Source: a virus
Virus record (IMG/VR): IMGVR_UViG_3300043493_000021
Span: 79 to 64,078 of that record
Direction: 5' to 3' (one strand)
Length of the DNA stretch: 64,000 nucleotides
Below, piece by piece: positions 1-64,000 of the stretch. The position numbers and the translations under genes are program-made. The stretch's first letter is position 1, and every line of letters starts with the position of its first letter. The notes below the pieces were generated by a model. The model saw nothing but the letters and a program-made list of their open reading frames with translations, did not search any database and had not been told where the DNA came from.

Positions 1-584
1 TGGCCGTGCCCGGCACTGACTGGCTCGGTCGCGATGGCCCAGGGGTATTGGACCCCACTCCCGCCCGGTGTGTAGGAGGTGCCTTGCCCGAGCGGGGCGA
101 AGGTCGACCGCGAGGTGACGTCGTTCGGCTGGATGAACCAGAAGCCGAGGTTCTTGATCGTCGGGCCGGGGTCGATGAACGATCCGGTGCAATAGATAAC
201 GGACTCGGCGTTGCGGTCGAAGTTGTCGAAGATCAGAAGGTAGGTGCTTCCCTCGCCGTCGCCGAAGAACGATTGCCCGTCGGTGAGCCGGATCTGTTTG
301 TCGACCCGGTAGCTTCCCGTGGGGAGGTAGACGCCGAGCCGATGGCCGTTCGGGCCCATGAAAGAAGCGGCCTGATTGATCGCGTCCGAGCTATCGGTTT
401 GCCCGGTGGGGTCCGCTCCGTAAGCGAGGACGTTGACGTATCCCGCGTTCCAGATCCCGACGGCCTGGTCGAGGGTGTCAAAATTCTGATTGTAATGGTC
501 ACCCCACCTCCCCGCATCCTTCTTGTAGTTCGGCTTGAAGAGACCGAGCCGGGGGGTCGTGGAGAAGTCAGCGCCGCCGTCCAT
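1..584 (-). CDS. Tailspike/depolymerase, pectate lyase-3-like beta-helix protein (runs off the window edge)
   Basis: Hand translation from ATG 584 gives MDGGADFSTTPRLGLFKPNY...VNVLAYGADPTGQTDSSDAINQA...VYLPTGSYRVDKQIRL...FFGDG, which matches the Pectate_lyase_3 N-terminal motif. The frame stays open to the left edge. Not in the ORF track. Confidence 0.75.
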   Translation of the reverse strand, partial: MDGGADFSTTPRLGLFKPNYKKDAGRWGDHYNQNFDTLDQAVGIWNAGYVNVLAYGADPTGQTDSSDAINQAASFMGPNGHRLGVYLPTGSYRVDKQIRLTDGQSFFGDGEGSTYLLIFDNFDRNAESVIYCTGSFIDPGPTIKNLGFWFIQPNDVTSRSTFAPLGQGTSYTPGGSGVQYPWAIATEPVSAGHG

Positions 585-597
585 TGCTATTCCCCGG

Positions 598-3174
598 TCA
601 TGTGGTGATCGAGATGAGTTCGGCGTTCGACAAGCCGCGTGGCCAGTAGACGACGCGCCGGATGTAGCCGTTCAGCGGGCCGTCCCCGAGCGGGGCATGA
701 TTGCCGATGCACAATATGTTCGTGTCGGTGATCGCGGTGAAGGCGACCGTGCCGATCGCATTGGCGTTGAACGATCCAGACGCGGTCAGCGAGACTGGCC
801 ACGACCCGGCGATCTTGGAGATGCCGTTCGATGCCGTGCCGACGAGGTCGCCACGCGCGACGACGTTGTTGAGCTTCGAGATAAACGCCTGACCCGTGTT
901 GTTGGTCTCGCGCGCCCTCAGCCACATCGTTGTTTGCGCGATGTTCGCGCCCTGGTTCGTCAGCCCGACGACATCGTGCGGCCCGACCGCGTCGAAGGCG
1001 CGGGGGTAGATGAACTCGGCGAAGAGCGAACTCTCACGCGCGTTGAACCACGCCCCGACCGGCACGGCCACGTTATCGATGGCCCTGGTGAGCCCAACCG
1101 TCGTCGTGGGAATGAGGCTACTCACCGTGCCGCCCACCTCGACCTGGGCTCCCCACAGATATGTTCCTTCGCCCGGGACACCGACGTAAGCGGGGCCGTA
1201 AAATCCAGCCAGCGGCGTGTTGCAGTTGTTTATTCCGAGGCGGACTTGCGTCGTGCTCCCGCCCGCCACGCAACCCGGCATGACACACCGGTAAATTCCG
1301 TTGCCAACACTGGTGATGGTTCCGCCGCCAGCGGCCACCGTGCCGGTCAGTAAATCGAAGTTATTGATCGCCGCCGGTTGCCCGCCACCCAGATCATCGA
1401 AGATCAGTTGCAAGTATCTGATCTCTCCCATCTTGGCGTAGACGGAACATGTGTAGGTGCCATTCGGTATCCCCACGCCGATGGCCTGATAGCCATGAAA
1501 TGAATTGGTCGCGTCATTATCCATCTTCGTGAATGTATTGGTGCCGTCGGGCGCGACGCCGACGCCAGGGGTGAGCGTCGCTGCGTTCTGGAACCACCCG
1601 GATCCCGGCGTGCTCGGGAACACAAGATTGGTTCGCGCGGCCTCGATCAGCAAACCGTTGAGGACTTTGGTGGCGGGGTCGTAGTCCCACCGAGGCTGGT
1701 CGATCGCCGCCGCCCGCATGACCCCGGCGCTATCGGTGTAGGTTCCCGTGCTCGCCCGGCTGAACCGGACATGCGGATCGAGCGCGCCGGGGGTCAGAAA
1801 GCTCATGTCGAGCGTCGGCCCGAGGAAGGTGACGGCTTGCATGTCGGTGTCCGGAAGCACCCTCGGCCAGTAGGAGACGCGGCGGATGTAGCCACTGGCG
1901 TTATTGGCTCCGCCATTCACCACATCGACCGTGAAGATCTTTATGCCGTTGGTCGCGAACTGAGCGTATCCAGCACTTAGGGTAGCGCTGGTCGCGATCG
2001 GTCCCGCGTTCGCGCATATTTTCGCCTGACCCGGGGCCCAGGATGACACGGCCTTGGAGACCACATTCGGGAAGACACCATTGGCCGTGGTCAGGATATT
2101 GGACCCATCGAACTGACCCATGGCATTCGCGCTGGCGGATAAATAAATCGGGGTCGCATCTCCAGCGTTGATCCCACTTCCGATCACGCGACCGTTGGTT
2201 GGAGTTTGCATGAAAGAAACGAACTCCGCGAACCACGTCCCGGCTGACCCACTGAAGCCACTCAGAGCGGCTCCCGGATAAAGCAAAACGTCTTGCGACC
2301 GCTGAACCGAGGTAACGGTCGTGGGAATATAGCTACTCGCGTATTTGTTGATCTCGCATTGCGCGCCCCAGATCAGGATGCCGTTGCCGGGGGTGCCCAC
2401 ATAGGGGGGGAAACCGCCTCCGAGATTGTCTTTCGTCAGAGAGGCCAGAAGTCTACCGCTCGTGGCGGTGCCGAGCACGCCGGTAACCATGCAACGATAC
2501 ACGCCGTTGCCGACATGACGTATCGACGCGGTCGTGCCCCCGGCGACGGCCCCGATCGCTCCCGCCAGCAAATCGAAGTTCGCGGACACGGAGATACTTA
2601 CACCATCATCGATACCCCAGATGAGGTAACGATTTTGCGCCGCCTTGGCGTAGATGCTCATGGTCAAGGTCGCGGACGCGGGGAACGGGATGTTGATCAC
2701 AATCAACGTGTGGAAATTGTTGGCGGCGTCTTCCGCCAGTTTGACCATGGTGTTCGTGCCGTCCGGCGCGATGCCGGATCCGGGAGTGAGCGTCGCGTTC
2801 AGCGCTTGCCATGGCGAACCAAACGTCGCGGACGGCCAGGCGAGGTTCGTGCTGGCGTCCTCGATCAGAAGCCCTCGGGCCTCCAGCGTCGCCGGGTCGT
2901 AGTCGAAACGAGGCGTGTTGATCGCCGCCGAGACCATCACGCCGCTACTATTGAAATAGGTTCCGGTGGTCGCCCGCGTGAATGTGCCGCCGGATCCGAG
3001 ACTTTCGCCCATGAAGCTCCGGTCGAACGTCGGGCTTCGCGATGATGCCAGGGGGCCGGGGCCGAGCTTCTGGTAAGCGCCCGCGTTCCCTCCCAGGGGG
3101 ACGGGTTGGGCCAGCGCACTCGACGCGGCGAGCGCGGACGCCCCGCTCAGAAGGTGTCGGCGGGAGAGGTTCAC
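598..3174 (-). CDS. Fibre/spike-like protein with two tandem lectin-like (ConA/LamG-type) modules and an N-terminal Tat signal
   Basis: Two diverged copies of F(T/S)RA(T/S)TGTY..S.GVM..AAI..PR(F/W)DYDPAT....GLLIE...TNL. N-terminus MNLSRRHLLSGASALAASSALA-Q. The GTG start overlaps the upstream stop (GTGA). Confidence 0.7.
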   Translation of the reverse strand: MNLSRRHLLSGASALAASSALAQPVPLGGNAGAYQKLGPGPLASSRSPTFDRSFMGESLGSGGTFTRATTGTYFNSSGVMVSAAINTPRFDYDPATLEARGLLIEDASTNLAWPSATFGSPWQALNATLTPGSGIAPDGTNTMVKLAEDAANNFHTLIVINIPFPASATLTMSIYAKAAQNRYLIWGIDDGVSISVSANFDLLAGAIGAVAGGTTASIRHVGNGVYRCMVTGVLGTATSGRLLASLTKDNLGGGFPPYVGTPGNGILIWGAQCEINKYASSYIPTTVTSVQRSQDVLLYPGAALSGFSGSAGTWFAEFVSFMQTPTNGRVIGSGINAGDATPIYLSASANAMGQFDGSNILTTANGVFPNVVSKAVSSWAPGQAKICANAGPIATSATLSAGYAQFATNGIKIFTVDVVNGGANNASGYIRRVSYWPRVLPDTDMQAVTFLGPTLDMSFLTPGALDPHVRFSRASTGTYTDSAGVMRAAAIDQPRWDYDPATKVLNGLLIEAARTNLVFPSTPGSGWFQNAATLTPGVGVAPDGTNTFTKMDNDATNSFHGYQAIGVGIPNGTYTCSVYAKMGEIRYLQLIFDDLGGGQPAAINNFDLLTGTVAAGGGTITSVGNGIYRCVMPGCVAGGSTTQVRLGINNCNTPLAGFYGPAYVGVPGEGTYLWGAQVEVGGTVSSLIPTTTVGLTRAIDNVAVPVGAWFNARESSLFAEFIYPRAFDAVGPHDVVGLTNQGANIAQTTMWLRARETNNTGQAFISKLNNVVARGDLVGTASNGISKIAGSWPVSLTASGSFNANAIGTVAFTAITDTNILCIGNHAPLGDGPLNGYIRRVVYWPRGLSNAELISITT

Positions 3175-3635
3175 TTCAGGCCGTAGCCGCTGAACTGATG
3201 GCCCGCGTCAGATGTCACGACGGAGACGGCACCAGCGGCGGGGGTGATCACGTAGCCCTGGCCTGGCACGATGCAGGTCGTGTCCCCGCTCGACGTCGTC
3301 CCGGAAGCGACCCCGATCTCGTTGACGCACATATTGACCGTCGCCGAGGGTGGGTTCTGGAGGAAGCCTCCAGCGGTCCGATTGCCCGCCGCGATCGCGG
3401 TGACGGCGGCGTTGCCCGTGGTCACCGTCTTCACGTCGAGGGTGACGATGGTCCGTGCCGCCGGGCTGGTCTGGATGGATCCCGTGCCGGGCGTTCCGCC
3501 GGAAGCTCCGGTCGCGGGCACCCATTTGGTGCCGTCGAAGACGTAGTTGAAGGCTTCGTGACCACCCGGCACTGACTGAGCCGAGGCGGATCCGGCGATG
3601 AGGAGGGCCGTGAAAGCGGCGAGAAGCCAGCGCAT
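3171..3635 (-). CDS. Exported hypothetical protein (Sec signal peptide), beta-rich
   Basis: MRWLLAAFTALLIAGSASA-QS; Thr/Gly/Val-rich 154-aa ORF coupled to the downstream gene. Confidence 0.75.
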   Translation of the reverse strand: MRWLLAAFTALLIAGSASAQSVPGGHEAFNYVFDGTKWVPATGASGGTPGTGSIQTSPAARTIVTLDVKTVTTGNAAVTAIAAGNRTAGGFLQNPPSATVNMCVNEIGVASGTTSSGDTTCIVPGQGYVITPAAGAVSVVTSDAGHQFSGYGLK

Positions 3636-3658
3636 GGCGGGTCTCCGTCTGACCCTTC

Positions 3659-3716
3659 CTTGGCCCCGGAGCGGGACGGGAATGGCCGGTTTCAGGAGCC
3701 CGGTCCGGCGCGGACC
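3659..3716 (-). promoter_or_regulatory. Conserved structured leader element, copy A
   Basis: Minus strand: GGTCC-GCGCC-GGACC hairpin, 22-nt spacer, then CCGTCCCGCTCCGGGGCCAAG (21 nt identical to 29107-29127), ending 24 nt before ATG 3635. Confidence 0.6.
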
Positions 3717-3719
3717 TGA

Positions 3720-6700
3720 CTATTCGGTGGTCTCAAGCTCTCTAGCAGGTTTTTCTTTTACCCCGTAACTCCTGCGGATTACCTCGGAGCGATCGAGTTG
3801 TTTCTGATCCTCGCGACGAGCGGCGCGTCGTTCACCGAGTTGCGCGGCCTTCTCGGCGGCGGCGTTCCCCGCGTCGGGGCGGAGCCAGTCGACGATCTTG
3901 CTGGCGCGGCCCGCCTCTTCGCCCGCGTCGGTCAGCATCTTCGTCGCCTCTTCGTCCTTGCCGTCGTTCACCAGACGTTGCACCTCGGGCATGATCTCGG
4001 CGGTGTCGAATTTGATCATGTCTTCCCGCTTCTTGTTCGATCCGGCGGATGGCCCATACGGATAGCCGCGCGAGAGCGAACCAATCCCGGAGAAGTTGAG
4101 GAGCACCCGGGCGACGGCGAGCCCTCGTTCCCTCGCCGTGGGAGGGGCGTTCCCGACCCAGTGCGAACCCGGAGCGTTCATCGCGATGTAGATGTCCCTC
4201 TCCATTTCGATGGGGAACATCACATGGCTCATGTGTTTGGCGGTGCGCCAGACGTTCTTCAGATCGAAAGCATCGTCGGTCGGACGGCGATAGTCATGGC
4301 CGTAGTCGTCCTTGCCCGACATGAACTGGTTCGCGGCCTTATACATCGTGCTTTGCTTGCGTTCGAGGGTGCCCGCGAAATCGGAGATCCAATCGATCAG
4401 TTCCTCGCCGACCTTGCCCAGCGGCGTCCGCATGTAGAGGTATTGCGGGGTGGATCCGTAAGGCATGACCCGGGCCCGGTTCGTCTTCCCTGGTTCGTTG
4501 TCGGCCATCGGAAGGAGCCGGTTGATGGTCGATGGGATGAACAAAGATTTGAGCGGATTTTCCATGACGTAGTTCACCGTCTCATGGAAGCGCCGGACAT
4601 AACCCTCGGGGACGCTTTCTTCCGACTCCTTGTCATTCATATAATTATAGACCGCCTGGGAAGCGTGCTGGATCAGCATCCCGAGCATGTAGAACGCGAG
4701 CATATCGAGCGCGCCCGTCCACTGGGCCTTCCCCCGCATCCACTTCCTGAACTTTTTCGCCGCCTCCGGACCGGCCTCGGCTTCGACGTGATTGACGATG
4801 TGCATCGGCGCACCGGTCACCACGTCTTTGATGATGCCGAGGTTGCCGCCCGTGAACGACCGCGAGAACAAAAGGAACTGGGCGAGGGTGTTGGCGAGAC
4901 GCGACATGCCCTCGGGAGGGAGCGCCCCGGCATAGCGGTTCGCGAGATGCGCCGCCGCCGTGTAAGCCGCCGTCGGATGCCACCCAGCGGCCAGCCGATC
5001 CTCGGCGACCGCGAGACCGATGGCGATCTGGAGATCCATGACCCGGTTCCAGAGAAGCGTATTCATGGGGTGACGGATCAGCGCGGCCATGGCCTGACCG
5101 CCACGCGGAGCCTTCCCCGCGAAGTTGGCCAGGGCGTTGCGGATGTCCACGACGGCCTCGCCCACCAGGCCGAACCGCGATTTGTAAGTGAACTCGTTCA
5201 TCAGCGAGACGGGATCGCCGATGAAACCGCGCATGACCGGTGCCATGCCGTGTGCCACCAGCGTATCGATCCGGGGATCTTCCGCCATTCTGGCTCGCCG
5301 CCCGACGGCCAGGGCGGTGAGAGCGACGAACTTGCCCCCGGTAAATAGCGGGCCCGCCCGGCCAAGCTCGACCTGAAGATGGATCAGCGGGGATTGCATG
5401 ACGAAGTGGGTGCTGACCGCTTTCACGGCCATGAACCCCCGCATCAGGGCTCCCGGAGCGGCCCGGAAGACCGCGTCCAGCGGGGCCCGGAAGGCTTCGT
5501 CGATGAAGATGGCTTGCTTCTCGAAGACCGGGTTGCCCTTCGAGTCTTCGACGACCTTCCCGTAACGATCGAACGTCGGAACCATCTTATACATGGAGGG
5601 GTGACCGGCCATGTAGAACCCTCGTTTAGGGGGGGCTCCCGACGTCTGGGTATAGCCAGCCGCGATGCCATTCTTCGTGAGGGACATGATCGCCTGAAGC
5701 AAATCATGCCCGGCGATGGCCGCGTGGATCCGCTCCAGAGCGCCGACGAGGCCGACGATGTCGTCGACCAGTTGGACGTTTGGACCATACTTCGCACGCG
5801 CCGCGTCGAGCGTGTCCTGGATCTCCTCATAGTTCCGGAACCGGGGGATCTCGGTCGTCAGGTTGGTGCCGAACGGGTGCATATCTGGCGTCGGCGTGCG
5901 GCCCCATCGCGCTCGCGGCGTTCCGCCCGGAAGGATCGCGTCGTCCTTGATGATGCGCCGCGCCTTCTTGCCGGGCTCCATGATCACCAGTTGCCGGGGC
6001 ATCCAGTAAGCCCAGCCCTCGGCGTTGGGATCGACCATTCCCCGGCTCTTCAGTTGATTCCAGTAGTCTTCCTGGATCGCTTTCAGACCATTGACGAGAG
6101 CCTTGCCTTTCGGTCCGAGCCCCTCGACGCCCATCTGGGTCGCGTCCCACCGGGCCCGCATCTGGGCCTCGTAACCCGGCTGGGGAAGCGGGGATGTGGT
6201 CGCGAGTTCACGGGCAAGCTTACGCTCGAAGACCGATTGCTCGGCGACCGCGCGTCCGATCGCCCATCGCTCGTCGATCTTCTGGGTGTCGCGGATCATC
6301 TGGGCCAGTTGGCCGAACTTGCGCTGACCCTGACGGATGTTGTTGGCGAATTTGAACGCCTCCTCCCCCGCCTCCTTCGGACCGAGGCGGAGCGGGGCCA
6401 CGAACTCCAGATAGTAGTGGCGGGCGTCTTCGTATTTCGGCTGATCCTGGACCCACTTAACCAGATCCTTGATCGGCTTCCCGGCTTCGAGCCCGAAGGC
6501 GTTATCTACTTCCTGGGTGGAGAATAGTCGGCCCTGGACTGCTCTTGGAGCGACCACCGGACTCCCTCCAGCGCCTGGACCACCTCCGGTGGGTGCGGCT
6601 GGGGCATTGCTTCCAGTCGGCGTTGGAAGTCCAGCAACTCGCTTCGCGGTTGGAACGGCGAGGGTATATCGATCATGTAGTCCACGGCTGGCTCTCCTCA

Positions 6701-9700
6701 TGGCGTCCAACGCCACGTCTGGAAGGATATATGTAGACGAATAGTTAATAATTCCATCCTGGGCCAGGAGTCGATTCAACGCATCGCCATACGCGATTTG
6801 CACCTCCGCATGTGTCATATCCCCGAGCACCATCAGCTTTTGGAAGATCGGGATCATCTCTTGCCGGTAGCCTTCATGCGATCTGGCCAGCGCGTTTCCG
6901 AAGCCGTTCGCCATGTAAGGGTTTTCGGTTCGCTGACTCGGATCCGGTAGCGATACGGTGAAGGTGTGTCCCGCCGGGATGTGGGCGACGACATTGGTTA
7001 TGCCAGGCGACGTCAGCATTTGCAGGTCGCCCGCCGAGATCGAGGTTTCGTTCGGGTGGTTGTGGTGGATCGTGTAGGCGTCGACCGCGCCGTAAGTGTG
7101 CGCCCGTTTGAAGGAGACGGTCAGCCGTTCGTTGGCCGTCCCGGCATGGATGATCCGCCCCGTGGCGTTCTCGACGACGGCGAGATGTTCAAACCCGGTC
7201 TGAGCGCCTCGGGAGAGCACGAACTCCATCGCCGCCTCATGCCCACCATCCGGATTTTGGACGAGGTGAAGCTCATCGGTGAAGTTCGGCACCTCGTCGT
7301 GCGCCCATTTTGAAACCGGTGGCGGCGGAGCGGGGGGTGCCGGTGTCGCGGCGCGGGGCTCGAAGAGACCGGCTTGCTCGACCCTCGGGGCGAACAATCC
7401 CTCGTCGGCGGCTTTCTGGTTTGGCTTCGTCAGACGTCCGGTCCCGGTCTGATCCCGCGCGATCTGGGCCTGAGCCGCCGACGGCCTCATCCCCGGCATC
7501 TCGACCTGGTTCGGATCGTTGCGGATCGTCGGCTCGCGCGGACCCCTCCCGGCGGACAAGTCGCCTTGCTTTTGTTCGACCGATTGATCTTCCCACGGGA
7601 CTTCCGTGACTTTCGATACTACGTCGTGGTGGAACTCGTGGCCTCTCGCCACGTCATGCGCCTCCAGCCGATCCTTGAAGTCTCCGACTTTATACCATGG
7701 CGGCTCTGGCTCGCCCGGCCTTGGTTCCGGGCGAGTATGAACGGTCCAAAGCGAGCCGGATGACTCAGCTTCAGGTTGATCCATTTCCCTTCTGGCCCGA
7801 GCCATGGCTCTTCGGCTGGGGACCGGCCTCATGCTTCGGAACGACCCAGGCGTGTTCGCCAGCATTCCGTTCTCGACCCCCGGCGCGTATTGCCGGGCTC
7901 CGTATCCCTCGTAGATCCGCCCCGAAGCGTCGCGGCCAAAGAGCCGTTGGATGGCCTGGACGAAGCGGCGGAAGATGTCGCGGAAGTGCGACCAGATCGA
8001 CCGGACGACGGCGTCCTGGATGTCCATCTCGTTGAAATGACGGTCCGTCATCGTCTCCGCGAAATACTCGGAGAGGTTCGTGTAACGGTAATTCTCGCGG
8101 GTTACCCGCATCCGAACCCGTGGATTGGCGGTGCCCGCTCCGGTGACCGTGACGCTCCTCATGGCCTCCGGATTTTGACCGTGCCGGGTGATCCAGTCGA
8201 CGGCATTCAGATCGGTCAGTTCCCGGCGTAGCTGGCCCTGGCCGTCCATAAACTCCCGCATCCCGGGGTTGTTTCTGAACCACCGCTCCCGCTGACGATG
8301 AAACTCCCTCGCGAGCGCGAGCCGATCTTCCCGGGGTAGCATCCGCTCCAGCGAATGCCACAACTCATGGACCATCGTATGCGGCACCGAGCCGTTGTCG
8401 ATCGCCGCCCGGAATAGAGAAACGACATGGCTCAGGGGGTCGTATAGCCCCGCCGCGCCATGGCCATGTTGCAAGATCCGGAGGCCGACATCGGTGAACA
8501 TATGCTCGCCGATGAACTGGATGAACTGATCAACCTCCCTGATCGCATCAGGATGGATCGTCGACGGTGGACGGTCCGCATGTTGCCGCGACCGATCCAG
8601 GTTCGCTTGCATCCGAAGCCGGTTGATCATCGCCTCGGGGCCGCGACGGATCACACCCACCCGAGAATTATTAAGAGCGGTCCGCATCGGGGCCATACCA
8701 CCGGCCCTCGGCGCGAGGGAGAAGAAGCCGCCCTGGCCCTCTACTGGGGGTTCTGGGCCTTCGCCCGCTTCTCCAACGCCACCAGAAGTATCGCCTGGTC
8801 GTACAGCTTCGTTCTCTCCGCGTCGGACAATCCCACGGACCTGGGTGAGGAACTGGCTGACGAGGCCGGGGAGGGCTTTCCCTCCTGCAAGGTCTGAAGC
8901 GAGCCCGGTAAGCGCGTCAGAGATTGGCCCTTTAGAACTGGCTTGCCGTTCAAGAATATCGAGAAGTTGCTCATTCTCGGTTTTAGCCCGGACGTTACCC
9001 TCGCGGTCAAGCTGATTGCCCGCCGCCGTCAATGACTCCTCGCCCCGGACCGCCGCGCCGAAGACCCGCTTGTTGCCACGCAGGTTGGCCTTCGCCCGGT
9101 CCAGAATGCGCGCCCGCTGGGGAAAGAGCGACTGGATGGTCGGGCCCATGCCCTCCATCTCGGTCTGACCGCCCTCGACATCGCGCGTATAGCCGGTCGC
9201 GACGATGTCTTTGACGATGCTCCGCGCTTGCTCGGAATTGTTCGGCTCCGCACGCGCCAGCACTGAGAGAGCGGCTACCTGCTGGGCCGGATCGGCGATC
9301 AGATCGCCGACGTGCGCCGCGTATCCGGGGGGCACGATGCCGTTGACGACGATGCCGAATGCCTCATCGCCGAGCTTGGCCAGCGCGTTGCCTTGCTGGA
9401 CCATCTGGCTCCGGGGCGGGAGCGAGGGGAGCGCGCGATCTCCCGGAAGCGCCACCTTGGCGCGAAGAACTTTGGCCGCGTCGATCGCGGTGCCGCTTCC
9501 CTCGGCGATGTTCTTGTAGGCCGCGAGCACGCGCATGTGTTCTGGCGTGTAGCCGTCCGCCTCGCGGTAGACGCGGGCTGGCATCTCGACATTTGGCTGA
9601 CCGGCGGCGGTCGCCCGGGTCGCGAGATCGTGCCGCTGGTGACCGTCGGCCACCCAATACTGACCGGAGTTGTCTTGCCAGGCCATGATCGGGCTGGCGA

Positions 9701-11816
9701 GATCGGACTCCCATTTGGTGGTGCCGCGAAGCACGCCGGTCACGCCTTGCTCGTCGCTCTCCTTGAACTGGAATCTCTTGGGATCGACCTGAAGCTGGTC
9801 GGGCCGAAGCATGACGTAAGCGCCAGTTTGCGGAGCGGCGGCGGTCGGTTCAGAGGTAACGGGCGTCGGTGTCGGCGTCGCGTCGCTTCCGATCGTCACG
9901 CCCGGAGCGACCTCGGTCGGCGTCGTCGGCGGCGTGACCGTCTCGACCGCTGGCGGCGTCGGTCCCGGCATCGGAATGACCGGGGGTGTTTCGAGCGGGG
10001 CTCGCGGTGCCGGGGGAGGAACCGGAGCCGGGAGTTGCGGTGTGGACTCTACTGGCGGGGGCGGCTGAACGGCGGGTGTCGTCCCCTCACTTTGCGCCGT
10101 CGTCGGCTGGGTGCGCTCGGCCTGGGGTTGCTCCACCGCTGGACCCGGATCGTCCACGCGAGGCGCGGCACCGGGAGCATACGTCTCATCCACCGCGCCC
10201 GGACGCCATCCTTCCGGTTTCGGCGGCTCCGGAACATTGGGAGGCCACCGCCGGTTCATCTCCTCTCGGGTCGCGTCCCATTCCCGTCGGTGAGCGTTGA
10301 CCCGATCGTCAGCCGACGGCGCTCCCCGGTAAGGACCGACCTCGGTGGAGGAAGACGCACCGGGCATTTCGATGTTGAGGTTCTCGGGATAGAGCCGACG
10401 ACCGAGCCCGATGGCGGCGTCTCGCGCGTCGCCCATGATCCTGTGTGGCGCATGGAACGCGGCCCCGGTGATCGCCTGAAGCGCCATCTCCTCGGGATCG
10501 CCGACATGCTCGGTCAGAGCCTGGGACGGGCTGAACCCATACTTCACGATGGCGTTGTCGATGATGGTCTGGGTCTGCATGATGCCGACCATCGATCCGC
10601 TCGCCGTGGCATAGTCGATGAGCCCGCCGAGCACCGGGCCTTTCAGGCCGGGAACGAGGCGACCGAACAACTGAGCCCCCGGAATCGACATGAGACCCGC
10701 GCTGACCAGGCCGCTTGCCATCGCGGCATCGTGCGCTTGCTGGGGTGACGCGCCCCTCTCCTGGGCCCGCTCGAACATCCCCTCGTAACCCTCAAGGAAG
10801 CCGACGCCCATCACTCCCGGGAGCCCGCCGATCGCCGCGCCGACCAGGATCGGGGCCATGCCGCCAGCCATTCCGGCCAGTTTCACCACCGCGCGTCCCT
10901 CGTGAGAGACGTCCACCGGGGCGTTTCGTTCGCTCTCCCTCCTGGCGGTTTCGACGATGCCACCCGCGAGGGACGGCTGGGGGTTGGCCGTGACCGTGCC
11001 GAGACGAGCTTTGAACTCAGCCCGCTGGCTTTCATTCATATATTGATAGCCGGATGGATCTTGCTCGTCGGGGACCGTCTGACCGGCGTCGATCTTTTGG
11101 ATCGCGGTCATCTGACCCGACGTCAGAAGCGCTCCGAACCGGTCCACCATGCGAGGGACCGCCGCGATGGTGGTCGCCAGCCCGGTCTCGGCACCCTGGC
11201 GGAACTTGTTGAACGCGGCCCCACTCAGTCCCTGGCCGGGAACCCTGGTTTCCAGTTCCTCATCGCCGCCCGTTTGCTCGGCATAAGTGAGGCCGGACGA
11301 GTCGGGCTGGCGCTGGTCGGGGTAGATCAGCCCCGAACGGACCTGTTCAGAAGTATAAGGTGTCGGAGCGATGTCGAGCCGCTGAACGATCGGGCGCTTA
11401 TTCGGGTCGGGAGACGGCTTACCCGAGACCGAGGGTGGGGGCGTGGAAGGCGTGAAACCTTCACTCGCCAGCCGCGTGTATTCGTCCTCGGTCTCCTGGT
11501 CCGGGGTCATGGACTGACGCCGCGTCATGGCGGGAGGTTGCGGTTGCTTCGGTGGCTCCTCGGTCGTCCACTTCCAGGGGTCTTCGGTCTTTTCGACCGT
11601 GGGTTCAGCCGTGGCTTTCGGCTTTTCAGTCGTGGATTTCGCCGGTTCGGGCGTGGGTTCAGGCGTGGCGGGAGCGGCGACCTTGGCTGGCGGAGGGGTG
11701 GCTGGACGCGGTGGGACCGTTATCCAGTCCCCAGGATCCTTGGCTCCGCCCGCTTTCGGGACGGTGACCCAGTCGTCCGCCTCGTCAAGAGCCGTCTGGG
11801 CCATAGGTCGTGCCAT
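3720..11816 (-). CDS. Giant polyvalent internal-virion/ejection protein (ParB-like, zincin metallopeptidase, JAB-like domains)
   Basis: 2698 aa. ParB-like YWVADGHQRH (~9630-9660); zincin MVHELWH (8355-8369) with downstream SEYFAE (~8055-8070); JAB-like GFEHL...IHHNHPNETSISAGD (7026-7190). Position after the internal virion genes is typical of podovirus ejection proteins. Confidence 0.7.
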   Translation of the reverse strand: MARPMAQTALDEADDWVTVPKAGGAKDPGDWITVPPRPATPPPAKVAAPATPEPTPEPAKSTTEKPKATAEPTVEKTEDPWKWTTEEPPKQPQPPAMTRRQSMTPDQETEDEYTRLASEGFTPSTPPPSVSGKPSPDPNKRPIVQRLDIAPTPYTSEQVRSGLIYPDQRQPDSSGLTYAEQTGGDEELETRVPGQGLSGAAFNKFRQGAETGLATTIAAVPRMVDRFGALLTSGQMTAIQKIDAGQTVPDEQDPSGYQYMNESQRAEFKARLGTVTANPQPSLAGGIVETARRESERNAPVDVSHEGRAVVKLAGMAGGMAPILVGAAIGGLPGVMGVGFLEGYEGMFERAQERGASPQQAHDAAMASGLVSAGLMSIPGAQLFGRLVPGLKGPVLGGLIDYATASGSMVGIMQTQTIIDNAIVKYGFSPSQALTEHVGDPEEMALQAITGAAFHAPHRIMGDARDAAIGLGRRLYPENLNIEMPGASSSTEVGPYRGAPSADDRVNAHRREWDATREEMNRRWPPNVPEPPKPEGWRPGAVDETYAPGAAPRVDDPGPAVEQPQAERTQPTTAQSEGTTPAVQPPPPVESTPQLPAPVPPPAPRAPLETPPVIPMPGPTPPAVETVTPPTTPTEVAPGVTIGSDATPTPTPVTSEPTAAAPQTGAYVMLRPDQLQVDPKRFQFKESDEQGVTGVLRGTTKWESDLASPIMAWQDNSGQYWVADGHQRHDLATRATAAGQPNVEMPARVYREADGYTPEHMRVLAAYKNIAEGSGTAIDAAKVLRAKVALPGDRALPSLPPRSQMVQQGNALAKLGDEAFGIVVNGIVPPGYAAHVGDLIADPAQQVAALSVLARAEPNNSEQARSIVKDIVATGYTRDVEGGQTEMEGMGPTIQSLFPQRARILDRAKANLRGNKRVFGAAVRGEESLTAAGNQLDREGNVRAKTENEQLLDILERQASSKGPISDALTGLASDLAGGKALPGLVSQFLTQVRGIVRRGENEAVRPGDTSGGVGEAGEGPEPPVEGQGGFFSLAPRAGGMAPMRTALNNSRVGVIRRGPEAMINRLRMQANLDRSRQHADRPPSTIHPDAIREVDQFIQFIGEHMFTDVGLRILQHGHGAAGLYDPLSHVVSLFRAAIDNGSVPHTMVHELWHSLERMLPREDRLALAREFHRQRERWFRNNPGMREFMDGQGQLRRELTDLNAVDWITRHGQNPEAMRSVTVTGAGTANPRVRMRVTRENYRYTNLSEYFAETMTDRHFNEMDIQDAVVRSIWSHFRDIFRRFVQAIQRLFGRDASGRIYEGYGARQYAPGVENGMLANTPGSFRSMRPVPSRRAMARARREMDQPEAESSGSLWTVHTRPEPRPGEPEPPWYKVGDFKDRLEAHDVARGHEFHHDVVSKVTEVPWEDQSVEQKQGDLSAGRGPREPTIRNDPNQVEMPGMRPSAAQAQIARDQTGTGRLTKPNQKAADEGLFAPRVEQAGLFEPRAATPAPPAPPPPVSKWAHDEVPNFTDELHLVQNPDGGHEAAMEFVLSRGAQTGFEHLAVVENATGRIIHAGTANERLTVSFKRAHTYGAVDAYTIHHNHPNETSISAGDLQMLTSPGITNVVAHIPAGHTFTVSLPDPSQRTENPYMANGFGNALARSHEGYRQEMIPIFQKLMVLGDMTHAEVQIAYGDALNRLLAQDGIINYSSTYILPDVALDAMRRASRGLHDRYTLAVPTAKRVAGLPTPTGSNAPAAPTGGGPGAGGSPVVAPRAVQGRLFSTQEVDNAFGLEAGKPIKDLVKWVQDQPKYEDARHYYLEFVAPLRLGPKEAGEEAFKFANNIRQGQRKFGQLAQMIRDTQKIDERWAIGRAVAEQSVFERKLARELATTSPLPQPGYEAQMRARWDATQMGVEGLGPKGKALVNGLKAIQEDYWNQLKSRGMVDPNAEGWAYWMPRQLVIMEPGKKARRIIKDDAILPGGTPRARWGRTPTPDMHPFGTNLTTEIPRFRNYEEIQDTLDAARAKYGPNVQLVDDIVGLVGALERIHAAIAGHDLLQAIMSLTKNGIAAGYTQTSGAPPKRGFYMAGHPSMYKMVPTFDRYGKVVEDSKGNPVFEKQAIFIDEAFRAPLDAVFRAAPGALMRGFMAVKAVSTHFVMQSPLIHLQVELGRAGPLFTGGKFVALTALAVGRRARMAEDPRIDTLVAHGMAPVMRGFIGDPVSLMNEFTYKSRFGLVGEAVVDIRNALANFAGKAPRGGQAMAALIRHPMNTLLWNRVMDLQIAIGLAVAEDRLAAGWHPTAAYTAAAHLANRYAGALPPEGMSRLANTLAQFLLFSRSFTGGNLGIIKDVVTGAPMHIVNHVEAEAGPEAAKKFRKWMRGKAQWTGALDMLAFYMLGMLIQHASQAVYNYMNDKESEESVPEGYVRRFHETVNYVMENPLKSLFIPSTINRLLPMADNEPGKTNRARVMPYGSTPQYLYMRTPLGKVGEELIDWISDFAGTLERKQSTMYKAANQFMSGKDDYGHDYRRPTDDAFDLKNVWRTAKHMSHVMFPIEMERDIYIAMNAPGSHWVGNAPPTARERGLAVARVLLNFSGIGSLSRGYPYGPSAGSNKKREDMIKFDTAEIMPEVQRLVNDGKDEEATKMLTDAGEEAGRASKIVDWLRPDAGNAAAEKAAQLGERRAARREDQKQLDRSEVIRRSYGVKEKPARELETTE

Positions 11817-14800
11817 CGGCCCGACGGGCCCGGTTCAGTTTCGCGCTATATTGATCGCCCGGTTGCACCCACGACGGCGCGGTTCCCGTCGGTGGTGTCA
11901 CGGCTTGCTTCGACGGGGAGGAGAGCGAGGGGCGCGGCGGCGTCGAGCCCCGGAGCTTCGCGTCCTGAGCTTGCACTTCCCTGACGACATCGGGGTATCT
12001 CTTCCCGGGGTTCAACGCCCAGATGCGAGCCGAGTCCGAGAGGTAGCCACGGATCCGCGCATCATCCAGACCCTGAGCCCGCAAACGGTTTCGCTCATCG
12101 CTCGCCGACTGGCTATTCAGGATTTGTTGCTGGCGCAAAGCCAGACCTTGCGCGGTCATGTCGAGCCGCTGATCCCCTTGCCTCTCCAGGACGCCGTTCC
12201 GGGTGATCCTGATCTCGCGCGACGCCGCCGCATCAGCCGACCTGGTATCCTGGCCGCGTCGACGATCTTCCGACACCTGACCGGCAATATCCCGTTTTGT
12301 CTCGTCTCCCGCGTAGAAGAGTTCACCCTTCTGATCGATCTTGAGGAGATCCCGGTCGTTCTGAAGATTGTGGTTCCGAATAAGCTCGTCGATCCTCCGG
12401 TTTCTTTGCTCAGTCGTCGCGTTTCCGTTCGCCATCTTCCATTGGTTGAACTCCGAGATGGCGGCGTCGCGGTTTTTCTTTCGATCGACTTCTTGTTGCT
12501 GGATACTCAGGCGTTCATCGCCTTGCCTCCCCAGCCGATCTTCCCTGAGCCCGGCGTTCTTCGCCTGAGCGGCCCGCCAGACGGCGTTGGTCTTCGCCAC
12601 ATCGCGACGGGTCGCCGCCGCCTCCAGGGTTTGTTGCTCTTTGTCGGAGAGCGCGATGCCCTTCAGCGCGCCAGCACCTACGTTCACGAGGGCGTGGGGA
12701 GAAGTTCCGCTCATGATGCCGAGGCCGACGTTCATCAGCTTTTGCCAGCCCGAGACCTTCGGATTGTCCTCCTTATCCTTATCGGCGTCGGGCGATCCCG
12801 CTTGCACGGGAGGTGCTGGTGGCGGTGCCGGAATACCGGCCCCCGTATCGCCGCCGCCATCGGATGTATCGGCGGCGGGAGGCGGCGGAGCGTTCACGTT
12901 GGCCGGGGTGATGATGCCCTTCGCGCCCGCCGGGGTTGGCGATGTGCTCGCGCCCAAACCCACCAACGAGTCACCGGGACCGGATGCCCCCGTTGGATCG
13001 GACATGGTCCGGAGGGGTCGCGCCAGATCAGGCGGGCTCGACATGCTTCGATCGGCCCGCCTTCCAATGGTGAGGCCCGTCTCCGGATCGCTCGAATCGA
13101 TGGTGTATGGATTGCTCCCCAGCATGGATGACTCGTCATAGGGATCACCACCCCCAGCAAGACCGACGATCCCGCCGCCACGCGCGACGCTCTGAGTCCC
13201 GGCCATGAAGGCCCGATACCTCTGGCGCACCGCCTCGTCGGCTTCCTTTCCCTGACCGGTCGAGAAGGTGCCGTAACGCCCGATGGCGCGCTCGTAATCG
13301 CCGCCGTTCTTGTCGAGCATCTTCCGAAGATACCCCGCCGCTCCCATGATCGCTTGCTGGGGATCCCACGGATCGATTTGCATTTCCGCCGCCGTGCCGG
13401 GCTTGAACTGGCCGATGCCCATGGTGCCCGAGAGGCGATTGTAGGCTTTCGGGTTCCACCGCGACTCGGTCGAGAGAAGCCACGCGAGTTGCTTCGGATC
13501 CACCCCGTATTTGGCGGCGGCTTGCTGAACCACGGGAGCCAGTTCGGGCGGTGGCGGCACATAGCCGGGGCCCGCTTGCATCGGCACCGGACCGTGCGGA
13601 CCTTGAGGAGCCGGTGACGCGGATCCGCCTTGGGGAGGGGCGATGATGCCCGCGCCCTGGGGGACCGTCGGCCCGCCCATGTAGCCTTCCGGCAAACCCA
13701 GCGTGCTATTCACGCTCGGCGTCGGGTCGCCAACGTCGGGGATCTTGATGTCGACGTTTTGCTCGGGCTCGGCGGGAGCGCGCGGCGCTTCCTGGGGAAT
13801 GTCGCCGCCTTCCTCGCGACCGATCCGGCCCCCGAATGCCTCGCCGCCTCCGCCACCGTCGCCCATCGAGTTAAACCCGGGCAAGTTATACGAGAAGATC
13901 TGACCCGGCACATCGGACTGGCGAACCAGGTGGCCCTCTCGGTTATAGATCGCTCCCTGATGGGTTCCGTCGCCTGGGAACGCTTGCACGTAAGCCGGAT
14001 CCATCAGGTATTCGAGTTGGGCGGGCGTCGCCTGAACGTAGCCCCCGGTCGTCCCCGGGGCACTCTGGTTGGGGATGTGGTAAATGTTGTGTTCCGGATC
14101 GTCTTTCGGCACGTCGGGCACGCTTTTGGCGGGACCGTTCGTCGCGGCGACGGGCGGAGGAGGCGGCAAGGCCACCCGGCCCTTGGCCTGGCTGGCGAGG
14201 TAATCGTCCACCGAACCAGACGGCGCGATCCCCGCTCCACCACCGCCACCACCGGTCAGTTGCGGAATGCCCGGACCACCGTGTTTGCTTTCCATGATCG
14301 AAACGCTACCGCCGCCATCCAGCCTCGGCACGTTGCGATACATCTCGTCGTTGTCGATGATCCCGCCGCCACGGTCGAAGTGAACCTGGGAATTGAACGC
14401 CGATCCGGCGGCGGCTCCCGCCGGTCCGCCCCAAAAGGCGGCGGCGATCTGCCCGCCCGTCTTAATAAGAGAGCCGAGTTCGCTATCCTTTTGCGGTCCG
14501 CCGCTCGTGGTCGCGGTTTGCCCAAAATCCCCGAAAATTTTCCCCTTGCCGCCACCCGCGATGCCTTCGGGGACGACGCTTCCCTCATCGAGCGGTTTGG
14601 TCCCGTCGAGCGGTCCGATGCCGCTGGTCGGTCCACCGAAAGCGTAGCGGGGAATGATGCCGCCACCGACGGCGCGACCCGGGATCATTCCTCCACGCCG
14701 ATAGATCCCACCAGATGATGGATTAATGCCCGAAAGGGCGGGATCGACGCCGCCATAGGACGGGGTTGTCCAGCTACCACTAGACCCGCCGCCACTTCCG

Positions 14801-16368
14801 GTCAGCCAGCCCTCTTTCCCGAAAGCGCCGCTTTGTCCGAGAGCCCCAACGCCCGCCGTCGCGAGACCTCCATACTGAGAGGCGAGGCTCGGACCCGGCG
14901 ATGTGGTCGATCCGGTTCCGCCCGACGCGCTACCGAGACCCTGGACGATGTTGGATAGCCAACCGGTGGTCTGGAACGGATACGCCTGGTTCGCTTGCCA
15001 TTCCTGGTAGGGAATGTTCAGCCCGGCCTGAGCCTGACCTTGCTCCATTCCGCCGACGCCGAGGAGCGCGTTCGACCCCGTCAATCGCGAGTTCAACGCC
15101 TGATTGCCGAGGCTTCCCATGCCCCCGGCACCTTGCATGTTGAGCCAGCCCTCGGCTTGCTTCGCGCCGAGTTCGGCCCCTTGCTGGTTGCCGTAAAAAC
15201 CCAGTTGCGTCTTGGCGGCATCCGAATACGCCTGAGACTGGCCGGTCGCTCCCCTCAGTCCGAGATCCCCGGCTGATGTCGCGGTTTGCGCCCCAAGACC
15301 CCCGGCTGATGTCGCACCCTGAACGCCGAGTTGTCCCGATGCGATGGCACCCTGGAGAGCCTGGGCACCCGCGTTGGTCGCTCCTTGCACACCCAGTTGC
15401 CCCGAGTTCGTCGCCCCCTGAACGCCAAGTTGTCCGGCGTAATTCGCGCCCTGAACGCCAAGCTGACCGGCGTTCGTGGTGCCCTGGATCCGTTGCCGAC
15501 CTTGCTCTTCCGCCGCTTGCGTCGCTTGCTGGTAGCCCGTGCTCCGAAGCTGGGCCATGATCGGATCCTGGGCTCGGGCTTGCTGGCCCGCGATGATCCC
15601 CTGAGCCACCGCTGACCGATCGCCACCCCACGCGCCGCGTCCGATGGCGTCGCCGATGATGCCTTGTTGCTGGATATCGTTCTGATTTTGAAAGTCCCGT
15701 CCCATCGCGTCGACCACGCTCTGGGTATAGGGATCCTCGAATTGCCTGATGCTATCCGGCCTGAACGTCCCGGTCGCACCCAGAATGTTCGACACACCCT
15801 GGCCGGTATAGTCGTAGATCGTGTCGACGCCCGCCTTGGTATAGTTGTCGATATTGCTGACGCCCTTGGCGGTCTGACCCAAGATACCCTGACCACCAGT
15901 CGAAGAGGCGTTGTTGATACCCGTCTGGCCAGCGGCGGTCTGGCCCCATATCCCGCTGACCCCGGCGTTCCCCGCATTGTAGATGTTGTTCGCGCCCTGA
16001 CTGGCCGCGTTCCCAATATCGCCATTGGCGGAGGCATCCAGCCGACCCATGGCCTGACCCGGCATCGCCGCCATCATCCCCGCGTCGGGGTGCGTGGAAT
16101 TATCCCAGATCGGTTGCGTGGCCCGGTCGATGTATTGCGCGCCCGCGTTTATGTAGGGATCGGAAATGCCCTGAGCGTTTCGCACGCCCTGGATCCCGGC
16201 TTGCTGATCCGGCGAGAAATCCGCGAGCTTCTGACCTGGGTAGGGCGAATATGGCGCACCCGCGACGCCGGTCGCGCGCTCGGTGATCTTCTTATAGGCG
16301 TCGAGATACTCCTGGGGAGGGGCATTCGAGGTGGTGGTCGTGTTGGTATTGCCGCCGCCGCCGCTCAT
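11785..16368 (-). CDS. Internal virion (ejection) protein with lytic transglycosylase (SLT) domain
   Basis: Start reassigned to ATG 16368 (MSGGGGNT), which overlaps the upstream stop (ATGA). SLT motifs AAAKYGVDP...LLSTESRWNP...MGIGQF...AAGYL...AIGRY at ~13270-13535. N-terminal Gln/Gly/Ala-rich region. Confidence 0.8.
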   Translation of the reverse strand: MSGGGGNTNTTTTSNAPPQEYLDAYKKITERATGVAGAPYSPYPGQKLADFSPDQQAGIQGVRNAQGISDPYINAGAQYIDRATQPIWDNSTHPDAGMMAAMPGQAMGRLDASANGDIGNAASQGANNIYNAGNAGVSGIWGQTAAGQTGINNASSTGGQGILGQTAKGVSNIDNYTKAGVDTIYDYTGQGVSNILGATGTFRPDSIRQFEDPYTQSVVDAMGRDFQNQNDIQQQGIIGDAIGRGAWGGDRSAVAQGIIAGQQARAQDPIMAQLRSTGYQQATQAAEEQGRQRIQGTTNAGQLGVQGANYAGQLGVQGATNSGQLGVQGATNAGAQALQGAIASGQLGVQGATSAGGLGAQTATSAGDLGLRGATGQSQAYSDAAKTQLGFYGNQQGAELGAKQAEGWLNMQGAGGMGSLGNQALNSRLTGSNALLGVGGMEQGQAQAGLNIPYQEWQANQAYPFQTTGWLSNIVQGLGSASGGTGSTTSPGPSLASQYGGLATAGVGALGQSGAFGKEGWLTGSGGGSSGSWTTPSYGGVDPALSGINPSSGGIYRRGGMIPGRAVGGGIIPRYAFGGPTSGIGPLDGTKPLDEGSVVPEGIAGGGKGKIFGDFGQTATTSGGPQKDSELGSLIKTGGQIAAAFWGGPAGAAAGSAFNSQVHFDRGGGIIDNDEMYRNVPRLDGGGSVSIMESKHGGPGIPQLTGGGGGGAGIAPSGSVDDYLASQAKGRVALPPPPPVAATNGPAKSVPDVPKDDPEHNIYHIPNQSAPGTTGGYVQATPAQLEYLMDPAYVQAFPGDGTHQGAIYNREGHLVRQSDVPGQIFSYNLPGFNSMGDGGGGGEAFGGRIGREEGGDIPQEAPRAPAEPEQNVDIKIPDVGDPTPSVNSTLGLPEGYMGGPTVPQGAGIIAPPQGGSASPAPQGPHGPVPMQAGPGYVPPPPELAPVVQQAAAKYGVDPKQLAWLLSTESRWNPKAYNRLSGTMGIGQFKPGTAAEMQIDPWDPQQAIMGAAGYLRKMLDKNGGDYERAIGRYGTFSTGQGKEADEAVRQRYRAFMAGTQSVARGGGIVGLAGGGDPYDESSMLGSNPYTIDSSDPETGLTIGRRADRSMSSPPDLARPLRTMSDPTGASGPGDSLVGLGASTSPTPAGAKGIITPANVNAPPPPAADTSDGGGDTGAGIPAPPPAPPVQAGSPDADKDKEDNPKVSGWQKLMNVGLGIMSGTSPHALVNVGAGALKGIALSDKEQQTLEAAATRRDVAKTNAVWRAAQAKNAGLREDRLGRQGDERLSIQQQEVDRKKNRDAAISEFNQWKMANGNATTEQRNRRIDELIRNHNLQNDRDLLKIDQKGELFYAGDETKRDIAGQVSEDRRRGQDTRSADAAASREIRITRNGVLERQGDQRLDMTAQGLALRQQQILNSQSASDERNRLRAQGLDDARIRGYLSDSARIWALNPGKRYPDVVREVQAQDAKLRGSTPPRPSLSSPSKQAVTPPTGTAPSWVQPGDQYSAKLNRARRADGTTYGPDGS
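15240..15490 (-). repeat. Coding tandem repeat with 33-bp (11-aa) period, GQLGVQGAxxx
   Basis: QGTTNAGQLGV QGANYAGQLGV QGATNSGQLGV QGATNAGAQAL QGAIASGQLGV QGATSAGGLGA. CCCTGAACGCC recurs in the DNA. Confidence 0.85.
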
Positions 16369-17066
16369 TTCGACCTCGCCGCCGTGAAGGGGGATGGGTA
16401 GACAAAGGCCGCGCCAGCCTGAGCGAACTTCCGACGATAGAGCGCGATCTTGGAGCGGATACGGCGGGCCCCGAGCACGCCGCACAAGAGGTAAACCTGA
16501 TACCCCATGTGCCGACTATGCTCATCGACCACCCATCGCTCGAAATCCAGAAGATCATCGGCGTGACGGCTTTTCCGGTGATCGGGATGCACGAACATCG
16601 CGATCTCGAAGTAATACCAGCCGTTGGAGAACCACCATTGCTGAGGATGAAGTATAACGACCGCGACCGGACGATTCGCCGGGCCATCTATTACTCCGAC
16701 GAAACCTCCGCGAAGCCGGGTTCCGACCTGAAGCGTCTCCAGGATCTTGGTATCATCCATCGGACCCATGAAGGCGGCGTTCTCCGCCAGATCCTCCCGC
16801 AATAGCTCGACCAGAGCGGCCTCATCGTGCGCGGTGGCGATCCGCACGCTCGATGGCCTGGTCGTTGGGCCGTTGAAAACCGCGCCATCCTGATCGGCGA
16901 CGAGGAAGCTCCGAAGCTCACGCCGCCCCTTGGCCGCGTCTCCATCGCCGAACCGGGCGAGTTGCTCCGCCGTGACGTAGAGACCGCCGGTCTCATCCAT
17001 GATCGTTCCTGGTTTCGGGGACTGGTGCTTCCCGACATGGGCCAGTTCTTTCAGCGCGGCGCTCAT
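16365..17066 (-). CDS. GNAT-fold acetyltransferase-like virion-module protein
   Basis: SVRIAT..DEAALVELL...EIAMFVHPDHRKSRHADDLL resembles GNAT motif A. Coupled starts and stops on both sides. Confidence 0.55.
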   Translation of the reverse strand: MSAALKELAHVGKHQSPKPGTIMDETGGLYVTAEQLARFGDGDAAKGRRELRSFLVADQDGAVFNGPTTRPSSVRIATAHDEAALVELLREDLAENAAFMGPMDDTKILETLQVGTRLRGGFVGVIDGPANRPVAVVILHPQQWWFSNGWYYFEIAMFVHPDHRKSRHADDLLDFERWVVDEHSRHMGYQVYLLCGVLGARRIRSKIALYRRKFAQAGAAFVYPSPFTAARSK

Positions 17067-17995
17067 CGTTTCATGCCGACCGGTTTGGGAAGTTTACTCA
17101 TCTGGGCGATGATCTCTTTGCGCGACGCGACGATGATCTTGTCCAGGATGGCGTGGCCCTTCTCCATATCGCCCTGACCGAGGGCCAAAACCTGTTCCGG
17201 GGTCACCACGAACTCGCCGTGCGAGAGCGCCACCGGCCTCATGTCGGCTTGTGCCCCGCCTCGGGCTTTCTCGCTCGGTTCACGGTAGGGCGCGGGAGGT
17301 GCTGGGATCCCCATCCGCCGCCCGCCACCACCTTGCGGCATGGGTATTCCGCCCGGTCCCATCTGGAGCATCTTGGTCCAGGCGTTGGCCCCGGCCATGC
17401 TATTGCCCTCGCCGAAACCGGCCACGACGTCAGCCGGTATGACGTGAGATCCGGCGGGAGCGTGGGTCATGATGTCGTCGGCGCGGCCCGCCGTCGGCCC
17501 ATGCAAGTAACCTTTGGCCCCGTCATAAGACGTGTCCCCGGGGTTTTGATTGAAATGCACCGAAGGCGGAGCCCGCTCCAGAACGCCACCGGATGCCCGG
17601 CTCGCTTGCTCTTCCTCGTGGGGTGATTGTTCCGGCATCGCCCGCTTCTGAGCCAGGATCTGCTGGATCATCTGACCCTGGGGCGAGCCGCCCATCATGA
17701 CCGCGAGTTCGGCGAGCTTCTCCGTCGAAAGCGAGGAGTAGCGCTGGGCCATGCCACGTTGGATTGGGCTCATGGTCTGGGTTGTCGGCCTCAGTCCACC
17801 GGCCCCCTCACTGGCTGGATCGACGATCCCGCCGCCCTCGTCACGACCCTGGAAGTGCTTGTTGGCGATCGCGATGCTCATCCCCTCATCTCCACTTCGA
17901 CGTAAAACCGCGTTCGCGATCCGCGCCGCGTGGTCCGACTGAGGGCCGCTCAGGCTATGGTTGTGCTTGGCGAACGACGATCCGGACCAGGGCAT
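17063..17995 (-). CDS. Conserved phage virion-module protein (GPTAGRADD...HVIPADVV...GEFVV domain)
   Basis: GYLHGPTAGRADDIMTHAPAGSHVIPADVVAGFGEG and VALSHGEFVVTPEQVLALGQG resemble the GPGTGxSDSI..LSxGEFV motif I recall from tape-measure/ejection proteins. Confidence 0.55.
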   Translation of the reverse strand: MPWSGSSFAKHNHSLSGPQSDHAARIANAVLRRSGDEGMSIAIANKHFQGRDEGGGIVDPASEGAGGLRPTTQTMSPIQRGMAQRYSSLSTEKLAELAVMMGGSPQGQMIQQILAQKRAMPEQSPHEEEQASRASGGVLERAPPSVHFNQNPGDTSYDGAKGYLHGPTAGRADDIMTHAPAGSHVIPADVVAGFGEGNSMAGANAWTKMLQMGPGGIPMPQGGGGRRMGIPAPPAPYREPSEKARGGAQADMRPVALSHGEFVVTPEQVLALGQGDMEKGHAILDKIIVASRKEIIAQMSKLPKPVGMKR

Positions 17996-18042
17996 GTATG
18001 TTCTCCCTGAAGCCCGCTACCACACGTTGATACGGGAAGCCA

Positions 18043-18942
18043 TTAACGCCGCCTCCGCGCGCCAATGAACCCGTAGACACCCATGCTTCCGGTGAAGTTG
18101 GCCGACGCCATGAGGTAGACCGTGGTGAGAGCGGAAAGCGCCACGCGGACGGATCCAACGGGGAAAGCGTTGCGCCCGCCAGCGACGAAATCCACCGAGA
18201 ACTGAGTGTAGCCACCCAGACCTGGAGGCGGCGGCATCGTCGGGGTGGAAGGGCTGATCGCGGCGGTTTCCTGGGTGATCGTCGCCCCGGCCCCGGCCTC
18301 GAAGACCACGTTGCCGCTGACATCCCAGTCCCCCGGGGAGAGGTTGATGCTGGTCACCACGGTCGCGACCGCCGAGGACATGGCGATCCCGGCGGCGACG
18401 GTCGAGAAAATGAACTCGCCGACGATCCCGGAAGCCGCGTTGCCGTTCGAGTTAGTCCCCTGAACCTGCACGACATCGAGCGAGCCACCCGCGACGGAGA
18501 GGCGGTTGGTGATGCCGTTGACCTGACCGGCGTTCCACTGAACTCCGAGCGTCCCCGTCGTGGTGATCGGACCACCGGTAATGCCGGGGCCGGTCGTGTC
18601 GATGTGCGTGACGCTCCCGCCACCGCCTCCTCCGCCACCGGTCGCGGTCAGCGTGTTCCCGGCATCGAGGTTCAGGCCGGTTCCGATATGGACCACGGAC
18701 GCGACGACACCGCCCTGACCGCCGAGAAGCCCCGTTGAAGCCATCGGGGCGGCGGTGATTGTCCCCGAAGGGCCGATCGAGGCGGGATTGAGGAACGGCT
18801 CGGCGTCGATCACGAGGCTGGTGGTGATCGCGACCTCGGAAATCTTCGAGAAGAGATCGCTCAAAGACCGCTGGATATTGATCAGGTTCTGATTGACGTC
18901 GGTCAGACCCTCGACTTTTACCGGAACGCCGAAGCCCGACAT
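18043..18942 (-). CDS. Short tail fibre/tail-associated protein
   Basis: GITGGPITTTGTL linker and C-terminal GTNSNGNAASGIVGEF...TSINLSPGDWDVSG...TTVYL...GFIGARRRR, a pattern common in phage fibre C-termini. Confidence 0.55.
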   Translation of the reverse strand: MSGFGVPVKVEGLTDVNQNLINIQRSLSDLFSKISEVAITTSLVIDAEPFLNPASIGPSGTITAAPMASTGLLGGQGGVVASVVHIGTGLNLDAGNTLTATGGGGGGGGSVTHIDTTGPGITGGPITTTGTLGVQWNAGQVNGITNRLSVAGGSLDVVQVQGTNSNGNAASGIVGEFIFSTVAAGIAMSSAVATVVTSINLSPGDWDVSGNVVFEAGAGATITQETAAISPSTPTMPPPPGLGGYTQFSVDFVAGGRNAFPVGSVRVALSALTTVYLMASANFTGSMGVYGFIGARRRR

Positions 18943-20402
18943 CAGCGGCTCCCATCAGGCGAGATGTTCGCGATCGGCTTGCCGTAACGCCAGAAAGTGC
19001 CGGGTTTGGTGCATTCGATGCGGATGCGCGCGACGCTCCCCGAGCCCCGCACGATGACGAACGGCGTTCCACGGTTCACCGGATACGGGCCATAGGTCCG
19101 CACCGGGTAATCGGTATCGTCGTCGGGAATTTCATCGGCGAAAATCACGCTCAACATGATCTCGCCGCCAGGATTGATGGAGAAATCCGGCCTGATCCGT
19201 TCCAGGAAGACGCTGACATGGGCCTCCTGGAGGTAAAACCAGCCCGAGAGGAAGCCGCTATCGTAGGGGTTCCCGTCCCAGTCGAGCGCGGTCTCGAATT
19301 GCTGGATCAGACCGTTGTAATCGGTGCCCAGCGGTGGCCCGACGATGCTTTGATCCGACCACGCGGAGATGTCCGGACCGAAGAAGCCGTAATCCCAGTA
19401 GGTCTCACCGGCATCCCACTGAACCTTCACATAGGCGGTGCAAACGCCGCCCGAACCATGCACCGGAAACCGCCACATGACCTCGCCGTAGAAGGCATTC
19501 GCGTCGGCGTGAATCGCGTCGACGAATGTCTTGTCCAGATTGTCGAAGACGAAGTCGATCACACTACAATCCAGTTCCTGGATGGCCCCGCCCTGGAAGA
19601 TGAAGAAGGTATTCTGAGACATCCACACGATGCGTTGGCCAAGTTGAGCCACCGCGCGCCGGGAGATCAGCCCGCCGTTTTGCGAGAGATTGTTGAAGCC
19701 GTAGACCAGTGGGTAGTTCACGTAAGTAATCGACCAGACATCCAGGTCGGTCCAAAGAATACCCGAGAGACCGGGCCACATGACGGCCATGATCTCCGAG
19801 CCATGCGGGATCCGGAACGAGCCCGCCTGATTGTTCACGTCCGCCCGCCAGACCGTGATCCCGGCGACGTCGCACCATTTGACGAGCATCGGATCCTGAG
19901 CGCCGAGCGTCTCGGATGTGGCACCCCAGGTGATGATTTGCTGCTGAGGCGCGGCGACGATCAGGCCGTTGATCACCGCTGGCGCGTTCGGCACCGGGGT
20001 CGCGATGTTTCCTCCAGCGACGGGCGGGATCCAGTGATAGACGGTCCGACCGGCGGGGGAAGCCACCAGATCCTGGCCCCATTTGTCGAGCGACCAGTCA
20101 CCCGATCCGGGACCGGTGACGGGCGTGATGTTGACGAGGACACCCCCGGCCAGGACGTCGAGCACGGCGGAGGTGCCGATGGCGACATACTTCGTTCCGT
20201 TCAGCGCCGCCCACGGCATGATCGCGGTGGCGATCCCGGCAAAGGGCGTGTTGATGACTCGCTGGCAACCGCCGAGCTTCTCGATCTGCTTATTGAGATA
20301 GCGGATCAGGTTGCTCTCGCTGATCTGGCCCATCGACTGAAACGCCGTCGAGACGGTGTCGACGTTCGGCTTGATGGCGAGGGTGACGGGAGAGAGCGCC
20401 AT
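18942..20402 (-). CDS. Tail tubular/nozzle protein (tail tube B, P22 gp10-like)
   Basis: Start reassigned to ATG 20402 (MALSPVTL), which overlaps the upstream TAA. 486 aa, beta-propeller-like (WSLDKWGQDLVA, DPMLVKWCD, NQAGSF, FYGEVMWRFP). Synteny. Confidence 0.7.
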   Translation of the reverse strand: MALSPVTLAIKPNVDTVSTAFQSMGQISESNLIRYLNKQIEKLGGCQRVINTPFAGIATAIMPWAALNGTKYVAIGTSAVLDVLAGGVLVNITPVTGPGSGDWSLDKWGQDLVASPAGRTVYHWIPPVAGGNIATPVPNAPAVINGLIVAAPQQQIITWGATSETLGAQDPMLVKWCDVAGITVWRADVNNQAGSFRIPHGSEIMAVMWPGLSGILWTDLDVWSITYVNYPLVYGFNNLSQNGGLISRRAVAQLGQRIVWMSQNTFFIFQGGAIQELDCSVIDFVFDNLDKTFVDAIHADANAFYGEVMWRFPVHGSGGVCTAYVKVQWDAGETYWDYGFFGPDISAWSDQSIVGPPLGTDYNGLIQQFETALDWDGNPYDSGFLSGWFYLQEAHVSVFLERIRPDFSINPGGEIMLSVIFADEIPDDDTDYPVRTYGPYPVNRGTPFVIVRGSGSVARIRIECTKPGTFWRYGKPIANISPDGSR

Positions 20403-21112
20403 TACGCGGCCTTCCCTCCGGGATGCGGAATGTTCGGAGCGATTCCTCGGCGGCGGGCTTCCTCGAAGGCGCACGATCCGAGGAGCGTTTGGTATTGCCC
20501 CTCCCAGGACATCGCCGATTTTGGATCGTCGGCCTGGGCTCCATAGTTGCGCTTCAGCGTGCCTTCCATGAACACCATGCACCCGGCGACGAGGAGATCG
20601 GGGTAGGTCGTGCTGAGGTAGGTGCTCGCGTTCGCCGACGAGAGCGGCGTCGGCTGAAACAATCCCGTGGAGACCACCGTGTAGACCCCGTCCGGAGTGG
20701 GAGCGATCACCACCATCGTCTCATCCAGCATGGCCCAGTAGCGCCCGATGTTATCAGTCAGAGCCGGGTCCATCGTGGTCGCTTCGGGCCAGAAGAGGTT
20801 GATGAAATCGAGCGTGGCGCGATCGAAGGCGACGGTGCCGCTCGGCGTGGTCAGCGAGAAGCCTTCCTGGACCATGATCGGCGGCGTGATGGGCGAGAGA
20901 TCGATCTGGCGAGATCCCGGTGACGTCGTCAGCGAGGTGTTTTGCGTCCGGTTCGCCAGGAGCGGGACTTCCCGGCAAATCCGCCCCTCCGCGTAGCTGA
21001 TCGCGCGGGGATAGAGTGCCGCGAAGTCCGGCGGGACCGTGTTGTAGGGCGGCGGGGACTGAGCCAGCGAGATCAGAAGCTCGGTCTGGAGCGAGGTGAA
21101 ATCGAGCGCCAT
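20402..21112 (-). CDS. Head-tail adaptor protein
   Basis: Start reassigned to ATG 21112 (MALDFTSL). AISYAEGRI..., VIAPTPDGVY, TYLSTTYPDLLVAG are patterns seen in podovirus adaptors. Confidence 0.6.
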   Translation of the reverse strand: MALDFTSLQTELLISLAQSPPPYNTVPPDFAALYPRAISYAEGRICREVPLLANRTQNTSLTTSPGSRQIDLSPITPPIMVQEGFSLTTPSGTVAFDRATLDFINLFWPEATTMDPALTDNIGRYWAMLDETMVVIAPTPDGVYTVVSTGLFQPTPLSSANASTYLSTTYPDLLVAGCMVFMEGTLKRNYGAQADDPKSAMSWEGQYQTLLGSCAFEEARRRGIAPNIPHPGGKAA

Positions 21113-23286
21113 CAGTTGGCCCCCGTGCAAACGAAATAGATTTGCCGACCGGACATATCCACGCCGTTGGTGGTCCAGTTCCAGGTGTTGCCGACGGCGA
21201 CCGCCTGGACGATCACCCCATCGGTGCCGTTGGAATAAAACCGGCAAAGGTAGCCGAAGCCGAAGACCGGCCACGGCACCTTGAGCGCGCCTTTGGTGAT
21301 CGCGCCGCCGGTTCCGATCTGAATGAAGCCGCTGAAAGCGCCGATCGGAACGGTGCAATTCGTTCCGCACCCGCTCGGGATCGCCACGGGGGCTTTGTCG
21401 AACTGGTTATTATTATACTGAACGCCGTTCCCGGAACTCGTCATATTCACGTCGTTGATCGCCTTCGGCCCGAAGGTGTCGATCGACCAGTTGCCGGTGA
21501 TGAACGTCGTCGGCGCGGCTGGGATATCGATCACATCGTTGAGACCCTGGAACGCACTATCCCTGAGCAAGAACCGGGTGACCTGAACGGTCGTTTTTAT
21601 GCCGTGGGTCTTGGCGTTGAACTGGCCGGAAAACGAACTGTTTTGCACCCCGATATGGGCTCCGCCGCTGGGGTTGGCGGTGGCCAGGACGCCATAGTAA
21701 TCCCCGGCGTCTTTCGCGTTGCCCACATGGGCGAGCACCCGGTCGATGATGACGTTCGCGCCAGCGGTCTGGATGAAATTCCCCGCCGCTTCCGCGACCC
21801 AACCGTTCAGGACGAGATGGGCGTTCGCGCCGAGATTGAAGCACGGCTCGTGGCCTATGTTCGCGGGCGTGACCATATCGGCGTGCGAGCAATTACTGGC
21901 CCCGCGCATGGCCACATTCTGCGACGAGTATGCGCCGCCGGTCCCGGCATCGAGAACCGTTCCGACCTTATCCAGGCTCCAGTCGAGTTCGGTGATCCCC
22001 ACCACCCCGGCTGGCTCGATCTTCAGGCCATAGCGCCAGGCGAACGAAGCCACCCCGGTCACCGACATGTTCACCACGCCGACCGCGTGGAACATGGTGT
22101 TGGAGTTGGTGACCTCGCCAATCGCGGCGGCGGCGGCGTTATTCGTCATCGTGAACCACGGTCCCGGCGTGAAATGGACCGCGTTGACAATGAAACTATC
22201 GCCGATATTGCCCACCCGGAAAGCGTCATGGACGGCGTAGATGAAGCTATTGGATACGAGGAAGCGACCGCCTCCGGTGACGATCGCGTCGTAGGCGTTC
22301 ACGATCACCACATGGTCGAGATACCAGCCGACCGTGGTGTCTTGCTCGCCGCCGACGGGGCTGAACAACGGCGGGTAGAATGTCTTTCCGTCGGTCTGGT
22401 TCGGCCAGTAGAAATTGACCCCGGAGATGCCCCAGTTGTCGCCGATGGTGAACGGTTTGACCGAGGTGCTGGTCATGATGAACATCGATCCCGTCGCGGC
22501 ACCGGCCATGACCCCGACACCGATCAGGTGGCAATCCCGCAAATGGATTGTCGCCGCGCCGTTCAGCAAGATCTTGCCGAAGGGGAGGTTCAGTCTGATC
22601 CCGTAATTGGCGCACGCATCGACGGCGGCTTTCATCTTCACGTCCGCCGAGGTGATCCCGTCGGTCGGGACACCGAGTTGCGTCACATTCACCCCGGTCG
22701 CGGAGGGCTCCAGGATCCAGCGTCCGGGAGAGCCGCCACCGGGGGTGATGAAGAACAACCCGTCGATCCCGGCTGAACTCGTCTTGTCGTAGATATAAGT
22801 GGCACCTCCGTAATCGCCGACTTTGTAATAGCCAGCGGTGTGCGCGACGACCGTGGCTCCAGCCCACGCGGCGGCGGTGGTGTAGACCGAGGGCTTGTAG
22901 GCGGCGAAGTCGGCAAAGGTCGCGAACTCCAGCCGGACCGTCGCGAAATGGCCCAGCGCATCGGAGATGTTGAGCGATTTGAACCACCCGTTCACCGGGT
23001 TTTCCGGGGTGCCCGGGGGAGGGATGGGCTGGATCGGAACGTGCTTCAGCACCTCCTTGGTGATCTGGTCGACCTTCAGTGATCGGGTCGACGGTTGCTG
23101 ACCAACTTGCCAGCCGAGCACCAGATCATCCGGCCCGACCGCCCCCGCTTGCGGCTGGCATCCGACCGCCGTCGCCAATGTCCCCGCCGGACATTGCCCG
23201 GGCCACGGACTATCGGGAGCCTGGGTGACCTGGGCCACGCTCGATGAGATGAGCAAAAGGAAGACGAGGGCGAGGTATCTGATCAT
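21112..23286 (-). CDS. Tailspike-like beta-helix polysaccharide depolymerase with N-terminal Sec signal peptide
   Basis: Start reassigned to ATG 23286 (ATGA overlap with upstream stop): MIRYLALVFLLLISSSVAQVTQA. Then YYKVGDYGGATY (tailspike head-domain-like), VTQLGVPTDGITSAD...AAVDA...LNLPFG (pectate-lyase-3-like) and beta-helix repeats. Confidence 0.7.
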   Translation of the reverse strand: MIRYLALVFLLLISSSVAQVTQAPDSPWPGQCPAGTLATAVGCQPQAGAVGPDDLVLGWQVGQQPSTRSLKVDQITKEVLKHVPIQPIPPPGTPENPVNGWFKSLNISDALGHFATVRLEFATFADFAAYKPSVYTTAAAWAGATVVAHTAGYYKVGDYGGATYIYDKTSSAGIDGLFFITPGGGSPGRWILEPSATGVNVTQLGVPTDGITSADVKMKAAVDACANYGIRLNLPFGKILLNGAATIHLRDCHLIGVGVMAGAATGSMFIMTSTSVKPFTIGDNWGISGVNFYWPNQTDGKTFYPPLFSPVGGEQDTTVGWYLDHVVIVNAYDAIVTGGGRFLVSNSFIYAVHDAFRVGNIGDSFIVNAVHFTPGPWFTMTNNAAAAAIGEVTNSNTMFHAVGVVNMSVTGVASFAWRYGLKIEPAGVVGITELDWSLDKVGTVLDAGTGGAYSSQNVAMRGASNCSHADMVTPANIGHEPCFNLGANAHLVLNGWVAEAAGNFIQTAGANVIIDRVLAHVGNAKDAGDYYGVLATANPSGGAHIGVQNSSFSGQFNAKTHGIKTTVQVTRFLLRDSAFQGLNDVIDIPAAPTTFITGNWSIDTFGPKAINDVNMTSSGNGVQYNNNQFDKAPVAIPSGCGTNCTVPIGAFSGFIQIGTGGAITKGALKVPWPVFGFGYLCRFYSNGTDGVIVQAVAVGNTWNWTTNGVDMSGRQIYFVCTGAN

Positions 23287-24545
23287 GGCGGTGGTCGTGT
23301 CCCATAGCCCGAGGTGCCGAAGTTGCCGGTGCCGTAGCCACGCGGCACGCGCGGCACGCCAGAAGCGATGAGGACGGTGCCGCCATCCACGCCGCCCGGG
23401 TTCCAAAGCTGACCGCGCACGGATGGCTCGGTCCAGGGGAGATCGTTGCCGCCCGTGGTGAGAAGCTCCATCGGCGTGACCTCGCCGTAGATGAGCTTCT
23501 TGAAGCCGTTGTGCGGATCCGATCCGGGCCCGACGTTGACCACCGTTTTGTCGTTCCAGACGCCCGGTCCCGACGGCGCTTTCGTGGGCCAACTGAGAGC
23601 GTTGAATACCAAAAGGATCTCGCCGTTCCGCTCGAAGTAGGCTTCGGGCTGACCCCAGCCGTCATTGATCGGGATCGCCTGACCCCAGTCGTCGGTGATC
23701 AGCGTTCCGTAATCATCGGTAAGCCAGAGTTCCGGAGCGCCCGACTCCCAGGCCCAAAACTCCATTCCGGGAAGCAAACCTATCACCGAGAGCGCGCCGC
23801 GATACGGGTCTCCGAGACCCTGATCAAGAGACCCGAAAAAGGCTTCGCCCGGGCCCAAAATCAGGTTGGAGATGTTGCCCCAGGTGACCTGAAGCGTGCC
23901 CACGGGGAGGGGCGGCGCGGTCGCGGTCAGCGCGACCTGAGCCTGGGGATTGACCGGGTTGTAGATCAGAACCCAGCCCCTGGCCGGTTGCGTGCCGAAG
24001 ACCCCGATGGACTGGTTTGGCTTCGTGATGGTGACCGAGCGGTCGAAAATCTGGCTCGGCGTGGCGATACCCGTGATCTCGGCGACCATCTCCAGCACGC
24101 GATACTTGGCGAGCGGGTAGTATGGCGGGAGCGAGGCTCCGCCGACGATGAGTTGGGTGAGCCCGTAATTGCCCGGCGTCGTCGGACCGGTCGGGTTCTC
24201 CCTCGGCTCGACCGCGAAGCCCCAGGTGCCGAACTCGCCGTCTCCGAAGGGACGCGCGACGGTGGCGAAGACGGGCCGATAGCCGGTGACATGAGGACTT
24301 GGGCGGGGGTTCTGAACCGGGCGGGGATCGGGCGGGAGGATCACCGAACGGTATTGATGCTGAGGTTTGTCCAGTTGGTCCGGGCCCACGAGTAAGCCGG
24401 TGTCGACGAGCTTGTTACCGGCCCATTCCATTTTGTGGCGCATCTCGGAGAGCGGATACCAAAAGCCCGTCAGGTCGCACTCGCCCATCGCCTGGGGGTG
24501 GCGGGCGTTGATCTTGGCGCGTCCGGAACGGGCACGCTGGACCAT
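23283..24545 (-). CDS. Conserved phage protein (degenerate Zn-finger N-terminus) fused to a fibre-like C-terminus
   Basis: N-terminal AMGECDLTGFWY...W.GNKLVDTGLLVG...DKPQ...LPPDPRPVQNPRP. C-terminal WPTKAPSGPGVWN and LPWTEPSVRGQLWNPGG. Confidence 0.5.
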   Translation of the reverse strand: MVQRARSGRAKINARHPQAMGECDLTGFWYPLSEMRHKMEWAGNKLVDTGLLVGPDQLDKPQHQYRSVILPPDPRPVQNPRPSPHVTGYRPVFATVARPFGDGEFGTWGFAVEPRENPTGPTTPGNYGLTQLIVGGASLPPYYPLAKYRVLEMVAEITGIATPSQIFDRSVTITKPNQSIGVFGTQPARGWVLIYNPVNPQAQVALTATAPPLPVGTLQVTWGNISNLILGPGEAFFGSLDQGLGDPYRGALSVIGLLPGMEFWAWESGAPELWLTDDYGTLITDDWGQAIPINDGWGQPEAYFERNGEILLVFNALSWPTKAPSGPGVWNDKTVVNVGPGSDPHNGFKKLIYGEVTPMELLTTGGNDLPWTEPSVRGQLWNPGGVDGGTVLIASGVPRVPRGYGTGNFGTSGYGTRPPP

Positions 24546-25267
24546 CAGCCCATCCGCCCATAGATCCCAACATTCGGGATGTGCGTGATCGGGCCGGGCT
24601 CCTGATCCCGCCGGGTCATCCTCTCCCAGGCACCCTCGAAGATCTTCAGCTTGGCGTCATATTGCTGGGGCGCGAACTTCTCCGCGAGCCTCCGGGTCAT
24701 CGCCGAGACGAAGGTCTCGTAGGCTCTCCGGGGGACGTTCGGTGCTTCGCCGCCCGCGAGATTGGCGTCCTCCATTTGCTGGAGCCCAAACCACCTGACC
24801 ACCTGGGTCGGGGCTCCGATCGAGGGAACCTGCCAGAAGGTGATCTGCTGGGGCATCGACATCTGATACCAATACTGGGTCACCGTGCCTTGCTGGCGCT
24901 TGTTGGTGAGCGCCGCGTAGCCGGTGCGCGTGATCGGAACCAGGATCCGGTCGAGATCGACCTCGGCTCCATTGCCATCCACACGCGAGATCCAGACCTC
25001 TTCGAGGGTCACCAGATCGGCGGGGAGAGGATACGTCCCCTCGCCCGCGATGAGATCGATGGTGCCTGAACTGGTCTTCCAGAAATTGAACCCGGCGTCT
25101 TCCCACTCGGTAAATTCGAGGTTCATCGAGGAGCGCGCCGACATCATCATGTGCCGGTCGATGTCGGTGGGGCGGATCTGGATCCGGTCAAACGCCTCGG
25201 TGATCACCGAGCCGTTGGTGAGGAGGTAGCTGAACGTGCCGCTGGACTGACCTGGTGTTATAGCCAT
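24545..25267 (-). CDS. Tail tubular protein A / adaptor
   Basis: SGTF...VITEAFDRI...ARSSMNL...EW...G.NFW...G...YPLP.D..., followed by YW...ITFWQVP and DA......P.RAYE. Synteny after the capsid genes. Confidence 0.65.
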   Translation of the reverse strand: MAITPGQSSGTFSYLLTNGSVITEAFDRIQIRPTDIDRHMMMSARSSMNLEFTEWEDAGFNFWKTSSGTIDLIAGEGTYPLPADLVTLEEVWISRVDGNGAEVDLDRILVPITRTGYAALTNKRQQGTVTQYWYQMSMPQQITFWQVPSIGAPTQVVRWFGLQQMEDANLAGGEAPNVPRRAYETFVSAMTRRLAEKFAPQQYDAKLKIFEGAWERMTRRDQEPGPITHIPNVGIYGRMG

Positions 25268-25307
25268 GGCTCACCTCCACGGCCCGGGATGAGCCCGTAT
25301 CGCTCAC

Positions 25308-25547
25308 TTAATGGCCGTATTCACCCTTGTTGTCAGCGCCCTTGCCGCCCTCGTTGTCGCCGGGATGCGAGGACACGTAACCCGGCTCGGAGACCGAACC
25401 AGCCGCCGAATAGGGATTGCTCTCAGCACCACCCCGGGCACGCTTGCCAGGATTGCCCTTCGATTTCGCACCCGTGATGCGGCCACCCTTGGCGCGCTTC
25501 TGAGGGCCTTCGGGTTTGTCGCCAACCGTGGCGGGGTTCATTGCCAT
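25308..25547 (-). CDS. Small basic protein with x-x-G-G motifs
   Basis: Start ATG 25547 with RBS AAGGA; KRAKGGRI, KRARGGAE. Confidence 0.6.
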   Translation of the reverse strand: MAMNPATVGDKPEGPQKRAKGGRITGAKSKGNPGKRARGGAESNPYSAAGSVSEPGYVSSHPGDNEGGKGADNKGEYGH

Positions 25548-25561
25548 TTTCTTTGTCCTTC

Positions 25562-26248
25562 TCAGTCGATACCGGCCTGAATGGACTGCATCACGGCTCT
25601 TCCGGTTCCAGCCGTGATCGTGAGGCGGTGTGCCATGATTGGCTGATCCGCGTAAGTGGTTTCGCCGTTCGCGGTCTTGCCCTGGAGAGTGCCGTTCGGC
25701 CAGGCCAGCGGCGCGACATAGCTCGCCGGTTCCAGCGACCATTGCTCGGGCATCGCGGTGAGCGTCGGGCCGACGTCGTTCGGATCGTCGTAGGTGTGCT
25801 CGACCGTGTAGGTCACCGTTCCGGTAACCGAGACGGCGACCGTGAGCGCCCAAACCGTGGCGAGGTGATTGTCGAGAACCCAGGGGCTGGAGGCGACGCC
25901 GTTCGTTCCCACGGTGATCGCCCCGGTGGTCGCGGCACTCGTGGCGATGCTCGTCACCGTCTTGAAGTCGAGCGCGGTCTGGCCCGTGGCCGTGCTGGTG
26001 ACCCCGGTAACCGTCGAAGAGATGGGCGATCCGTTGGCGTTGGTGCCGTTCACGGTGAAGATCACCGCCGCGTCGTTACCGGTGGACGCAATGGAGACCC
26101 GACGGGGGACATCGAGAACCGCCACGCCGCCGGAAACCAGGGAACCGCCTAAAACCAGGTTTCCGGCGGTTCCCGGCGTTTGCGAAAGGGCGATCCCGTT
26201 GGCGACCAGCGCCCCGAGTTGCAGGATTACGACGGAAGGATTGGACAT
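25562..26248 (-). CDS. Virion structural protein (unknown family)
   Basis: 228-aa Thr/Ala/Gly-rich ORF with RBS GGAGG, in the head gene cluster. Confidence 0.6.
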   Translation of the reverse strand: MSNPSVVILQLGALVANGIALSQTPGTAGNLVLGGSLVSGGVAVLDVPRRVSIASTGNDAAVIFTVNGTNANGSPISSTVTGVTSTATGQTALDFKTVTSIATSAATTGAITVGTNGVASSPWVLDNHLATVWALTVAVSVTGTVTYTVEHTYDDPNDVGPTLTAMPEQWSLEPASYVAPLAWPNGTLQGKTANGETTYADQPIMAHRLTITAGTGRAVMQSIQAGID

Positions 26249-26267
26249 CCTTTGCCTCCCGTCCGCA

Positions 26268-27536
26268 TCAGAACTGGGTGACCCCGAACATGTATTTCGG
26301 TTCGGCGGGGGTGGACCGGATCATCGCGCCCACGTTGATGATCTGGCGCATTTCGAGACGTCGGCCCGTCATCACCAAACTGGTGATCGCGCCGTTCGAG
26401 GCGTTCGCGCCGATCCCCGTTCCACCACCGGAAGCGCTTACCTGGATCACGCCGCGAGGGTCTCCGGTGATCGCGGTCGCCGGTTCGGTCTGATCGGGAG
26501 CCAGAAAACCGACGTTCGATGCCATGGAAGCACCATTCCAGAACACCGTCGTCTCTTCCCAGAACGGAGCCCGGAAGTGGAAGGCGAACACGTCCCCGGT
26601 TCCTACCGTGTAGTTGTGCGTGGCATCGGTGAAGAGCGGCGTGACCGTGCCGATCGCCTTGAAGCACTTCTTCCCGTAGGTCGTGACCGCGCCAGCGCCC
26701 GCCGTGACCGTCTCACGCATCGGGACACCGTAGATATCCCAGCCCGCGACGGCGATTTGCCCGCCCGTGCCGCCCGCGACCCCGGTGATCGCCACATTGC
26801 GCGCGATAGCCTGACGAGGATCGAGAAAAAGGCCCGGACCACCCGCCATGAACGGATAAGCCGCTTGCGGAAGCGGGAAGCCCATCGGCGATGGGCCCCA
26901 CAGATCTCCCGTTCCAACGGGAGCGGTGGCGTTGGTGAACAACGCGGCATTAGCGAGAGATATGGTGGTCGCCGTGAGGATCGAAGCGACCTGGGTCAGA
27001 AGTGGAGCCGTCCCGGCGCTATTACCCAGAGAGCCGATCACCAGCGGCATACCCACGGTGTAGAGCCGAGAGTCGGAAACGATGACCGTGGTGCTACCCA
27101 GGGTGGCGTTGACGAAGCCAAAACCGAAGTCGAGCACGGCGGCGGCGACCACCGGGGCCGCGCCAAACACGGAATTGGAGAAGGGACGGATCGGCACGTT
27201 GCGGGTGACGCCCAAAGAGGCGTTCGCGAACGTCATCGGCACGTTGATCGTCAGCACCTGACCGGCGGCGATGTTCACCGCGCTCACGGGAGCCGGAACG
27301 GCGGAGACCGAACGGATCTCCATCGCATCCTGGAACGCCTGAACGACCCCGGTATAGCCCTGGACCTTGTCCTTCATGTAGGCCATGCGGGGATCGAGAA
27401 TCCCGATGCCCTGATAGAAGAGCGACGGGCCCGCGTCCGAGTTTGGATCGACTACCGGGGAGCCGAAGTAAGCCGCCAGGTAAGCCTGCATCGAACCAGG
27501 GACATGCAGCGGCCCATCAAAAATGCTAGTGGCCAT
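26268..27536 (-). CDS. Virion structural/decoration protein
   Basis: 422-aa ORF directly after the major capsid gene, RBS GGAAAG, beta-rich. Confidence 0.6.
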   Translation of the reverse strand: MATSIFDGPLHVPGSMQAYLAAYFGSPVVDPNSDAGPSLFYQGIGILDPRMAYMKDKVQGYTGVVQAFQDAMEIRSVSAVPAPVSAVNIAAGQVLTINVPMTFANASLGVTRNVPIRPFSNSVFGAAPVVAAAVLDFGFGFVNATLGSTTVIVSDSRLYTVGMPLVIGSLGNSAGTAPLLTQVASILTATTISLANAALFTNATAPVGTGDLWGPSPMGFPLPQAAYPFMAGGPGLFLDPRQAIARNVAITGVAGGTGGQIAVAGWDIYGVPMRETVTAGAGAVTTYGKKCFKAIGTVTPLFTDATHNYTVGTGDVFAFHFRAPFWEETTVFWNGASMASNVGFLAPDQTEPATAITGDPRGVIQVSASGGGTGIGANASNGAITSLVMTGRRLEMRQIINVGAMIRSTPAEPKYMFGVTQF

Positions 27537-27548
27537 CTGGTGCTTTCC

Positions 27549-28457
27549 TTAGTTCGTTGGGTAGGCTCCGAACCCGCACCGCCAGTCGTCCCAACCGATG
27601 TAATACCGTTCCGTCCCTTTAACCATGAGGTTATTGGTCGAGAAATCGGTCTGGATTTCGGTCCGGAATGGCTTGCGGTCAAGGCAAATGAGCCCCCCTG
27701 AGTCGGAGAGCACGAACCAGGCATATGGCGACGTCAGGAAGTCCATCACCACGTAGCCGTCGCGGAGATCGTCGTTCTCCTTGACCGACCATGTGTCGTT
27801 ATTCGTGGTTCCGGGGCGGAGTTCGGTCTCCATGAGGCGTTTGGCGACGTGGCGAAGCTCGACCGGGACCACCAGCTTCTTGCCCTGGCTCCCGTAGAGC
27901 AATCCGGCTTCGTCGCGGAAGCGGCGAATCATGTTGTTAGCCAGGATCAGCGAGTTTTCGTTCAGCCCGACCTGATTGGTCGGCGTGTTGGGCACCTGGT
28001 AGCCGTCAACGGGGTGGTTCGTAGCGAAGAGGGGGAGGTTATCGCCGCCGATGGTGGCGTTCAGCACGTTGCCCGTGTTGAGAGGAGCCGCCCCGTTGAT
28101 CTCTTTCATCTGGCGGAACGATCTGGCGAGCCCGAGGTTCGCCGCGTCGAACGCTGACTTGTAGAGGTTGTCGTCGAGCGCTTCCTCGGTGAACGCATAG
28201 CCGAGGGAGAAGACGACGTGGAGATGATTCCAGGTAAACCGTTGCCCGGCGAGGTTATCGAACTGGGTCGGCGTGCCCGCGAGCTTCAGTTGCGGCAAGG
28301 GCAAATACCGCACATGGACCGTGCGCTCGGCCTCCATGTTCGACGGGCCCTTCGCGTAGATCTTGGTCCACTGGGTATCCATCTCGCGATAGAGACCCTT
28401 GATCTTGCGGACGCCTGGGAGGAGCAACGCGGGGATTTGCGAGGTTGTGATTGCCAT
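27549..28457 (-). CDS. Major capsid protein (Mu gpT-like family)
   Basis: LLLPG...S.MEAE...G.P.QFD...GYAFTEEALDDNLY...LARSF..MKE..GA..LN.G...GGDNLPLF...HP...KLVVP.EL...A.RLM, a gpT-like HK97-fold pattern. Confidence 0.85.
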   Translation of the reverse strand: MAITTSQIPALLLPGVRKIKGLYREMDTQWTKIYAKGPSNMEAERTVHVRYLPLPQLKLAGTPTQFDNLAGQRFTWNHLHVVFSLGYAFTEEALDDNLYKSAFDAANLGLARSFRQMKEINGAAPLNTGNVLNATIGGDNLPLFATNHPVDGYQVPNTPTNQVGLNENSLILANNMIRRFRDEAGLLYGSQGKKLVVPVELRHVAKRLMETELRPGTTNNDTWSVKENDDLRDGYVVMDFLTSPYAWFVLSDSGGLICLDRKPFRTEIQTDFSTNNLMVKGTERYYIGWDDWRCGFGAYPTN

Positions 28458-28460
28458 GGT

Positions 28461-29081
28461 TCAGATCCCCAGTCCCTGAAGGTTTTCCACGAGGGATGGA
28501 TTGATCCTCACCAGGATCCACGGATTGGTGTTCGTCGGGTCTTGCGGCCCGCCCGCGACGCCAGCCAACCCGACAATGCGGAGCGGAAGCGCCGCCGTCG
28601 TGTTGATCGAGGCCCCATCGAGCAAAAGCGACGAGAGACCGGCGGCGCTCGGCACCCCGTTCGTCCCCGTCACCCAGTTGATGTTCTGGCCCCTCCAGGT
28701 TTCGGCCCATGGACCGCCCTGAACCTGAGCCCGGTAGGTCGTGAACGGGTCATCGATCACCGCGCACGGGATATCCACCCCAGCGGGCGGCGCGGCACCG
28801 GCCTTATAGGCCCCGTTCTGGCCGTGCATCGTTTGCTGGAAATTGATATCGTAATAAGGATAAACCCCGGCGAATACTCCGAGATATGAAGTATCGTTCA
28901 AGGCGGCGATAATCACCTCACCCTGATTGACACCGGCACCTCCGGTTCGCACCAGATCGCCGATGGCGATATTCCCGGTATATCCATTTTTGATTTTATA
29001 GGCCGATAACCCGTAGGTGGGTGCCCCGACCATTTGGTTGGAGCGGATCAGGCCAAGTGGCGAGATGGAATTGAGCGCCAT
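28461..29081 (-). CDS. Capsid decoration/cement-like protein
   Basis: PLGL...NIAIGDLV...GVFAG..Y...VIDDP...Y..Q...LPLRIVG...TN...V.IN, a conserved gene type upstream of the MCP. Confidence 0.6.
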   Translation of the reverse strand: MALNSISPLGLIRSNQMVGAPTYGLSAYKIKNGYTGNIAIGDLVRTGGAGVNQGEVIIAALNDTSYLGVFAGVYPYYDINFQQTMHGQNGAYKAGAAPPAGVDIPCAVIDDPFTTYRAQVQGGPWAETWRGQNINWVTGTNGVPSAAGLSSLLLDGASINTTAALPLRIVGLAGVAGGPQDPTNTNPWILVRINPSLVENLQGLGI

Positions 29082-29106
29082 GGATGGGGCTTCCGTCCCG
29101 GAGATG

Positions 29107-29165
29107 CTTGGCCCCGGAGCGGGACGGCATACCCTGTGAATGAAAACCCCGGCCCGGCGCGGGCC
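29107..29165 (-). promoter_or_regulatory. Conserved structured leader element, copy B
   Basis: Minus strand: GGCCC-GCGCC-GGGCC hairpin, 23-nt spacer, then CCGTCCCGCTCCGGGGCCAAG and CGGGACGG (closing an 8-bp stem). ATG 29081 lies 26 nt after the core. Confidence 0.6.
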
Positions 29166-29179
29166 TTGGCGTTAGTGCC

Positions 29180-29211
29180 CAGCGTTGGAGTATTTACAAG
29201 AAAGTGTCAAG
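29180..29211 (-). promoter_or_regulatory. Possible promoter for the capsid operon
   Basis: CTTGACA followed by AT-rich CTTTCTTGTAAATAC in an intergenic gap. No convincing -10 at 17-bp spacing. Confidence 0.3.
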
Positions 29212-29215
29212 CGTC

Positions 29216-29911
29216 TTACCCGGCGAGACCCTCGATTTCGACGCTGATCGGGATGGACCTGACGCCGCGACCGTTGGGAATACCCTCTTCTCCGCGCGTC
29301 GCGGACTTTCCCGACGCCGCCGCCATCGTCTTATCCCGTTGTTGCTGATACGCCGCCGCGAGATCCTCTTGCCGTGCTTCGTGGGTCAGCCGCATCGGCC
29401 TTCCATATAGTCTTTGGCCGCGCCGCTCGATCGGGGCGTCTGGCGATGTGCCGGGCTCCACGAGATCCGGCCAGTCGACCGCCTTCTCGGGACGCCATCC
29501 GGCATTACGGATCTCCAGCATCTCACCAGGATCCACCGGTTCGTTGTAAACCCGGATGGTTTTATATTCGTAATCCCAGCCCGGTTTGCGCTGATGTTTC
29601 GGGAGATCAGCCCATCCCGAATCGCGCTCATCGCGCCGCACACGGGTAATGACCTCTTCCGCCCGTTCCTCTCTCGCCGCTCGCGCGGGCTCCGCCGGTC
29701 CTGGATTGCTCCCGACCCCGGCCTTTGCCGCGTCTTTCGCCGTGCGCCGCTCGGCCATGGTCGCCTGGAACTTGGCGCGTCCCTTGGCCAGGTTCTCCAT
29801 GCGCTGGTCGTAGCGCGCTTGCTCGTCGGGGGTCCGCTCCGGAGCCGCCGCTTGCTCGACCTCGGCCAAGGTTTCCGGCGTGATCTTGAATGTGGTCTCG
29901 CTCACCGTCAT
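29216..29911 (-). CDS. Conserved phage head-module protein
   Basis: PGWDYEYK...GWRPEKA..WP.L...IERRGQRLYGRP; RBS AAGGGG. Confidence 0.6.
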   Translation of the reverse strand: MTVSETTFKITPETLAEVEQAAAPERTPDEQARYDQRMENLAKGRAKFQATMAERRTAKDAAKAGVGSNPGPAEPARAAREERAEEVITRVRRDERDSGWADLPKHQRKPGWDYEYKTIRVYNEPVDPGEMLEIRNAGWRPEKAVDWPDLVEPGTSPDAPIERRGQRLYGRPMRLTHEARQEDLAAAYQQQRDKTMAAASGKSATRGEEGIPNGRGVRSIPISVEIEGLAG

Positions 29912-29916
29912 TCCCC

Positions 29917-30939
29917 TTAGTTAAAGGCCCGACCATCGCCACGGACGATGTCGCCATTGCCGCCATCGGCTTGCTCCTGAGCGATGATCACATGCTCGTT
30001 CGCATACTCGGCCAGCGCCCGTTTGAAGTCTTCCGGCGATCGCGATGCCCGCTTATCGAGAAGCGCTCCTTCCTCGAAATCGGCCTGGGTCTTGGCGTTC
30101 GGGAACCGAATACCCCTGGTTCCGTCGGACCGCTCCTGAACCAAAAGGTCGCCCAGTTCGGTTTTGACCGTCTTCCATCCAGATCCGCCTCCACCACCGC
30201 GAGACGGCGGGACCGAGGTGGGCCGTTTCGCTGGGGCCATGGGCCGCGCTCCTTGCTGATTGTCCTCGACCTGGCCGTGTCCTTCGCCGAACTCTCGCGT
30301 CATGATCTGGTCGATGTAATCGACGTATGACCGGCTTCCCTCGGGATGACCTTCCCTCAGAGCCTCGTTGTGCGCGTCGGTCGCGACACCCCGGTAGACC
30401 CGATCGGTGTTGAAACGAGGATGGTCATCAAGCCATTGCTGGGCCTCGGATGTGCGACCGGTTCTCTGGGGTTGCGCCGACGGCCTCGGTTGGGCCCTCA
30501 GATACTCAAGCTCCCCAGCGGCCTGGGCCATCCGATAGGTCGCACCCTGGAAACTCTCCTGAGCCGCCAGTTCCGCGTCGACGTCGCCCATTTCCCGGGC
30601 TGATCGAATGGCCAGCTTCGCCGCCGCTTGCTCGGATTTGGCTCCTTCCAGAGCCTGAGCCACGACGGTCTGGCGATCGTTGACCCGGCCTTCCTGGGCC
30701 TGGACGACCTGAGCTTCCGCCGCCTGACGGCGCTGATCGGCCTCGCGCGCCGCGCGCCGCGCTTCCGCGACCTGACGATCCTTCGCCTGAAGTTGCTCAT
30801 GGGCGTCGGCGACGGCGATTTCCGGGGAGACGACCTCCGCCTCGACCTGGACCTCGGGGGCCTCCCGCTCGCGCCGGTTCCTCGGTTGGCGGACGTAGGT
30901 GTCGCCGTTATCCGCCGTTATGGTGACGGTATCACTCAT
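29917..30939 (-). CDS. Capsid scaffolding protein
   Basis: Ala/Glu/Gln coiled coil, WLDDHPRFN.D, S..Y.DYID. Position between portal and MCP. Confidence 0.65.
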   Translation of the reverse strand: MSDTVTITADNGDTYVRQPRNRREREAPEVQVEAEVVSPEIAVADAHEQLQAKDRQVAEARRAAREADQRRQAAEAQVVQAQEGRVNDRQTVVAQALEGAKSEQAAAKLAIRSAREMGDVDAELAAQESFQGATYRMAQAAGELEYLRAQPRPSAQPQRTGRTSEAQQWLDDHPRFNTDRVYRGVATDAHNEALREGHPEGSRSYVDYIDQIMTREFGEGHGQVEDNQQGARPMAPAKRPTSVPPSRGGGGGSGWKTVKTELGDLLVQERSDGTRGIRFPNAKTQADFEEGALLDKRASRSPEDFKRALAEYANEHVIIAQEQADGGNGDIVRGDGRAFN

Positions 30940-31199
30940 GGTCCCCCCTCATTATATAATGTGATGATCCGCTCCAGCGCCTGGCACCGGATCTTGCTCT
31001 CGTAATCGCTCTCCGCCAGCACGCCGCGCTTCCCAGGATCCCGAAGCCGTTTGATCTCGGCTTTCGCGTAGACCAGAAGATCCGGATCGCCGTCGAGGAG
31101 TTGCCTTATGTTGTTGTAAGGCGGGACCGCCGGGACGTTCGAGTTCATGGCGTTGTAGATCGCCACGATCGCGGGCTGGATCCGCTCCGATGGGGTCAT
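30936..31199 (-). CDS. Hypothetical protein
   Basis: 87 aa, coupled overlaps with both neighbours. Confidence 0.55.
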   Translation of the reverse strand: MTPSERIQPAIVAIYNAMNSNVPAVPPYNNIRQLLDGDPDLLVYAKAEIKRLRDPGKRGVLAESDYESKIRCQALERIITLYNEGGP

Positions 31200-31693
31200 A
31201 CGACCGACGTCGGTCGCGGGATCCGGCCCAGAAATCCGTCATCCATGACGATGCGAACCTGCCACCCGTCCCCGGGATACATATCGTGCGTCTCGCCGTG
31301 CCGGTCCTCGTATTTGACCCGCTCTGAGCCGTCGCCCTGGAAGGAGAACTGGATCCCGGTGTTGGCGTTTTGAAAGAGCCAGTCGCCCGGCTTCGGCGGC
31401 GGCTGATCGCCATACATCGACTCTATATAAGAGTCGTCGCCGCTGAAGGCCGACGGACCGGCCCGGATGACGAGCACCACCTTGCCCTCATACCAGTCGG
31501 CTTCTTGCTTCTTCGCGGTGAAACTCAGCCCCGTGCGCTTGTTTTCCGCCGGTCGCACATAGACCGCGACGAGCACCTGACGCCCGAAAACCTCCAGGTT
31601 GTCGATGCTCCCGAGTTGGCGATGGATGTGGTCCTTCGCGATCTCGTAATCTTCGTGGCCCCACCCGTGGAGCGCGCTCGCGACATCAGCCAT
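31196..31693 (-). CDS. groES: GroES-like co-chaperonin
   Basis: LEVFGRQVLVAV...KRTGLSF...EGKVVLVIRAGPSAF...PKPGDWL...RIVMDDGFLG follows the Cpn10 pattern. Confidence 0.65.
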   Translation of the reverse strand: MADVASALHGWGHEDYEIAKDHIHRQLGSIDNLEVFGRQVLVAVYVRPAENKRTGLSFTAKKQEADWYEGKVVLVIRAGPSAFSGDDSYIESMYGDQPPPKPGDWLFQNANTGIQFSFQGDGSERVKYEDRHGETHDMYPGDGWQVRIVMDDGFLGRIPRPTSVV

Positions 31694-31880
31694 ATCCGTC
31701 CATTCCCTTGTAGGCTTCGTCCTGAAGCTCCATCGCCCGCCTCAAACCGGCGACGTAGCCCTGATTGTATCGAACCCGGTCCAGAGTGCCGTCGATCTGG
31801 CCGATCAGTTCCTCGACATACATCTCCGCCTCTTTATTCACCTTCTCATGGGTGAACGCTCGAAGCGCCTCGGCTGACAT
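31686..31880 (-). CDS. Small conserved phage protein
   Basis: ATG 31880: MSAEALRAF...DRVRYNQGYVAGLRRAME; the Y...G...GL..A pattern is common upstream of phage GroES. Confidence 0.55.
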   Translation of the reverse strand: MSAEALRAFTHEKVNKEAEMYVEELIGQIDGTLDRVRYNQGYVAGLRRAMELQDEAYKGMDGYG

Positions 31881-32116
31881 TACTTCTTCTTGTCGTCGTG
31901 CTTCGTGTCGTGCGGCTCTTCCTTCTTCGCGGCCACGGGCGCGGGCTTTTTGTAGCCGTGCGCCTTCAGCGCGGCGTCTTCGACTTCCTCGGCGTCCTTG
32001 CCCTTCGGGTAATAGACGCCGTGTTTGTCGCCATCGTGGACGTCGACGATCCAGCCGTGCTCGGCATCGCCGCTCACCGTGACAACCGGGGGTGCCGCTT
32101 CCTGGGTCTCGCTCAT
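31880..32116 (-). CDS. Hypothetical protein
   Basis: 78 aa, RBS GAGGAG, coupled. Confidence 0.55.
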   Translation of the reverse strand: MSETQEAAPPVVTVSGDAEHGWIVDVHDGDKHGVYYPKGKDAEEVEDAALKAHGYKKPAPVAAKKEEPHDTKHDDKKK

Positions 32117-32119
32117 GGT

Positions 32120-32359
32120 CTACTCCTCTGCGAAAATGCTGTGGGCCATCTTTGGCCGACGGATCTGGATCTTCTTGTCCCCCGGCCAGACCGCCTGGCC
32201 GGTGGCGATCTGGATCGAAACCAACGCCGCCATCCGAAGCTGAGGCTCCGCGATCGTGCTCATGATCACCGGATCCCCGGCGGTATCGACGAGCCCATGC
32301 GTCGCGTCGACGATCTGGGCCATCAGCGACCGCATCAGGTATTCCGGGATCACGATCAC
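32120..32359 (-). CDS. Hypothetical protein
   Basis: 79 aa, stop/start overlap with the upstream gene. Confidence 0.5.
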   Translation of the reverse strand: MIVIPEYLMRSLMAQIVDATHGLVDTAGDPVIMSTIAEPQLRMAALVSIQIATGQAVWPGDKKIQIRRPKMAHSIFAEE

Positions 32360-33003
32360 TAGACGGCACCGCCAACGAACCGGCCCATCGCGTCGCGCAT
32401 CGCGCCACCAGCGGCCATCGGCGGTCGCATCGGCGGACCTCCCGGTGGCATTCCAGGCGGACCCATCGGAGCCCTCAATCCGGGAGGAAGCGGACCGCCC
32501 GGACCTCCGGGAGGCAATCCGGGTGGACCACCCGGCGGCATTCCCGGAGGTGGACCGCCTGGACCCGCGCCCGGAGGCGGTCCGGGCGGAGGCATCGGCG
32601 GTTTCGGCGGCGGCATCGGCGGCGGACCACCGGCACCCGGCGCACCACCGGGCGGACCACCGTGCGCGATGACGATGTTCACCTTCCCAATCCCGGGCTT
32701 GCCCTTCACTTTGCCGCCCTTCGCCAGCGCCTGAGTGTCGTCGATCCCGCCGCCAGCGGCGCGCGACTTCCGACCGGGGCTGAACGGCGGGGCCATGCCC
32801 TTCACCGCACCGCCGCCCTTCGCTTTGATTCGAGCGTGACCAAGCTCTTCCTTGATCAGCTTTTTGTCTTCCGCCTCGTCCGAGTGAACCGCCCCGCCAT
32901 CCTTCTTAATGGCACCGCCAGCGGCGTATCCGGCCTCACGCAAATCCCGTTTTCCGCGCTCTTGCGGGGTCATGCAGTTATCCACGGATGATCCTCCATA
33001 CAC
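32359..33003 (-). CDS. Low-complexity Pro/Gly-rich protein with seven x-x-G-G motifs
   Basis: YAAGGAI, KKDGGAV, KAKGGGAV, RAAGGGI, LAKGGKV, MAAGGAM, RFVGGAV. The true start may be ATG ~32973. Confidence 0.6.
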   Translation of the reverse strand: MYGGSSVDNCMTPQERGKRDLREAGYAAGGAIKKDGGAVHSDEAEDKKLIKEELGHARIKAKGGGAVKGMAPPFSPGRKSRAAGGGIDDTQALAKGGKVKGKPGIGKVNIVIAHGGPPGGAPGAGGPPPMPPPKPPMPPPGPPPGAGPGGPPPGMPPGGPPGLPPGGPGGPLPPGLRAPMGPPGMPPGGPPMRPPMAAGGAMRDAMGRFVGGAV

Positions 33004-33132
33004 GCGCCACCTTGCGCCACCAGGACGAGACTGGCCGATCTACGCTCTTTTTTGGGAAATACACAATCTTGTCCGGAATATCCTGGGGCGGGATCTTGTC
33101 TCGGTCGGGCCATCTCGGAAGACGGCTCTGGA

Positions 33133-33396
33133 TCACGCGCTTCCCTCGGCCTCCGTGCGATCCATCTTCTCCAGATCGATCGCCGCCCCAAAAGCCTTCC
33201 GCACATAGTCTCCACACCATTCGGTGTCGGGAACCTCGGGCCAGTAAGTATTGATCACCGGGAAAGGATCATTCGTCACCCGGTTCTTGGCGATCGTGAT
33301 CATCATCGGCACCGGTGGTCGAGCCCGGCAAACGCCTTGCGGATGACCCACGCTGATCCGCCGAAAGTAGCGGCACGAGCCGCATTCCTCACTCAT
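33133..33396 (-). CDS. Cys-rich small phage protein
   Basis: Start ATG 33396 (ATGA overlap): CGSCRYF...GVCRARPP...WPEV...WCGDY. Confidence 0.6.
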   Translation of the reverse strand: MSEECGSCRYFRRISVGHPQGVCRARPPVPMMITIAKNRVTNDPFPVINTYWPEVPDTEWCGDYVRKAFGAAIDLEKMDRTEAEGSA

Positions 33397-33614
33397 CCGA
33401 GATACCTCCTCCGCCGAGGCTTCACCCGAAAACCAGGAAACGGATCTTGCCACTCCCGAGCACGCCGCTCCGGGGGAAGCCGGTCGAACTGAGACATCCG
33501 AGTAACCGCCCGTTCGACCGCGCCAGCGTAGCCGTCGCGCGAAAAGTCATCGACGAACGGCGGAGCATCCGGCGGCAAAGGCTCGGGATCGGTGAAGATC
33601 GGCCTACTCATCAC
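33393..33614 (-). CDS. Hypothetical protein
   Basis: 73 aa, coupled between the portal and the Cys-rich gene. Confidence 0.45.
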   Translation of the reverse strand: MMSRPIFTDPEPLPPDAPPFVDDFSRDGYAGAVERAVTRMSQFDRLPPERRAREWQDPFPGFRVKPRRRRYLG

Positions 33615-36030
33615 CCTTGTCCGACATCAAACCCGCCGATAGCTTTTGCCCCTCGATCCCGGCCTGATGCGACCGGTCCTGAGCCTTCTGGTCCGCCTCG
33701 TGTTGCTGGTTGGCCTGGCCCTGGGCCCAGTCATGCTGACGATCCTGATCGCTTTGCGTCCGCTCATGCTGACGATCAGCCTCGTTTTGCCACGACTCGT
33801 GGGCATGATCCGCCGCCTTCATGCCCGCGTCATGCCCGGCTTTCAGCCGCATTCCCGCCAGTTGCATCGCGGCCCGCGTGTCCTCGCTCATCCGATCAGC
33901 CTCGGCCTGAGCCGCCTTCGCCTGGATCTCCGTCAGCTTGCCCTGATGGTCGAGCGCCTTCTCCTGCAAATGACCCTGGGTCTTCGCCTGATCCGCCTCG
34001 GCTTTGATCTGAGCGGCCTGAACCTTCGGATCCGGCGGTGGCGGAGCCTCATCCGGAGGCTGAGGCGGCATCATGAACTCTTCGGCATCCCCACCCGAGA
34101 GCACTTCAGCGGCACGGCGGAAGATCGCCCGCTGATTGACGATCGGGCCCTCTTTGTCGCCCAGCCCAAACTGAGGAAGCCCGCCCAGCATCACCAAACC
34201 CTGGATCTTCGTCAGCCGGTGGATCTGGGACGGCGTGTTCGGATCGGCCCGTGGAATGAGATCCGGAGCCAGCAACTCCTTCTTGATTTGCCATTTGCGA
34301 GCGGGGGCCTTGTTCCCGCGCGTCAAAACGTCCGGCTCCTCGGCGATCAGTTCACGGAGGAGTTCAAATTCTTGCTGCTGGGCGATATGGTCGTCCTTAT
34401 GCACCGCGCCAGGAACCTGGGAGATCGCCTCGATGTAACTCATGATCGTGCCGACGGGCGTGTTCCCCAACCGGCCCTCACCGACGGGTAGCTCGACCAC
34501 TCCGGCTATCCGGCGGACGTCGCCCTCCAGTTTCGTGAGCATCGCCATCGATGACGCCGACGGCTCTTTGTATGGCCACGACATCAAATTGTCGGACAAC
34601 TTCGACTGACCCGTCGTCGGGATCTTCACCACCTCCCCGACACCCGGTCGCATGATCGGGTTCTCCAGCCGAGAAGCGGCTGACTGAGACATCGCCCAGG
34701 CCGGGAAATTGGCGAACAACCCAGCATCCACCACCGATCTCTGGATCATCGTCGCGGCCTGAGTCGGATTGCCGACGATGTGAATGAGACCCATATCGTA
34801 GAAGCCAAACCCAGGAATGAAGCCGTATTTCACGAACCTCGGACGGATCCGATGGTCCGTGTCGCCCTTCTTCCAGTTCCGCCGAATAGCCAAAATCTGG
34901 CGGCTATCGACGTCGATGCTCACCCGATAAGGCAACGGATACCCGGGCTCCTCGCCCGTTTCATCCTGATCCAGCAAAGCCAGCGATCCGATCAGGTCAT
35001 GCGCCGTCCCCGAACCGAGTTCGCAACAACTCTCGTAGACCGTGTGGTCGAAATCCCGAGGCAACATCGGTTGCGGCGTCGTCCCCTGGGTCTCACCAAT
35101 CACCAGTTCCGTATTGGAAGTAATGCCCGTGGGATGGGACAACGGCATGTCCAGATAGTGCCCCATCACCTGCAACCGACGCATCGTCGACTGAGACACC
35201 TTCGCCCGCTTCGTCACCCGCCCCGCCGCTTCCAAATGCGACGGATCGCCCTGGACAATCAGATCCTGAGCCATCACCCAGCGAGAGATCGGCTTCCTTT
35301 CCAGCGGACACCGAAACACCTCCTTGAACGCGATGCCGATGATCGCCCGGTGGAACAACATCTTCGACGTGTCGGGGTAATATCCGCGATCACCCTTCGT
35401 CAGATACCAGTTCATGTCCCGCTCAAGCGCGTCCGCGAGATCATCGCCCGCCGCATCCGTCTCCGTCTGAGGAGCCTGACCCGGCTCGCTATCGGACGTA
35501 ATCCCCTGGGAAACCGCCACTTGTGGCGTGCCTCCGCCGACCTGATCGCCAACCGCCTTCGGCGTCGAGATCCGTTCCACTTTCACCGGCCCGGCCACCG
35601 GCAACATCTCCGCCCGCGCCGTGCCCCACAACTTCATCGCCGTCTCTAAAAGCGCCGTCACCACACCCTGAGATACCGTCCCATCCGATTGCGGAGACGA
35701 CACCGGATCGTTCAGCTTAATCCCGAGATAATTCGCCGCCTGGTTAGCCGTCTCCTCCCATTGTTGGCGACCACCCTCATCGCTCTCGATCCCCTCCAGG
35801 AGATACGAAGCCAGCGACGCAAGGTCCATTTCATCCAGGTCTTCCGCCAGATTGCGGTCGAAGTCGTCGCTCCCAAACTTAAATTCTTCCTCGACCTCAT
35901 CGCCCGTCCCGATCTCAATGGAAATCAGCCCGTCATCCCCGATCGATACCGACACCGCCCCGTCGGGCTTCGGATCCTCCACGATCTCGACCGGAGGACG
36001 GCGGTCTCGCATCAGTGGGATGACGGCCAT
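33604..36030 (-). CDS. Portal protein
   Basis: 808 aa directly after terL: FDRNLAE.LD...IESDEG.R..W..., PVKVE, MNWYL, RFVKY.FIPG.GFY..GL.H, D.G...N.PA, G......GE, with a C-terminal coiled coil. Confidence 0.85.
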   Translation of the reverse strand: MAVIPLMRDRRPPVEIVEDPKPDGAVSVSIGDDGLISIEIGTGDEVEEEFKFGSDDFDRNLAEDLDEMDLASLASYLLEGIESDEGGRQQWEETANQAANYLGIKLNDPVSSPQSDGTVSQGVVTALLETAMKLWGTARAEMLPVAGPVKVERISTPKAVGDQVGGGTPQVAVSQGITSDSEPGQAPQTETDAAGDDLADALERDMNWYLTKGDRGYYPDTSKMLFHRAIIGIAFKEVFRCPLERKPISRWVMAQDLIVQGDPSHLEAAGRVTKRAKVSQSTMRRLQVMGHYLDMPLSHPTGITSNTELVIGETQGTTPQPMLPRDFDHTVYESCCELGSGTAHDLIGSLALLDQDETGEEPGYPLPYRVSIDVDSRQILAIRRNWKKGDTDHRIRPRFVKYGFIPGFGFYDMGLIHIVGNPTQAATMIQRSVVDAGLFANFPAWAMSQSAASRLENPIMRPGVGEVVKIPTTGQSKLSDNLMSWPYKEPSASSMAMLTKLEGDVRRIAGVVELPVGEGRLGNTPVGTIMSYIEAISQVPGAVHKDDHIAQQQEFELLRELIAEEPDVLTRGNKAPARKWQIKKELLAPDLIPRADPNTPSQIHRLTKIQGLVMLGGLPQFGLGDKEGPIVNQRAIFRRAAEVLSGGDAEEFMMPPQPPDEAPPPPDPKVQAAQIKAEADQAKTQGHLQEKALDHQGKLTEIQAKAAQAEADRMSEDTRAAMQLAGMRLKAGHDAGMKAADHAHESWQNEADRQHERTQSDQDRQHDWAQGQANQQHEADQKAQDRSHQAGIEGQKLSAGLMSDKGDE

Positions 36031-36040
36031 CCAGCAACTC

Positions 36041-37750
36041 CTATGTCCGGGCTATCGCGTAAGGCACGCCCATCGGCTTCCGATACCGTTTACGCTCCAA
36101 CTCCTGCATCTCAAATTCTATCTTCCGCAAGACCACGCCGTTCTTCCTGATCCAGCCCAAACCCATCGACATGCAATCCACGTAATCGTCATGCGCCCCA
36201 TACGGAAAAGACGCGCACTCATCGATCACATCCTGAGCCCAGTCCTTGTCCGGCGCATGGACCACACCCCCATCCCACGTCTCGATCCCGGTCGCCGCGT
36301 CCTTCCGGTAATCCCCTGAAAACAAACCCTCGACCGCCTTCAACCGAGCCACCTTCGACGTCTCGACCTTCACCAAAACCGTGATCCACGCTCCGTCCTG
36401 ATAGATCCGGCAGATCTCGTCATGCACGTCCCGGCCCCGCGTTCGGTGCTCGATCAAAAGGTAATCCGCCTTCCGCCGACGGCACGTCACCGCCACCCTT
36501 TCGACCAGTTCCGCCAACGGCAACCGAGCCCGCCACGCCTCCAAAAGCAAAACCAGCGGCTCACCTTCCTCCCCGGCGAACGCGCCCAAGACCACGCACG
36601 CATTGTAATCGTTCTGAGTGCCCTCCTCGACCGCCGTGTCCAGAATAACGAGCACGGTCCCCAGTTCCGGGTAATCATCCCGTTGCCACAACCGCCACCA
36701 GTCCTTCCGAATGATCGAACCACCCCTCACCCCAGGGATCTGATTGTATTGCGAATCCCACGCATACTGGCCCTTTTCAGCCTGAAGAGCCCGCACCAGA
36801 TCGGGCGGAAATCTCTCAGGCCAGCACAACGTCCCCTCCGCCTTCGCCATCAAAGACCCTGGTAAAACCCTCGGCTCGCCCCGCGCATTCGTCGTCAGTC
36901 CCGCCAGCAACGTCCCATCCGGACCCAGAGCACGAGGGTCCGTCCAAACCTGATCAGCCTCCCCATCCTCGTTCCGCCGCATGACCACCCGAGAAATCCG
37001 TAACGGATCAAATTCCATTGGTATCGAGATAAACTCGTAGCCCTGGCCATACTTAATAAGCGTGCCAGTAGCGTCATCTTCATGCGTGCGTTGCTGAAGA
37101 TTGATGACCACGCTCTTCCCCAGATCGTTCAGCCGATCCGGCATGATCTCCCGAACCCACTTGTTCGTCGAACCGCGAACATCGTCCGACTCAACATTAT
37201 TTGGATTATTAAGATCGTCACAAAGGATGCGATCACCGCGCCAACCAGTAGTGCCGCCACCAGTAGAAGTAACCCGCTTCCAGCCCGTTTTAGCGTTCTC
37301 AACGACCTCACTCCCCTCCCGCGTCAGCTTCACCCGGTCACCCCAGCACAAACGATAAACCGGATCATTCACGATCCGGGCGAATCGGATGTTGTCCCGC
37401 TCCGGAATGCCCGTCGAATACGACGCACTCAAATACCGGAGCCAAGGCATGTTCTGAGGACCCCACTCCCACGCGGGCCACAAACAATTCAGCAACGAAG
37501 ACTTCATAGACCCAGGCACCACATTAATGTTCACCCGGTTCAAATGACCGTCCGTCACCGCCATCAAAACATCGCACAAGCAGTCTAAAACCCAGCCCTC
37601 AATTAGCTTTTTTTCCGGCTCCAGCACCCGCCAAAACATCCGGACAAACGACAACAAATCGTCCTCCGCGTCCTTCGCCATCGCCAGGATCTTCCGACGA
37701 CGAACCAGTTCAGCCTTCGCCGCCTCCCGAACCGCCTCGCTCGCCGACAT
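36041..37750 (-). CDS. terL: Terminase large subunit
   Basis: NINVVPGSMKS (Walker A), G.RGDRILCDD (Walker B), QQRTHEDD, W.SQY.Q.P, DTA, FPYGAHDDYVD nuclease end. Start taken at ATG 37750. Confidence 0.92.
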   Translation of the reverse strand: MSASEAVREAAKAELVRRRKILAMAKDAEDDLLSFVRMFWRVLEPEKKLIEGWVLDCLCDVLMAVTDGHLNRVNINVVPGSMKSSLLNCLWPAWEWGPQNMPWLRYLSASYSTGIPERDNIRFARIVNDPVYRLCWGDRVKLTREGSEVVENAKTGWKRVTSTGGGTTGWRGDRILCDDLNNPNNVESDDVRGSTNKWVREIMPDRLNDLGKSVVINLQQRTHEDDATGTLIKYGQGYEFISIPMEFDPLRISRVVMRRNEDGEADQVWTDPRALGPDGTLLAGLTTNARGEPRVLPGSLMAKAEGTLCWPERFPPDLVRALQAEKGQYAWDSQYNQIPGVRGGSIIRKDWWRLWQRDDYPELGTVLVILDTAVEEGTQNDYNACVVLGAFAGEEGEPLVLLLEAWRARLPLAELVERVAVTCRRRKADYLLIEHRTRGRDVHDEICRIYQDGAWITVLVKVETSKVARLKAVEGLFSGDYRKDAATGIETWDGGVVHAPDKDWAQDVIDECASFPYGAHDDYVDCMSMGLGWIRKNGVVLRKIEFEMQELERKRYRKPMGVPYAIART

Positions 37751-37992
37751 CAGATCGATCCCCCGTTGGGTTCCTGAAATTCCGGGTGATCCTCCTTGAA
37801 CCGCTCCCACGAAGGGCACCCATAGCCGACATCACCCGCGCAATCGGACGCCGGGGCCGCACCACATATCGGGCACGGCTCGAAATCCCAGATCGGCTCG
37901 GCCCTCGTTTCAGTCGGGTCCATCGTTCCAGCCCAGCCTTCCAGCTTTCATTGCCAGCTTTCTACCTCGAAGGCTGAAAGAAAGCTGACACG

Positions 37993-38235
37993 TCACGCCA
38001 CAAAGGGGGATGGACTTCCATCATTTCCATCAACTCCATCATTTCCATCATTAGGTAGAGAAGCTAACCAACGAGCCCGCGCTCCAGCCATCTCAGACTC
38101 GTGCGCGAACCACACCCGCTCACTCATCCGACGAGCCAGATCCCGTAACAATCTGGTCCGCTCCGGAACCACGAAACCCGTTCCGATCACCGAACCATCC
38201 CAGCCCAGTTCGTCGCCCATGACACACCGTCCCAT
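37993..38235 (-). CDS. Possible hypothetical protein in the terS-terL gap
   Basis: 80-aa ORF only; no motif. Confidence 0.25.
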   Translation of the reverse strand: MGRCVMGDELGWDGSVIGTGFVVPERTRLLRDLARRMSERVWFAHESEMAGARARWLASLPNDGNDGVDGNDGSPSPFVA

Positions 38236-38236
38236 T

Positions 38237-38640
38237 CCTGAGAATAATTTAGCGGATGTCAGGCTACCGAATTATTGGGTCATATTGACATACCCGGAAA
38301 TTATTCCGGATCGTTCGCGCGCGCGCTCCCCTTACCGGAAGAGAAGCATCGGACCCATCACCAGCAAAAGCCAAACCGCCCCAAACCCAGCCACACCCAA
38401 TACAAACCGAAACGACGCAATTCCGAAAAACCAAACCCCGGAAATTATCCGCGATATCCCAGCCATCACCCAAATCTCCTTTTTACCCTAATGTTAATAT
38501 ATCGCGCAGAAATTTGAGGCCGTGGCAAGCTCTACCGATAAGCGATTAATTCACTCGCGTAGGGGCGAGGGGGGGGGGTCGAGTGGGCATCCCCGCCCCC
38601 ATGCCCATAGGGCCATGGGTGCGTAACCGATGGGTGACAT
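38237..38640. other. Candidate packaging/terminus (pac/cos) or origin region
   Basis: AT-richer, likely non-coding. Direct repeat CCCGGAAATTAT at 38293-38304 and 38437-38448, 10-G run at 38569-38578, and GC/AT skew inversion. Confidence 0.45.
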
Positions 38641-38731
38641 ACCCACGGGACCGCGCCCCATGATCGCGGGATCATGTGCAATCGTTCGTTTGCGGATGCA
38701 CTACGCCATTGTAAAGACGTTAGAGCGCCGG

Positions 38732-39319
38732 TTAATGCTTTGTCGTCAATGCGTTAGGATCGACCACGGGGCCAGTCTCACCGGCCAGTGCCATCAGTTC
38801 GGCTTCGCTCAGGTCTTCCAGGTTGCGGATGACTCGGACGTCCTTGCGTTCGACAATGTGCCCGTGAAGCTTCGCGAGGTCCATCAGCGCACCGCGCCGG
38901 TCCGCCAACTCGACTTTGAGGGAGCGACCATACTTCGTGACCGATGACGATACGCTCTGGACCGCCGCCGCCTGGTTGTCGGTCAGGTCAGCGCTCGGCT
39001 TGAGCGTCATCCCAGCGGCCTCCCAATCGTAGAAGGTGCGCGGATCAGCGAAGGCCATGCAGGCGAGCGCGTGCGAGATTCTATCCTTGGTGACGACATA
39101 CTGGGCGGCGGCTTTAGCGGTTGCCTCTTCGAGTTTCCGACGTGCGTCGGCGAGAACGGGTGCGAGTTGGGCGTTTTCGAGGAGTCGACCGGCATTCTTG
39201 CTAATCGCCTGAATACTGGTTGTCGGCTTGCAGTTATAGGCTTTGCGGTAAGCATCGGCGGCATTGTTCATGCCGCTTTCGAGATAGAAGCGGATGAATG
39301 CCGCTTGCTTGCCGGTCAT
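38732..39319 (-). CDS. terS: Terminase small subunit
   Basis: MTGKQAAFIRFYLESG.NN.ADAYRKAY...A.RLL.N..., A.MAFAD..., KVELADRRGAL..LAK..G: Terminase_2-like pattern. Confidence 0.85.
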   Translation of the reverse strand: MTGKQAAFIRFYLESGMNNAADAYRKAYNCKPTTSIQAISKNAGRLLENAQLAPVLADARRKLEEATAKAAAQYVVTKDRISHALACMAFADPRTFYDWEAAGMTLKPSADLTDNQAAAVQSVSSSVTKYGRSLKVELADRRGALMDLAKLHGHIVERKDVRVIRNLEDLSEAELMALAGETGPVVDPNALTTKH

Positions 39320-39379
39320 GGTTTTGCCTCCGGGCGCGATGGTTTGCGGCCCGGAGTAGTGCGATCTGGTGCGGTATCG

Positions 39380-39661
39380 TCAAGCCCGTCGTTTTTTGGG
39401 CGCTGATTTGGGTATGGGTGTGACCTGCGGTTCAGGTGTCGCGAGCGGTTTCGCGGGCGGTTGCCCGAGATTGACGACGGCGTGTGGCGTGACCTGCTGG
39501 CCAGGTTGCTTCGCGGCGTGTTGCTGGGTTTCGCGTGCATCGGCGCGATCCAGTAGGTGCTCGACTTGCTGGGCGATTGATCGGTGCTCATCGCGCGCCA
39601 TTTCGCGGAGTGCGGCGACTCGCTCCACTGGGAGTCGGATGGTGATTTGTTCCGTAGCCAT
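39380..39661 (-). CDS. Ribbon-helix-helix (Arc-like) DNA-binding protein
   Basis: ATG 39661 with RBS GGAG: EQITIRLPVERVAALREMARDEHRSIAQQVEHLL. Confidence 0.7.
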   Translation of the reverse strand: MATEQITIRLPVERVAALREMARDEHRSIAQQVEHLLDRADARETQQHAAKQPGQQVTPHAVVNLGQPPAKPLATPEPQVTPIPKSAPKKRRA

Positions 39662-39826
39662 TTGGTTAAGCTCCAATAGTTGACGATCCTTGGATATTGG
39701 TCGCGGTTCATTGGGATGCAAGACACTGGGATTGCCCGGTAGTGTCCGGCGTTCAACGCATATCAGCCATGCACGGATCGTGACATTATTTGGGGTTGTT
39801 TGGGGGTTATTCGACACCATCTAGGC

Positions 39827-39876
39827 TTGACGTGTTTTTATCTGACTAGCCTAACCCGCTCCGGGGTCACGGGGTT
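39827..39876 (+). promoter_or_regulatory. Putative promoter plus third copy of the leader core
   Basis: TTGACG-N16-GCCTAAC immediately followed by CCCGCTCCGGGGTCA closed by AACCCG/CGGGGTT. Confidence 0.45.
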
Positions 39877-40060
39877 GAGGAACAAAAATATCGCTACCCT
39901 GGCAATCCAGGCGATGACGTGGGGCCGGTTCATTCCGCCGCGTTGACACTAGAACCCAACTGACTTTTGAGCCTTCCTGAGCGCCCGATCATCGGACGCT
40001 GAGGTGGGCTCACATTGAGTCTGACGGTGCCCGGACGGTTATCCGGGCGGAGGCTATAAC

Positions 40061-41632
40061 ATGAGTAAAGAGAAGAGCGCGGAAGTTGCCGCGTTGTTGC
40101 GGTCGCGTTGTGGGCTGATTTGGATCGTTTCGCGTGAAGAGGCGCGGGCTGAAGCCAGCGTTTTTGAAGCGGCGGCTTCGGCTGGATACCTCGCTCGTTT
40201 CTGGGATTGTGGGCAAGGCGTGACGGACTCCAGCGGTCGCGTTCAGCCGATAGCGTCGGCTGACCCGTCCGATATGCTCCGCACGATCGCGGAGCGTGGC
40301 GACCGTGGCGCGGAACGGAATGTCTGGGTGCTTCGCGATTTGGCACCTTGGCTTGCTGGTCCTATCGGTATGGCGACGGTGCGCCAGCTTCGCAATTTGG
40401 CGCGTACGTTGCCGACGGTTCCGAGAGACTCGGCGCAAGCGGTCATCGTGCTTTCGACGTCGGCTGACGTGCCGGCGGAGTTAGCCAATCATTGCGCGGT
40501 GCTGGAATGGCCGTTGCCTGGGCGTGGCGAAATTGCCGCCATACTGGACGCGGCCATAGCGGCGTTGCCTGAAGAGCTTCAGAGCGGCGCGGCGGCGAAT
40601 GGAACGCGCGACGCGGCGATTGACGCGGCGGTGGGCCTGAGTGGAGAGGAAGCGGCGGGTTGCTTCGCGAAGTCATTGGTTCGGCTTCGGCGGATCGACC
40701 CGGCGACCGTGGCATCCGAGAAGCGGCGCGTGATTTCACGCGAAAAGCTGCTTGAGTGGTTCGATCCTTTACCGGGCGGGCTGGATGCGGTTGGCGGGCT
40801 GGACCTTCTGAAAGGTTGGCTGGGCACGCGGAAAAACGCCTACTCGCAAGCGGCTCGCGACTATGGGCTACCGGCTCCGAAAGGCGCGTTGCTTGTCGGG
40901 GTGCCTGGTTGCGGTAAATCGCTGACGGCGAAGGCGATTGCGACGGCCTGGGGCGTGCCTTTGCTTCGGCTGGATCTGGGCTCGCTCAAGAGCAAGTTCG
41001 TCGGCGAATCGGAAGGTAACCTGCGGCGGGCGTTGAGCGTGATCGATGCCGTGGGCCGGTGTGTCGTCTGGATCGACGAAGTGGAGAAAGCACTGGCGGG
41101 CGCGACGCAAGGCGCGGCTGACGGTGGCGTTTCAAGCGATGCACTGGGAACAATCCTAAGCTGGATGCAGGATAGAACCGGCGAAAGCTTTGTGATTGCG
41201 ACCGCTAATGACGTGTCCGCGTTGCCTCCTGAGTTGATGCGGAAAGGTCGTTTCGATGAGGTCTGGTTTGTCGATTTGCCCACGGGCGTTGAGCGTGGGG
41301 AGATCGTGCGAGCGGCGTTGCGCTCGCATGGCCGGGAACGTCTGGCATCGCCGGAAGGTGACTGGGGGCCGGTTGTGGCGGCGACTCAGGGGTTCACCGG
41401 GAGCGAGATCGCGGCATTGATACCCGATGCACTCTATGCGGCCTTTGCTGACGGCGGGCGAGAGATCGTGGAGCGTGACCTTCTGACGGCGGCGGCATCG
41501 GTGGTGCCGTTGGCCAAGACGGCGAGCGAGAAGATTGCCGCCTTGCGGGCCTGGGCTGACGGGCGGGCGCGACCGGCGACGACTCCGGAACGTGACGGCG
41601 AGCGCGCGAGCGTTCGGGCTTTAGATATCTGA
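40061..41632 (+). CDS. AAA+ ATPase, Ycf46-like
   Basis: Walker A GVPGCGKS, Walker B VVWIDEVEK, ATAN, LPPELMRKGRFDE. Degenerate N-terminal AAA domain LLRSRCGLIWIVSREE. Confidence 0.85.
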   Translation: MSKEKSAEVAALLRSRCGLIWIVSREEARAEASVFEAAASAGYLARFWDCGQGVTDSSGRVQPIASADPSDMLRTIAERGDRGAERNVWVLRDLAPWLAGPIGMATVRQLRNLARTLPTVPRDSAQAVIVLSTSADVPAELANHCAVLEWPLPGRGEIAAILDAAIAALPEELQSGAAANGTRDAAIDAAVGLSGEEAAGCFAKSLVRLRRIDPATVASEKRRVISREKLLEWFDPLPGGLDAVGGLDLLKGWLGTRKNAYSQAARDYGLPAPKGALLVGVPGCGKSLTAKAIATAWGVPLLRLDLGSLKSKFVGESEGNLRRALSVIDAVGRCVVWIDEVEKALAGATQGAADGGVSSDALGTILSWMQDRTGESFVIATANDVSALPPELMRKGRFDEVWFVDLPTGVERGEIVRAALRSHGRERLASPEGDWGPVVAATQGFTGSEIAALIPDALYAAFADGGREIVERDLLTAAASVVPLAKTASEKIAALRAWADGRARPATTPERDGERASVRALDI

Positions 41633-41731
41633 TCATGATGGTTGCGGCATCCTTCGGGGTGCCGCTTCCATGATGACCCGATCATGGGACATTGGCGACG
41701 CCTGGCGCTAACCGGGCGGGGAGTTAAGAGC

Positions 41732-42568
41732 ATGAGAGTTTCGACGTTGCGACCGGGCTTGCTCGTGTCGCTTTCGACCACCATCAAAGGCAACGTGAGC
41801 TATCGCGTAACCGAAATCGAAGCCGAGCACTTTACCGGCGACGGAACGAAGCGGGCGCGCTGGGAGACGGACAAGCTCATACTTGAGCCAGCCGAGCACG
41901 AGGAAGCCGTGAAGCTTCGCGGCAAGGCGCGGTCCTTGGTGACGGCGGTTTGTTCCGCGTCATCGTTCGGGTTGCTTTGCCCGGAAAGCTCACGGGAAGC
42001 GCTCAACGCGGCGGTGATGGAAGCTCAGGCGATTGCCGACGCTTTCAATTCGCGGGCGAGCGTTACCCGGATGGCGGTGCATGTCATCGTCGGCAAGATT
42101 GGCGACGACGACGCGCAAGCGGTTCGCGCGATCAATGCCGAGGTGCGCGGGCTCATGGAGGCGATGGACCAGGGCTTGCGGAAGCTGGACGTGGCGGCGG
42201 TGCGCGATGCCGCCAACCGGGCTCGCGAGCTTAGCGCGATGCTCACGCCGGAAGCGGCTGGACGGGCTCAGGCGGCGATTGACGCCGCGAGGAGCGCCGC
42301 ACGCCGGATCGTGAAGGCCGGGGAAGAAGCGGCCATCGAAATCGACGCGGCGACGCTCCGGGTTATCCGGGAAGGGCGGGCGGCGTTCCTTGACCTTGAA
42401 GAGGCCGCGCCGATTGCGGACTCGGTGGTCACTGGGCGGGCGCTGGACCTGGACCCTGGGGTGCAGGTTGAGGCGGGCGGCACGGTGGCGGCGACCATTG
42501 ACCTTGACGACGCGCCGCTTGTGCTGAGGGAGGCGGGACCGGTTGCTCAGTTCGGGTTCGAACTGTGA
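41732..42568 (+). CDS. Hypothetical alpha-helical protein (AAA+ cassette partner 1)
   Basis: ATG 41732 after GGAG..AAGAG; 278 aa. Confidence 0.65.
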   Translation: MRVSTLRPGLLVSLSTTIKGNVSYRVTEIEAEHFTGDGTKRARWETDKLILEPAEHEEAVKLRGKARSLVTAVCSASSFGLLCPESSREALNAAVMEAQAIADAFNSRASVTRMAVHVIVGKIGDDDAQAVRAINAEVRGLMEAMDQGLRKLDVAAVRDAANRARELSAMLTPEAAGRAQAAIDAARSAARRIVKAGEEAAIEIDAATLRVIREGRAAFLDLEEAAPIADSVVTGRALDLDPGVQVEAGGTVAATIDLDDAPLVLREAGPVAQFGFEL

Positions 42569-42909
42569 CCTGCGACACGCAAACGCTGCCCGGGCAGACT
42601 TTCACCGAGCGCAAGCAAGAGGTTCGCGACGCCGTCGCGAGCCTTGCGCGGCTCTTGGCGAGCGGCTCAGCTAAGGCGATTGTTTCCCGGGCAACGGGAA
42701 GCATCGCGTTTCGCGGCTGGGCTGGGGGCGAATACGCCCGGATCACGGACGCTTGTGCATACCGGCTCGTTATGGCGACCGGCTCCGCCATGGCGAGGCA
42801 AGCCATAGCGCGGGCGGAGGCACTGGCGGGGCGCACGGTTGATCGAGCGGCGCTGACGGCGGGCATCCATAGCCACGACGGGGGCCGGACGTTTCATAAA
42901 GGACATTGA
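42565..42909 (+). CDS. Hypothetical protein (AAA+ cassette partner 2)
   Basis: GTGA-coupled; ends GIHSHDGGRTFHKGH; ITDACAYR motif. Confidence 0.65.
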   Translation: MTCDTQTLPGQTFTERKQEVRDAVASLARLLASGSAKAIVSRATGSIAFRGWAGGEYARITDACAYRLVMATGSAMARQAIARAEALAGRTVDRAALTAGIHSHDGGRTFHKGH

Positions 42910-43020
42910 CCATGCTGGAAGGCGGGCCGGGATCGTTCCCGGCTACGCCTTCCACAATGGCCAGCGTGTTTCGGATCATTGGCGCGGTGCCTCGCGCGGA
43001 CTCAGGGGCGGAGTGATGAC

Positions 43021-43323
43021 ATGCGAATCACGGTGCAATTCGGACCATGGAATCCCAAGAGATACGGGAAGCCATGGATTGCCAAAGTGACGGCCTGGCC
43101 GGTGGGCAAGGCTCCGACTCTGGAGTTCGGCGCACTGGTGGGGACGACGCCAGAGATTGCCGCCGAGCCTGGGACGGTGGTCCGGTGGGGCCAGCGTGAC
43201 TACCGGGGCAACGGCACGGAACGCCACTGGGGCGTTGTGCTGGATGACGGCACGATAGAGCCGAGGAGCAATGAGGAGTGCCGCGCGCACTGGCTCGCAA
43301 CCATGGCGGAGGCGGTGACATGA
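43021..43323 (+). CDS. Hypothetical protein
   Basis: ATG 43021: N.KRYGKPWIAKV...G.VVRWGQRDYRGN. Confidence 0.55.
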   Translation: MRITVQFGPWNPKRYGKPWIAKVTAWPVGKAPTLEFGALVGTTPEIAAEPGTVVRWGQRDYRGNGTERHWGVVLDDGTIEPRSNEECRAHWLATMAEAVT

Positions 43324-43514
43324 GCATGAGCAAGGACCAGCAACACCTTTTCAATTTCCTGATGGAGGCGAGCAACCGATTGCGTGCGTTCCAGATGTTT
43401 GAGATCGGCCAAGGTCACGGCGCGGTATCGGGGGGCGTCAATCGTGAGGTTGTCCATGCCCTGACACACGTCTGGACCGCCGTGAAGTTAATGGAACAAA
43501 ACGACGGAGGCTGA
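43320..43514 (+). CDS. Hypothetical protein
   Basis: ATGA-coupled, 64 aa. Confidence 0.5.
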   Translation: MSMSKDQQHLFNFLMEASNRLRAFQMFEIGQGHGAVSGGVNREVVHALTHVWTAVKLMEQNDGG

Positions 43515-43516
43515 CC

Positions 43517-43681
43517 ATGGTCATATGGCGGTCGCGCGCCTGGCACGAGAAGAAGGCCAGGAAAGCGGCGGCGCGGGCGGCTGAAATCGCGCGGTTGCGA
43601 GCGATAGAGGACGCACGGGAAACGATGGACGCAATGCTTGCGTCGGTGGTGCGGCATTTGTGTTTTCCGCACACGGTCTGA
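43517..43681 (+). CDS. Hypothetical protein
   Basis: RBS GGAGG, 54 aa (MVIWRSRAWHEKK...); below the ORF-track cutoff. Confidence 0.45.
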   Translation: MVIWRSRAWHEKKARKAAARAAEIARLRAIEDARETMDAMLASVVRHLCFPHTV

Positions 43682-43775
43682 CCACGCCGGATGACATGCC
43701 AGGGCCGTCCTGGGTGTCATCCGCAGCGGTCAGCGCTGAACCCGAGTCCCGGGGATCAGGGGCGGAGTTGAGACA

Positions 43776-44027
43776 ATGCAAGTTTACGAGGAACTATATT
43801 TGCCGGTTGACCAGCTACCCCCGGAGGGGGACTGGACCCTCTATTCCGGCAACAACACGCACAACTCATGGCGGCGACCAGGGCCGGTGCTGGTGGCCCT
43901 GGAGGCCCTGGCGGAGTGGATGAGAGCCCACGCCCCCATGAGCGGGCCGCACGACCCGTTCCCCCTCCTGGTGGCGGCTCGCGAGGCCGTTGACGCGGCC
44001 AGGCTGGACGCGATGGGGGGGCGCTGA
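43776..44027 (+). CDS. Hypothetical protein
   Basis: 83 aa, RBS GGAG. Confidence 0.5.
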   Translation: MQVYEELYLPVDQLPPEGDWTLYSGNNTHNSWRRPGPVLVALEALAEWMRAHAPMSGPHDPFPLLVAAREAVDAARLDAMGGR

Positions 44028-44029
44028 CC

Positions 44030-44323
44030 ATGCGGACCACTTACGGGCCGGTGGCCATGACTCAAGCGATCTGGGACCAATACACGCGGGCCGAGAAAGA
44101 TGCGGCGCGCGACTTGTCCGGCCTGAACCCCCAGCTAATCGGGCTGGAGGGTAGCCGGATCGAAGTGACGGACGCTTACGGGGAGAGACGGCGCTTCTGG
44201 GTGTCGCGTTCTACCGGTTGGCGACCATGCCACCTTGAGATCAGGCGGCGCGGCAACTGGGGCGGCGACGTGGCGACCGGCCCCTACAAAGACATCAGGG
44301 TCGTAGATCGCGGCCCCTTCTGA
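44030..44323 (+). CDS. Hypothetical protein
   Basis: 97 aa: LNPQLIGLEGSRIEV...RRFWVSRSTGWRPCHLEI...GG..A. Confidence 0.55.
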   Translation: MRTTYGPVAMTQAIWDQYTRAEKDAARDLSGLNPQLIGLEGSRIEVTDAYGERRRFWVSRSTGWRPCHLEIRRRGNWGGDVATGPYKDIRVVDRGPF

Positions 44324-44334
44324 CCATGCCGATA

Positions 44335-44361
44335 GGCCAAACCTACCCCCTAGGTTTGGCC
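44335..44361. terminator. Perfect 11-bp intergenic hairpin (terminator or processing site)
   Basis: GGCCAAACCTA-CCCCC-TAGGTTTGGCC; no long U-tract. Confidence 0.45.
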
Positions 44362-44423
44362 CTTCGCGATGGTCCGACCGGACGATCCCGCCGCCCCCCG
44401 GATGTGGGGCCGAGGACAAGAAC

Positions 44424-44714
44424 ATGCCGAAGATGATTACCTACCGAGTCCAGTTGACCCCCGCTGAAATCGACGCTGACGGCGTTGTTTCGTTCGTCAT
44501 CATGGACCCGGGGACACGGGAATATCTCTACGAGACGGACAATCTGGCGAAGCTCCAGGGTGAAATCCGCGCGCTGGTGGCGGACGTTTTCCGGCAAACG
44601 GCGGTTTGTTGGGTGCGACCGATGCCGGGAGCGAAGAAGCCCCCCGGCTTCGATAGGGCCATGGATCAGGTGGCGACGCTACGCTACGTGGCCCCCACCC
44701 CGGTTGAAGTCTGA
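44424..44714 (+). CDS. Hypothetical protein
   Basis: 96 aa, RBS GAGGA. Confidence 0.5.
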   Translation: MPKMITYRVQLTPAEIDADGVVSFVIMDPGTREYLYETDNLAKLQGEIRALVADVFRQTAVCWVRPMPGAKKPPGFDRAMDQVATLRYVAPTPVEV

Positions 44715-44724
44715 CCACCACACG

Positions 44725-44747
44725 GGACGCCCCCAGGCGGGGCGTCC
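44725..44747. terminator. Intergenic 9-bp hairpin
   Basis: GGACGCCCC-CAGGC-GGGGCGTCC; no U-tract. Confidence 0.35.
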
Positions 44748-44804
44748 AAGTGGTAGCCAGTTCGGTTATCAGCGCGCCCCCGCGAGGGGCTGGAGTCAAA
44801 GCAA

Positions 44805-45056
44805 ATGCCGACATTCAAGGTTCGGGTGGAATATGTGGACCACATCGCCCACTACGCCGAAGTATTGATCGAAGCCTCTACCGTGGAGGAGGCGCTGGCC
44901 CAGGTCCAGCGGGATGACGAGGCCGGGGAAATCGACTTCTGCGAGGGTGGGACGCTGGATTGTGACCCGGCGACCTATAGGGCCGTGCCGATCCCCCCCA
45001 CGCCGGAAGAGGCGGCGCTGGCGGACATGACCGCCGCGTATCTCGGGGAGGGCTGA
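44805..45056 (+). CDS. Hypothetical acidic protein
   Basis: 83 aa, F.V.V.......V.IEA.T.EEAL..V pattern. Confidence 0.5.
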   Translation: MPTFKVRVEYVDHIAHYAEVLIEASTVEEALAQVQRDDEAGEIDFCEGGTLDCDPATYRAVPIPPTPEEAALADMTAAYLGEG

Positions 45057-45059
45057 ACC

Positions 45060-45263
45060 ATGGGCACGCGAACCATCGCCACGACCAACAAGGCCCTCGC
45101 GCATTGTCTGGAAGTGCTGGAAACGCTGATAGAGTGGGCCGAGGCCGACGCGGAACATGCGTTTGAGAACGACGCCCCCGAGACCGCGAAAGACGATCTG
45201 CGGCGGCATCACGTCCTCCGCATCGCTCGCGTTTTGGTCGCCAGTTGCCAGAAGGAGGACTGA
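45060..45263 (+). CDS. Hypothetical protein
   Basis: 67 aa, in the coupled array. Confidence 0.45.
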   Translation: MGTRTIATTNKALAHCLEVLETLIEWAEADAEHAFENDAPETAKDDLRRHHVLRIARVLVASCQKED

Positions 45264-45265
45264 GC

Positions 45266-45451
45266 GTGTCGAAAAAGCCCCTCACGAAAAAAGCGATCTG
45301 GAAGAAGCTCCGCAAGCTGAACTTTCGCGCGGTCGATCTGAAACGCGCGATCATGGAGAGCGGGGAAAACCCGTTTCCGGTGGTCCATATGCACACGATA
45401 ATCGCTGAACTGGACCAGGCCATCAAGGCCATGGCCCCCTGGAAGGAGTAA
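45266..45451 (+). CDS. Hypothetical protein
   Basis: GTG 45266 after GGAGG. Confidence 0.45.
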   Translation: MSKKPLTKKAIWKKLRKLNFRAVDLKRAIMESGENPFPVVHMHTIIAELDQAIKAMAPWKE

Positions 45452-45453
45452 AA

Positions 45454-45672
45454 ATGATCGAATACATCTCACACCGGCACGGGTGGTCCATCTATCGGGT
45501 GGACCTTCCCAAGACTTACCGAACGCCGGAACGGTGGATGGAATATGCGCTACCGGACGACCCGAAAGAGCGGACGGCGGCGCACAAGGCCGCGCTTCGG
45601 AAGCTGGAGCGGACGGCGACGCTGAACGGGGTCAAGGTTCAGGTGCTCGCCTCCCCCAAGCGTTTCGGCTGA
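45454..45672 (+). CDS. Hypothetical protein
   Basis: 72 aa, RBS GGAG. Confidence 0.45.
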   Translation: MIEYISHRHGWSIYRVDLPKTYRTPERWMEYALPDDPKERTAAHKAALRKLERTATLNGVKVQVLASPKRFG

Positions 45673-45763
45673 CCATGCTGTAACCGGCTCCACGGGGGAG
45701 CCGGGAACAGGATAGCCAGACGGCATCCCCCATGCCCCCGGGGAGCGGGGCTGAGTATGAGTC

Positions 45764-46009
45764 ATGTCAAAATCGAACACGCGACCGATCCCCACGAGTA
45801 ACGCCATCGCGTTGTATTTCCATTGCCGCAAGTGTTTTGACGATATCCCGAAAGGGATGTCGCCGAGCCAATGGTCGCGGCTGGAGGCTGGATGGACCGA
45901 GATCGGCCTTCAGATCCGATGCAAGCGGTGCGACGCGAACATTCTTCACGTCGATTTCGAGGGCCAGAAGCATCCGGCCAGGACGGACACTGGCGGCGAG
46001 GAGGGCTGA
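45764..46009 (+). CDS. Small Zn-binding protein (2x CxxC)
   Basis: YFHCRKC...LEAGWT..GLQIRCKRCD..I.H.DFEGQKHPA. Confidence 0.55.
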   Translation: MSKSNTRPIPTSNAIALYFHCRKCFDDIPKGMSPSQWSRLEAGWTEIGLQIRCKRCDANILHVDFEGQKHPARTDTGGEEG

Positions 46010-46010
46010 C

Positions 46011-46196
46011 ATGAGTTTCACGGGAAACCACCCGAACAGATCCCGGACCGTCGTGCGGCATTGCGCGTGGTGCAACCTGGAGGTCACGCGGTGGGAGTTT
46101 CCCCCGTGGTGCTCCATGCGGTGCGCGCTGAAGTATGCCCGTGCCGCGTTTCGCGCGGGCTTTCGCGTCCCCCCGAAGGAGCCGAACCATGACTGA
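46011..46196 (+). CDS. Small Cys-rich protein
   Basis: ATG 46011 after GAGGAGG; CAWC...CSMRC. Confidence 0.45.
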   Translation: MSFTGNHPNRSRTVVRHCAWCNLEVTRWEFPPWCSMRCALKYARAAFRAGFRVPPKEPNHD

Positions 46197-46377
46197 TGAA
46201 ATGAAACAACGCATCGACGCCATGACCCGCGAAGAGATGGCTCGCCAATGGCGGTTCGCCCCCATGGGCGATCCGATGTTCCAAGGTGAAACCGGCGACT
46301 ATTTCGGCCAACGGTTCCGCGAACTCGGCGGCTTTTCGCCCGCCATCAGCAAAGACATCGGATGGGACAAACCATGA
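46189..46377 (+). CDS. Hypothetical protein
   Basis: ATG 46189 after AAGGAG: ID.MT.EEMAR.WRFAP.G.P.FQGETG.YF...GGFSP.ISK.IGW. Confidence 0.55.
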   Translation: MTDEMKQRIDAMTREEMARQWRFAPMGDPMFQGETGDYFGQRFRELGGFSPAISKDIGWDKP

Positions 46378-46679
46378 TTTGGAAGCTTTTCCACCCCGCC
46401 GCGACCCCGGACTCGCTGGGGTTCATCCCCTCATTCTTCGATGAGGACGAGTTCCTCACGGCGAGGGAACAAATCGACCTGAACTACGCGCACGGGGGCG
46501 GCTGGCGACCGTTCCCGGGGGTCACGATGGACGAGGGTTGCTTGCGTTACCCTGGCGACCCCCCGTTCCCGTTGCTCGCGGAGGCTAAATTCCGCGACGA
46601 GACGATCCGGCTCTATCTCGGAAGCTGGCTGGCGATCATCCAGCCCGACGGGAGCTACGAGGTCGCGAAGATCGACTGA
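46374..46679 (+). CDS. Hypothetical protein
   Basis: ATGA-coupled; LG.IP.F....D...A.EQ....YAHGGGW.PF...YPGDPP..L. Confidence 0.55.
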   Translation: MIWKLFHPAATPDSLGFIPSFFDEDEFLTAREQIDLNYAHGGGWRPFPGVTMDEGCLRYPGDPPFPLLAEAKFRDETIRLYLGSWLAIIQPDGSYEVAKID

Positions 46680-46691
46680 AAGGACAACACA

Positions 46692-46880
46692 ATGAGCATC
46701 ACGATGACTGGAGCCCCCGCCGAATGGAAACGGCGGTCACTGAGGGCTTATTGCCCGCATTGCCATTCTTCCCAGTGGACGGCGGACGGCCAGATGCAAC
46801 GCGATCACGACCGCCCCGATGGGAAGCGATGCGAGAAGTCAATCGTGTTCAATGAACTTTGGAAATCGACCGACCGATAA
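46692..46880 (+). CDS. Small Zn-ribbon protein
   Basis: YCPHC...H.RPDG..C; RBS AAGGA. Confidence 0.45.
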   Translation: MSITMTGAPAEWKRRSLRAYCPHCHSSQWTADGQMQRDHDRPDGKRCEKSIVFNELWKSTDR

Positions 46881-47011
46881 ATCATTTATCGTTTATCGGG
46901 GAATTTGTCGGTTAGTTTATCGGCTCGCCAGCCACTCGGGTTCCGGCCCTAAGAGGGCGAAAGGCCGTCGGGGAATTGTGGGAAAACCTGACGGCACCCT
47001 CTCGTCGCGAG

Positions 47012-47350
47012 TCATCGCAAAATCCCCAGTGCCCTGGACGCCTCGGCGTAGCGTCCAGCGAGCGCCCCCAGATCGAGGCCGTGCTTTGCCTCCCAGGTTC
47101 GCCACCCCCCCCAATGACCTTCTGAGTGATGCGACCAACAAAGCGGCACGCACGCGCTATCGTCGGGCTTCAGAGCCACACCGGCCCCTTTGCGGACGTG
47201 ATGAGCCTCCGACCCGGGCTTGCGACACCCCGGCACGCAACACGGCAACGTCCTGAGCCACGCGAGATGCGAGGCTGATCTTTCCCGGGAAGACTTAAAA
47301 CGAGGCTCCACCTCAGTCGTGGGCAAGCGCATCCAGCACCTTATCGACAA
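47012..47350 (-). CDS. DUF968/Ref-like HNH-type nuclease
   Basis: R...HL.W.R.LPC.V.GC......AHHVR......KP.D...VPLC..HH...H. The true start may be near 47311. Confidence 0.6.
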   Translation of the reverse strand: MSIRCWMRLPTTEVEPRFKSSRERSASHLAWLRTLPCCVPGCRKPGSEAHHVRKGAGVALKPDDSACVPLCWSHHSEGHWGGWRTWEAKHGLDLGALAGRYAEASRALGILR

Positions 47351-47498
47351 TCAAATCCACGTCGATCACGACATCCCCCCTCACGACATCGCCCTCCAGT
47401 TGGATCGCATAGCCCGTGTCCATGGGATGGGCCTGGGGCAACTGGCGGAATAGTTCGTTGGTGATCGCGTCGTTGAGCCGGTCCCTGATCGCCCTCAT
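47313..47498 (-). CDS. Hypothetical protein
   Basis: ATG 47498 overlaps the upstream stop (ATGA); 61 aa. Confidence 0.4.
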   Translation of the reverse strand: MRAIRDRLNDAITNELFRQLPQAHPMDTGYAIQLEGDVVRGDVVIDVDLIVDKVLDALAHD

Positions 47499-47728
47499 GC
47501 GATGTGCTCGGGAGACATGTGTTCGGGGCAATAATCCACCCCCGGTCGCGGCGAGATCGCGCATCCCCGGCAAAGCGGCGCGTCGCACGACCGGCCCAGT
47601 TCCGACCAATCGCAAAGCAAGGTCGAGCGCCCTCGGCAAACCCGGCATGGCATCGTTATTGGCCTGGTCCGACACACGATCGCGCGTGTGCCATCGGGTA
47701 GAAACACGACGTCGGAGCGGCGCGGCAT
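47495..47728 (-). CDS. Cys-rich small protein
   Basis: C.VC...S..LCDW...CDAPLC..CA......DYCP.H. Confidence 0.55.
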   Translation of the reverse strand: MPRRSDVVFLPDGTRAIVCRTRPITMPCRVCRGRSTLLCDWSELGRSCDAPLCRGCAISPRPGVDYCPEHMSPEHIA

Positions 47729-47736
47729 GGTCGGTC

Positions 47737-47940
47737 CTATCTTTGGTAGAGCCTCGCGCGAACGGCGGCGTCCTTCGCTTCCAGCAATTTGCGGAGCGCG
47801 ACGGTCCGCTCGGGGTTGCGCGGGAGGATTTCCACGATCCAGGTCGCCAGTGCGCTGAACTGGCCACTGACTTCCACGAGGTGCGGTGGCAGATGGTCGT
47901 AGGCAAAGAACTGCAAGATGGGCTCTACATCGTCTGGCAT
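47737..47940 (-). CDS. Small helical-hairpin protein, possibly Acb2/Tad1-related
   Basis: ATG 47940 with GGAGG: EPILQFFAYDHLPPHL...LP.NPERTVALRKLLEAKDAAVRA. Confidence 0.5.
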   Translation of the reverse strand: MPDDVEPILQFFAYDHLPPHLVEVSGQFSALATWIVEILPRNPERTVALRKLLEAKDAAVRARLYQR

Positions 47941-47945
47941 AATGG

Positions 47946-48137
47946 TCAGTCCTCCGGAAGCCGTTTGCCGTCGTCGTCCCACCGGTCCCAACCCGGCGTC
48001 GAGGGCTGATAGACCGCGATCCCCACTGGCTCCCCCAGGGTCATCGGATCGCCTCCATCGAACGTCGGACACGGGCTATCGAAGGCGAGGAAGTGGTCGC
48101 CGTTTTTCCAGAGCCAGAGCTTTTTGTATTCGGTCAT
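47946..48137 (-). CDS. Hypothetical protein
   Basis: 63 aa, coupled. Confidence 0.45.
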   Translation of the reverse strand: MTEYKKLWLWKNGDHFLAFDSPCPTFDGGDPMTLGEPVGIAVYQPSTPGWDRWDDDGKRLPED

Positions 48138-48397
48138 CCGGGAAAATCGCTCCCCTCGACCCTCGTGTATCCCGCCTCGAAAGCCTTCGCGGGGCTGATG
48201 CTCTTATAGCCGTCCTCGTAGATGACGGCGTAATCGCCCACCGTGGCCTCGGCCAGCATCACGCCCTGCTTTGGAACGAACGTCTCACCGCCTTCCACGA
48301 TGGCGCACACGCGCCCGCCCGTGTCGCGGGTATCGAAGCCGACGATCTTCGCGGCCTGGACGATCTTGTGGCTCTCGTAGCGCGGCCAATCAGACAT
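48134..48397 (-). CDS. Conserved phage protein (Y.SHK.V.A.KI...Y.DGY.S.SP...FE.GY family)
   Basis: RYESHKIVQAAKI...GDYAVIYEDGYKSISPAKAFEAGYTRV. Confidence 0.55.
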   Translation of the reverse strand: MSDWPRYESHKIVQAAKIVGFDTRDTGGRVCAIVEGGETFVPKQGVMLAEATVGDYAVIYEDGYKSISPAKAFEAGYTRVEGSDFPG

Positions 48398-48409
48398 TTT
48401 GGTTTCCTT

Positions 48410-48595
48410 TCATCGGACCCTGACCCCCGTGAGCGGGAGCAAATAGCTGATCAGCACGATCACCACGACCAGCGCGAGAAGAACCTGGATCACCCAGACG
48501 GGGAAGCCTGGGGGGAACGGGATCAGCGTGATCACCCACCAGATAAGCGCGCAAATAATCAGAACGACCAGCAAAGTGACGAGAAGATCGATCAT
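48410..48595 (-). CDS. Small two-TM membrane protein (Thivi_2564-like)
   Basis: MIDLLVTLLVVLIICALIWWVITLIPFPPGFPVWVIQVLLALVVVIVLISYLL; RBS GGAGG. Confidence 0.6.
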   Translation of the reverse strand: MIDLLVTLLVVLIICALIWWVITLIPFPPGFPVWVIQVLLALVVVIVLISYLLPLTGVRVR

Positions 48596-48733
48596 GGCTT
48601 GTCCTCCATGTCCCACACCTTAACGAAAGAAACCCCCGGCCACGAGGACCGGGGGAAGTTTGTGTGTGGGGGTAGTCACGGGATACGCCCGCCACGACCG
48701 GCCCCGAACGAGGGAAAGGGACCGATGAACTGG

Positions 48734-48820
48734 TCAGCCCCACGCCATCCAAAGCGTGAAGCCGACCACCGCCCAGAAGACCAGCACGAGTGCCGCCAAC
48801 CGGGCGAAACCTTCAGGCAC
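48734..48820 (-). CDS. 28-aa hydrophobic micro-protein
   Basis: GTG 48820 overlaps the end of the PEP-CTERM gene: MPEGFARLAALVLVFWAVVGFTLWMAWG. Confidence 0.35.
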   Translation of the reverse strand: MPEGFARLAALVLVFWAVVGFTLWMAWG

Positions 48821-49448
48821 GGCGGCGCTTCGCGGCCCCCAGGCCCAGCAATCCCATACCCAGGAGCGCCATGGACGCCGGTTCCGGCACGTCCACGTCG
48901 ACCGGGTTTACCCCGCATCCAGGGCAATCACTGAACAACGTGCGCGCGATGGTGTAGTGCGATACCCCGTGCGTCGTGGAGCCGCCCGGCAGATCAAACG
49001 GCGGATCGGTGAACGGCGATGACCACACGCCATTCGTGAACAACTCGTTGAAAACGAACCCAACGAGGTTGGTGCCGTCGCCGTCTTTGAAGAAGATCCC
49101 GTAAGCGTAGTGGACGAAATCCGCGTTCAGGATCGACCACGTTCCGGTCAGCGCGCTCCCTCCGTTGATCTGTGTCTGACCGTTATCAACCCAGTGGGTA
49201 TCTCCGAAGAACCCCGTCGTGTTCAGGTTCGAAATGGACGCAACGAAGCTATTGTTCGGCGGGTCGATGTATTGACACTTGATCGTCGCGGAAAGCGTCC
49301 CCGCCGCGTTCTCGACCTTCGCGTTGGGCTCGGTGGTGAAGCCCGGTTCGGGACACGTCACCAGGGCGGCGCGGGCCGGAGTCGGAGCCTGGGCGACGGC
49401 GATGACACCCAGAACTCCGACCGTGGCCGCGATAAGTTGGGCCTTCAC
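48813..49448 (-). CDS. PEP-CTERM sorting-domain protein 2
   Basis: GTG 49448 (GTGA overlap): signal peptide MKAQLIAATVGVLGVIAVAQA; C-terminus VDVPEPASMALLGMGLLGLGAAKRRRA*. Confidence 0.9.
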   Translation of the reverse strand: MKAQLIAATVGVLGVIAVAQAPTPARAALVTCPEPGFTTEPNAKVENAAGTLSATIKCQYIDPPNNSFVASISNLNTTGFFGDTHWVDNGQTQINGGSALTGTWSILNADFVHYAYGIFFKDGDGTNLVGFVFNELFTNGVWSSPFTDPPFDLPGGSTTHGVSHYTIARTLFSDCPGCGVNPVDVDVPEPASMALLGMGLLGLGAAKRRRA

Positions 49449-50107
49449 GCGGCGCACCCCGCGACGCTACCACGCCGACGGCGGGCAACGCCAAGACCGA
49501 TCAGACCGGCACCCAGGAGGGCGAGGGAGGCCGGTTCCGGAGCCGCCGTGGACGCCGACACGGTGCCCGAGAAGTCAGCCGTGAAGGCCCCGAGCGTGGT
49601 CCCGTTGATGTGGAGACCCGGCGTCAGGTTCGCGAACGTCAGACCGAACGTCGACGGGGACACGAGATCGGCGGCGTCGATCACGGAGGAAGTCAGAACC
49701 AGCGTGTCGGGCGGCGAGTTCACGTTCAGCGTCAGACCCGGTCCGCCCGCCGCGCCAAACGTGGCGTCCGTGAACGTCCCCGAGAGGTAGTTGGTGCCGG
49801 TGCAACCGTTCAGGCTCGTGAAGCAAAACGACCCGCTATAAAGCTGGATGATCTGCGTCCCGATCTGGGTGGCGGGCGAGGCATTGGTGGCGTTCAGCGA
49901 GAACAAGCTGGTTCCCAGGATAGCGCCGTTACCGGCGGTGATCTGAGTCGAGATGTTGGTGGCGGTGATGTTGGTCGTGGTGCCGTCATCGGTCGCGATG
50001 ATAGTCGGCGTGTCGCTCTGGTTTTGCGAGAACGAGGCGACGAGGGCGGCGTCAGCGGAGGTAGCGATGGCTACCAGGGCCGTTGCCGCGAGGAGAAGGT
50101 TTCGCAT
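49445..50107 (-). CDS. PEP-CTERM sorting-domain protein 1
   Basis: ATG 50107 with AAAGGG RBS: signal peptide MRNLLLAATALVAIATSADA; Ser/Thr-rich body; C-terminus APEPASLALLGAGLIGLGVARRRR. Confidence 0.9.
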   Translation of the reverse strand: MRNLLLAATALVAIATSADAALVASFSQNQSDTPTIIATDDGTTTNITATNISTQITAGNGAILGTSLFSLNATNASPATQIGTQIIQLYSGSFCFTSLNGCTGTNYLSGTFTDATFGAAGGPGLTLNVNSPPDTLVLTSSVIDAADLVSPSTFGLTFANLTPGLHINGTTLGAFTADFSGTVSASTAAPEPASLALLGAGLIGLGVARRRRGSVAGCAA

Positions 50108-50274
50108 GAGTTTCCCTTTGTTGGGTTCGGTTGTCGGTCCGAGAAAGTTAACCAAACCTTCAGGATCTGTCCTGGCCAATCGTCGCGGACATATTCTTGG
50201 GACGCGGCAATAAACTCAGTGGTTTATCGGTCGAAAGTCGGGATCTGGGCCGGGACTGTAAATTCCGCCGACAC

Positions 50275-50448
50275 TCACCAGAACCCGTTCGATGTCTGAT
50301 AGAACTGGGATTGGGCCGGTCCCGTGATCGGTGCCAGGAGCGCTTTCACGGTTTCCCGGAGTTCATCGTTGTGCCGTCGCAAGTCAGCGACCTCCCGCTC
50401 CAGGTCGTCAACGCGGCGTCTCAGTTGGTCCAGTAGGTAGTCTTGCAT
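50275..50448 (-). CDS. Small coiled-coil protein
   Basis: LRRRVDDLEREVADLRRHNDELRETV. Confidence 0.45.
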   Translation of the reverse strand: MQDYLLDQLRRRVDDLEREVADLRRHNDELRETVKALLAPITGPAQSQFYQTSNGFW

Positions 50449-50636
50449 TGGCGCTTTCCCTTGGCTTTCTCGATGGGTGGTTTCGGCTGGTTCGTTCCCC
50501 AATTTGCATGACACGCCGCGTTGCAGAAAAATCGGAATTGTTGCGTGTAGTCGTCGTCTTGTTGCATCTCAAGCCGGATCAGGGGCTGGTAGGAGTGGCA
50601 ATAGGTGCATCGGGCACCGGGGGGGATGCGGTCCAT
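50421..50636 (-). CDS. Small Cys-containing protein
   Basis: ATG 50636: CTYC...FFCNAAC. Confidence 0.4.
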   Translation of the reverse strand: MDRIPPGARCTYCHSYQPLIRLEMQQDDDYTQQFRFFCNAACHANWGTNQPKPPIEKAKGKRQCKTTYWTN

Positions 50637-50929
50637 TCCTTCGTTTCCTTGCCGGTCCAGACGGTGCGTAATTGCTCCAGCGCCCGGACCATGATCCACA
50701 AATGCGCGAGAGGCGACGTCGGCCCGTAATACTTCATCGCCGCCATCAACGCGGTCTCGCGCTTCTCGTCCTGGCTCAGTTCGCCGGAATTGAACTCAAA
50801 CGGCGGCATGGGCTCGCCCTTCTGGGCGTGGTGGTGCGCCAGGTCGTGGGTGACGGCGTGCGCCGCGACCAGCACGTTCTCGACCGCCCGGGTCATGTCC
50901 CGGAGGCGGTGGCTTAGATCCTCGGTCAC
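50579..50929 (-). CDS. Hypothetical protein
   Basis: GTG 50929 overlaps the upstream stop (GTGA). Confidence 0.45.
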   Translation of the reverse strand: MTEDLSHRLRDMTRAVENVLVAAHAVTHDLAHHHAQKGEPMPPFEFNSGELSQDEKRETALMAAMKYYGPTSPLAHLWIMVRALEQLRTVWTGKETKEWTASPPVPDAPIATPTSP

Positions 50930-51186
50930 GGTAAAATCCTTTCCAAATCGGTTGCTGGCAAACGAACTTGCCAATCATGCCTGTGAAACTTGACAATCAG
51001 CCAGCCGTCGACCGCCACGACGGTCCCCGCCCGCGTGCCGATGTCGGGATACCGGGCACGCGCTTGCTCGGTCAGCACGACGCGATCTCCTCGCTTGGCG
51101 TGTCGAATGTCACGCGGATCTCCCACGGGGGCGACCGATCCGACGCCCGCGTTATGGAAACGCTTTGAACGCGCTTTCCGAGCCAC
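50926..51186 (-). CDS. Hypothetical protein (start uncertain, possibly GTG 51078)
   Basis: SH3-like GTRAGTVVAVDGWLIVKF. Confidence 0.3.
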   Translation of the reverse strand: MARKARSKRFHNAGVGSVAPVGDPRDIRHAKRGDRVVLTEQARARYPDIGTRAGTVVAVDGWLIVKFHRHDWQVRLPATDLERILP

Positions 51187-51416
51187 TCAGCCCCCACCTT
51201 CGCGCGTGGATAGACGCGCCAAAACCGCACGGGATTGCGCGCCTGGCCAAGGTATTTGAAGGGCACCTTCAGGTGCAGACCTCTCACCGGGTCATCCACG
51301 ACGCGGGTTCGCTTGTGGGTCCATCTGAGACCTTGCCATCCCGCGTTATCCCCCGTGATCTCGTAGCCTTGGACCAGCACCGTTCCCGGCGCGATCTGGA
51401 AAACTTCCGTCGTCAC
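51072..51416 (-). CDS. Hypothetical protein
   Basis: 114 aa; RBS AAGGAG before the TTG start. Confidence 0.45.
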   Translation of the reverse strand: MTTEVFQIAPGTVLVQGYEITGDNAGWQGLRWTHKRTRVVDDPVRGLHLKVPFKYLGQARNPVRFWRVYPRAKVGAEWLGKRVQSVSITRASDRSPPWEIRVTFDTPSEEIASC

Positions 51417-51603
51417 CCGCCAATCTCCTTAGAAGTCCGGCGATTAGACGGGCATCGGGGCTCCCGGAGAAGATGGCGAGCGGCATGACGTGATCCGGGT
51501 AAGGACGGCCCCTTTCGAGCGTGAGGGCGATCCCCAGCGCCATGACCTTGTCGGCGGTCATCTCGGGATCGGCACGCTCGCACGAGTGCAAATTCAATGT
51601 CAT
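51346..51603 (-). CDS. Hypothetical protein
   Basis: 85 aa, ATG follows an upstream TGA. Confidence 0.35.
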   Translation of the reverse strand: MTLNLHSCERADPEMTADKVMALGIALTLERGRPYPDHVMPLAIFSGSPDARLIAGLLRRLAGDDGSFPDRAGNGAGPRLRDHGG

Positions 51604-51864
51604 CGCATCACCTGAACCAGAGCCAGATCGCGCCGAACCCGAACAAGATCACGAGCACCCTATTATCTTCTGCAGGCTTCAAATCATCCGGAAGAAAGTC
51701 GCGGAGCGACCGGACTTTAAGATACTCCGATAGTCTGGACCCCGACGTTGCGAAATGGCTCCGAGAGAACGAACTGCGGGAGAAGATGGCCCACCGCTTT
51801 GGGAAAGTGCCGGTTCAGATGACCCTCTATCTGGACCCACCAGGGCGGTAGCGTCTGCAGGCTG

Positions 51865-52083
51865 CAAATCGAACGATTATGCTTGACCGCGTTCAGCAAG
51901 AAGGTGGTGAACCACACTCACATGGTGGCGCTGCACTTCATGGCGTACAACTTCACCCGCATTCATTCGACGCTGAAATGCTCACCGGCCATGGCCGCAG
52001 GCGTGTCCAAGACACTTTGGGATGTGGCGGATATCGTGACGGTGGTCGAGGACTGGGAGGCCCGGCAGGCGATCTTCGCCTGA
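51865..52083 (+). pseudogene. C-terminal remnant of an IS1-family-like DDE transposase
   Basis: QIERLCLTAFSKKVVNHTHMVALHFMAYNFTRIHSTLKCSPAMAAGVSKTLWDVADIV matches the ...RLTNAFSKK..NH...AL.F..YNF.R.H.TL..TPAMAAG....W tail. In-frame stop at 51820; no catalytic N-terminus. Oriented opposite to the surrounding operon. Confidence 0.7.
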
Positions 52084-52307
52084 TCCGTCGGAAGTGGGAC
52101 GCCTCGGGCTTCTCCCCGCACGGCGTGGTCCGGTAGCTTGGTGGATTCCAATGCCTCTCGCAGCGTGATATAGGATTCGACCATGGGAGTCTGGTGCCAC
52201 AGATGACGGAATCGGCGCAATCGGCATCTTCTGGTGGCGATTATCCGCGTCTGGATATCGCAAAGCACCCAGAACACGACGTCGTGGATGATCTCGCGGT
52301 CAGTCAT
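51963..52307 (-). CDS. Hypothetical protein (C-terminus overlaps the IS remnant)
   Basis: ATGA-coupled to the rep gene. Confidence 0.35.
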   Translation of the reverse strand: MTDREIIHDVVFWVLCDIQTRIIATRRCRLRRFRHLWHQTPMVESYITLREALESTKLPDHAVRGEARGVPLPTDQAKIACRASQSSTTVTISATSQSVLDTPAAMAGEHFSVE

Positions 52308-53623
52308 CGCGATCTCCCGTTGGTTCTCATGGCCGCTTCACGGACCGGTTTCTCGAAGTAAGCCAAGCTGCTCGGGGGTGCGTATTCGCTCCATTCGGCA
52401 CGCCGTTTGATCCCGGCCAGGATCATCTCCGAGTCGATGCCGTCTCGGAGCCAGGAACCCAACGGAGTCCACGATCCCCTCCAGGTCGGAGGCAAACCAG
52501 CGATCTCCGCGATCGTGGTTGCCAGACCCACCGCATCGAACCCGGCGATGCTCGCCACTTTCACCCCATCGCCGACCGTTCCCACCTCGGTTGGTTCCGT
52601 CGCGACCCAGGCGTTGATGCCCCAGGGGTCCAGAAGATCCGGTTCCCGCCCGTTGCCGCCCTTGGCCCCAGCGGTGAGCCACGCCATGGGGTCGCTCGGT
52701 TGCTCGCTTTCCGCTCGTCGAAGGAGCCCGAGAAGCCGCTCGTGGTCGGCGTGCGCCGCGTCGATCAGCTTGCCCAGGAGCTTGCGGGTTGGTCCCTCCG
52801 GTTTCCCGGTGAGCCGGACGAGGATCGCCAGACCCTCTCGCCAGAGGGCGGTCTTCGCGTCCGGCGGCGTCGGCTCGACGCCCTCCCGAAGGGAGGAGTC
52901 TTTCTTCTTGCTTCTTTCTTCTGGAGTAGGCGTTTTTGGGCGTTCGACGCCATCAGATGGTAGGCGTTCGACGCCTAGGGTATTAAGCATTTGACGCCAT
53001 GTATCCGGTCTATAATCCGTCCGGTCCGGACCCTTTGATGCGTTACACCTCTGACAAAAAGGCTGGATGTTTTCGATCGCATCGCTCCCGCCCTGGTAGA
53101 TTGGAGTGATGTGATCTTTCACGGGACCGCCGTTTCCCTGGAACGGTTTTTGGCATCTCATGCACATTCCATTGGCCAAATTGAGTAAGGCGACCCACTC
53201 AAGATCTGTGTGTGTCCCCTTGCGGCGCGCTTCGCTAAGTCGAGAAGAGCGGCTGATTCCTTCGGATTTTCCGGAACCCCACCTCTTTTTGATCGCCACC
53301 GCGCCGTCGCCGGAAGCCAGGTCATCGCGAACCATTCGCCTCGAAAATATTATCCCATCATCGTTTTTGCTAAACACCCCGGCGTCTCCCAGTTCAGTCA
53401 GAAGACGGGTAGCTTCCTTCTCTCCAATGCCGGTCATTTTGCTGATCTGAGTTACCGTCGCCGCTCGTCCGTTAATGGTGACGTGCCCGTAAGGCGTTCC
53501 TTCGTGGGCGAGGCAAAGAAGCTCCATCCACAAACCCCGAGCGGCGAGGCCGCACGACCTCAGTCCCGGATCTCGTTGCCAGTCCTGTGGCCAGAATTTT
53601 ATCCAGGATCGGTTCGCGGTCAT
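52304..53623 (-). CDS. Phage replication initiator (N-terminal wHTH) with internal HNH domain
   Basis: WIKFWPQDWQ.DP.L..C...ARGLW.ELLC...G.L...GVFS...G.I.SRRM (rep HTH); CMRC...KDHITPIYQGGSDAIENIQPFCQRCNASKG (HNH, ~53030-53230). Coupled to dnaB. Confidence 0.75.
   Translation of the reverse strand: MTANRSWIKFWPQDWQRDPGLRSCGLAARGLWMELLCLAHEGTPYGHVTINGRAATVTQISKMTGIGEKEATRLLTELGDAGVFSKNDDGIIFSRRMVRDDLASGDGAVAIKKRWGSGKSEGISRSSRLSEARRKGTHTDLEWVALLNLANGMCMRCQKPFQGNGGPVKDHITPIYQGGSDAIENIQPFCQRCNASKGPDRTDYRPDTWRQMLNTLGVERLPSDGVERPKTPTPEERSKKKDSSLREGVEPTPPDAKTALWREGLAILVRLTGKPEGPTRKLLGKLIDAAHADHERLLGLLRRAESEQPSDPMAWLTAGAKGGNGREPDLLDPWGINAWVATEPTEVGTVGDGVKVASIAGFDAVGLATTIAEIAGLPPTWRGSWTPLGSWLRDGIDSEMILAGIKRRAEWSEYAPPSSLAYFEKPVREAAMRTNGRSR
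52926..52978. repeat. Clustered palindromic repeats, candidate origin iterons
   Basis: GGCGTTCGACGCC at 52939-52951 and 52963-52975 (second copy within the perfect IR TAGGCGT-TCG-ACGCCTA), TAGGCGT at 52927, and CCATCAGATGG between. Confidence 0.45.
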
Positions 53624-55008
53624 TGCGCGTCGCTCCCGGAGAAGGTGGTTGTCGCACCATCGAAGCGGAGCCGGTCAGTGCCCGACTCCCCATCTCGGAC
53701 CTTGCCCCAGATGACCTCGGCGACACCCGCGAGTCGTTTCTTTTCAGTGGCCCAAACGGTGCAACGGTTGGCGTAGATTTCGTTGGTTTCTTTGGATTGC
53801 CGCTCAGGCTCATTACTCAGATAGTATTCTGGTCGGTAGACGAAGCCGACGGCGTCGGCGTCTTGCTCGATATCCCCGGCCTGACGGAGATCCCCGAGCC
53901 CAGGTCGCTTGTCCTCGCGCCCTTCCACGCCCCGGTTGAGTTGCGCGGCGACCAGGACCGGCACCTCGCAATCCTTGGCGAGACGCTTCATCGCACCGCT
54001 GATCCGGCCCATGGCCCAGGTCGGCCCTTGCTTCGCGTCGCTCTCCTCGGGCCGCACGATATGGAGGTGATCGACCACGACCAGACCCAGACCGTTGCGC
54101 CGCGCCGCGCGTGCTCGTGCGGCTATCTGGCGGACGGTGAGACCCGCGCCGTCGTCTATGGTGAGCGGAAGATCGCCAAGCTCCCTCCGCGCCGTGACAA
54201 TTCGCGCGGCCTGGTCGAGATCGACGGTGCCATACTTCATCGCCTTGATCGGCACGCCCGCCGCCGTCGAAAGCACCCGTCGCCCGAGTTCACGCGCGGA
54301 CATCTCCAGCGAGATCATCAGCACACCCGCGCCATTGCGCGCCGCGTTGATGCCCCACTGGAGCGCGAGCGCGGACTTGCCCATGGCGGGCCGCCCGGCG
54401 ATCACGGTCAGCGTTCCTGGCTCCAGCCCACCGATCCGGTAGTCGATGTCGCGGAAGCCGGTGGAGAGCCCGGTCGGGCCGTTCTGGCCTCGGGCGATAT
54501 CGATGGCGGCTATCGCGTCATCCAGGGCCGCGCTCAATTTGACGGAACGCCCGTCCGATTTAGCGCCCGTGATGACGTCGATCCTCGCCAAAGCGCTGGA
54601 TAAGGCGGTAGGCACGGGATCACCCGCGAACATCTGGGTCACCAGCCCTTGGCAAATGTCGATCAGTTCGCGACGCGCCGCGCACTCCGCGATCACGCCC
54701 GCCAGTTCCGGCACCTGGATCAGGCCGACCATCGAAGCCAGCACATTCGAGAGGAGTTCGTTATCAAATTCATGCTTCAGGGAAACGGCGGAGACGTTTC
54801 GTCCCGCGTCTATCCGTTCGGTGATGCGGGCGAAGAGCCGCCCATACTCGCTATCATAGAATTGTTCCGGTTTGAGATCCTCGCAACGGTCCCGACACGC
54901 ATTCTGGTGCAACAACGCTCCCAGCAAGGCTTGCTCGGCCTGGGTATTATACGGGGGAGCGCGGAGCGATAAGCCAGGGAATAGCGGCTCTGAGCCATCT
55001 GGCATCAC
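53620..55008 (-). CDS. dnaB: Replicative DNA helicase, DnaB-like
   Basis: PPYNTQAEQALLGALL, GLSTGF..ID...GG...G.L.VIAGRPAMGKS, ISLEMS, VVDHLH, AAQLNR.VE.R.DKRP.L.DLR.AG.IEQDAD, KVRDG..G. Confidence 0.93.
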   Translation of the reverse strand: MMPDGSEPLFPGLSLRAPPYNTQAEQALLGALLHQNACRDRCEDLKPEQFYDSEYGRLFARITERIDAGRNVSAVSLKHEFDNELLSNVLASMVGLIQVPELAGVIAECAARRELIDICQGLVTQMFAGDPVPTALSSALARIDVITGAKSDGRSVKLSAALDDAIAAIDIARGQNGPTGLSTGFRDIDYRIGGLEPGTLTVIAGRPAMGKSALALQWGINAARNGAGVLMISLEMSARELGRRVLSTAAGVPIKAMKYGTVDLDQAARIVTARRELGDLPLTIDDGAGLTVRQIAARARAARRNGLGLVVVDHLHIVRPEESDAKQGPTWAMGRISGAMKRLAKDCEVPVLVAAQLNRGVEGREDKRPGLGDLRQAGDIEQDADAVGFVYRPEYYLSNEPERQSKETNEIYANRCTVWATEKKRLAGVAEVIWGKVRDGESGTDRLRFDGATTTFSGSDAQ

Positions 55009-55187
55009 CCAGCACTCCGGTTCGTGCTCTGGATGAGGTGGGCCAACTGGGCGAGCACGACGCCGGTCGTGCTGACCGCCTCGCGTTTGACTTCGTAGGG
55101 TATCCCGGGGTTTTCCAGGAAGTCGCGAAAGCAGTTGAGGAACCGGATCCGGTCCTCGTCGAAGAGCCTAATCGCGTCTTGGTCCAT
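55005..55187 (-). CDS. Small protein, paralog of 55416-55595
   Basis: RBS GGGAGG; RIRFLNCFRDFLENPGIP. Confidence 0.6.
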   Translation of the reverse strand: MDQDAIRLFDEDRIRFLNCFRDFLENPGIPYEVKREAVSTTGVVLAQLAHLIQSTNRSAG

Positions 55188-55236
55188 ACTTTCCTCCCAC
55201 GCACACAACTTTTTCGTGACGATTGTGCGGCGGGGG

Positions 55237-55264
55237 CTTGTTAACCGAAGGAACAAAATATATT
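55237..55264 (+). promoter_or_regulatory. Possible plus-strand (antisense) promoter
   Basis: CTTGTT-N16-TATATT in an AT-rich gap. Confidence 0.35.
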
Positions 55265-55361
55265 CCGTCGAATTAACACGCCGACTGAGCCAACATCAGT
55301 CGTCGTTCCGATCAGAGAGTTTGCCGCTCTCCTCGGGAAGTGAGGGTTTCTAAACCCGGCG

Positions 55362-55395
55362 AAGCCGCTCCCGCAAGGGGGCGGTTTTGTTTTTT
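55362..55395 (+). terminator. Intrinsic terminator on the plus (antisense) strand
   Basis: AAGCCGCTCCC-GCAA-GGGGGCGGTTT then TGTTTTTT. GNRA loop; the two G-U pairs are valid only on the plus strand. Confidence 0.7.
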
Positions 55396-55415
55396 AGGGC
55401 CTCCGAATCACTTCA

Positions 55416-55595
55416 TCACCCGACGCCTTTGACCGGACCGACCAGTTCCAACAACTGACGGAGCACCGCCGCCGTCGTTTCTATTTCCGCAACTTTTATG
55501 ACGCCCGGTATTCTGGGATTTTCCAGAAAATATCTGGCGAAGGCCAGAAACCGTTGCCGTTCCTGGTTCCAGCGAGCGTATCCGTCCTCGTCCAT
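55416..55595 (-). CDS. Small protein, paralog of 55005-55187
   Basis: RBS GGAGGG; RQRFLAFARYFLENPRIP. Confidence 0.6.
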   Translation of the reverse strand: MDEDGYARWNQERQRFLAFARYFLENPRIPGVIKVAEIETTAAVLRQLLELVGPVKGVG

Positions 55596-55619
55596 CAAAT
55601 TTTCCCTCCGCACGTCACT

Positions 55620-55820
55620 TTATGGCCTCCGGATAATTTCCCAGGAACCGTCCTCCTGGACTCTTGTAAACACCTTCGGCCATTGCGGTCCGTTGGTGAT
55701 GTTCCGAACCACGGTGAACGGGATCTGAACGATCATGGCGATCTCGACGTTGGTGTAGCCCCGCGCTTTGAAGGACCAGATCCGCGCCTCGACCTCGGGG
55801 GTGAGCTTATCGAACGCCAT
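55620..55820 (-). CDS. Small HTH protein
   Basis: ATG 55820: KARGYTNVEIAMIVQIPFTVVRNI. Confidence 0.5.
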   Translation of the reverse strand: MAFDKLTPEVEARIWSFKARGYTNVEIAMIVQIPFTVVRNITNGPQWPKVFTRVQEDGSWEIIRRP

Positions 55821-55978
55821 GGCCAGCACTCCCGGCACCACGCCACGGACGGCTCCCCGACTTCTAGCATCTTGTCGAGCCTCGTGAACAGGTCCACCGC
55901 ACCGCGTCTGAGCGGCTCCACGCCGGGTCTGACGGCCATGACGTCGGCGCTTCCACACGAGCACCGCCAGTCGGTCAT
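55733..55978 (-). CDS. Small Cys protein
   Basis: ATGA-coupled; CSCGS...WCREC. Confidence 0.35.
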   Translation of the reverse strand: MTDWRCSCGSADVMAVRPGVEPLRRGAVDLFTRLDKMLEVGEPSVAWCRECWPWRSISSPPRSRRGSGPSKRGATPTSRSP

Positions 55979-56115
55979 CGGGCCTGGAGGATGCGTGCCA
56001 ACTGGACCAGTTGCGCGGCGAGCGTGAGCGCGGCGATGGCGGTAACCATGTCCCCGGCGGCGAACGCTTCCCGAGCGAGATCGGCGGCTTTCTGGGCCTG
56101 ATCCAGGAGGGTCAT
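55975..56115 (-). CDS. Hypothetical protein
   Basis: ATGA-coupled, 46 aa, Ala/Leu-rich helix. Confidence 0.4.
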   Translation of the reverse strand: MTLLDQAQKAADLAREAFAAGDMVTAIAALTLAAQLVQLARILQAR

Positions 56116-56294
56116 GCCTTGAGCCCCACCAGGAGATCCAGGATCGCCTCCATGATTTGGATCTCGCGGTCGGCGCGGTCCTGGCTCATGCGCTTGCCCT
56201 GGACACGGCCAGGATAGACCCTCTTACGAAGGCCGATCTCGCGCTCGACGGCGGCGATCTCCTCTTCCAGGGAGACGGGGAGAAGGTCAGCCAT
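56112..56294 (-). CDS. Conserved small phage protein
   Basis: ATG 56294: SL.EEIAAVEREI.LR.RVYP..V....MS...A..EI..ME.I. Confidence 0.55.
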   Translation of the reverse strand: MADLLPVSLEEEIAAVEREIGLRKRVYPGRVQGKRMSQDRADREIQIMEAILDLLVGLKA

Positions 56295-56547
56295 CGTGCT
56301 TGTTCTCCAGGATGTTCTGGACCTCGACGATGTTGATCTCGACGCACTCGACCAAAAAGCCCAGCAACTTATCTCTGAGGCCATGATCCTCCAGTGCGCC
56401 GAGGACCGAAGCCGCCGCCATTCCCAGGGCGTTGACCACCTCCAGGACACGCGCTGGATCAGCTAGATTGTTCCGGTAGTGGTCTCTGATCGCGCGCCCG
56501 AAAATCGCCGTCAGATCCTCGACACGCTCGCGGTCGATCTCGATCAT
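56287..56547 (-). CDS. Small protein, paralog of 56544-56789
   Basis: ATGA-coupled; ERVEDL...RVLEVVNALGMAA. Confidence 0.55.
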   Translation of the reverse strand: MIEIDRERVEDLTAIFGRAIRDHYRNNLADPARVLEVVNALGMAAASVLGALEDHGLRDKLLGFLVECVEINIVEVQNILENKHDG

Positions 56548-56789
56548 GGCGGGTCGCCGACTTCGGTGTGGGCCATTTTGAATGCCTCCAGAAGGAAGGT
56601 TGCCGCGAGCCGCTTTTCGCGTTCGTTCGGACACGCCTCGATGACCATTCCGCCGACCAGACCCAGCGCGTTCAGACACTCGAAGATGCGGGTTCGGTTC
56701 ATCGGACCCTTTTCGCAGTTCTCCCGAAGGATGATCGAGATCTGGACGGCCATCCTCTCGATCCGCTCATCGTCGGTGTCGTCGGTCAA
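56544..56789 (-). CDS. Small protein, paralog of 56287-56547
   Basis: ERIERM...RIFECLNALGLVG. Confidence 0.55.
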   Translation of the reverse strand: MTDDTDDERIERMAVQISIILRENCEKGPMNRTRIFECLNALGLVGGMVIEACPNEREKRLAATFLLEAFKMAHTEVGDPP

Positions 56790-57046
56790 AAGCCCATCCT
56801 CCGCCGGTCAAGATCATTCCGGACGCCGGTTCGCAATTCTTGGGCCCACCGGTCGGCTTGCTCCTCCATTCGGCGCGCGGCCTCATCCCGCTCAAGCTCG
56901 GTCTTGTCGGCCATGATGAACGGCCCATAGCCCATGGCGTGCTCTCTCCTGAAGGTCGCGGCGAGCTTTCGGGCGCACCACATTTGCATCGCGGGATTGA
57001 GCGGCTTGCGGGAGCGCTGGGCACCCCGGGAGCGATCACGAGCCAT
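56786..57046 (-). CDS. Hypothetical protein
   Basis: 86 aa, coupled. Confidence 0.45.
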   Translation of the reverse strand: MARDRSRGAQRSRKPLNPAMQMWCARKLAATFRREHAMGYGPFIMADKTELERDEAARRMEEQADRWAQELRTGVRNDLDRRRMGF

Positions 57047-57048
57047 GG

Positions 57049-57561
57049 CTACCCCACGAATGATTTGATTTCGATCACGAGGCGCGGCGTCTCAGAATAT
57101 CTCTTATGGATGACGGCGGAGACCACCTGGGCATCGTCCACCCAGACGAGTTTGTTCAGCGCGTCTTCCATTTTCGCGTAGTTGGAATAATCCGGCTTCG
57201 TGGTCGGGAACATCCGACCGGCCAGCGCGAGCGCCCGCTTCTTCTTCGACATGGAGGTGGGGATCGGTCGGTAAGCGCACATCCGGAGGATAACCGCGCC
57301 ATCATACGGGGGCCGACCGGCCATTGCCTCATGGGCCATGTGCCGGATCACAGCCATTTCCGAGCGTGTCTTCGGATCCGTGAAGATCGAACCGTGCCCC
57401 GCGACGATGCCGACCTTCCCAGCGCCCTTACCTCTCGGAGCGCCGGGGACGGTGATCGTCAGGTGGAAGCGGTCGCCCTCGCGTTCAGGCTGGGTCGGCG
57501 GGGAGATCGGGTCCATTCGTAGGGGGAGCGCCCGCTGGGGGAGTTCCTGGGTTCCGGCCAT
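57049..57561 (-). CDS. rusA: Holliday junction resolvase RusA family
   Basis: VPG.P.GKG...FTD.KT...P..G.V.L......P...S.KK...A..G...PTTKPDYSNY.K..DALN..VW.DDAQVV.....K.YSE.P...I.I. Confidence 0.85.
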   Translation of the reverse strand: MAGTQELPQRALPLRMDPISPPTQPEREGDRFHLTITVPGAPRGKGAGKVGIVAGHGSIFTDPKTRSEMAVIRHMAHEAMAGRPPYDGAVILRMCAYRPIPTSMSKKKRALALAGRMFPTTKPDYSNYAKMEDALNKLVWVDDAQVVSAVIHKRYSETPRLVIEIKSFVG

Positions 57562-58150
57562 GCTCTTGCTCCCAAACGTAATCGGTCATGCCCTTGGCCC
57601 ATTGCTGGCCCTCTTCAGTGCCAGCGCGGAACGGGTTGTCGGTGATCGTGCCGTCGCTCATGGCTGAGTTCCAGCCGTCTGAGTAGGCCCTGGCGTTCTT
57701 CAGGTTGGCCTCCGCCGCCGGGGTCGGCTTCGGTGGCGGGGCTTTCATCATGTCGTCGAGGGTGGCCTGACCCTCTTCATCGAAGCTCACGCTGATGCCG
57801 ATGTCGGTCGCGTAACCGATGAACTCCTGAACCTCCGCCTCGGCCTCGGCCTTCGACATATCGGTGAGTTCCCACATGCGTTTGAGCATTTTGGGACTAC
57901 CGCCCTTATTGGCGAACGACTTCAAAAGGCTCCGGAGGCTACCCCGCTTCTCCGAACCGACCTTATTGTGGTCGGCGAGATCGCGCATTTTCTTACGGAA
58001 CGCCTCCAGATACTGGCGTTTTTCCTCCGCCGTCGGGCCGTTAGCCTGAACCGACGACATCTTTGGATTGTCGGCGCGCGGCTTGGTTTGCTCCTCGCCC
58101 GTCGCTTTCGCGGCTTTCTTGCGGTTCGTGCTTCCTGGTGGACGACCCAT
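57485..58150 (-). CDS. Putative nucleoid-associated protein (AT-hook + helical GapR-like region + RMF-like tail)
   Basis: MGRPPGSTNRKK (AT-hook); helical middle; AYSDGW.SAM.DG....NPF.AGTEE..QW.KG. Confidence 0.45.
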   Translation of the reverse strand: MGRPPGSTNRKKAAKATGEEQTKPRADNPKMSSVQANGPTAEEKRQYLEAFRKKMRDLADHNKVGSEKRGSLRSLLKSFANKGGSPKMLKRMWELTDMSKAEAEAEVQEFIGYATDIGISVSFDEEGQATLDDMMKAPPPKPTPAAEANLKNARAYSDGWNSAMSDGTITDNPFRAGTEEGQQWAKGMTDYVWEQEHGRNPGTPPAGAPPTNGPDLPADPA

Positions 58151-58364
58151 TCTTCTCACTCCTGGATTTAGGGTCCGGCCAAAGGTCAGGCCGGATCTCG
58201 TGTAGTGGCACGCCGGTCAGGCGCGACACGGTTTGTGCCCGCTCGGCGGGGACTTTGCGCCATTTGCAGACGGCGGCGTAGGAGAGCCCCAGCGCCTCGG
58301 CGATCCGGGAAAGCCGCCCGCGTGGGGCGAGGAGTCTCTCCAGGGGTTCGTCTCGTTCTGGCAT
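58041..58364 (-). CDS. Cro-like / YdaS-family HTH regulator
   Basis: RGRLSRIAEALGLSYAAVCKWRKVPAER...VSRLTGVPLHEIRPDLW. Confidence 0.8.
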   Translation of the reverse strand: MPERDEPLERLLAPRGRLSRIAEALGLSYAAVCKWRKVPAERAQTVSRLTGVPLHEIRPDLWPDPKSRSEKNGSSTRKHEPQESRESDGRGANQAARRQSKDVVGSG

Positions 58365-58469
58365 AAATATGCGATACCTCCCTCGACATATTTTTACAAT
58401 ATCTCAATTTCTCCGGTTGACTGACAGATTTATCAGAGGCAGATATTAACCATCGGGAAAGGAACTCCC
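58365..58469. promoter_or_regulatory. Divergent promoter region
   Basis: AT-rich 105-bp gap between divergent operons. TTGACT at 58417 (+); TTGTAA-N17-TATCGC (-); TTAACCAT at 58446-58453. Confidence 0.55.
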
Positions 58470-58625
58470 ATGCGCCCAGATCTGGAATGGAGCTATCGGA
58501 CGCCGCCGGTTCAGCCGCTTTGGAAGCGTTTGTGGGAAGGGTTCGAGCCCATCGGGGAGCTTATCCTGGCCATCGGCTCCATGGCGGCGGTCTATTATCT
58601 GGCGGTGCTGGTGACCGCGTTATGA
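58470..58625 (+). CDS. Small single-TM protein
   Basis: RBS AAAGGA; MRPDLEWSY...ELILAIGSMAAVYYLAVLVTAL (51 aa). Confidence 0.5.
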   Translation: MRPDLEWSYRTPPVQPLWKRLWEGFEPIGELILAIGSMAAVYYLAVLVTAL

Positions 58626-58960
58626 GCGATGTATCGCTCACGCCGGTCCAGTGGGGTCCAGACCCGCTGATAAGACGGAGGATGAAATACAAGATCCACC
58701 CGAAGGCGTGGTTGGCGCTCGAAGAGGCGGGGCCGCGAGGGACGACGGCGCAATACCTGACCGACATGACGGACACGGTCTATGAGACGACGAGTTCGTG
58801 GCTATCGCAAATCGACAAGCTGGGGTTCACCTTAATGATCGAGAAAAGGGGGGTGCGGACGCGGTATTTCCTCCTCCCCGAGAACCAATGGGCGAGGCCG
58901 CTCACCCCGGATCTTTTCATGTATCGGCAATACCCGCTCGATTTACCGGAGCCTTCGTGA
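58622..58960 (+). CDS. Winged-HTH-like protein
   Basis: ATGA-coupled at 58622: WLAL..AG..G.TAQ.L.D......T.SSWL..I...G......RG...RY. Confidence 0.45.
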   Translation: MSDVSLTPVQWGPDPLIRRRMKYKIHPKAWLALEEAGPRGTTAQYLTDMTDTVYETTSSWLSQIDKLGFTLMIEKRGVRTRYFLLPENQWARPLTPDLFMYRQYPLDLPEPS

Positions 58961-59124
58961 ACGCGACCGACATCAAACTATCGCTCAACGATATCCAGGT
59001 GGCGTTGCGCTACGTCGATCACATCGGGGGTCATATCGGGGAACGCGAGATTATCCGGAATAGTCTTATCGCCATCCGCGAGCGGCTTTTGTGGGCGAAA
59101 ATCGAAACCAAGGAGACACAATGA
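58957..59124 (+). CDS. Hypothetical protein
   Basis: GTGA-coupled. Confidence 0.4.
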   Translation: MNATDIKLSLNDIQVALRYVDHIGGHIGEREIIRNSLIAIRERLLWAKIETKETQ

Positions 59125-59357
59125 CGACGCAAGAGGAAATTCTGAAGGCTTATTGGGCGATGCGTGAGATCGGATTCCCGGCTGACGACGTCACGATCGG
59201 GGCCTTCGAATCCGGGGCCGTGGCGGTGATGGGCGTGCTGACGGATCTGTTTAAGGGGCCTGACCTTCCGTCGATAGCGACCGTCTCGGCGACGCTCCTT
59301 CAGTTGAACGATGCCGTCGGCAACCTGAAAAAGGCGATCCAGGAGAGCGGCGGTTGA
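59121..59357 (+). CDS. Hypothetical protein
   Basis: RBS AAGGAG, ATGA-coupled. Confidence 0.5.
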   Translation: MTTQEEILKAYWAMREIGFPADDVTIGAFESGAVAVMGVLTDLFKGPDLPSIATVSATLLQLNDAVGNLKKAIQESGG

Positions 59358-59527
59358 CCCAGAACGAGTTCCGCGAGGCGCTCGCGAAGCTCCGGTTCGT
59401 GGATTGCCATCCGTGGATGGGCGAAGCCTTCTGGCGGATGTTTCAGGACGATCCCGCGAAGGGCTTTCTGAGGGCCGACGACGAGACGGCGGAGAAGATC
59501 TGGGAAATCATAAGGCCGAAACCATGA
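59354..59527 (+). CDS. Hypothetical protein
   Basis: TTGA-coupled, 57 aa, RBS AGGAG. Confidence 0.4.
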   Translation: MTQNEFREALAKLRFVDCHPWMGEAFWRMFQDDPAKGFLRADDETAEKIWEIIRPKP

Positions 59528-59826
59528 CCCCGCGCGAGCTTTTGGATCGGCTCACGACCGCCATCGAAGTCGATATGCGGCTTGGTGACGACGATGTGCC
59601 GCGCGTTAAGATCGTCGGCGGAGAAGCGATGATCAAGGCCGCGTTCGCTGAACGAGACGCCGAGATCTGGGATCTGAAGATGTCGGTGGTCGCGTTCGCC
59701 GCGCCTTCGATGGTCCAATGGGCGCGGGACATGGGTCTCCCCGAGAAGCATCTCTACCCCGAGCACTATGACCTTCTGGAGCGTTGCGGGGCGCGCATGG
59801 TCGACTTCACGCGGAGTGAGACGTGA
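59524..59826 (+). CDS. Hypothetical protein
   Basis: ATGA-coupled, 100 aa. Confidence 0.45.
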   Translation: MTPRELLDRLTTAIEVDMRLGDDDVPRVKIVGGEAMIKAAFAERDAEIWDLKMSVVAFAAPSMVQWARDMGLPEKHLYPEHYDLLERCGARMVDFTRSET

Positions 59827-60023
59827 CCCATTTCCGGCTCCGATGGGTGCGGCTCGGCGATCACGTCCATGTGCGGTTCTTCTCGGGGAAGCGCGAGGAC
59901 TGGGGCCACGGCAAGAACGGCGATCTGTGCTTCAGGGTGGAGGAATGGGAGTCGTTCCAACGGTGCTTCAACGATCACTTTGACGACCACGTCACGATCA
60001 TCCTGGAGGACGGAAAGCCGTGA
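59823..60023 (+). CDS. Hypothetical protein
   Basis: GTGA-coupled; G.HVHVR.F.G......GKNG.LCFR.EEW. Confidence 0.5.
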   Translation: MTHFRLRWVRLGDHVHVRFFSGKREDWGHGKNGDLCFRVEEWESFQRCFNDHFDDHVTIILEDGKP

Positions 60024-60026
60024 AAA

Positions 60027-60073
60027 AGAAGCCAGCCAGGATCGTCGCGCGCCGCCTCGCGGGACGAGACCAT
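60027..60073 (+). repeat. 47-bp perfect direct repeat, copy 1
   Basis: AGAAGCCAGCCAGGATCGTCGCGCGCCGCCTCGCGGGACGAGACCAT, identical to 60358-60404. Confidence 0.95.
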
Positions 60074-60091
60074 TCTACGGAGGATTGAACG

Positions 60092-60307
60092 ATGAGCCGA
60101 TATGATCTTCATGCAGACATGATGAACGCGATGACTAACGTGGTTCTCAAGCGTGTGGAGAACTGCGTCAAAGGCTTGCAGGCCGATCCTTCAGCAACAT
60201 CAAATGAGCATGTCGTCGGTTATTCGTCCGGCTTCCAAGCGGCAAAACGCGCTATGCTGGATATGTTAACCGACTTTTCCGAGTTGCGGACGAAGGAGAG
60301 CGGGTAA
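60092..60307 (+). CDS. Hypothetical protein between the direct repeats
   Basis: RBS GGAGG; 71 aa; lower GC than its flanks by eye. Confidence 0.55.
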   Translation: MSRYDLHADMMNAMTNVVLKRVENCVKGLQADPSATSNEHVVGYSSGFQAAKRAMLDMLTDFSELRTKESG

Positions 60308-60350
60308 TGTGGCTGACCATGGGAGTTGGCGTGCCGCCAGCTTCGCCGCC

Positions 60351-60881
60351 TTGAGCGAGAAGCCAGCCAGGATCGTCGCGCGCCGCCTCGCGGGACGAGA
60401 CCATGCGGTGATCACCGTGCATGGCGGCGGGGGCACCTACCGCCGCGAACCATGCGAGAAATGTCCATGGCGCAAGGACACGGTCGGCGAGTTTCCGGCT
60501 GATGCCTTCCGATACTCGGCGAACACGGCGACCGACGGCGCACGCGCACTGGGCGATATAGACGCGGCGATGCACACGTTCGGGTGCCACGATAGCGGGG
60601 CCAGGAAACCGGCGATCTGCGCTGGGTATATCTTGCGGAGCCAGGACGCCATCGGCTGGCGGATCGGTGCGTCGACGGGCAAGTTCGATCCGGCCAAGGT
60701 CAGTTCAAGCGTTCCGTTGTTCGACAATTATTATGAGATGGCGGTCGCCAACGGGGTGTCGCCGGAGGATCCCGCGTTGCGGTGGTGTAAGCCGCACGAT
60801 CCGCGTGAGCCATTCCCGAGATCGCGGAAGCTGATCGCGGACGCTATCGAGGCGGCGATGACGAATTGGAACGAACCATGA
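60351..60881 (+). CDS. Zn-binding protein, DUF6283-like
   Basis: EPCEKCPWRKD..GEFP..AF..SA.T...FGCH.......ICAG. Start uncertain (TTG 60351). Confidence 0.5.
   Translation: MSEKPARIVARRLAGRDHAVITVHGGGGTYRREPCEKCPWRKDTVGEFPADAFRYSANTATDGARALGDIDAAMHTFGCHDSGARKPAICAGYILRSQDAIGWRIGASTGKFDPAKVSSSVPLFDNYYEMAVANGVSPEDPALRWCKPHDPREPFPRSRKLIADAIEAAMTNWNEP
60358..60404 (+). repeat. 47-bp perfect direct repeat, copy 2
   Basis: Identical to 60027-60073; encodes KPARIVARRLAGRDH. Confidence 0.95.
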
Positions 60882-61090
60882 GCGAGAAGCCAGATACACC
60901 CGAGCAAAACCGCGAGGAATATCTCGGCGACGGGCTCTACGTGAGCTTCGATGGCTGGGGGGTCAGATTGCGGGCACCCAGGGAGGGGGGCGATCATTTC
61001 GTCGTGATTGACCCAGAAATATGGTTGGCGTTGCGCCAGTGGGTCAACCGATGGCGAGGGGTCAAGCGGCACCTGGAAGGTCAGCAATGA
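60878..61090 (+). CDS. Conserved small phage protein
   Basis: EYLGDGLYVSFDG....LRA......H.....PE.W..L..W. Confidence 0.55.
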   Translation: MSEKPDTPEQNREEYLGDGLYVSFDGWGVRLRAPREGGDHFVVIDPEIWLALRQWVNRWRGVKRHLEGQQ

Positions 61091-61284
61091 CCGACGAGGA
61101 GAAGCGCCGACTGACCGCGTGCCAGGGGATATGCCTCTTGCTCGGGACCGAAGCACTGATGCGGATCATGGATAGCATGGAGCGGGATGACTTCTCCGAG
61201 GACCACAAAAAGTGGATGGAGCAACAACGCATCCACCTGACCGCCTTTCTTCAGGTTCTGGAAGTTGCCGTGGAGGACGCATGA
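61087..61284 (+). CDS. Hypothetical protein
   Basis: ATGA-coupled. Confidence 0.45.
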   Translation: MTDEEKRRLTACQGICLLLGTEALMRIMDSMERDDFSEDHKKWMEQQRIHLTAFLQVLEVAVEDA

Positions 61285-61880
61285 CCATCATCGCATTCGA
61301 CTTCGAGACAAATGGGCTCCCGTTGTGGAACGTCGCGAGCGACGACCCACGGCAACCGCACATCGTCCAGATGGCCTTGGTGGCCTATACGGATACGGGT
61401 CTTGAGATGACCCATGATTGCGTGATCGTCAGACCGGACGGCTGGACCATCACACCGGAACTGACCGCGATCCACGGCATCAGCTACCAGCGGGCGATGG
61501 ACGAGGGCATCCCGGAAAAGGCGGCGGCGGAGATGTATCTCGATACGATGACGGATGCGGTTCTCCGGGTGGCGCACAACGTCGCCTTCGACGTCCGTAT
61601 CGCGCGGATCGCCTTGCTCAGGTCTGGCTACGCGCGGGGACTGATCGAGAAGCTGGAGGCGAGGCCGCAATTTTGCACATGCGAAACGGCCAAGCCCATC
61701 GTCAAAGCGCCGCTGACGCAAAAGCAAATCGCGGCTGGGTTCGGGGGGTTCAAAAGTCCGAACCTCGCGGAGACGATGCGCCATTTCTTCGATGAGGAAA
61801 TCAAGGGAGCGCATGACGCGCTGGTCGACGCGCGGTGTTCCGGTCGGATCTACTTTCACATGACAAAGGTGCCCGCATGA
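61281..61880 (+). CDS. DEDDh 3'-5' exonuclease (DnaQ-like)
   Basis: IAFDFETNG (ExoI), VAHNVAFD (ExoII), GAHDALVDA (ExoIII); HGIS. Confidence 0.85.
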   Translation: MTIIAFDFETNGLPLWNVASDDPRQPHIVQMALVAYTDTGLEMTHDCVIVRPDGWTITPELTAIHGISYQRAMDEGIPEKAAAEMYLDTMTDAVLRVAHNVAFDVRIARIALLRSGYARGLIEKLEARPQFCTCETAKPIVKAPLTQKQIAAGFGGFKSPNLAETMRHFFDEEIKGAHDALVDARCSGRIYFHMTKVPA

Positions 61881-62776
61881 CCGCTCGCAAGAAGCCCGCC
61901 GAACACCTGGAGATCCAAGGTGAGGTGGTGGGCGGCGCGGCCCAGACGGTCGCCACGCGGCCCGAGACCCAGGTGGCCACGACGGGTGAGGGCCAGACCA
62001 TCCGGAGCGCGATCATCGAGTTCGCCCGAGATCCGAATTTCGACGTGGAAAAATTACGCGCGCTGAATGACCTCCAAAACTCGGTTGAAGATCGGCAATC
62101 CAAGAGGCTCTTCCAGGAAGCATTCGTTCGGCTTCAGGCTGACCTACCGGTGGTCCACCGCGATGGCTCCCTGGAATACGAGAAGGTGAAGGGAAACCCG
62201 GCGACCAAATACGTCGTCGCCAAATTCGCACGCTACGAGGACATCGCGAAAGCGATCCAGCCAATTCTCGGTCAGCATAAGTTCTCGGTTTCGTTCGACG
62301 TCCAGCAACGCGATGGCGGCGGTCTTCTCGTGTCGTGCAACCTCGGTCACGAAGCTGGTCACGTCCAGCCGGGGCCCCAGATCCCGGTCCCGCTCGACAC
62401 ATCGGGGGGTAAGAACGACGTCCAGGCGTATGGATCGGCGCTCTCGTATGGGAAACGATACGGGCTCTTCGCGGTGCTGAACATCATCACCGAGGGCGAC
62501 GACGACGACGGCGTGGCGGCTGGCGGAAGGCCGATCAGCTTCGACGAGGCCGCTCAGATCAAGGGCATGGTCGCCGAGGCGGGGATCTACAACGAGAGCG
62601 ACACGGAGGAGGAGCGGAAGCTCAAGATCCTGGCGTGGTTCGACGACGTCCTCGGCTACGACCTACCCAAGGGCTACCCGTCGATCCGCACCGAGGACGG
62701 CGTCCGCGTGCGCCGCGCGCTCCTCTCGCTGAAAGCCAAACGGCTCACTCAGAAGGCGGAGGAGGTGAAGATCTGA
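61877..62776 (+). CDS. erf: ERF-family ssDNA-annealing recombinase
   Basis: A...LQ..LP.V..., FA..EDI..AI.PIL..H..S.SF, L.H..G, Q..GSA.SYGKRY.L...L.I....DDDG. Confidence 0.85.
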   Translation: MTARKKPAEHLEIQGEVVGGAAQTVATRPETQVATTGEGQTIRSAIIEFARDPNFDVEKLRALNDLQNSVEDRQSKRLFQEAFVRLQADLPVVHRDGSLEYEKVKGNPATKYVVAKFARYEDIAKAIQPILGQHKFSVSFDVQQRDGGGLLVSCNLGHEAGHVQPGPQIPVPLDTSGGKNDVQAYGSALSYGKRYGLFAVLNIITEGDDDDGVAAGGRPISFDEAAQIKGMVAEAGIYNESDTEEERKLKILAWFDDVLGYDLPKGYPSIRTEDGVRVRRALLSLKAKRLTQKAEEVKI

Positions 62777-63495
62777 TGCCGAAGTTCATCACCGACGTCG
62801 AGCAAGGCTCGGATGCGTGGCGCGAACTCCGCCTGGGTATCCCGACCGCCTCCTCGTTCGACCGCATCATCACCGAGGTCAAAGGCGAGATGGCCGCTGG
62901 CCGGTGGAAGTATGCCTACGAACTGGCGTGTGAGCGGCTCCTCCATGAGGACACGAGCTTGCCGCTGGATGGGTTGCACTGGGTCGAGCGCGGCAAGCTC
63001 CTCGAAGCGGACGCGGTCAAACATTACGAGGCGATCGCGGGCGCGACGACCGACCGGATCGGCCTGATCATGACCGACGACCAGTCGATGGCGTGCTCAC
63101 CGGATCGGATCCAGACGGACAAGTTGATCGGTTTAGAAATAAAATGTCCGTCGGCTCCCGTCCACGCCCAGTATATGCGCGAAGGTCCGGGGAAAGCCTA
63201 CCGGTGGCAAGTCTACGGCTCTCTATTGATCAGCCAATTTGAGGCGTGGTGCTTTGAATCGTATCATCCGAACCTCCGCGAGGTGATCATCCGCTATGAC
63301 CGGACCCCGGAAGCGACGGCGGAGATCAAAAAGCTCGACGCCGCGCTGACCCAGTTCCGCGCCGAGGTGGACGAGATCGAAGCCTTCCTTCGCCGCGAGG
63401 GGTTCGTCGATCCGATGGTCGCTCTCCCGAAACGGGCCGAGGACGAGTGGCGCAAGATGCTCGAAGCCGATCCCGGCATGTGGGCGCTGGCATGA
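62776..63495 (+). CDS. YqaJ/lambda-exonuclease-like recombination nuclease
   Basis: EQGSD.W...RLG.PTAS....I, RG..LE..A...YE, ACSPD......GLEIKCP, Y.WQV.G.L. Confidence 0.85.
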   Translation: MPKFITDVEQGSDAWRELRLGIPTASSFDRIITEVKGEMAAGRWKYAYELACERLLHEDTSLPLDGLHWVERGKLLEADAVKHYEAIAGATTDRIGLIMTDDQSMACSPDRIQTDKLIGLEIKCPSAPVHAQYMREGPGKAYRWQVYGSLLISQFEAWCFESYHPNLREVIIRYDRTPEATAEIKKLDAALTQFRAEVDEIEAFLRREGFVDPMVALPKRAEDEWRKMLEADPGMWALA

Positions 63496-63788
63496 CCGGC
63501 GGCATCGTCATCCCAACCTGGATGTGCGCGGCTTGCGGCTACGTGATGAACCGCGCCGCCCCGGCTGACCGAGCCTGGAACAGATCGCCTGGAGAGAGCG
63601 ACATCCTGATGTGCGCTGGATGCGGCAAGCTCTACACGATCCGTTCCGGCGAGCGGGTGGCGATCACGCCGGAGGACATCGCCTCGATGTCACCCGAGGA
63701 GCAAGAGGAACTCGCCGTCGCGGAACTGGCCAGGATAGCCGCCTTCGGTCGCCGCGTGCGAATGAAACGGGGGAAACCCAATGGCTGA
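63492..63788 (+). CDS. Small Zn-ribbon protein
   Basis: CAACG...P...D...CAGCG. Confidence 0.5.
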   Translation: MTGGIVIPTWMCAACGYVMNRAAPADRAWNRSPGESDILMCAGCGKLYTIRSGERVAITPEDIASMSPEEQEELAVAELARIAAFGRRVRMKRGKPNG

Positions 63789-64000
63789 CCCCGGACACCT
63801 GGAACGGCTGACCAAAGAAGCCGCTGATCAGGGCAAGCTAATCGAAGCTGGCTGGATCGCGTTGCGTATCGGCCTGGTCCCAAACGCACCGGCCTCCATG
63901 ATTGACGGCATGAGGGTCGCCTACATGGCCGGGGCCCAGCACGTATTCGCTTCCATGATGACCATGATGGACGCGGGGGACGAGGCGACGGAAGCCGATA
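63781..64000 (+). CDS. Conserved phage protein (runs off the window edge)
   Basis: DQGKLIEAGW..LR.....AP......MR.AY.AGAQH.F.SMM; open at the right edge. Confidence 0.5.
   Translation, partial: MADPGHLERLTKEAADQGKLIEAGWIALRIGLVPNAPASMIDGMRVAYMAGAQHVFASMMTMMDAGDEATEAD

What the first reader, a model, noticed from the sequence alone, without database searches (positions are those of the whole stretch)
34500..42500. Strand-composition skew inverts in the terS-terL gap, independent of coding strand
Seen (hand counts on the + strand): 37501-37560 in terL has C21 G10 A16 T13; 39121-39180 in terS has G22 C14 T17 A7. Both genes are on the minus strand, so this is not a codon effect. By eye the switch is near the 10-G run at 38569-38578 and the bias fades over a few kb. 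Each strand is G/T-rich reading away from the switch. Inference: a local mutational signature of the physical genome end/pac site or of a replication origin. If it is the end, the AAA+/small-ORF block is near the first-entering or last-entering DNA.
Basis: partly seen in the sequence, partly recalled or inferred. Interest (0 to 1): 0.65.

Follow-up and report, generated by a model that had tools for sequence, protein, structure and literature searches.

The report
Origin-like skew switch beside phage terS
In this uncultured soil phage, a conserved gene-free spacer between the two terminase genes is the centre of a strong, mutation-type strand bias that flips there whatever the gene direction and fades over about 7 kb each side. 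It probably marks where the phage's DNA is repeatedly opened for replication or packaging.

Summary
Cumulative GC skew has its global minimum at 38,488, for the window and for the whole 70.2-kb circular contig. terL and terS are both minus-strand genes.

At four-fold degenerate sites, the strand running 5'->3' away from the spacer is G/T-rich on both sides. Plus-strand keto skew (G+T versus A+C) is -0.64 just to the left and up to +0.56 to the right. It declines almost linearly to zero at about 7-8 kb.

The bias has these properties:
- It is confined to synonymous and non-coding sites.
- It is uniform across codon families.
- It is positional, because the same genes are unskewed in other genomes.
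- It is opposite to the coding strand in ten "wrong-way" genes (genes reading toward the spacer) of four related phages.

The vertex is a neutral core of about 0.55 kb that holds conserved DNA blocks, including a 23-nt G-run block identical in three phages.

The polarity is that of a replication origin. It is opposite to what 5'->3' end resection predicts, and opposite to the skewed arms at SPbeta's mapped packaging (pac) site, which this scan had noted before on other DNA.

The most likely reading is a pac-proximal start site of outward DNA synthesis that leaves one strand single-stranded. Origin versus physical end remains unresolved, because no read data were available.

The parts
31500..38490 (-). 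Left arm. The minus strand (5'->3' away from the core) is G/T-rich at synonymous and non-coding sites, with a near-linear decline.
   Evidence: Plus-strand keto skew at four-fold sites per 1-kb bin going left: -0.64, -0.62, -0.53, -0.49, -0.35, -0.34, -0.13, then about 0. The terL+portal slope is -0.28 logit/kb, chi2 10.1.
36041..37819 (-). terL (large terminase). Pipeline gene callers start it at 37750.
   Evidence: phrog_38 at 1e-65. Coding GC4 +0.59, AT4 -0.62. A 569-aa call appears in independent assemblies.
33604..36030 (-). Portal-like protein, 808 aa.
   Evidence: Weak match to phrog_1216. 54% identical to the protein following TerL in L001. Coding GC4 +0.40, AT4 -0.57.
32662..32991 (+). 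Wrong-way gene in the left arm, called by the pipeline.
   Evidence: Called in L076 and at the same place in the P0006 contig. Coding GC4 -0.45, which follows the arm and not the coding strand. AT4 -0.50 does not follow the arm.
38332..38469 (-). Short hydrophobic ORF (44-45 aa). Its ribosome-binding site and start lie exactly at the left boundary of the neutral core.
   Evidence: AAGGAG-N6-GTGATG is conserved in the window, L053 and L071. The peptide is conserved with L071. A 44-aa gene was called in the Logan assembly.
38480..38514 (.). AT-rich core flanked by a 16-nt inverted repeat (38442-38457 / 38499-38514). This is the point of the sharp skew boundary.
   Evidence: Keto skew goes from -0.49 to about 0 between 38424 and 38524.
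38557..38582 (+). Conserved G-run block, GCGTAGGGGCGAG(G9-10)TCG.
   Evidence: Its first 23 nt (GCGTAGGGGCGA + G9 + TC; the window has G10) are identical in the window, L053 and L071, while terS proteins are only 64-82% identical. It was found only in L053 among IMG/VR contigs. The L088 contig ends inside the run and L073 ends about 35 nt before it.
38621..38731 (.). Further conserved non-coding blocks: GCGTAACC, TACATAC, and CGGGATCATG..CAA.CGTTCGTTTGCGG containing the palindrome CAAACG-NN-CGTTTG.
   Evidence: No support for a conserved RNA fold: covariation terms are positive on both strands.
38500..39050 (.). Neutral core (keto skew about 0), made of the conserved blocks plus the 3' two-thirds of terS.
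   Evidence: The parallel plateau in L053 spans 550-1150. terS 3' thirds have GC4 -0.14, -0.08 and +0.09.
38732..39319 (-). terS (small terminase), a wrong-way gene of the right arm.
   Evidence: Pfam PF03592 at 5e-13. Coding GC4 -0.28 overall. The 5' third is -0.65 here, -0.38 in L071 and -0.33 in L053.
39380..39661 (-). Ribbon-helix-helix (RHH) protein, 93 aa, with a P/Q/A/K-rich tail. A wrong-way gene of the right arm.
   Evidence: Weak RHH_1/RHH_5 and Arc-like hits. A 93-aa gene was called in the Logan assembly. Homologous N-terminus in L088. Coding GC4 -0.30, AT4 +0.53.
39050..46500 (+). Right arm. The plus strand (5'->3' away from the core) is G/T-rich, with a near-linear decline.
   Evidence: Plus-strand keto skew at four-fold sites per 1-kb bin going right: +0.19 (all sites in minus-strand genes), +0.56, +0.39, +0.34, +0.21, +0.16, +0.14, +0.12, then about 0.
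40061..42909 (+). AAA+ ATPase three-gene cassette, the first plus-strand genes of the right arm.
   Evidence: PF00004 at 7e-28 and phrog_8638 at 3.5e-171. Coding GC4 +0.41, +0.34 and +0.19 here, against -0.62 to +0.12 for AAA+ homologs elsewhere.

Best explanation
The terS-terL spacer carries a conserved cis-acting DNA element. It is most likely the packaging-initiation (pac) region next to terS, acting also as a start site for outward DNA synthesis. That would be a late or recombination-dependent, origin-like site.

Proposed mechanism: from the two borders of a core of about 0.55 kb, the strand that runs 5'->3' away from the core is repeatedly left single-stranded, either as lagging-strand template or as displaced strand. 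Single-stranded cytosine (and adenine) deaminates. Sites free of selection therefore lose C and A and gain T and G on that strand. Exposure falls roughly linearly to zero about 7-8 kb out on each side.

Shown:
- the position, polarity, amplitude, extent and coding-independence of the bias;
- its restriction to synonymous and non-coding sites;
- its positional nature;
- its recurrence in relatives that have the spacer;
- the conservation of the spacer blocks.

Inferred:
- that the cause is single-strandedness;
- that the process is DNA synthesis starting here;
- that the conserved blocks are pac or origin signals.
For: 1. Origin-type polarity. The cumulative GC-skew global minimum is at 38488, and the same holds inside the spacer of relative L053, at 495.
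2. Independence from gene direction. Ten genes reading toward the core in four phages all have C/A-rich coding strands at four-fold sites: window terS and RHH; L053 terS, HTH and RHH; L071 terS; L088 terS and three more. The strand-specific model beats the coding-specific model by dlnL 32-43.
3. The sign flips inside one co-directional gene string: RHH, terS, small ORF, terL, portal.
4. Mutation-like character. The bias affects only codon position 3 and non-coding DNA. G exceeds C in 7 of 8 codon families on both arms. The fraction of C at four-fold sites falls from 0.41 to 0.20 on the outward strand.
5. Positional nature. AAA+, TerL and portal orthologs elsewhere are unskewed.
6. The decline is smooth, nearly symmetric and near-linear, and it crosses gene borders. 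This resembles the gradients seen in mitochondrial DNA that follow time spent single-stranded (my own knowledge).
7. The neutral core holds blocks that are conserved although synonymous sites between the phages are saturated at about 25% identity. They include a mutationally fragile G9-10 run. A 2-nt-spaced palindrome and the absence of RNA covariation point to DNA sites.
8. Relatives without the spacer show no such feature (L001; L079).
9. Presumed highly expressed capsid genes at 29-31 kb are unskewed.
10. Precedent: ICP1 has its pac site in a 1.3-kb ORF-less space next to its inferred rolling-circle origin (PMC7145576).
11. Toolkit of a headful, recombination-dependent phage: Terminase_2 terS, DnaB-like helicase, RusA, and a DnaQ-like exonuclease with Erf. 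Rec modules are near-universal in headful phages (PMC12315714). The assembly is circular.
Against: - No experimental mapping of ends, origins or single-stranded DNA exists for this uncultured phage.
- No iterons or DnaA-type boxes were found, and no motif is shared with the replisome-organizer/helicase region 14 kb away.
- An ordinary bidirectional origin should skew the whole genome rather than about 7 kb. A special feature is therefore needed, such as delayed lagging-strand priming, short displacement synthesis or recombination-dependent starts.
- The right arm starts about 0.5 kb from the conserved blocks, and terS next to them is nearly neutral.
- A smaller local coding-strand component exists (M3).
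- The left boundary coincides with a ribosome-binding site and start codon, which would also suit a transcription start.
- Similar sharp skew switches in other soil phages (L067, L081) coincide with divergent gene units.
Confidence: 0.4

Rival explanations
1. Outward transcription. Two strong promoters at the borders of the core drive leftward transcription (small ORF, terL, portal) and rightward transcription, the latter running antisense through the terS 5' part and RHH into the AAA+ operon. Transcription-associated deamination of the non-template strand, or R-loops favoured by G-rich RNA, builds the skew.
For: - Most skewed genes have G/T-rich coding strands, and a local coding-strand term is significant (M3 over M1, dlnL 15).
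- The left boundary is sharp and sits at a conserved ribosome-binding site and start.
- A weak promoter-like match lies upstream of the G run, and TTAACC-16-TACAAT points leftward at the terS stop.
- L067 and L081 show skews that follow divergent gene units.
- GC skew is known to promote R-loops downstream of promoters (PMC3787257, abstract listed).
Against: - It requires an antisense promoter inside terS that is conserved in four phages, and none was found.
- The leader-like motif CCCGCTCCGGGG lies on the plus strand at about 39.85 kb. This suggests the AAA+ unit starts in the RHH-AAA+ intergenic region and not in the spacer.
- The sign flips within a co-directional gene string.
- The skew declines smoothly inside and across genes.
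- It does not track expected expression, because the capsid genes are unskewed.
- The plus-strand promoter-like site at 38219-38248 lies in DNA of the opposite skew.
Confidence: 0.2
2. Break-and-resection footprint. Terminase cuts in the spacer, and the phage's DnaQ-like 3'->5' exonuclease, working with Erf, leaves 5' single-stranded tails on both sides. The outward strand is the one exposed.
For: - The polarity fits 3'->5' resection and contradicts 5'->3' resection (inference).
- The window encodes an RNase_T/DnaQ-type exonuclease (61212-61880) overlapping an Erf-family annealase (61835-62776).
- Modules of this type are reported in lambdoid phages (PMC12315714).
- A kb-scale decline is what a distribution of resection lengths would give.
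- The conserved blocks abut terS, as pac sites do.
Against: - In a headful series, virion ends accumulate on one side of pac only, and both strands of the terminal redundancy are exposed. A symmetric V is therefore not the obvious outcome.
- The unpackaged end would have to be rescued into progeny.
- The exonuclease's polarity and role are inferred from family membership only.
- DnaQ-like nucleases are said usually to inhibit recombination (PMC12315714).
Confidence: 0.12
3. Fixed physical genome ends (cos site or short terminal repeat) lie at the G-run block, with end-specific damage or repair creating the bias.
For: - A conserved G-rich 23-nt block. Cohesive ends of lambda and P2 are G-rich (from memory).
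- Two short independent contigs stop in, or about 35 nt before, the homopolymer.
- The gene layout, with structural genes leaving one side and early genes the other, resembles cos phages such as Corndog.
Against: - Four assemblies of this phage, plus the L053 and L071 contigs, read through the site.
- The 70.2-kb contig closes as a circle through a gene.
- Contig breaks at a G10 run have a trivial technical explanation.
- The nearest cultured TerL relatives are T1-like and Aaphi23-like phages, which package by headful (from memory).
- The usual 5'->3' processing of ends predicts the opposite polarity.
Confidence: 0.08
4. No DNA-processing site at all. The pattern would be mosaic ancestry, or selection on mRNA composition such as avoidance of C-rich Rho-loading sites, in two divergently oriented blocks.
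For: - Cassette-specific codon skews do exist. The L058 AAA+ gene and its neighbour have GC4 -0.62 and -0.90 with unchanged AT4.
- The terS N-terminal third and the RHH region are the variable, module-like part.
Against: - The gradient is smooth across genes and continues into non-coding DNA.
- GC and AT skews flip together.
- The wrong-way genes follow the DNA strand.
- The same fine-scale profile appears in L053 although synonymous sites are saturated.
- Orthologs elsewhere are unskewed.
Confidence: 0.07

Closest known systems
Replication-origin strand asymmetry of bacterial chromosomes (GC-skew switch at oriC; Lobry 1996, from memory)
   Same: The sign change has G>C and T>A on the strand read 5'->3' away from the site (a cumulative minimum). 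It is independent of gene orientation and visible at synonymous sites.
   Different: Here the effect is local, reaching zero by about 7-8 kb in a 70-kb circle. It is far stronger (four-fold-site keto skew up to 0.6-0.77), has a 0.55-kb neutral core, and lacks recognisable initiator boxes. The replisome-organizer gene is 14 kb away.
Gradient of four-fold-site skew along vertebrate mitochondrial DNA with time spent single-stranded (Reyes 1998; Faith and Pollock 2003, from memory)
   Same: Loss of C and A and gain of T and G on the exposed strand, with a near-linear dependence on position.
   Different: This is a double-stranded DNA tailed phage with two mirror-image gradients from one centre. 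Strand-displacement replication is not known for it.
ICP1 pac site and rolling-circle origin hub (Barth et al. 2019, PMC7145576)
   Same: A gene-free spacer of about 1 kb holds the pac site next to an inferred late origin, linking replication start and packaging.
   Different: The phage is unrelated. That hub was mapped by read coverage, and no local mutational skew was reported. Here only sequence evidence exists.
SPbeta pac / genome-opening region between yonP and yonR (Kohm et al., bioRxiv 10.1101/2021.11.22.469490), and this scan's earlier notes on mirror-skewed arms there
   Same: A non-coding region at a divergent junction with mirror-image strand composition around a packaging site.
   Different: Measured here. 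The arms are only about 300-400 nt, non-coding, and purine-rich with AGGGG-type boxes. Their polarity is opposite: G-rich reading toward the centre. They do not extend into synonymous sites of genes.
pac sites of headful phages with Terminase_2 small subunits, such as SPP1 pacL-pacC-pacR (from memory)
   Same: A cis site immediately beside terS, conserved together with the terS type.
   Different: Here the candidate site lies downstream of terS in a spacer before terL. No cut has been mapped, and no flanking skew is known for SPP1.
R-loop-primed origins with G runs (ColE1 RNA II; mitochondrial CSB II; from memory)
   Same: A conserved G run next to an AT-rich stretch at the point where strand asymmetry starts.
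   Different: No promoter, RNA or hybrid is demonstrated here, and a three-layer G-quadruplex motif is not conserved in the relatives.

Membership tests
Origin-type replication strand asymmetry | GC skew changes sign, with G>C on the strand read 5'->3' away from the site (cumulative-skew minimum) | tested here: met
   Global minimum at 38488. Minimum at 495 in the L053 spacer.
Origin-type replication strand asymmetry | Asymmetry is independent of gene orientation | tested here: met
   Ten wrong-way genes in four phages follow the DNA strand. M1 beats M2 by dlnL 32-43. A smaller coding-strand term coexists.
Origin-type replication strand asymmetry | Asymmetry extends from the origin to the terminus | tested here: not met
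   Four-fold-site skew reaches about 0 by 7-8 kb on both sides of a 70-kb circle.
Origin-type replication strand asymmetry | Initiator-binding repeats or an unwinding element at, or next to, the initiator gene | tested here: inconclusive
   There is a 30-nt AT-rich core with flanking inverted repeat and two CCCGGAAATTAT copies. No motif is shared with the replisome-organizer/DnaB region at 52-55 kb.
Origin-type replication strand asymmetry | Copy-number peak or fork divergence in replicating DNA | not testable with these tools
pac site of a headful-packaging phage | Cis site in or beside the small-terminase gene, conserved with the terS type | tested here: met
   Conserved blocks lie 30-175 nt past the terS stop. 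The first 23 nt of the G-run block (G9 form) are identical in three phages, and the block is absent from relatives with other layouts.
pac site of a headful-packaging phage | Terminase of headful type; permuted, terminally redundant genome | tested here: inconclusive
   terS is Terminase_2. The nearest cultured TerL relatives are T1-like and Aaphi23-like, at only 24-34% identity. The assembly is circular. A Rec module is present. No PDB relatives were found by sequence.
pac site of a headful-packaging phage | Read-start pile-up or a mapped cut at the site | not testable with these tools
Contig ends in or near the G run in L088 and L073 are ambiguous.
cos site / fixed ends | Unique termini, so that assemblies end at the site or show a terminal repeat | tested here: not met
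   Assemblies from JGI (three) and Logan (one) read through. There is no terminal repeat, and the contig junction lies inside an open frame of at least 1,156 aa.
Transcription-associated strand asymmetry | The non-template (coding) strand is the G/T-rich one in every gene of the unit | tested here: not met
   terS, RHH and their homologs in L053, L071 and L088 have C/A-rich coding strands.
SPbeta-type mirror-skewed pac arms (earlier notes of this scan) | Short non-coding arms, each strand G-rich reading toward the cut region | tested here: not met
   In SPbeta (L084), GC skew is +0.35 to +0.71 left of the centre and -0.35 to -0.41 right of it. Here the polarity is reversed and the effect extends kilobases into genes.
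Single-strand-exposure (mitochondrial-type) mutational gradient | C and A depletion on one strand at four-fold sites, graded with position | tested here: met
   On the outward strand, four-fold base fractions change as follows: C 0.41 to 0.20, A 0.09 to 0.05, G 0.38 to 0.55, T 0.12 to 0.19. The gradient is near-linear.
Single-strand-exposure (mitochondrial-type) mutational gradient | Demonstrated single-stranded intermediate | not testable with these tools
   Needs strand-specific mapping of single-stranded DNA in infected cells.

The most novel reading that the evidence does not exclude
The V-shaped skew is a heritable footprint of how this phage processes the break it makes for packaging. 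Terminase cuts in the conserved spacer, and the phage's DnaQ-like 3'->5' exonuclease, working with Erf, leaves 5' single-stranded tails on both sides. An alternative route to the same footprint is that the G-run element primes outward displacement synthesis through an R-loop. In either case the polarity and reach of synonymous-site skew would report the polarity and length of single-stranded intermediates. pac/origin hubs and enzyme polarity could then be inferred from sequence alone in uncultured phages.
Probability: 0.15. Interest if true: 0.8.

Novelty: new variant of a known kind. Interest (0 to 1): 0.6.

Why it matters
Strand asymmetry in phage genomes is usually written off as following gene direction. 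Here a very strong bias flips within about 50 nt, ignores gene direction and decays linearly over about 7 kb from a conserved non-coding element beside terS. At four-fold sites G:C is roughly 3-4 to 1.

If the cause is recurrent single-strandedness, the pattern is a sequence-only marker of a cis-acting replication or packaging hub in an uncultured phage. It also gives the size and polarity of the intermediates.

That opens a hard question to direct test with one infection time course or one virion read set: where do pac sites and late origins lie in metagenomic phages, and are they coupled? The pattern also warns gene callers and codon-usage analyses that local mutational fields can exceed genome-wide signals.

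Tried and rejected
- **Plain coding-strand switch.** Rejected. The coding switch is at 39.7-40.06 kb, whereas the skew switch is at 38.5-39.05 kb.
- **[quoted passage not shown]** Examined seriously. terS alone is marginal (P=0.02). The idea was rejected after curating gene models and pooling replicates.
- **Intrinsic codon usage of the AAA+ cassette.** Rejected by 13 other contexts. L058 shows that such cassette effects do exist elsewhere.
- **Amino-acid composition effect.** Rejected.
- **Conserved RNA structure in the spacer.** No support on either strand. No Rfam family and no tRNA were found.
- **Iterons shared with the replication-gene region.** None found.
- **Identity with SPbeta-type skewed pac arms.** Tested. 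The polarity is opposite and the scale different.
- **Polymorphism-based mutation spectrum.** Impossible, because three other assemblies are 100% identical to the window.
- **Megablast against cultured phages.** No match.
- **PDB sequence search for TerL and TerS.** No match.
- **DNA of the 70.8-kb relative P0006.** Not retrievable.
- **Partial leader copy at 39.9 kb as part of the leftward unit.** Not supported. The motif is on the plus strand.
- **Shared element between this spacer and the L067 skew switch.** None found.

Full report
**Context**

The window is bases 79-64078 of a single 70,216-bp contig with 62% G+C. The contig closes on itself: an open frame of at least 1,156 codons on the minus strand runs across the contig junction, and there is no terminal repeat.

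It is an uncultured soil phage. There is no megablast match among cultured phages, and the best cultured TerL is 34% identical. Three further assemblies are 100% identical to the window over 1.6-20.6 kb, and all read through the region in question.

Both 60-nt hand counts and the G10 run are exact. Cumulative GC skew has its global minimum at 38,488, in the window and in the whole genome. terL (phrog_38, 1e-65) and terS (Pfam Terminase_2, 5e-13) are both on the minus strand.

Coding switches strand only at about 39.7-40.06 kb, between a ribbon-helix-helix (RHH) gene and an AAA+ ATPase gene. Minus-strand genes at 0.6-28 kb have almost no skew, so the strong skew is local.

**It is not a codon or protein effect**

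At four-fold degenerate sites, coding-strand GC skew is:
- +0.59 in terL and +0.40 in portal;
- +0.41 in the plus-strand AAA+ gene;
- -0.28 in terS and -0.30 in the RHH gene;
- -0.04 in 58 background genes.

AT skew behaves in the mirror sense. G exceeds C in 7 of 8 codon families on each arm.

Amino-acid usage and codon positions 1-2 of TerL, portal and AAA+ are the same as in unskewed orthologs. Only position 3 differs: TerL GC3 skew is +0.46 here against +0.03 in the ortholog.

The same genes are unskewed elsewhere. AAA+ homologs in 13 other contexts, including Mycobacterium phage Corndog, have GC4 from -0.62 to +0.12. TerL and portal of L001 (71% and 54% identical, terS abutting terL, no spacer) have +0.08 and +0.17.

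**Independence from gene direction**

I first suspected that terS was merely a background-type gene lying between two divergently oriented, skewed blocks. On its own, terS is indeed only marginally different from background (P=0.02).

With curated gene models the picture sharpened. The RHH start is supported by pipeline calls, and RHH and HTH homologs were recognised in relatives. Six genes reading toward the spacer in three phages then pool to GC4 -0.30 (null -0.04, sd 0.07) and AT4 +0.27 (null -0.16, sd 0.13). None of 20,000 resamples was as extreme.

A fourth phage, L088, adds four more genes, at -0.15, -0.22, -0.37 and -0.44. Synonymous sites of terS are saturated between the window and L053 (23-28% identity), so those two are independent replicates.

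A site-level logistic model with a DNA-strand-specific local term beats one with a coding-strand local term by 32, 12 and 43 log-likelihood units, for G/C, A/T and keto/amino contrasts respectively. The best model has both terms, with the strand-specific term about 1.7 times the coding term.

**Shape**

Using pipeline gene calls, plus-strand keto skew at four-fold sites per 1-kb bin is:
- going left: -0.64, -0.62, -0.53, -0.49, -0.35, -0.34, -0.13, then about 0;
- going right: +0.19 (minus-strand genes only), +0.56, +0.39, +0.34, +0.21, +0.16, +0.14, +0.12, then about 0.

The decline crosses gene borders and is detectable within terL plus portal (chi2 10.1).

At fine scale the vertex is a zone:
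- A sharp left boundary, where keto skew goes from -0.49 to 0 between 38,424 and 38,524.
- A neutral plateau to about 39,050.
- A rise through the terS 5' third and RHH.
- A dip in the RHH-AAA+ intergenic region.
- A rise again in AAA+.

L053 shows the same sequence of features. In three phages the terS 5' third is strongly wrong-way while the 3' third is at background.

Weakly constrained peptides mirror the local bias. On the left, the small ORF and the L053 TerL N-terminus are rich in G, V, F, L and W. On the right, the RHH tails are rich in P, Q, A, T and K.

**The spacer**

The spacer is about 910 bp in the window, about 460 bp in L053 and about 540 bp in the P0006 relative. Its parts, from left to right:
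- A left part that is conserved only in composition (A/C-rich on the plus strand). It contains a short hydrophobic minus-strand ORF whose ribosome-binding site and start sit at the boundary. The peptide is conserved with L071.
- An AT-rich stretch of about 30 nt, bracketed by an inverted repeat.
- Blocks conserved far above neutral expectation. The block GCGTAGGGGCGAG(G9-10)TC is identical in the window, L053 and L071. The others are GCGTAACC, TACATAC, and a 35-nt block containing the palindrome CAAACG-NN-CGTTTG.

Consensus folding gives no covariation support on either strand. Rfam and tRNA scans are empty. The blocks therefore look like DNA sites.

The element occurs only in the clade whose terS is at least 63% identical. 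More distant relatives have a gene, or nothing, between terS and terL. L079 shows no local skew, while L081 shows moderate skews that follow its divergent gene units.

**What the polarity allows**

The G/T-rich strand is the one read 5'->3' away from the core. This is the polarity of:
- a bidirectional origin, where that strand is the lagging-strand template or displaced strand;
- outward transcription, where it is the non-template strand;
- 3'->5' resection from a break.

It is the opposite of 5'->3' resection at an end.

I tested this scan's earlier lead that mirror-skewed arms flank SPbeta-type pac sites. In SPbeta itself the mapped yonP-yonR region does have arms. They are about 300-400 nt, non-coding, built of AGGGG-type boxes, and of the opposite polarity. 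That lead does not transfer.

**Weighing the mechanisms**

Against sense transcription:
- The flip occurs within one co-directional gene string.
- Ten wrong-way genes follow the DNA strand.
- The decay across genes is smooth.
- The capsid genes are unskewed.

Antisense transcription from the core could rescue the transcription reading. However, no conserved promoter was found, and a leader-like motif on the plus strand at about 39.85 kb suggests that the AAA+ unit starts in its own intergenic region.

The phage encodes a DnaB-like helicase, a replisome-organizer-like protein with an HNH domain, RusA, and a DnaQ-type exonuclease overlapping an Erf annealase. That is a known Rec-module type, and Rec modules are near-universal in headful phages (PMC12315714). 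There is no skew feature at the replication genes, so ordinary fork passage leaves little trace here. The spacer signal therefore needs longer-lived single strands.

ICP1 gives a precedent for a pac site in a gene-free space next to a late origin (PMC7145576).

My preferred reading is a pac-proximal start site of outward DNA synthesis, at 0.40. The alternatives are outward transcription (0.20), break plus 3'->5' resection (0.12), fixed ends (0.08), and mosaic ancestry or selection (0.07).

**Limits**

- No read-level, expression or replication data could be obtained.
- Two short contigs ending in or near the homopolymer are ambiguous.
- The background null for relatives was taken from the window's own genome.
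- terS of L071 (82% identical) is only partly independent of the window.
- Statements about mitochondrial gradients, ColE1/CSB II, SPP1 pac and the packaging mode of T1 and Aaphi23 rest on my own knowledge, not on tools.

Noticed in passing
window 61212-62776: Rec module made of a DnaQ/RNase_T-type (3'->5') exonuclease gene overlapping an Erf-family annealase gene. RusA lies at 57049-57561 and a DnaB-like helicase at 53620-55008. The protein at 52304-53623 combines a weak replisome-organizer-like N-terminus with an HNH nuclease domain.
   Followed up: partly
window 38332-38469 (-): A 44-45-aa hydrophobic ORF rich in G, V, F, L and W, with a good ribosome-binding site, upstream of terL. The peptide is conserved in L071, but in L053 only the start is conserved. 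It may be a real small membrane protein, a leader peptide, or a by-product of G/T-rich DNA.
   Followed up: partly
window 38017-38052: Four tandem 9-nt units (TCCATCATT and TCCATCAAC variants). In the minus-strand ORF 37993-38235 they would encode (N/V)DG repeats. This part of the spacer is absent from L053.
   Followed up: no
L067:6000-9500 (IMGVR_UViG_3300021478_000028): Another sharp local skew inversion in a different soil phage, with GC skew going from -0.4 to +0.2-0.3. It is centred on a 630-bp divergent intergenic region that runs from an A/C-rich tract to G clusters. Flanking genes have GC4 +0.63, +0.65 and +0.88. No sequence is shared with this spacer.
   Followed up: partly
L058:322-2334 (IMGVR_UViG_3300032001_000028): The AAA+ gene and its neighbour have extreme C over G at four-fold sites (GC4 -0.62 and -0.90) with unchanged AT skew and raised GC3, at the very start of a 33-kb contig. 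This is either a cassette-specific codon bias or the other side of a similar switch.
   Followed up: no
window 40061-42909; L050 (Mycobacterium phage Corndog gp96-gp95): The AAA+ ATPase is 49% identical to Corndog gp96. The three-gene cassette (AAA+, phrog_11021 protein, 114-aa protein) is widespread in IMG/VR contigs of otherwise unrelated phages.
   Followed up: partly
genome junction (window about -78 to 390 and 66188-70138): The contig is a closed circle cut inside a large minus-strand gene. The 1,277-aa ORF at 66188-70021 probably continues across the junction, so its N-terminus lies at the start of the contig.
   Followed up: partly
L081:11932-13387 (Logan SRR29078261): A distant relative carries four tandem DUF6197 paralogs among about 4.4 kb of small genes inserted between terS and terL.
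   Followed up: no
window 57000-61000: A second, much weaker V in cumulative GC skew, together with the global minimum of cumulative AT skew (58657). It lies at the divergent junction 58364/58487 and coincides with the coding-strand switch.
   Followed up: no

Follow-up and report, generated by a model that had tools for sequence, protein, structure and literature searches.

A phage-borne tandem of PEP-CTERM genes with the traits of a mobile, modular cassette and a possible dependence on the host exosortase

PEP-CTERM/exosortase sorting is widespread among bacteria of soil, sludge and biofilms, and few of its substrates have a known role. The window analyzed here, a 64-kb stretch corresponding to bases 79–64078 of a 70,216-bp IMG/VR virus record, contains two adjacent genes (A and B) whose products both end in a sequence resembling the PEP-CTERM sorting signal. 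This raises the question of why a phage would encode substrates of a bacterial sorting system, and by which machinery these proteins could be delivered.

Both genes lie on the minus strand (Table 1), and the TGA stop codon of gene A overlaps the GTG of gene B by 4 nt, as GTGA. The same 4-nt overlap was observed in related pairs on other phage contigs (L004, 10001/10004; L100, 1666/1669; L158, 8666/8669). Gene B possesses a second in-frame GTG at 49457, from which the version P0001 is read. The GTG at 49448 is the likely start based on sequence comparison, since the N-terminus then has the same length as in the relatives and the 4-nt overlap is the one that these relatives have kept. Each protein presents a signal peptide with, by inspection, a basic n-region, a hydrophobic core and an AxA site: the N-terminus of protein A reads MRNLLLAATALVAIATSADA, followed by ALV after the predicted cleavage site, and that of protein B reads M(V)KAQLIAATVGVLGVIAVAQAPTPARA, followed by A. 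These regions are conserved in the alignments of both families and form N-terminal helices in the AlphaFold2 models. The mature part is about 165 residues long in both proteins. In protein A, the signal peptide (residues 1–20) is followed by a Ser/Thr/Asn/Gly-rich beta domain and the PEP-CTERM tail; in protein B, the signal peptide, a beta-sandwich domain and a CPGC motif precede the PEP-CTERM tail, which is located at the extreme C-terminus. The initial annotation of this locus, made from the sequence alone, had described two GTGA-coupled genes with one signal peptide each, as we observed. It had also attributed Cys pairs to the second protein, which holds for protein B (C35 and C61, invariant within its family, in addition to the CPGC motif at residues 183–186, which is found in the phage clade only), but such a pair is not a distinctive trait of this protein because protein A has one as well (C95 and C102, likewise invariant within its family).

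Table 1. Positions of the features discussed in the text, numbered within the window.
Feature	Position	Strand	Basis or remark
TerL	36041–37819		Left of the cassette, with TerS
Intrinsic-terminator-like hairpin, then T-run	48623–48655	-	8 of 9 pairs are G-C; hairpin itself at 48633–48655
Gene B, 211 aa from GTG 49448 (likely start)	48813–49448	-	ORF
PEP-CTERM sorting signal of gene B (VPEPASMALLGMGLLGLGAAKRRRA)	48819–48893	-	PF07589 and TIGR02595
Gene A (P0002), 220 aa	49445–50107	-	ORF
PEP-CTERM sorting signal of gene A (APEPASLALLGAGLIGLGVARRRR)	49472–49546	-	PF07589 and TIGR02595
Non-coding leader, 167 nt, between the 57-aa ORF and gene A	50108–50274	-	nhmmer profile and alignment
Small ORF, 57 aa, coiled-coil, starts MQDYLLDQLRRRVDDLEREVADLRRHNDELRETVKALL	50275–50448	-	Read from the sequence
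HNH	52304–53623		Right of the cassette
DnaB	53620–55008		Right of the cassette, with RusA and Erf

Gene A continues for eight residues (GSVAGCAA) beyond its Arg cluster, and this extension overlaps the ribosome-binding site and the start codon of gene B. Where other phages have such genes in tandem, the upstream gene presents a similar extension, whereas single PEP-CTERM genes stop directly after the basic cluster. As judged from this distribution, the extension seems to exist to house the start signals of the coupled gene. Upstream of gene A, the 3′ end of the leader is formed by the ribosome-binding site AAAGGGAAA; downstream, the strong terminator-like hairpin is located about 160 nt past the stop codon of gene B and marks the 3′ boundary of the cassette. 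The leader is conserved and does not match the sigma-70 or sigma-54 consensus, no promoter with either consensus was found ahead of the cassette, and no Rfam family was detected near it.

Both tails pass the curated models of the sorting signal, with 26.9 bits for gene A and 32.2 bits for gene B against PF07589 (gathering score 20.7) and, respectively, 24.4 and 23.5 bits against TIGR02595 (cut-off 16), which confirms that they are complete PEP-CTERM tails, as first read. We scanned all six frames of the whole 70-kb record for such tails and obtained exactly two matches (E = 6e-10 and 3e-8), those of gene A (49550–49624 of the full record) and gene B (48900–48971). The same scan yielded no match in 14 control genomes, which argues against chance matches. 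The tail is all that the two proteins have in common: BLASTP aligned 18 identical residues out of 23 in the tail, and none of the 31 columns aligned by hhalign falls in the mature parts, which had been described as unrelated and indeed appear to be so. Within the families, E191 and P192 of protein A are invariant (22 relatives), as are E192 and P193 of protein B (16 relatives), and the succession of xEP, hydrophobic segment and basic cluster is kept in 70 of the 73 viral homologues. The first Pro of the motif is less constant, since variants of family A present T, K, G, A, Y, I or S before EP. Flocculation-associated PepA proteins have been described in the floc-forming Zoogloea and Aquincola (PMC9850573). 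Over its full length (residues 22–212), protein A matches the corresponding model (NF033554, floc_PepA) weakly, but the scores of 42.0 bits for gene A and 26.9 bits for gene B are far under the cut-off of 80 and we rejected the assignment of either protein to PepA.

To our knowledge, only exosortase processes the PEP-CTERM tag. The window had been reported to contain no exosortase, and our search with PF09721 was negative for the window and for the full 70,216-bp record alike. It was also negative for 38 other viral records with family A, among which nine have a completeness of 90% or more. An exosortase in the same genome, as is required of a bacterial PEP-CTERM system, is therefore missing from the phage, and the relevant genome is that of the host. 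Because the phage encodes no such enzyme, its tails could be processed only by the exosortase of the host.

The two genes differ in their distribution. Family A comprises more than 450 relatives and was found in 71 IMG/VR contigs, and its ESM Atlas cluster consists of viruses at 91%. It was absent from 185,579 species genomes, as scanned with two peptide patterns that very divergent relatives may escape. Based on these sequence searches, family A appears to be almost entirely viral. No homologue of either gene was found among GenBank phages (50,697 records). Across both families, we retrieved 73 viral loci, and in 27 of them a terminase, portal, Mu_F, VapE or capsid gene is present at a distance of at most 6 kb.

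Family B, for which we found 79 relatives, is also represented on chromosomes of Massilia, Noviherbaspirillum, Sphingosinicella, Falsiroseomonas, Elioraea and one Rhodospirillaceae MAG. These chromosomal proteins are 46–54% identical to protein B over the whole mature domain, and have both its invariant Cys pair and its tail. They differ in genomic context, as the cellular copies (L082–L095) have housekeeping genes or other PEP-CTERM genes as neighbors, and an exosortase is located about 10 kb from the homologue of Noviherbaspirillum. All five genomes with a family B homologue that we checked possess an exosortase. In the maximum-likelihood tree, the phage copies, with their added CPGC motif, form a single clade (100/99 support) that is separate from the Oxalobacteraceae and Sphingosinicella clades; the tree does not settle the deeper order and we name no donor. 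Taken together, the sequence relationships indicate that phages acquired family B from the chromosomes of Pseudomonadota.

We further analyzed how the two genes are distributed over phage genomes. The DNA of the cassette is 74–77% identical to that of cassettes in unrelated phage backbones, and this similarity is restricted to positions ~48670–50274 of the window, i.e., the leader, both genes and the 3′ UTR. The similarity to the cassette of contig L043 extends through the 3′ UTR to 48669, and that to L053 reaches 48740. The nhmmer profile of the leader recovered 50105–50274 of the window and the corresponding segments of L158, L004 and L080 (E = 1e-35 to 1e-42), as well as part of that of L053; with four to five copies, we claim no structure for it. 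The pair, or gene A alone, was found in at least four different backbones: the cassette is located after Mu_F in L004 and L158, directly ahead of Terminase_6N in L100, and beside or between terminase and portal in L005–L008 and others, and L099 is a 142-kb phage-like contig. The best homologues (81% identity for gene A and 77–78% for gene B) are encoded on phage contigs whose packaging module differs (Terminase_6N, Phage_portal_3, Mu_F), and they occupy different positions. Conversely, the closest complete relative of the present phage, a 67.2-kb genome with direct terminal repeats and a TerL protein 71% identical, has only the structural module in common with it and contains no PEP-CTERM gene. 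Such a distribution, patchy among relatives and common to unrelated phages, is that of a moron or accessory cassette. On sequence grounds, the leader, gene A, the translationally coupled gene B and the terminator constitute a self-contained and horizontally mobile unit.

The cassette is also modular. In L004 and L080, the upstream gene has kept the signal peptide, the tail and the post-Arg extension but its mature domain is unrelated to that of gene A, and BLASTP matches the last 38 residues only (74% identity). In L043 and L053, it is the downstream gene that keeps the signal peptide and the tail around an unrelated mature domain. The DNA breakpoints are located inside the codons of the signal peptide and immediately 5′ of the PEP motif. 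We tested 10 alternative cargos, all of which have retained the tail (nine above the PF07589 cut-off and one at 20.4 relative to 20.7), and none contains another Pfam domain. The position of the breakpoints suggests that the constant signal-peptide and tail segments may serve as homology arms for the exchange of mature domains between phages. More tentatively, soil phages of exosortase-bearing bacteria might share a recombination-ready display cassette whose cargos are shuffled, with the gene A family having evolved and spread almost entirely in viruses, a possibility that we hold with less than even confidence. If true, mostly lytic phages would have gained a diversifying toolkit for rewriting the surface or EPS matrix of their hosts through the host exosortase.

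We estimated dN/dS for homologous pairs and obtained values of 0.14–0.24, mature domains included, at dS of about 0.9–1.1. More specifically, dN/dS was 0.20 for gene A relative to its L100 homologue and 0.17–0.24 for gene B relative to L004, L100 and L080. The tails alone (23–24 codons) yielded 0.03–0.22. These estimates indicate that both genes are under purifying selection. The low dN/dS, the invariant Glu-Pro and the retention of the tail in nearly all viral homologues argue for a function beyond that of a generic anchor.

The AlphaFold2 model of protein B presents a confident beta-sandwich core (pLDDT 83–92), whereas the model of protein A is weaker (pLDDT 66.8). Foldseek found no match to protein B in the PDB at E ≤ 0.001 (VIA Z ≤ 3.7), and the small beta-barrels matched by protein A, at Z of about 8, correspond to the background level. 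In AFDB, the matches were other small PEP-CTERM proteins. These fold searches (PDB and AFDB) assigned no function to either mature domain.

As a whole, our results are best explained, with moderate confidence, by a mobile cassette whose products are sorted by the host exosortase and re-decorate the envelope or slime with phage proteins. We infer the following route. Each product would use its N-terminal signal peptide for Sec export and would then be retained in the inner membrane by the C-terminal helix and the Arg cluster of its PEP-CTERM tail. There, a host exosortase of the XrtA/EpsH type would recognize the tail and cleave it at the PEP motif, so that the small beta-rich domains would be released onto the cell surface or into the exopolysaccharide matrix. 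The infected cell would thereby have its envelope or slime re-decorated with phage proteins, probably in the course of lytic infection. The most likely benefit would be altered adsorption, with receptors or matrix masked against superinfecting phages and against the loss of progeny on debris. Since no known fold or function could be attributed to the mature domains, this role is proposed by analogy with T5 Llp and similar phage proteins. The initial annotation had likewise proposed that the phage uses the host exosortase to display its proteins on the infected cell, and had listed receptor masking or superinfection exclusion, aggregation and EPS remodelling as candidate roles; cleavage, surface display and these roles are all putative.

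Alternatively, the tails could be plain C-terminal anchors of the inner membrane, and the products type I proteins that face the periplasm and never meet an exosortase. Proteins of this kind could block the DNA entry of superinfecting phages, like T4 Imm or Sp. A signal peptide combined with a C-terminal helix and a basic cluster fits a simple anchor equally well, viral homologues differ in the first Pro of the motif as described above, and the presence of an exosortase in the host is an assumption. We nevertheless consider this reading unlikely: the Glu-Pro pair is invariant in both families, the purifying selection on the tails exceeds what a generic hydrophobic helix needs, the curated models that the tails pass were built on exosortase-linked proteins, and an exosortase accompanies the family B homologue in every cellular genome checked. 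It is also conceivable that the proteins are decoy substrates, whose strong expression would jam the host exosortase, so that the sorting of the host's own PEP-CTERM proteins stops, the floc or EPS loosens and the progeny escape. The tandem arrangement of two tail-bearing genes, the high conservation of the tails next to freely exchangeable cargos and the apparently lytic lifestyle of most carriers would suit such a strategy. A pure decoy, however, needs neither invariant Cys pairs nor selection on its mature domain, and the mature domains are under purifying selection (dN/dS of 0.14–0.21), which makes this explanation quite improbable.

Compared with these readings, in which the cassette serves the phage, a selfish or decaying passenger of no use to its carrier appears very improbable. 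The closest complete relative does manage without the cassette, and neither mature domain can be assigned to a known function. However, the reading frames are intact, the dN/dS values given above are low at substantial divergence, the 4-nt overlap is conserved and both the leader and the terminator are kept across backbones. We retain host-exosortase sorting of a mobile cassette as the preferred reading.

All of the above requires that the two genes belong to the phage. The cassette is flanked by the terminase genes on one side and by the DnaB/HNH/RusA/Erf genes on the other; the left flank also holds tail or ejection proteins and virion proteins, and an AAA ATPase gene is among the flanking phage genes. 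GC3 is 0.80 for genes A and B, the same as in the rest of the phage. The 6-kb cassette region was found in four soil or sediment runs, of which two are possible source runs and the other two contain 0.89 and 0.78 of its words, and word depth was flat across 42–58 kb in all four. A 13-kb unitig spans from 42000 into gene B, and a contig of the independent run with 0.89 of the words joins the 3′ end of gene B to the downstream phage genes. The claim that these are genes of the phage, made together with the caveat that mis-assembled host DNA would overturn it, has thus held up, since GC3 matches the phage, depth is flat and contigs from an independent soil sample cover the region. That the locus represents host DNA fused to a phage contig by mis-assembly, or a cellular fragment miscalled as viral, is essentially excluded: PEP-CTERM genes are typically cellular, the IMG/VR record is linear with a CheckV completeness of 67%, and Logan unitigs break inside both genes (49278/49293 and 49741), but phage genes stand on either side, the independent contigs cross the 3′ edge of the cassette, the same cassette occurs in many phage contigs, some of them complete with terminal repeats, and family A is absent from the species genomes. 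A low-depth contig from a source-sample run skips the mature part of gene B between both tails and may represent a cargo variant within the same population. Despite the CheckV estimate, the 70-kb record is probably near complete, as the genome of the closest TerL relative measures 67.2 kb; joining the ends of the record lengthens the frame at the right end, though out of frame with the ORF at the left end.

We also considered how the cassette may be expressed. Neither a tyrosine integrase nor a serine recombinase was found in the present record, which may be incomplete, so that the integrase or lysogeny functions expected of a carrier of lysogenic-conversion genes were not found in it. Among the long viral records with family A, 2 of 16 encode a tyrosine integrase. 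The relatives of TerL are all metagenomic and on contigs of at most ~70 kb, and a prophage search through these relatives found none. The cassette is transcribed in the same direction as the replication genes. With few integrases, TerL relatives never on longer contigs and a direction of transcription shared with replication genes, the cassette is probably expressed in the course of lytic infection and is less likely to serve in lysogenic conversion. The cassette region was contained in metagenome runs only, from soil, rhizosphere and sediment, and in none of the RNA runs.

Regarding the host, the DnaB protein gave no signal, being 31–38% identical to the DnaB of 81 Burkholderiales genomes around Massilia, and no tRNA genes were found in the phage. 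The Atlas neighbors, Acidobacteriota for family A and Pseudomonadota for family B, are weak leads. The chromosomal relatives of family B likewise point, as a lead, to a host among Pseudomonadota.

The substrates closest to these proteins are those of the bacterial PEP-CTERM/exosortase (EpsH, XrtA) system (Haft et al. 2006, PMC1569441). The two phage proteins resemble them in their signal peptide, their small Ser/Thr/Gly-rich beta domain and their PEP, helix and Arg-cluster end. In contrast, the present pair is encoded by a phage, without an exosortase or EPS locus, and its cargo domains are exchangeable between constant ends. In addition, the gene of Aquincola is reported to be RpoN-dependent (PMC9850573), whereas the phage cassette presents no match to an RpoN-type promoter.

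Phages are known to place proteins on the surface of their hosts by other routes. T5 Llp and lambdoid Cor mask receptors via the lipoprotein pathway, and prophage-borne LPXTG proteins such as SasX of S. aureus are delivered to the surface via sortase. The likeness with the present cassette would be one of logic: the phage supplies a cargo bearing the address label of the host, and the host machinery delivers it. The cassette differs from these systems by its exosortase tag, its two genes and its modularity, and is not known to have any sequence or fold similarity to them. If our reading is correct, it would represent the Gram-negative exosortase counterpart of lipoprotein-based and sortase-based phage cargo.

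The initial annotation did not recognize these genes as a standard phage gene class, and our search of the literature on PEP-CTERM and phages supports this view, as it yielded no paper describing one; a single preprint mentions that a virus-like element of Dehalococcoides encodes a protein with a PEP-CTERM domain. Both the substrates and the sorting system are already known; what is undescribed in the literature searched is that mostly non-temperate phages carry such substrates in the form of an exchangeable cassette. The phage-borne substrates are small, abundant, portable and under selection, and they form a natural domain-swap series, which makes them convenient probes of what the tail alone specifies and of where the cargo goes. 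If these proteins alter adsorption, aggregation or the matrix, they would constitute a new route for phages to shape flocs, biofilms and soil aggregates. For annotation pipelines, PEP-CTERM matches in viral contigs should no longer count as host contamination.

Finally, the immediate upstream neighbor of the cassette is the 57-aa ORF (Table 1), whose coding DNA aligns with the region 5′ of gene-A-like genes in the phage contigs L080, L053, L158 and L029. These alignments suggest that the small coiled-coil ORF may travel together with the cassette.

Both elements that lie 5′ of the PEP-CTERM cassette, a small coiled-coil ORF and a non-coding leader, were found again upstream of genes similar to gene A (the first gene of the cassette) on contigs of phages whose backbones differ (L080, L158, L004, L053 and L029). 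The conserved leader may represent a promoter/operator or an RNA element.

Features flanking the PEP-CTERM cassette in the window
Feature	Window position	Strand	Location and remarks
57-aa coiled-coil ORF	50275-50448	-	5′ of cassette
Conserved non-coding leader, 167 nt	50108-50274	-	5′ of cassette
68-aa protein gene	48410-48616	-	Directly past the cassette terminator; two hydrophobic helices predicted

Two of these contigs, L004 and L158, are Terminase_6N-type phages with the same cassette as the window. Closely downstream of it, they encode 1,700-aa proteins (L004 12240-17285 and L158 10945-16275) that match the Pa193_gp24, NUDIX and ADP-ribosylating exotoxin-like (PF03496) families.

In the IMG/VR loci L020, L035, L036, L040, L057 and L065, which belong to phages of about 42-53 kb or to fragments thereof, a gene of the gene A family is inserted in the gap that separates the large terminase gene from the portal gene. 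The terminase-portal gap is an unusual slot for accessory genes.

We compared the window with G006, the closest complete relative (67.2 kb with direct terminal repeats). The two phages share only the structural and packaging module (window 11785-37819; G006 loci L154-L157), at 46-83% amino acid identity, and the non-structural arm, at 38-70 kb, is unrelated over its full length. Both G006 and the present phage record are rated about 65% complete by CheckV, a value that is probably too low for this lineage.

In sequencing run X2, one low-depth contig matches the flanks of the mature domain of gene B, the second cassette gene, without the intervening 541 nt (window 48827-49369). This contig may represent a co-occurring variant carrying a swapped cargo domain.

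A tandem PEP-CTERM pair was also observed in L099, a large, phage-like ENA contig of 142 kb (genes at 9326-10630), where it lies near three other genes, one Acb2/Tad1-like (anti-CBASS), one TnpB-like and one for Phage_stabilise.
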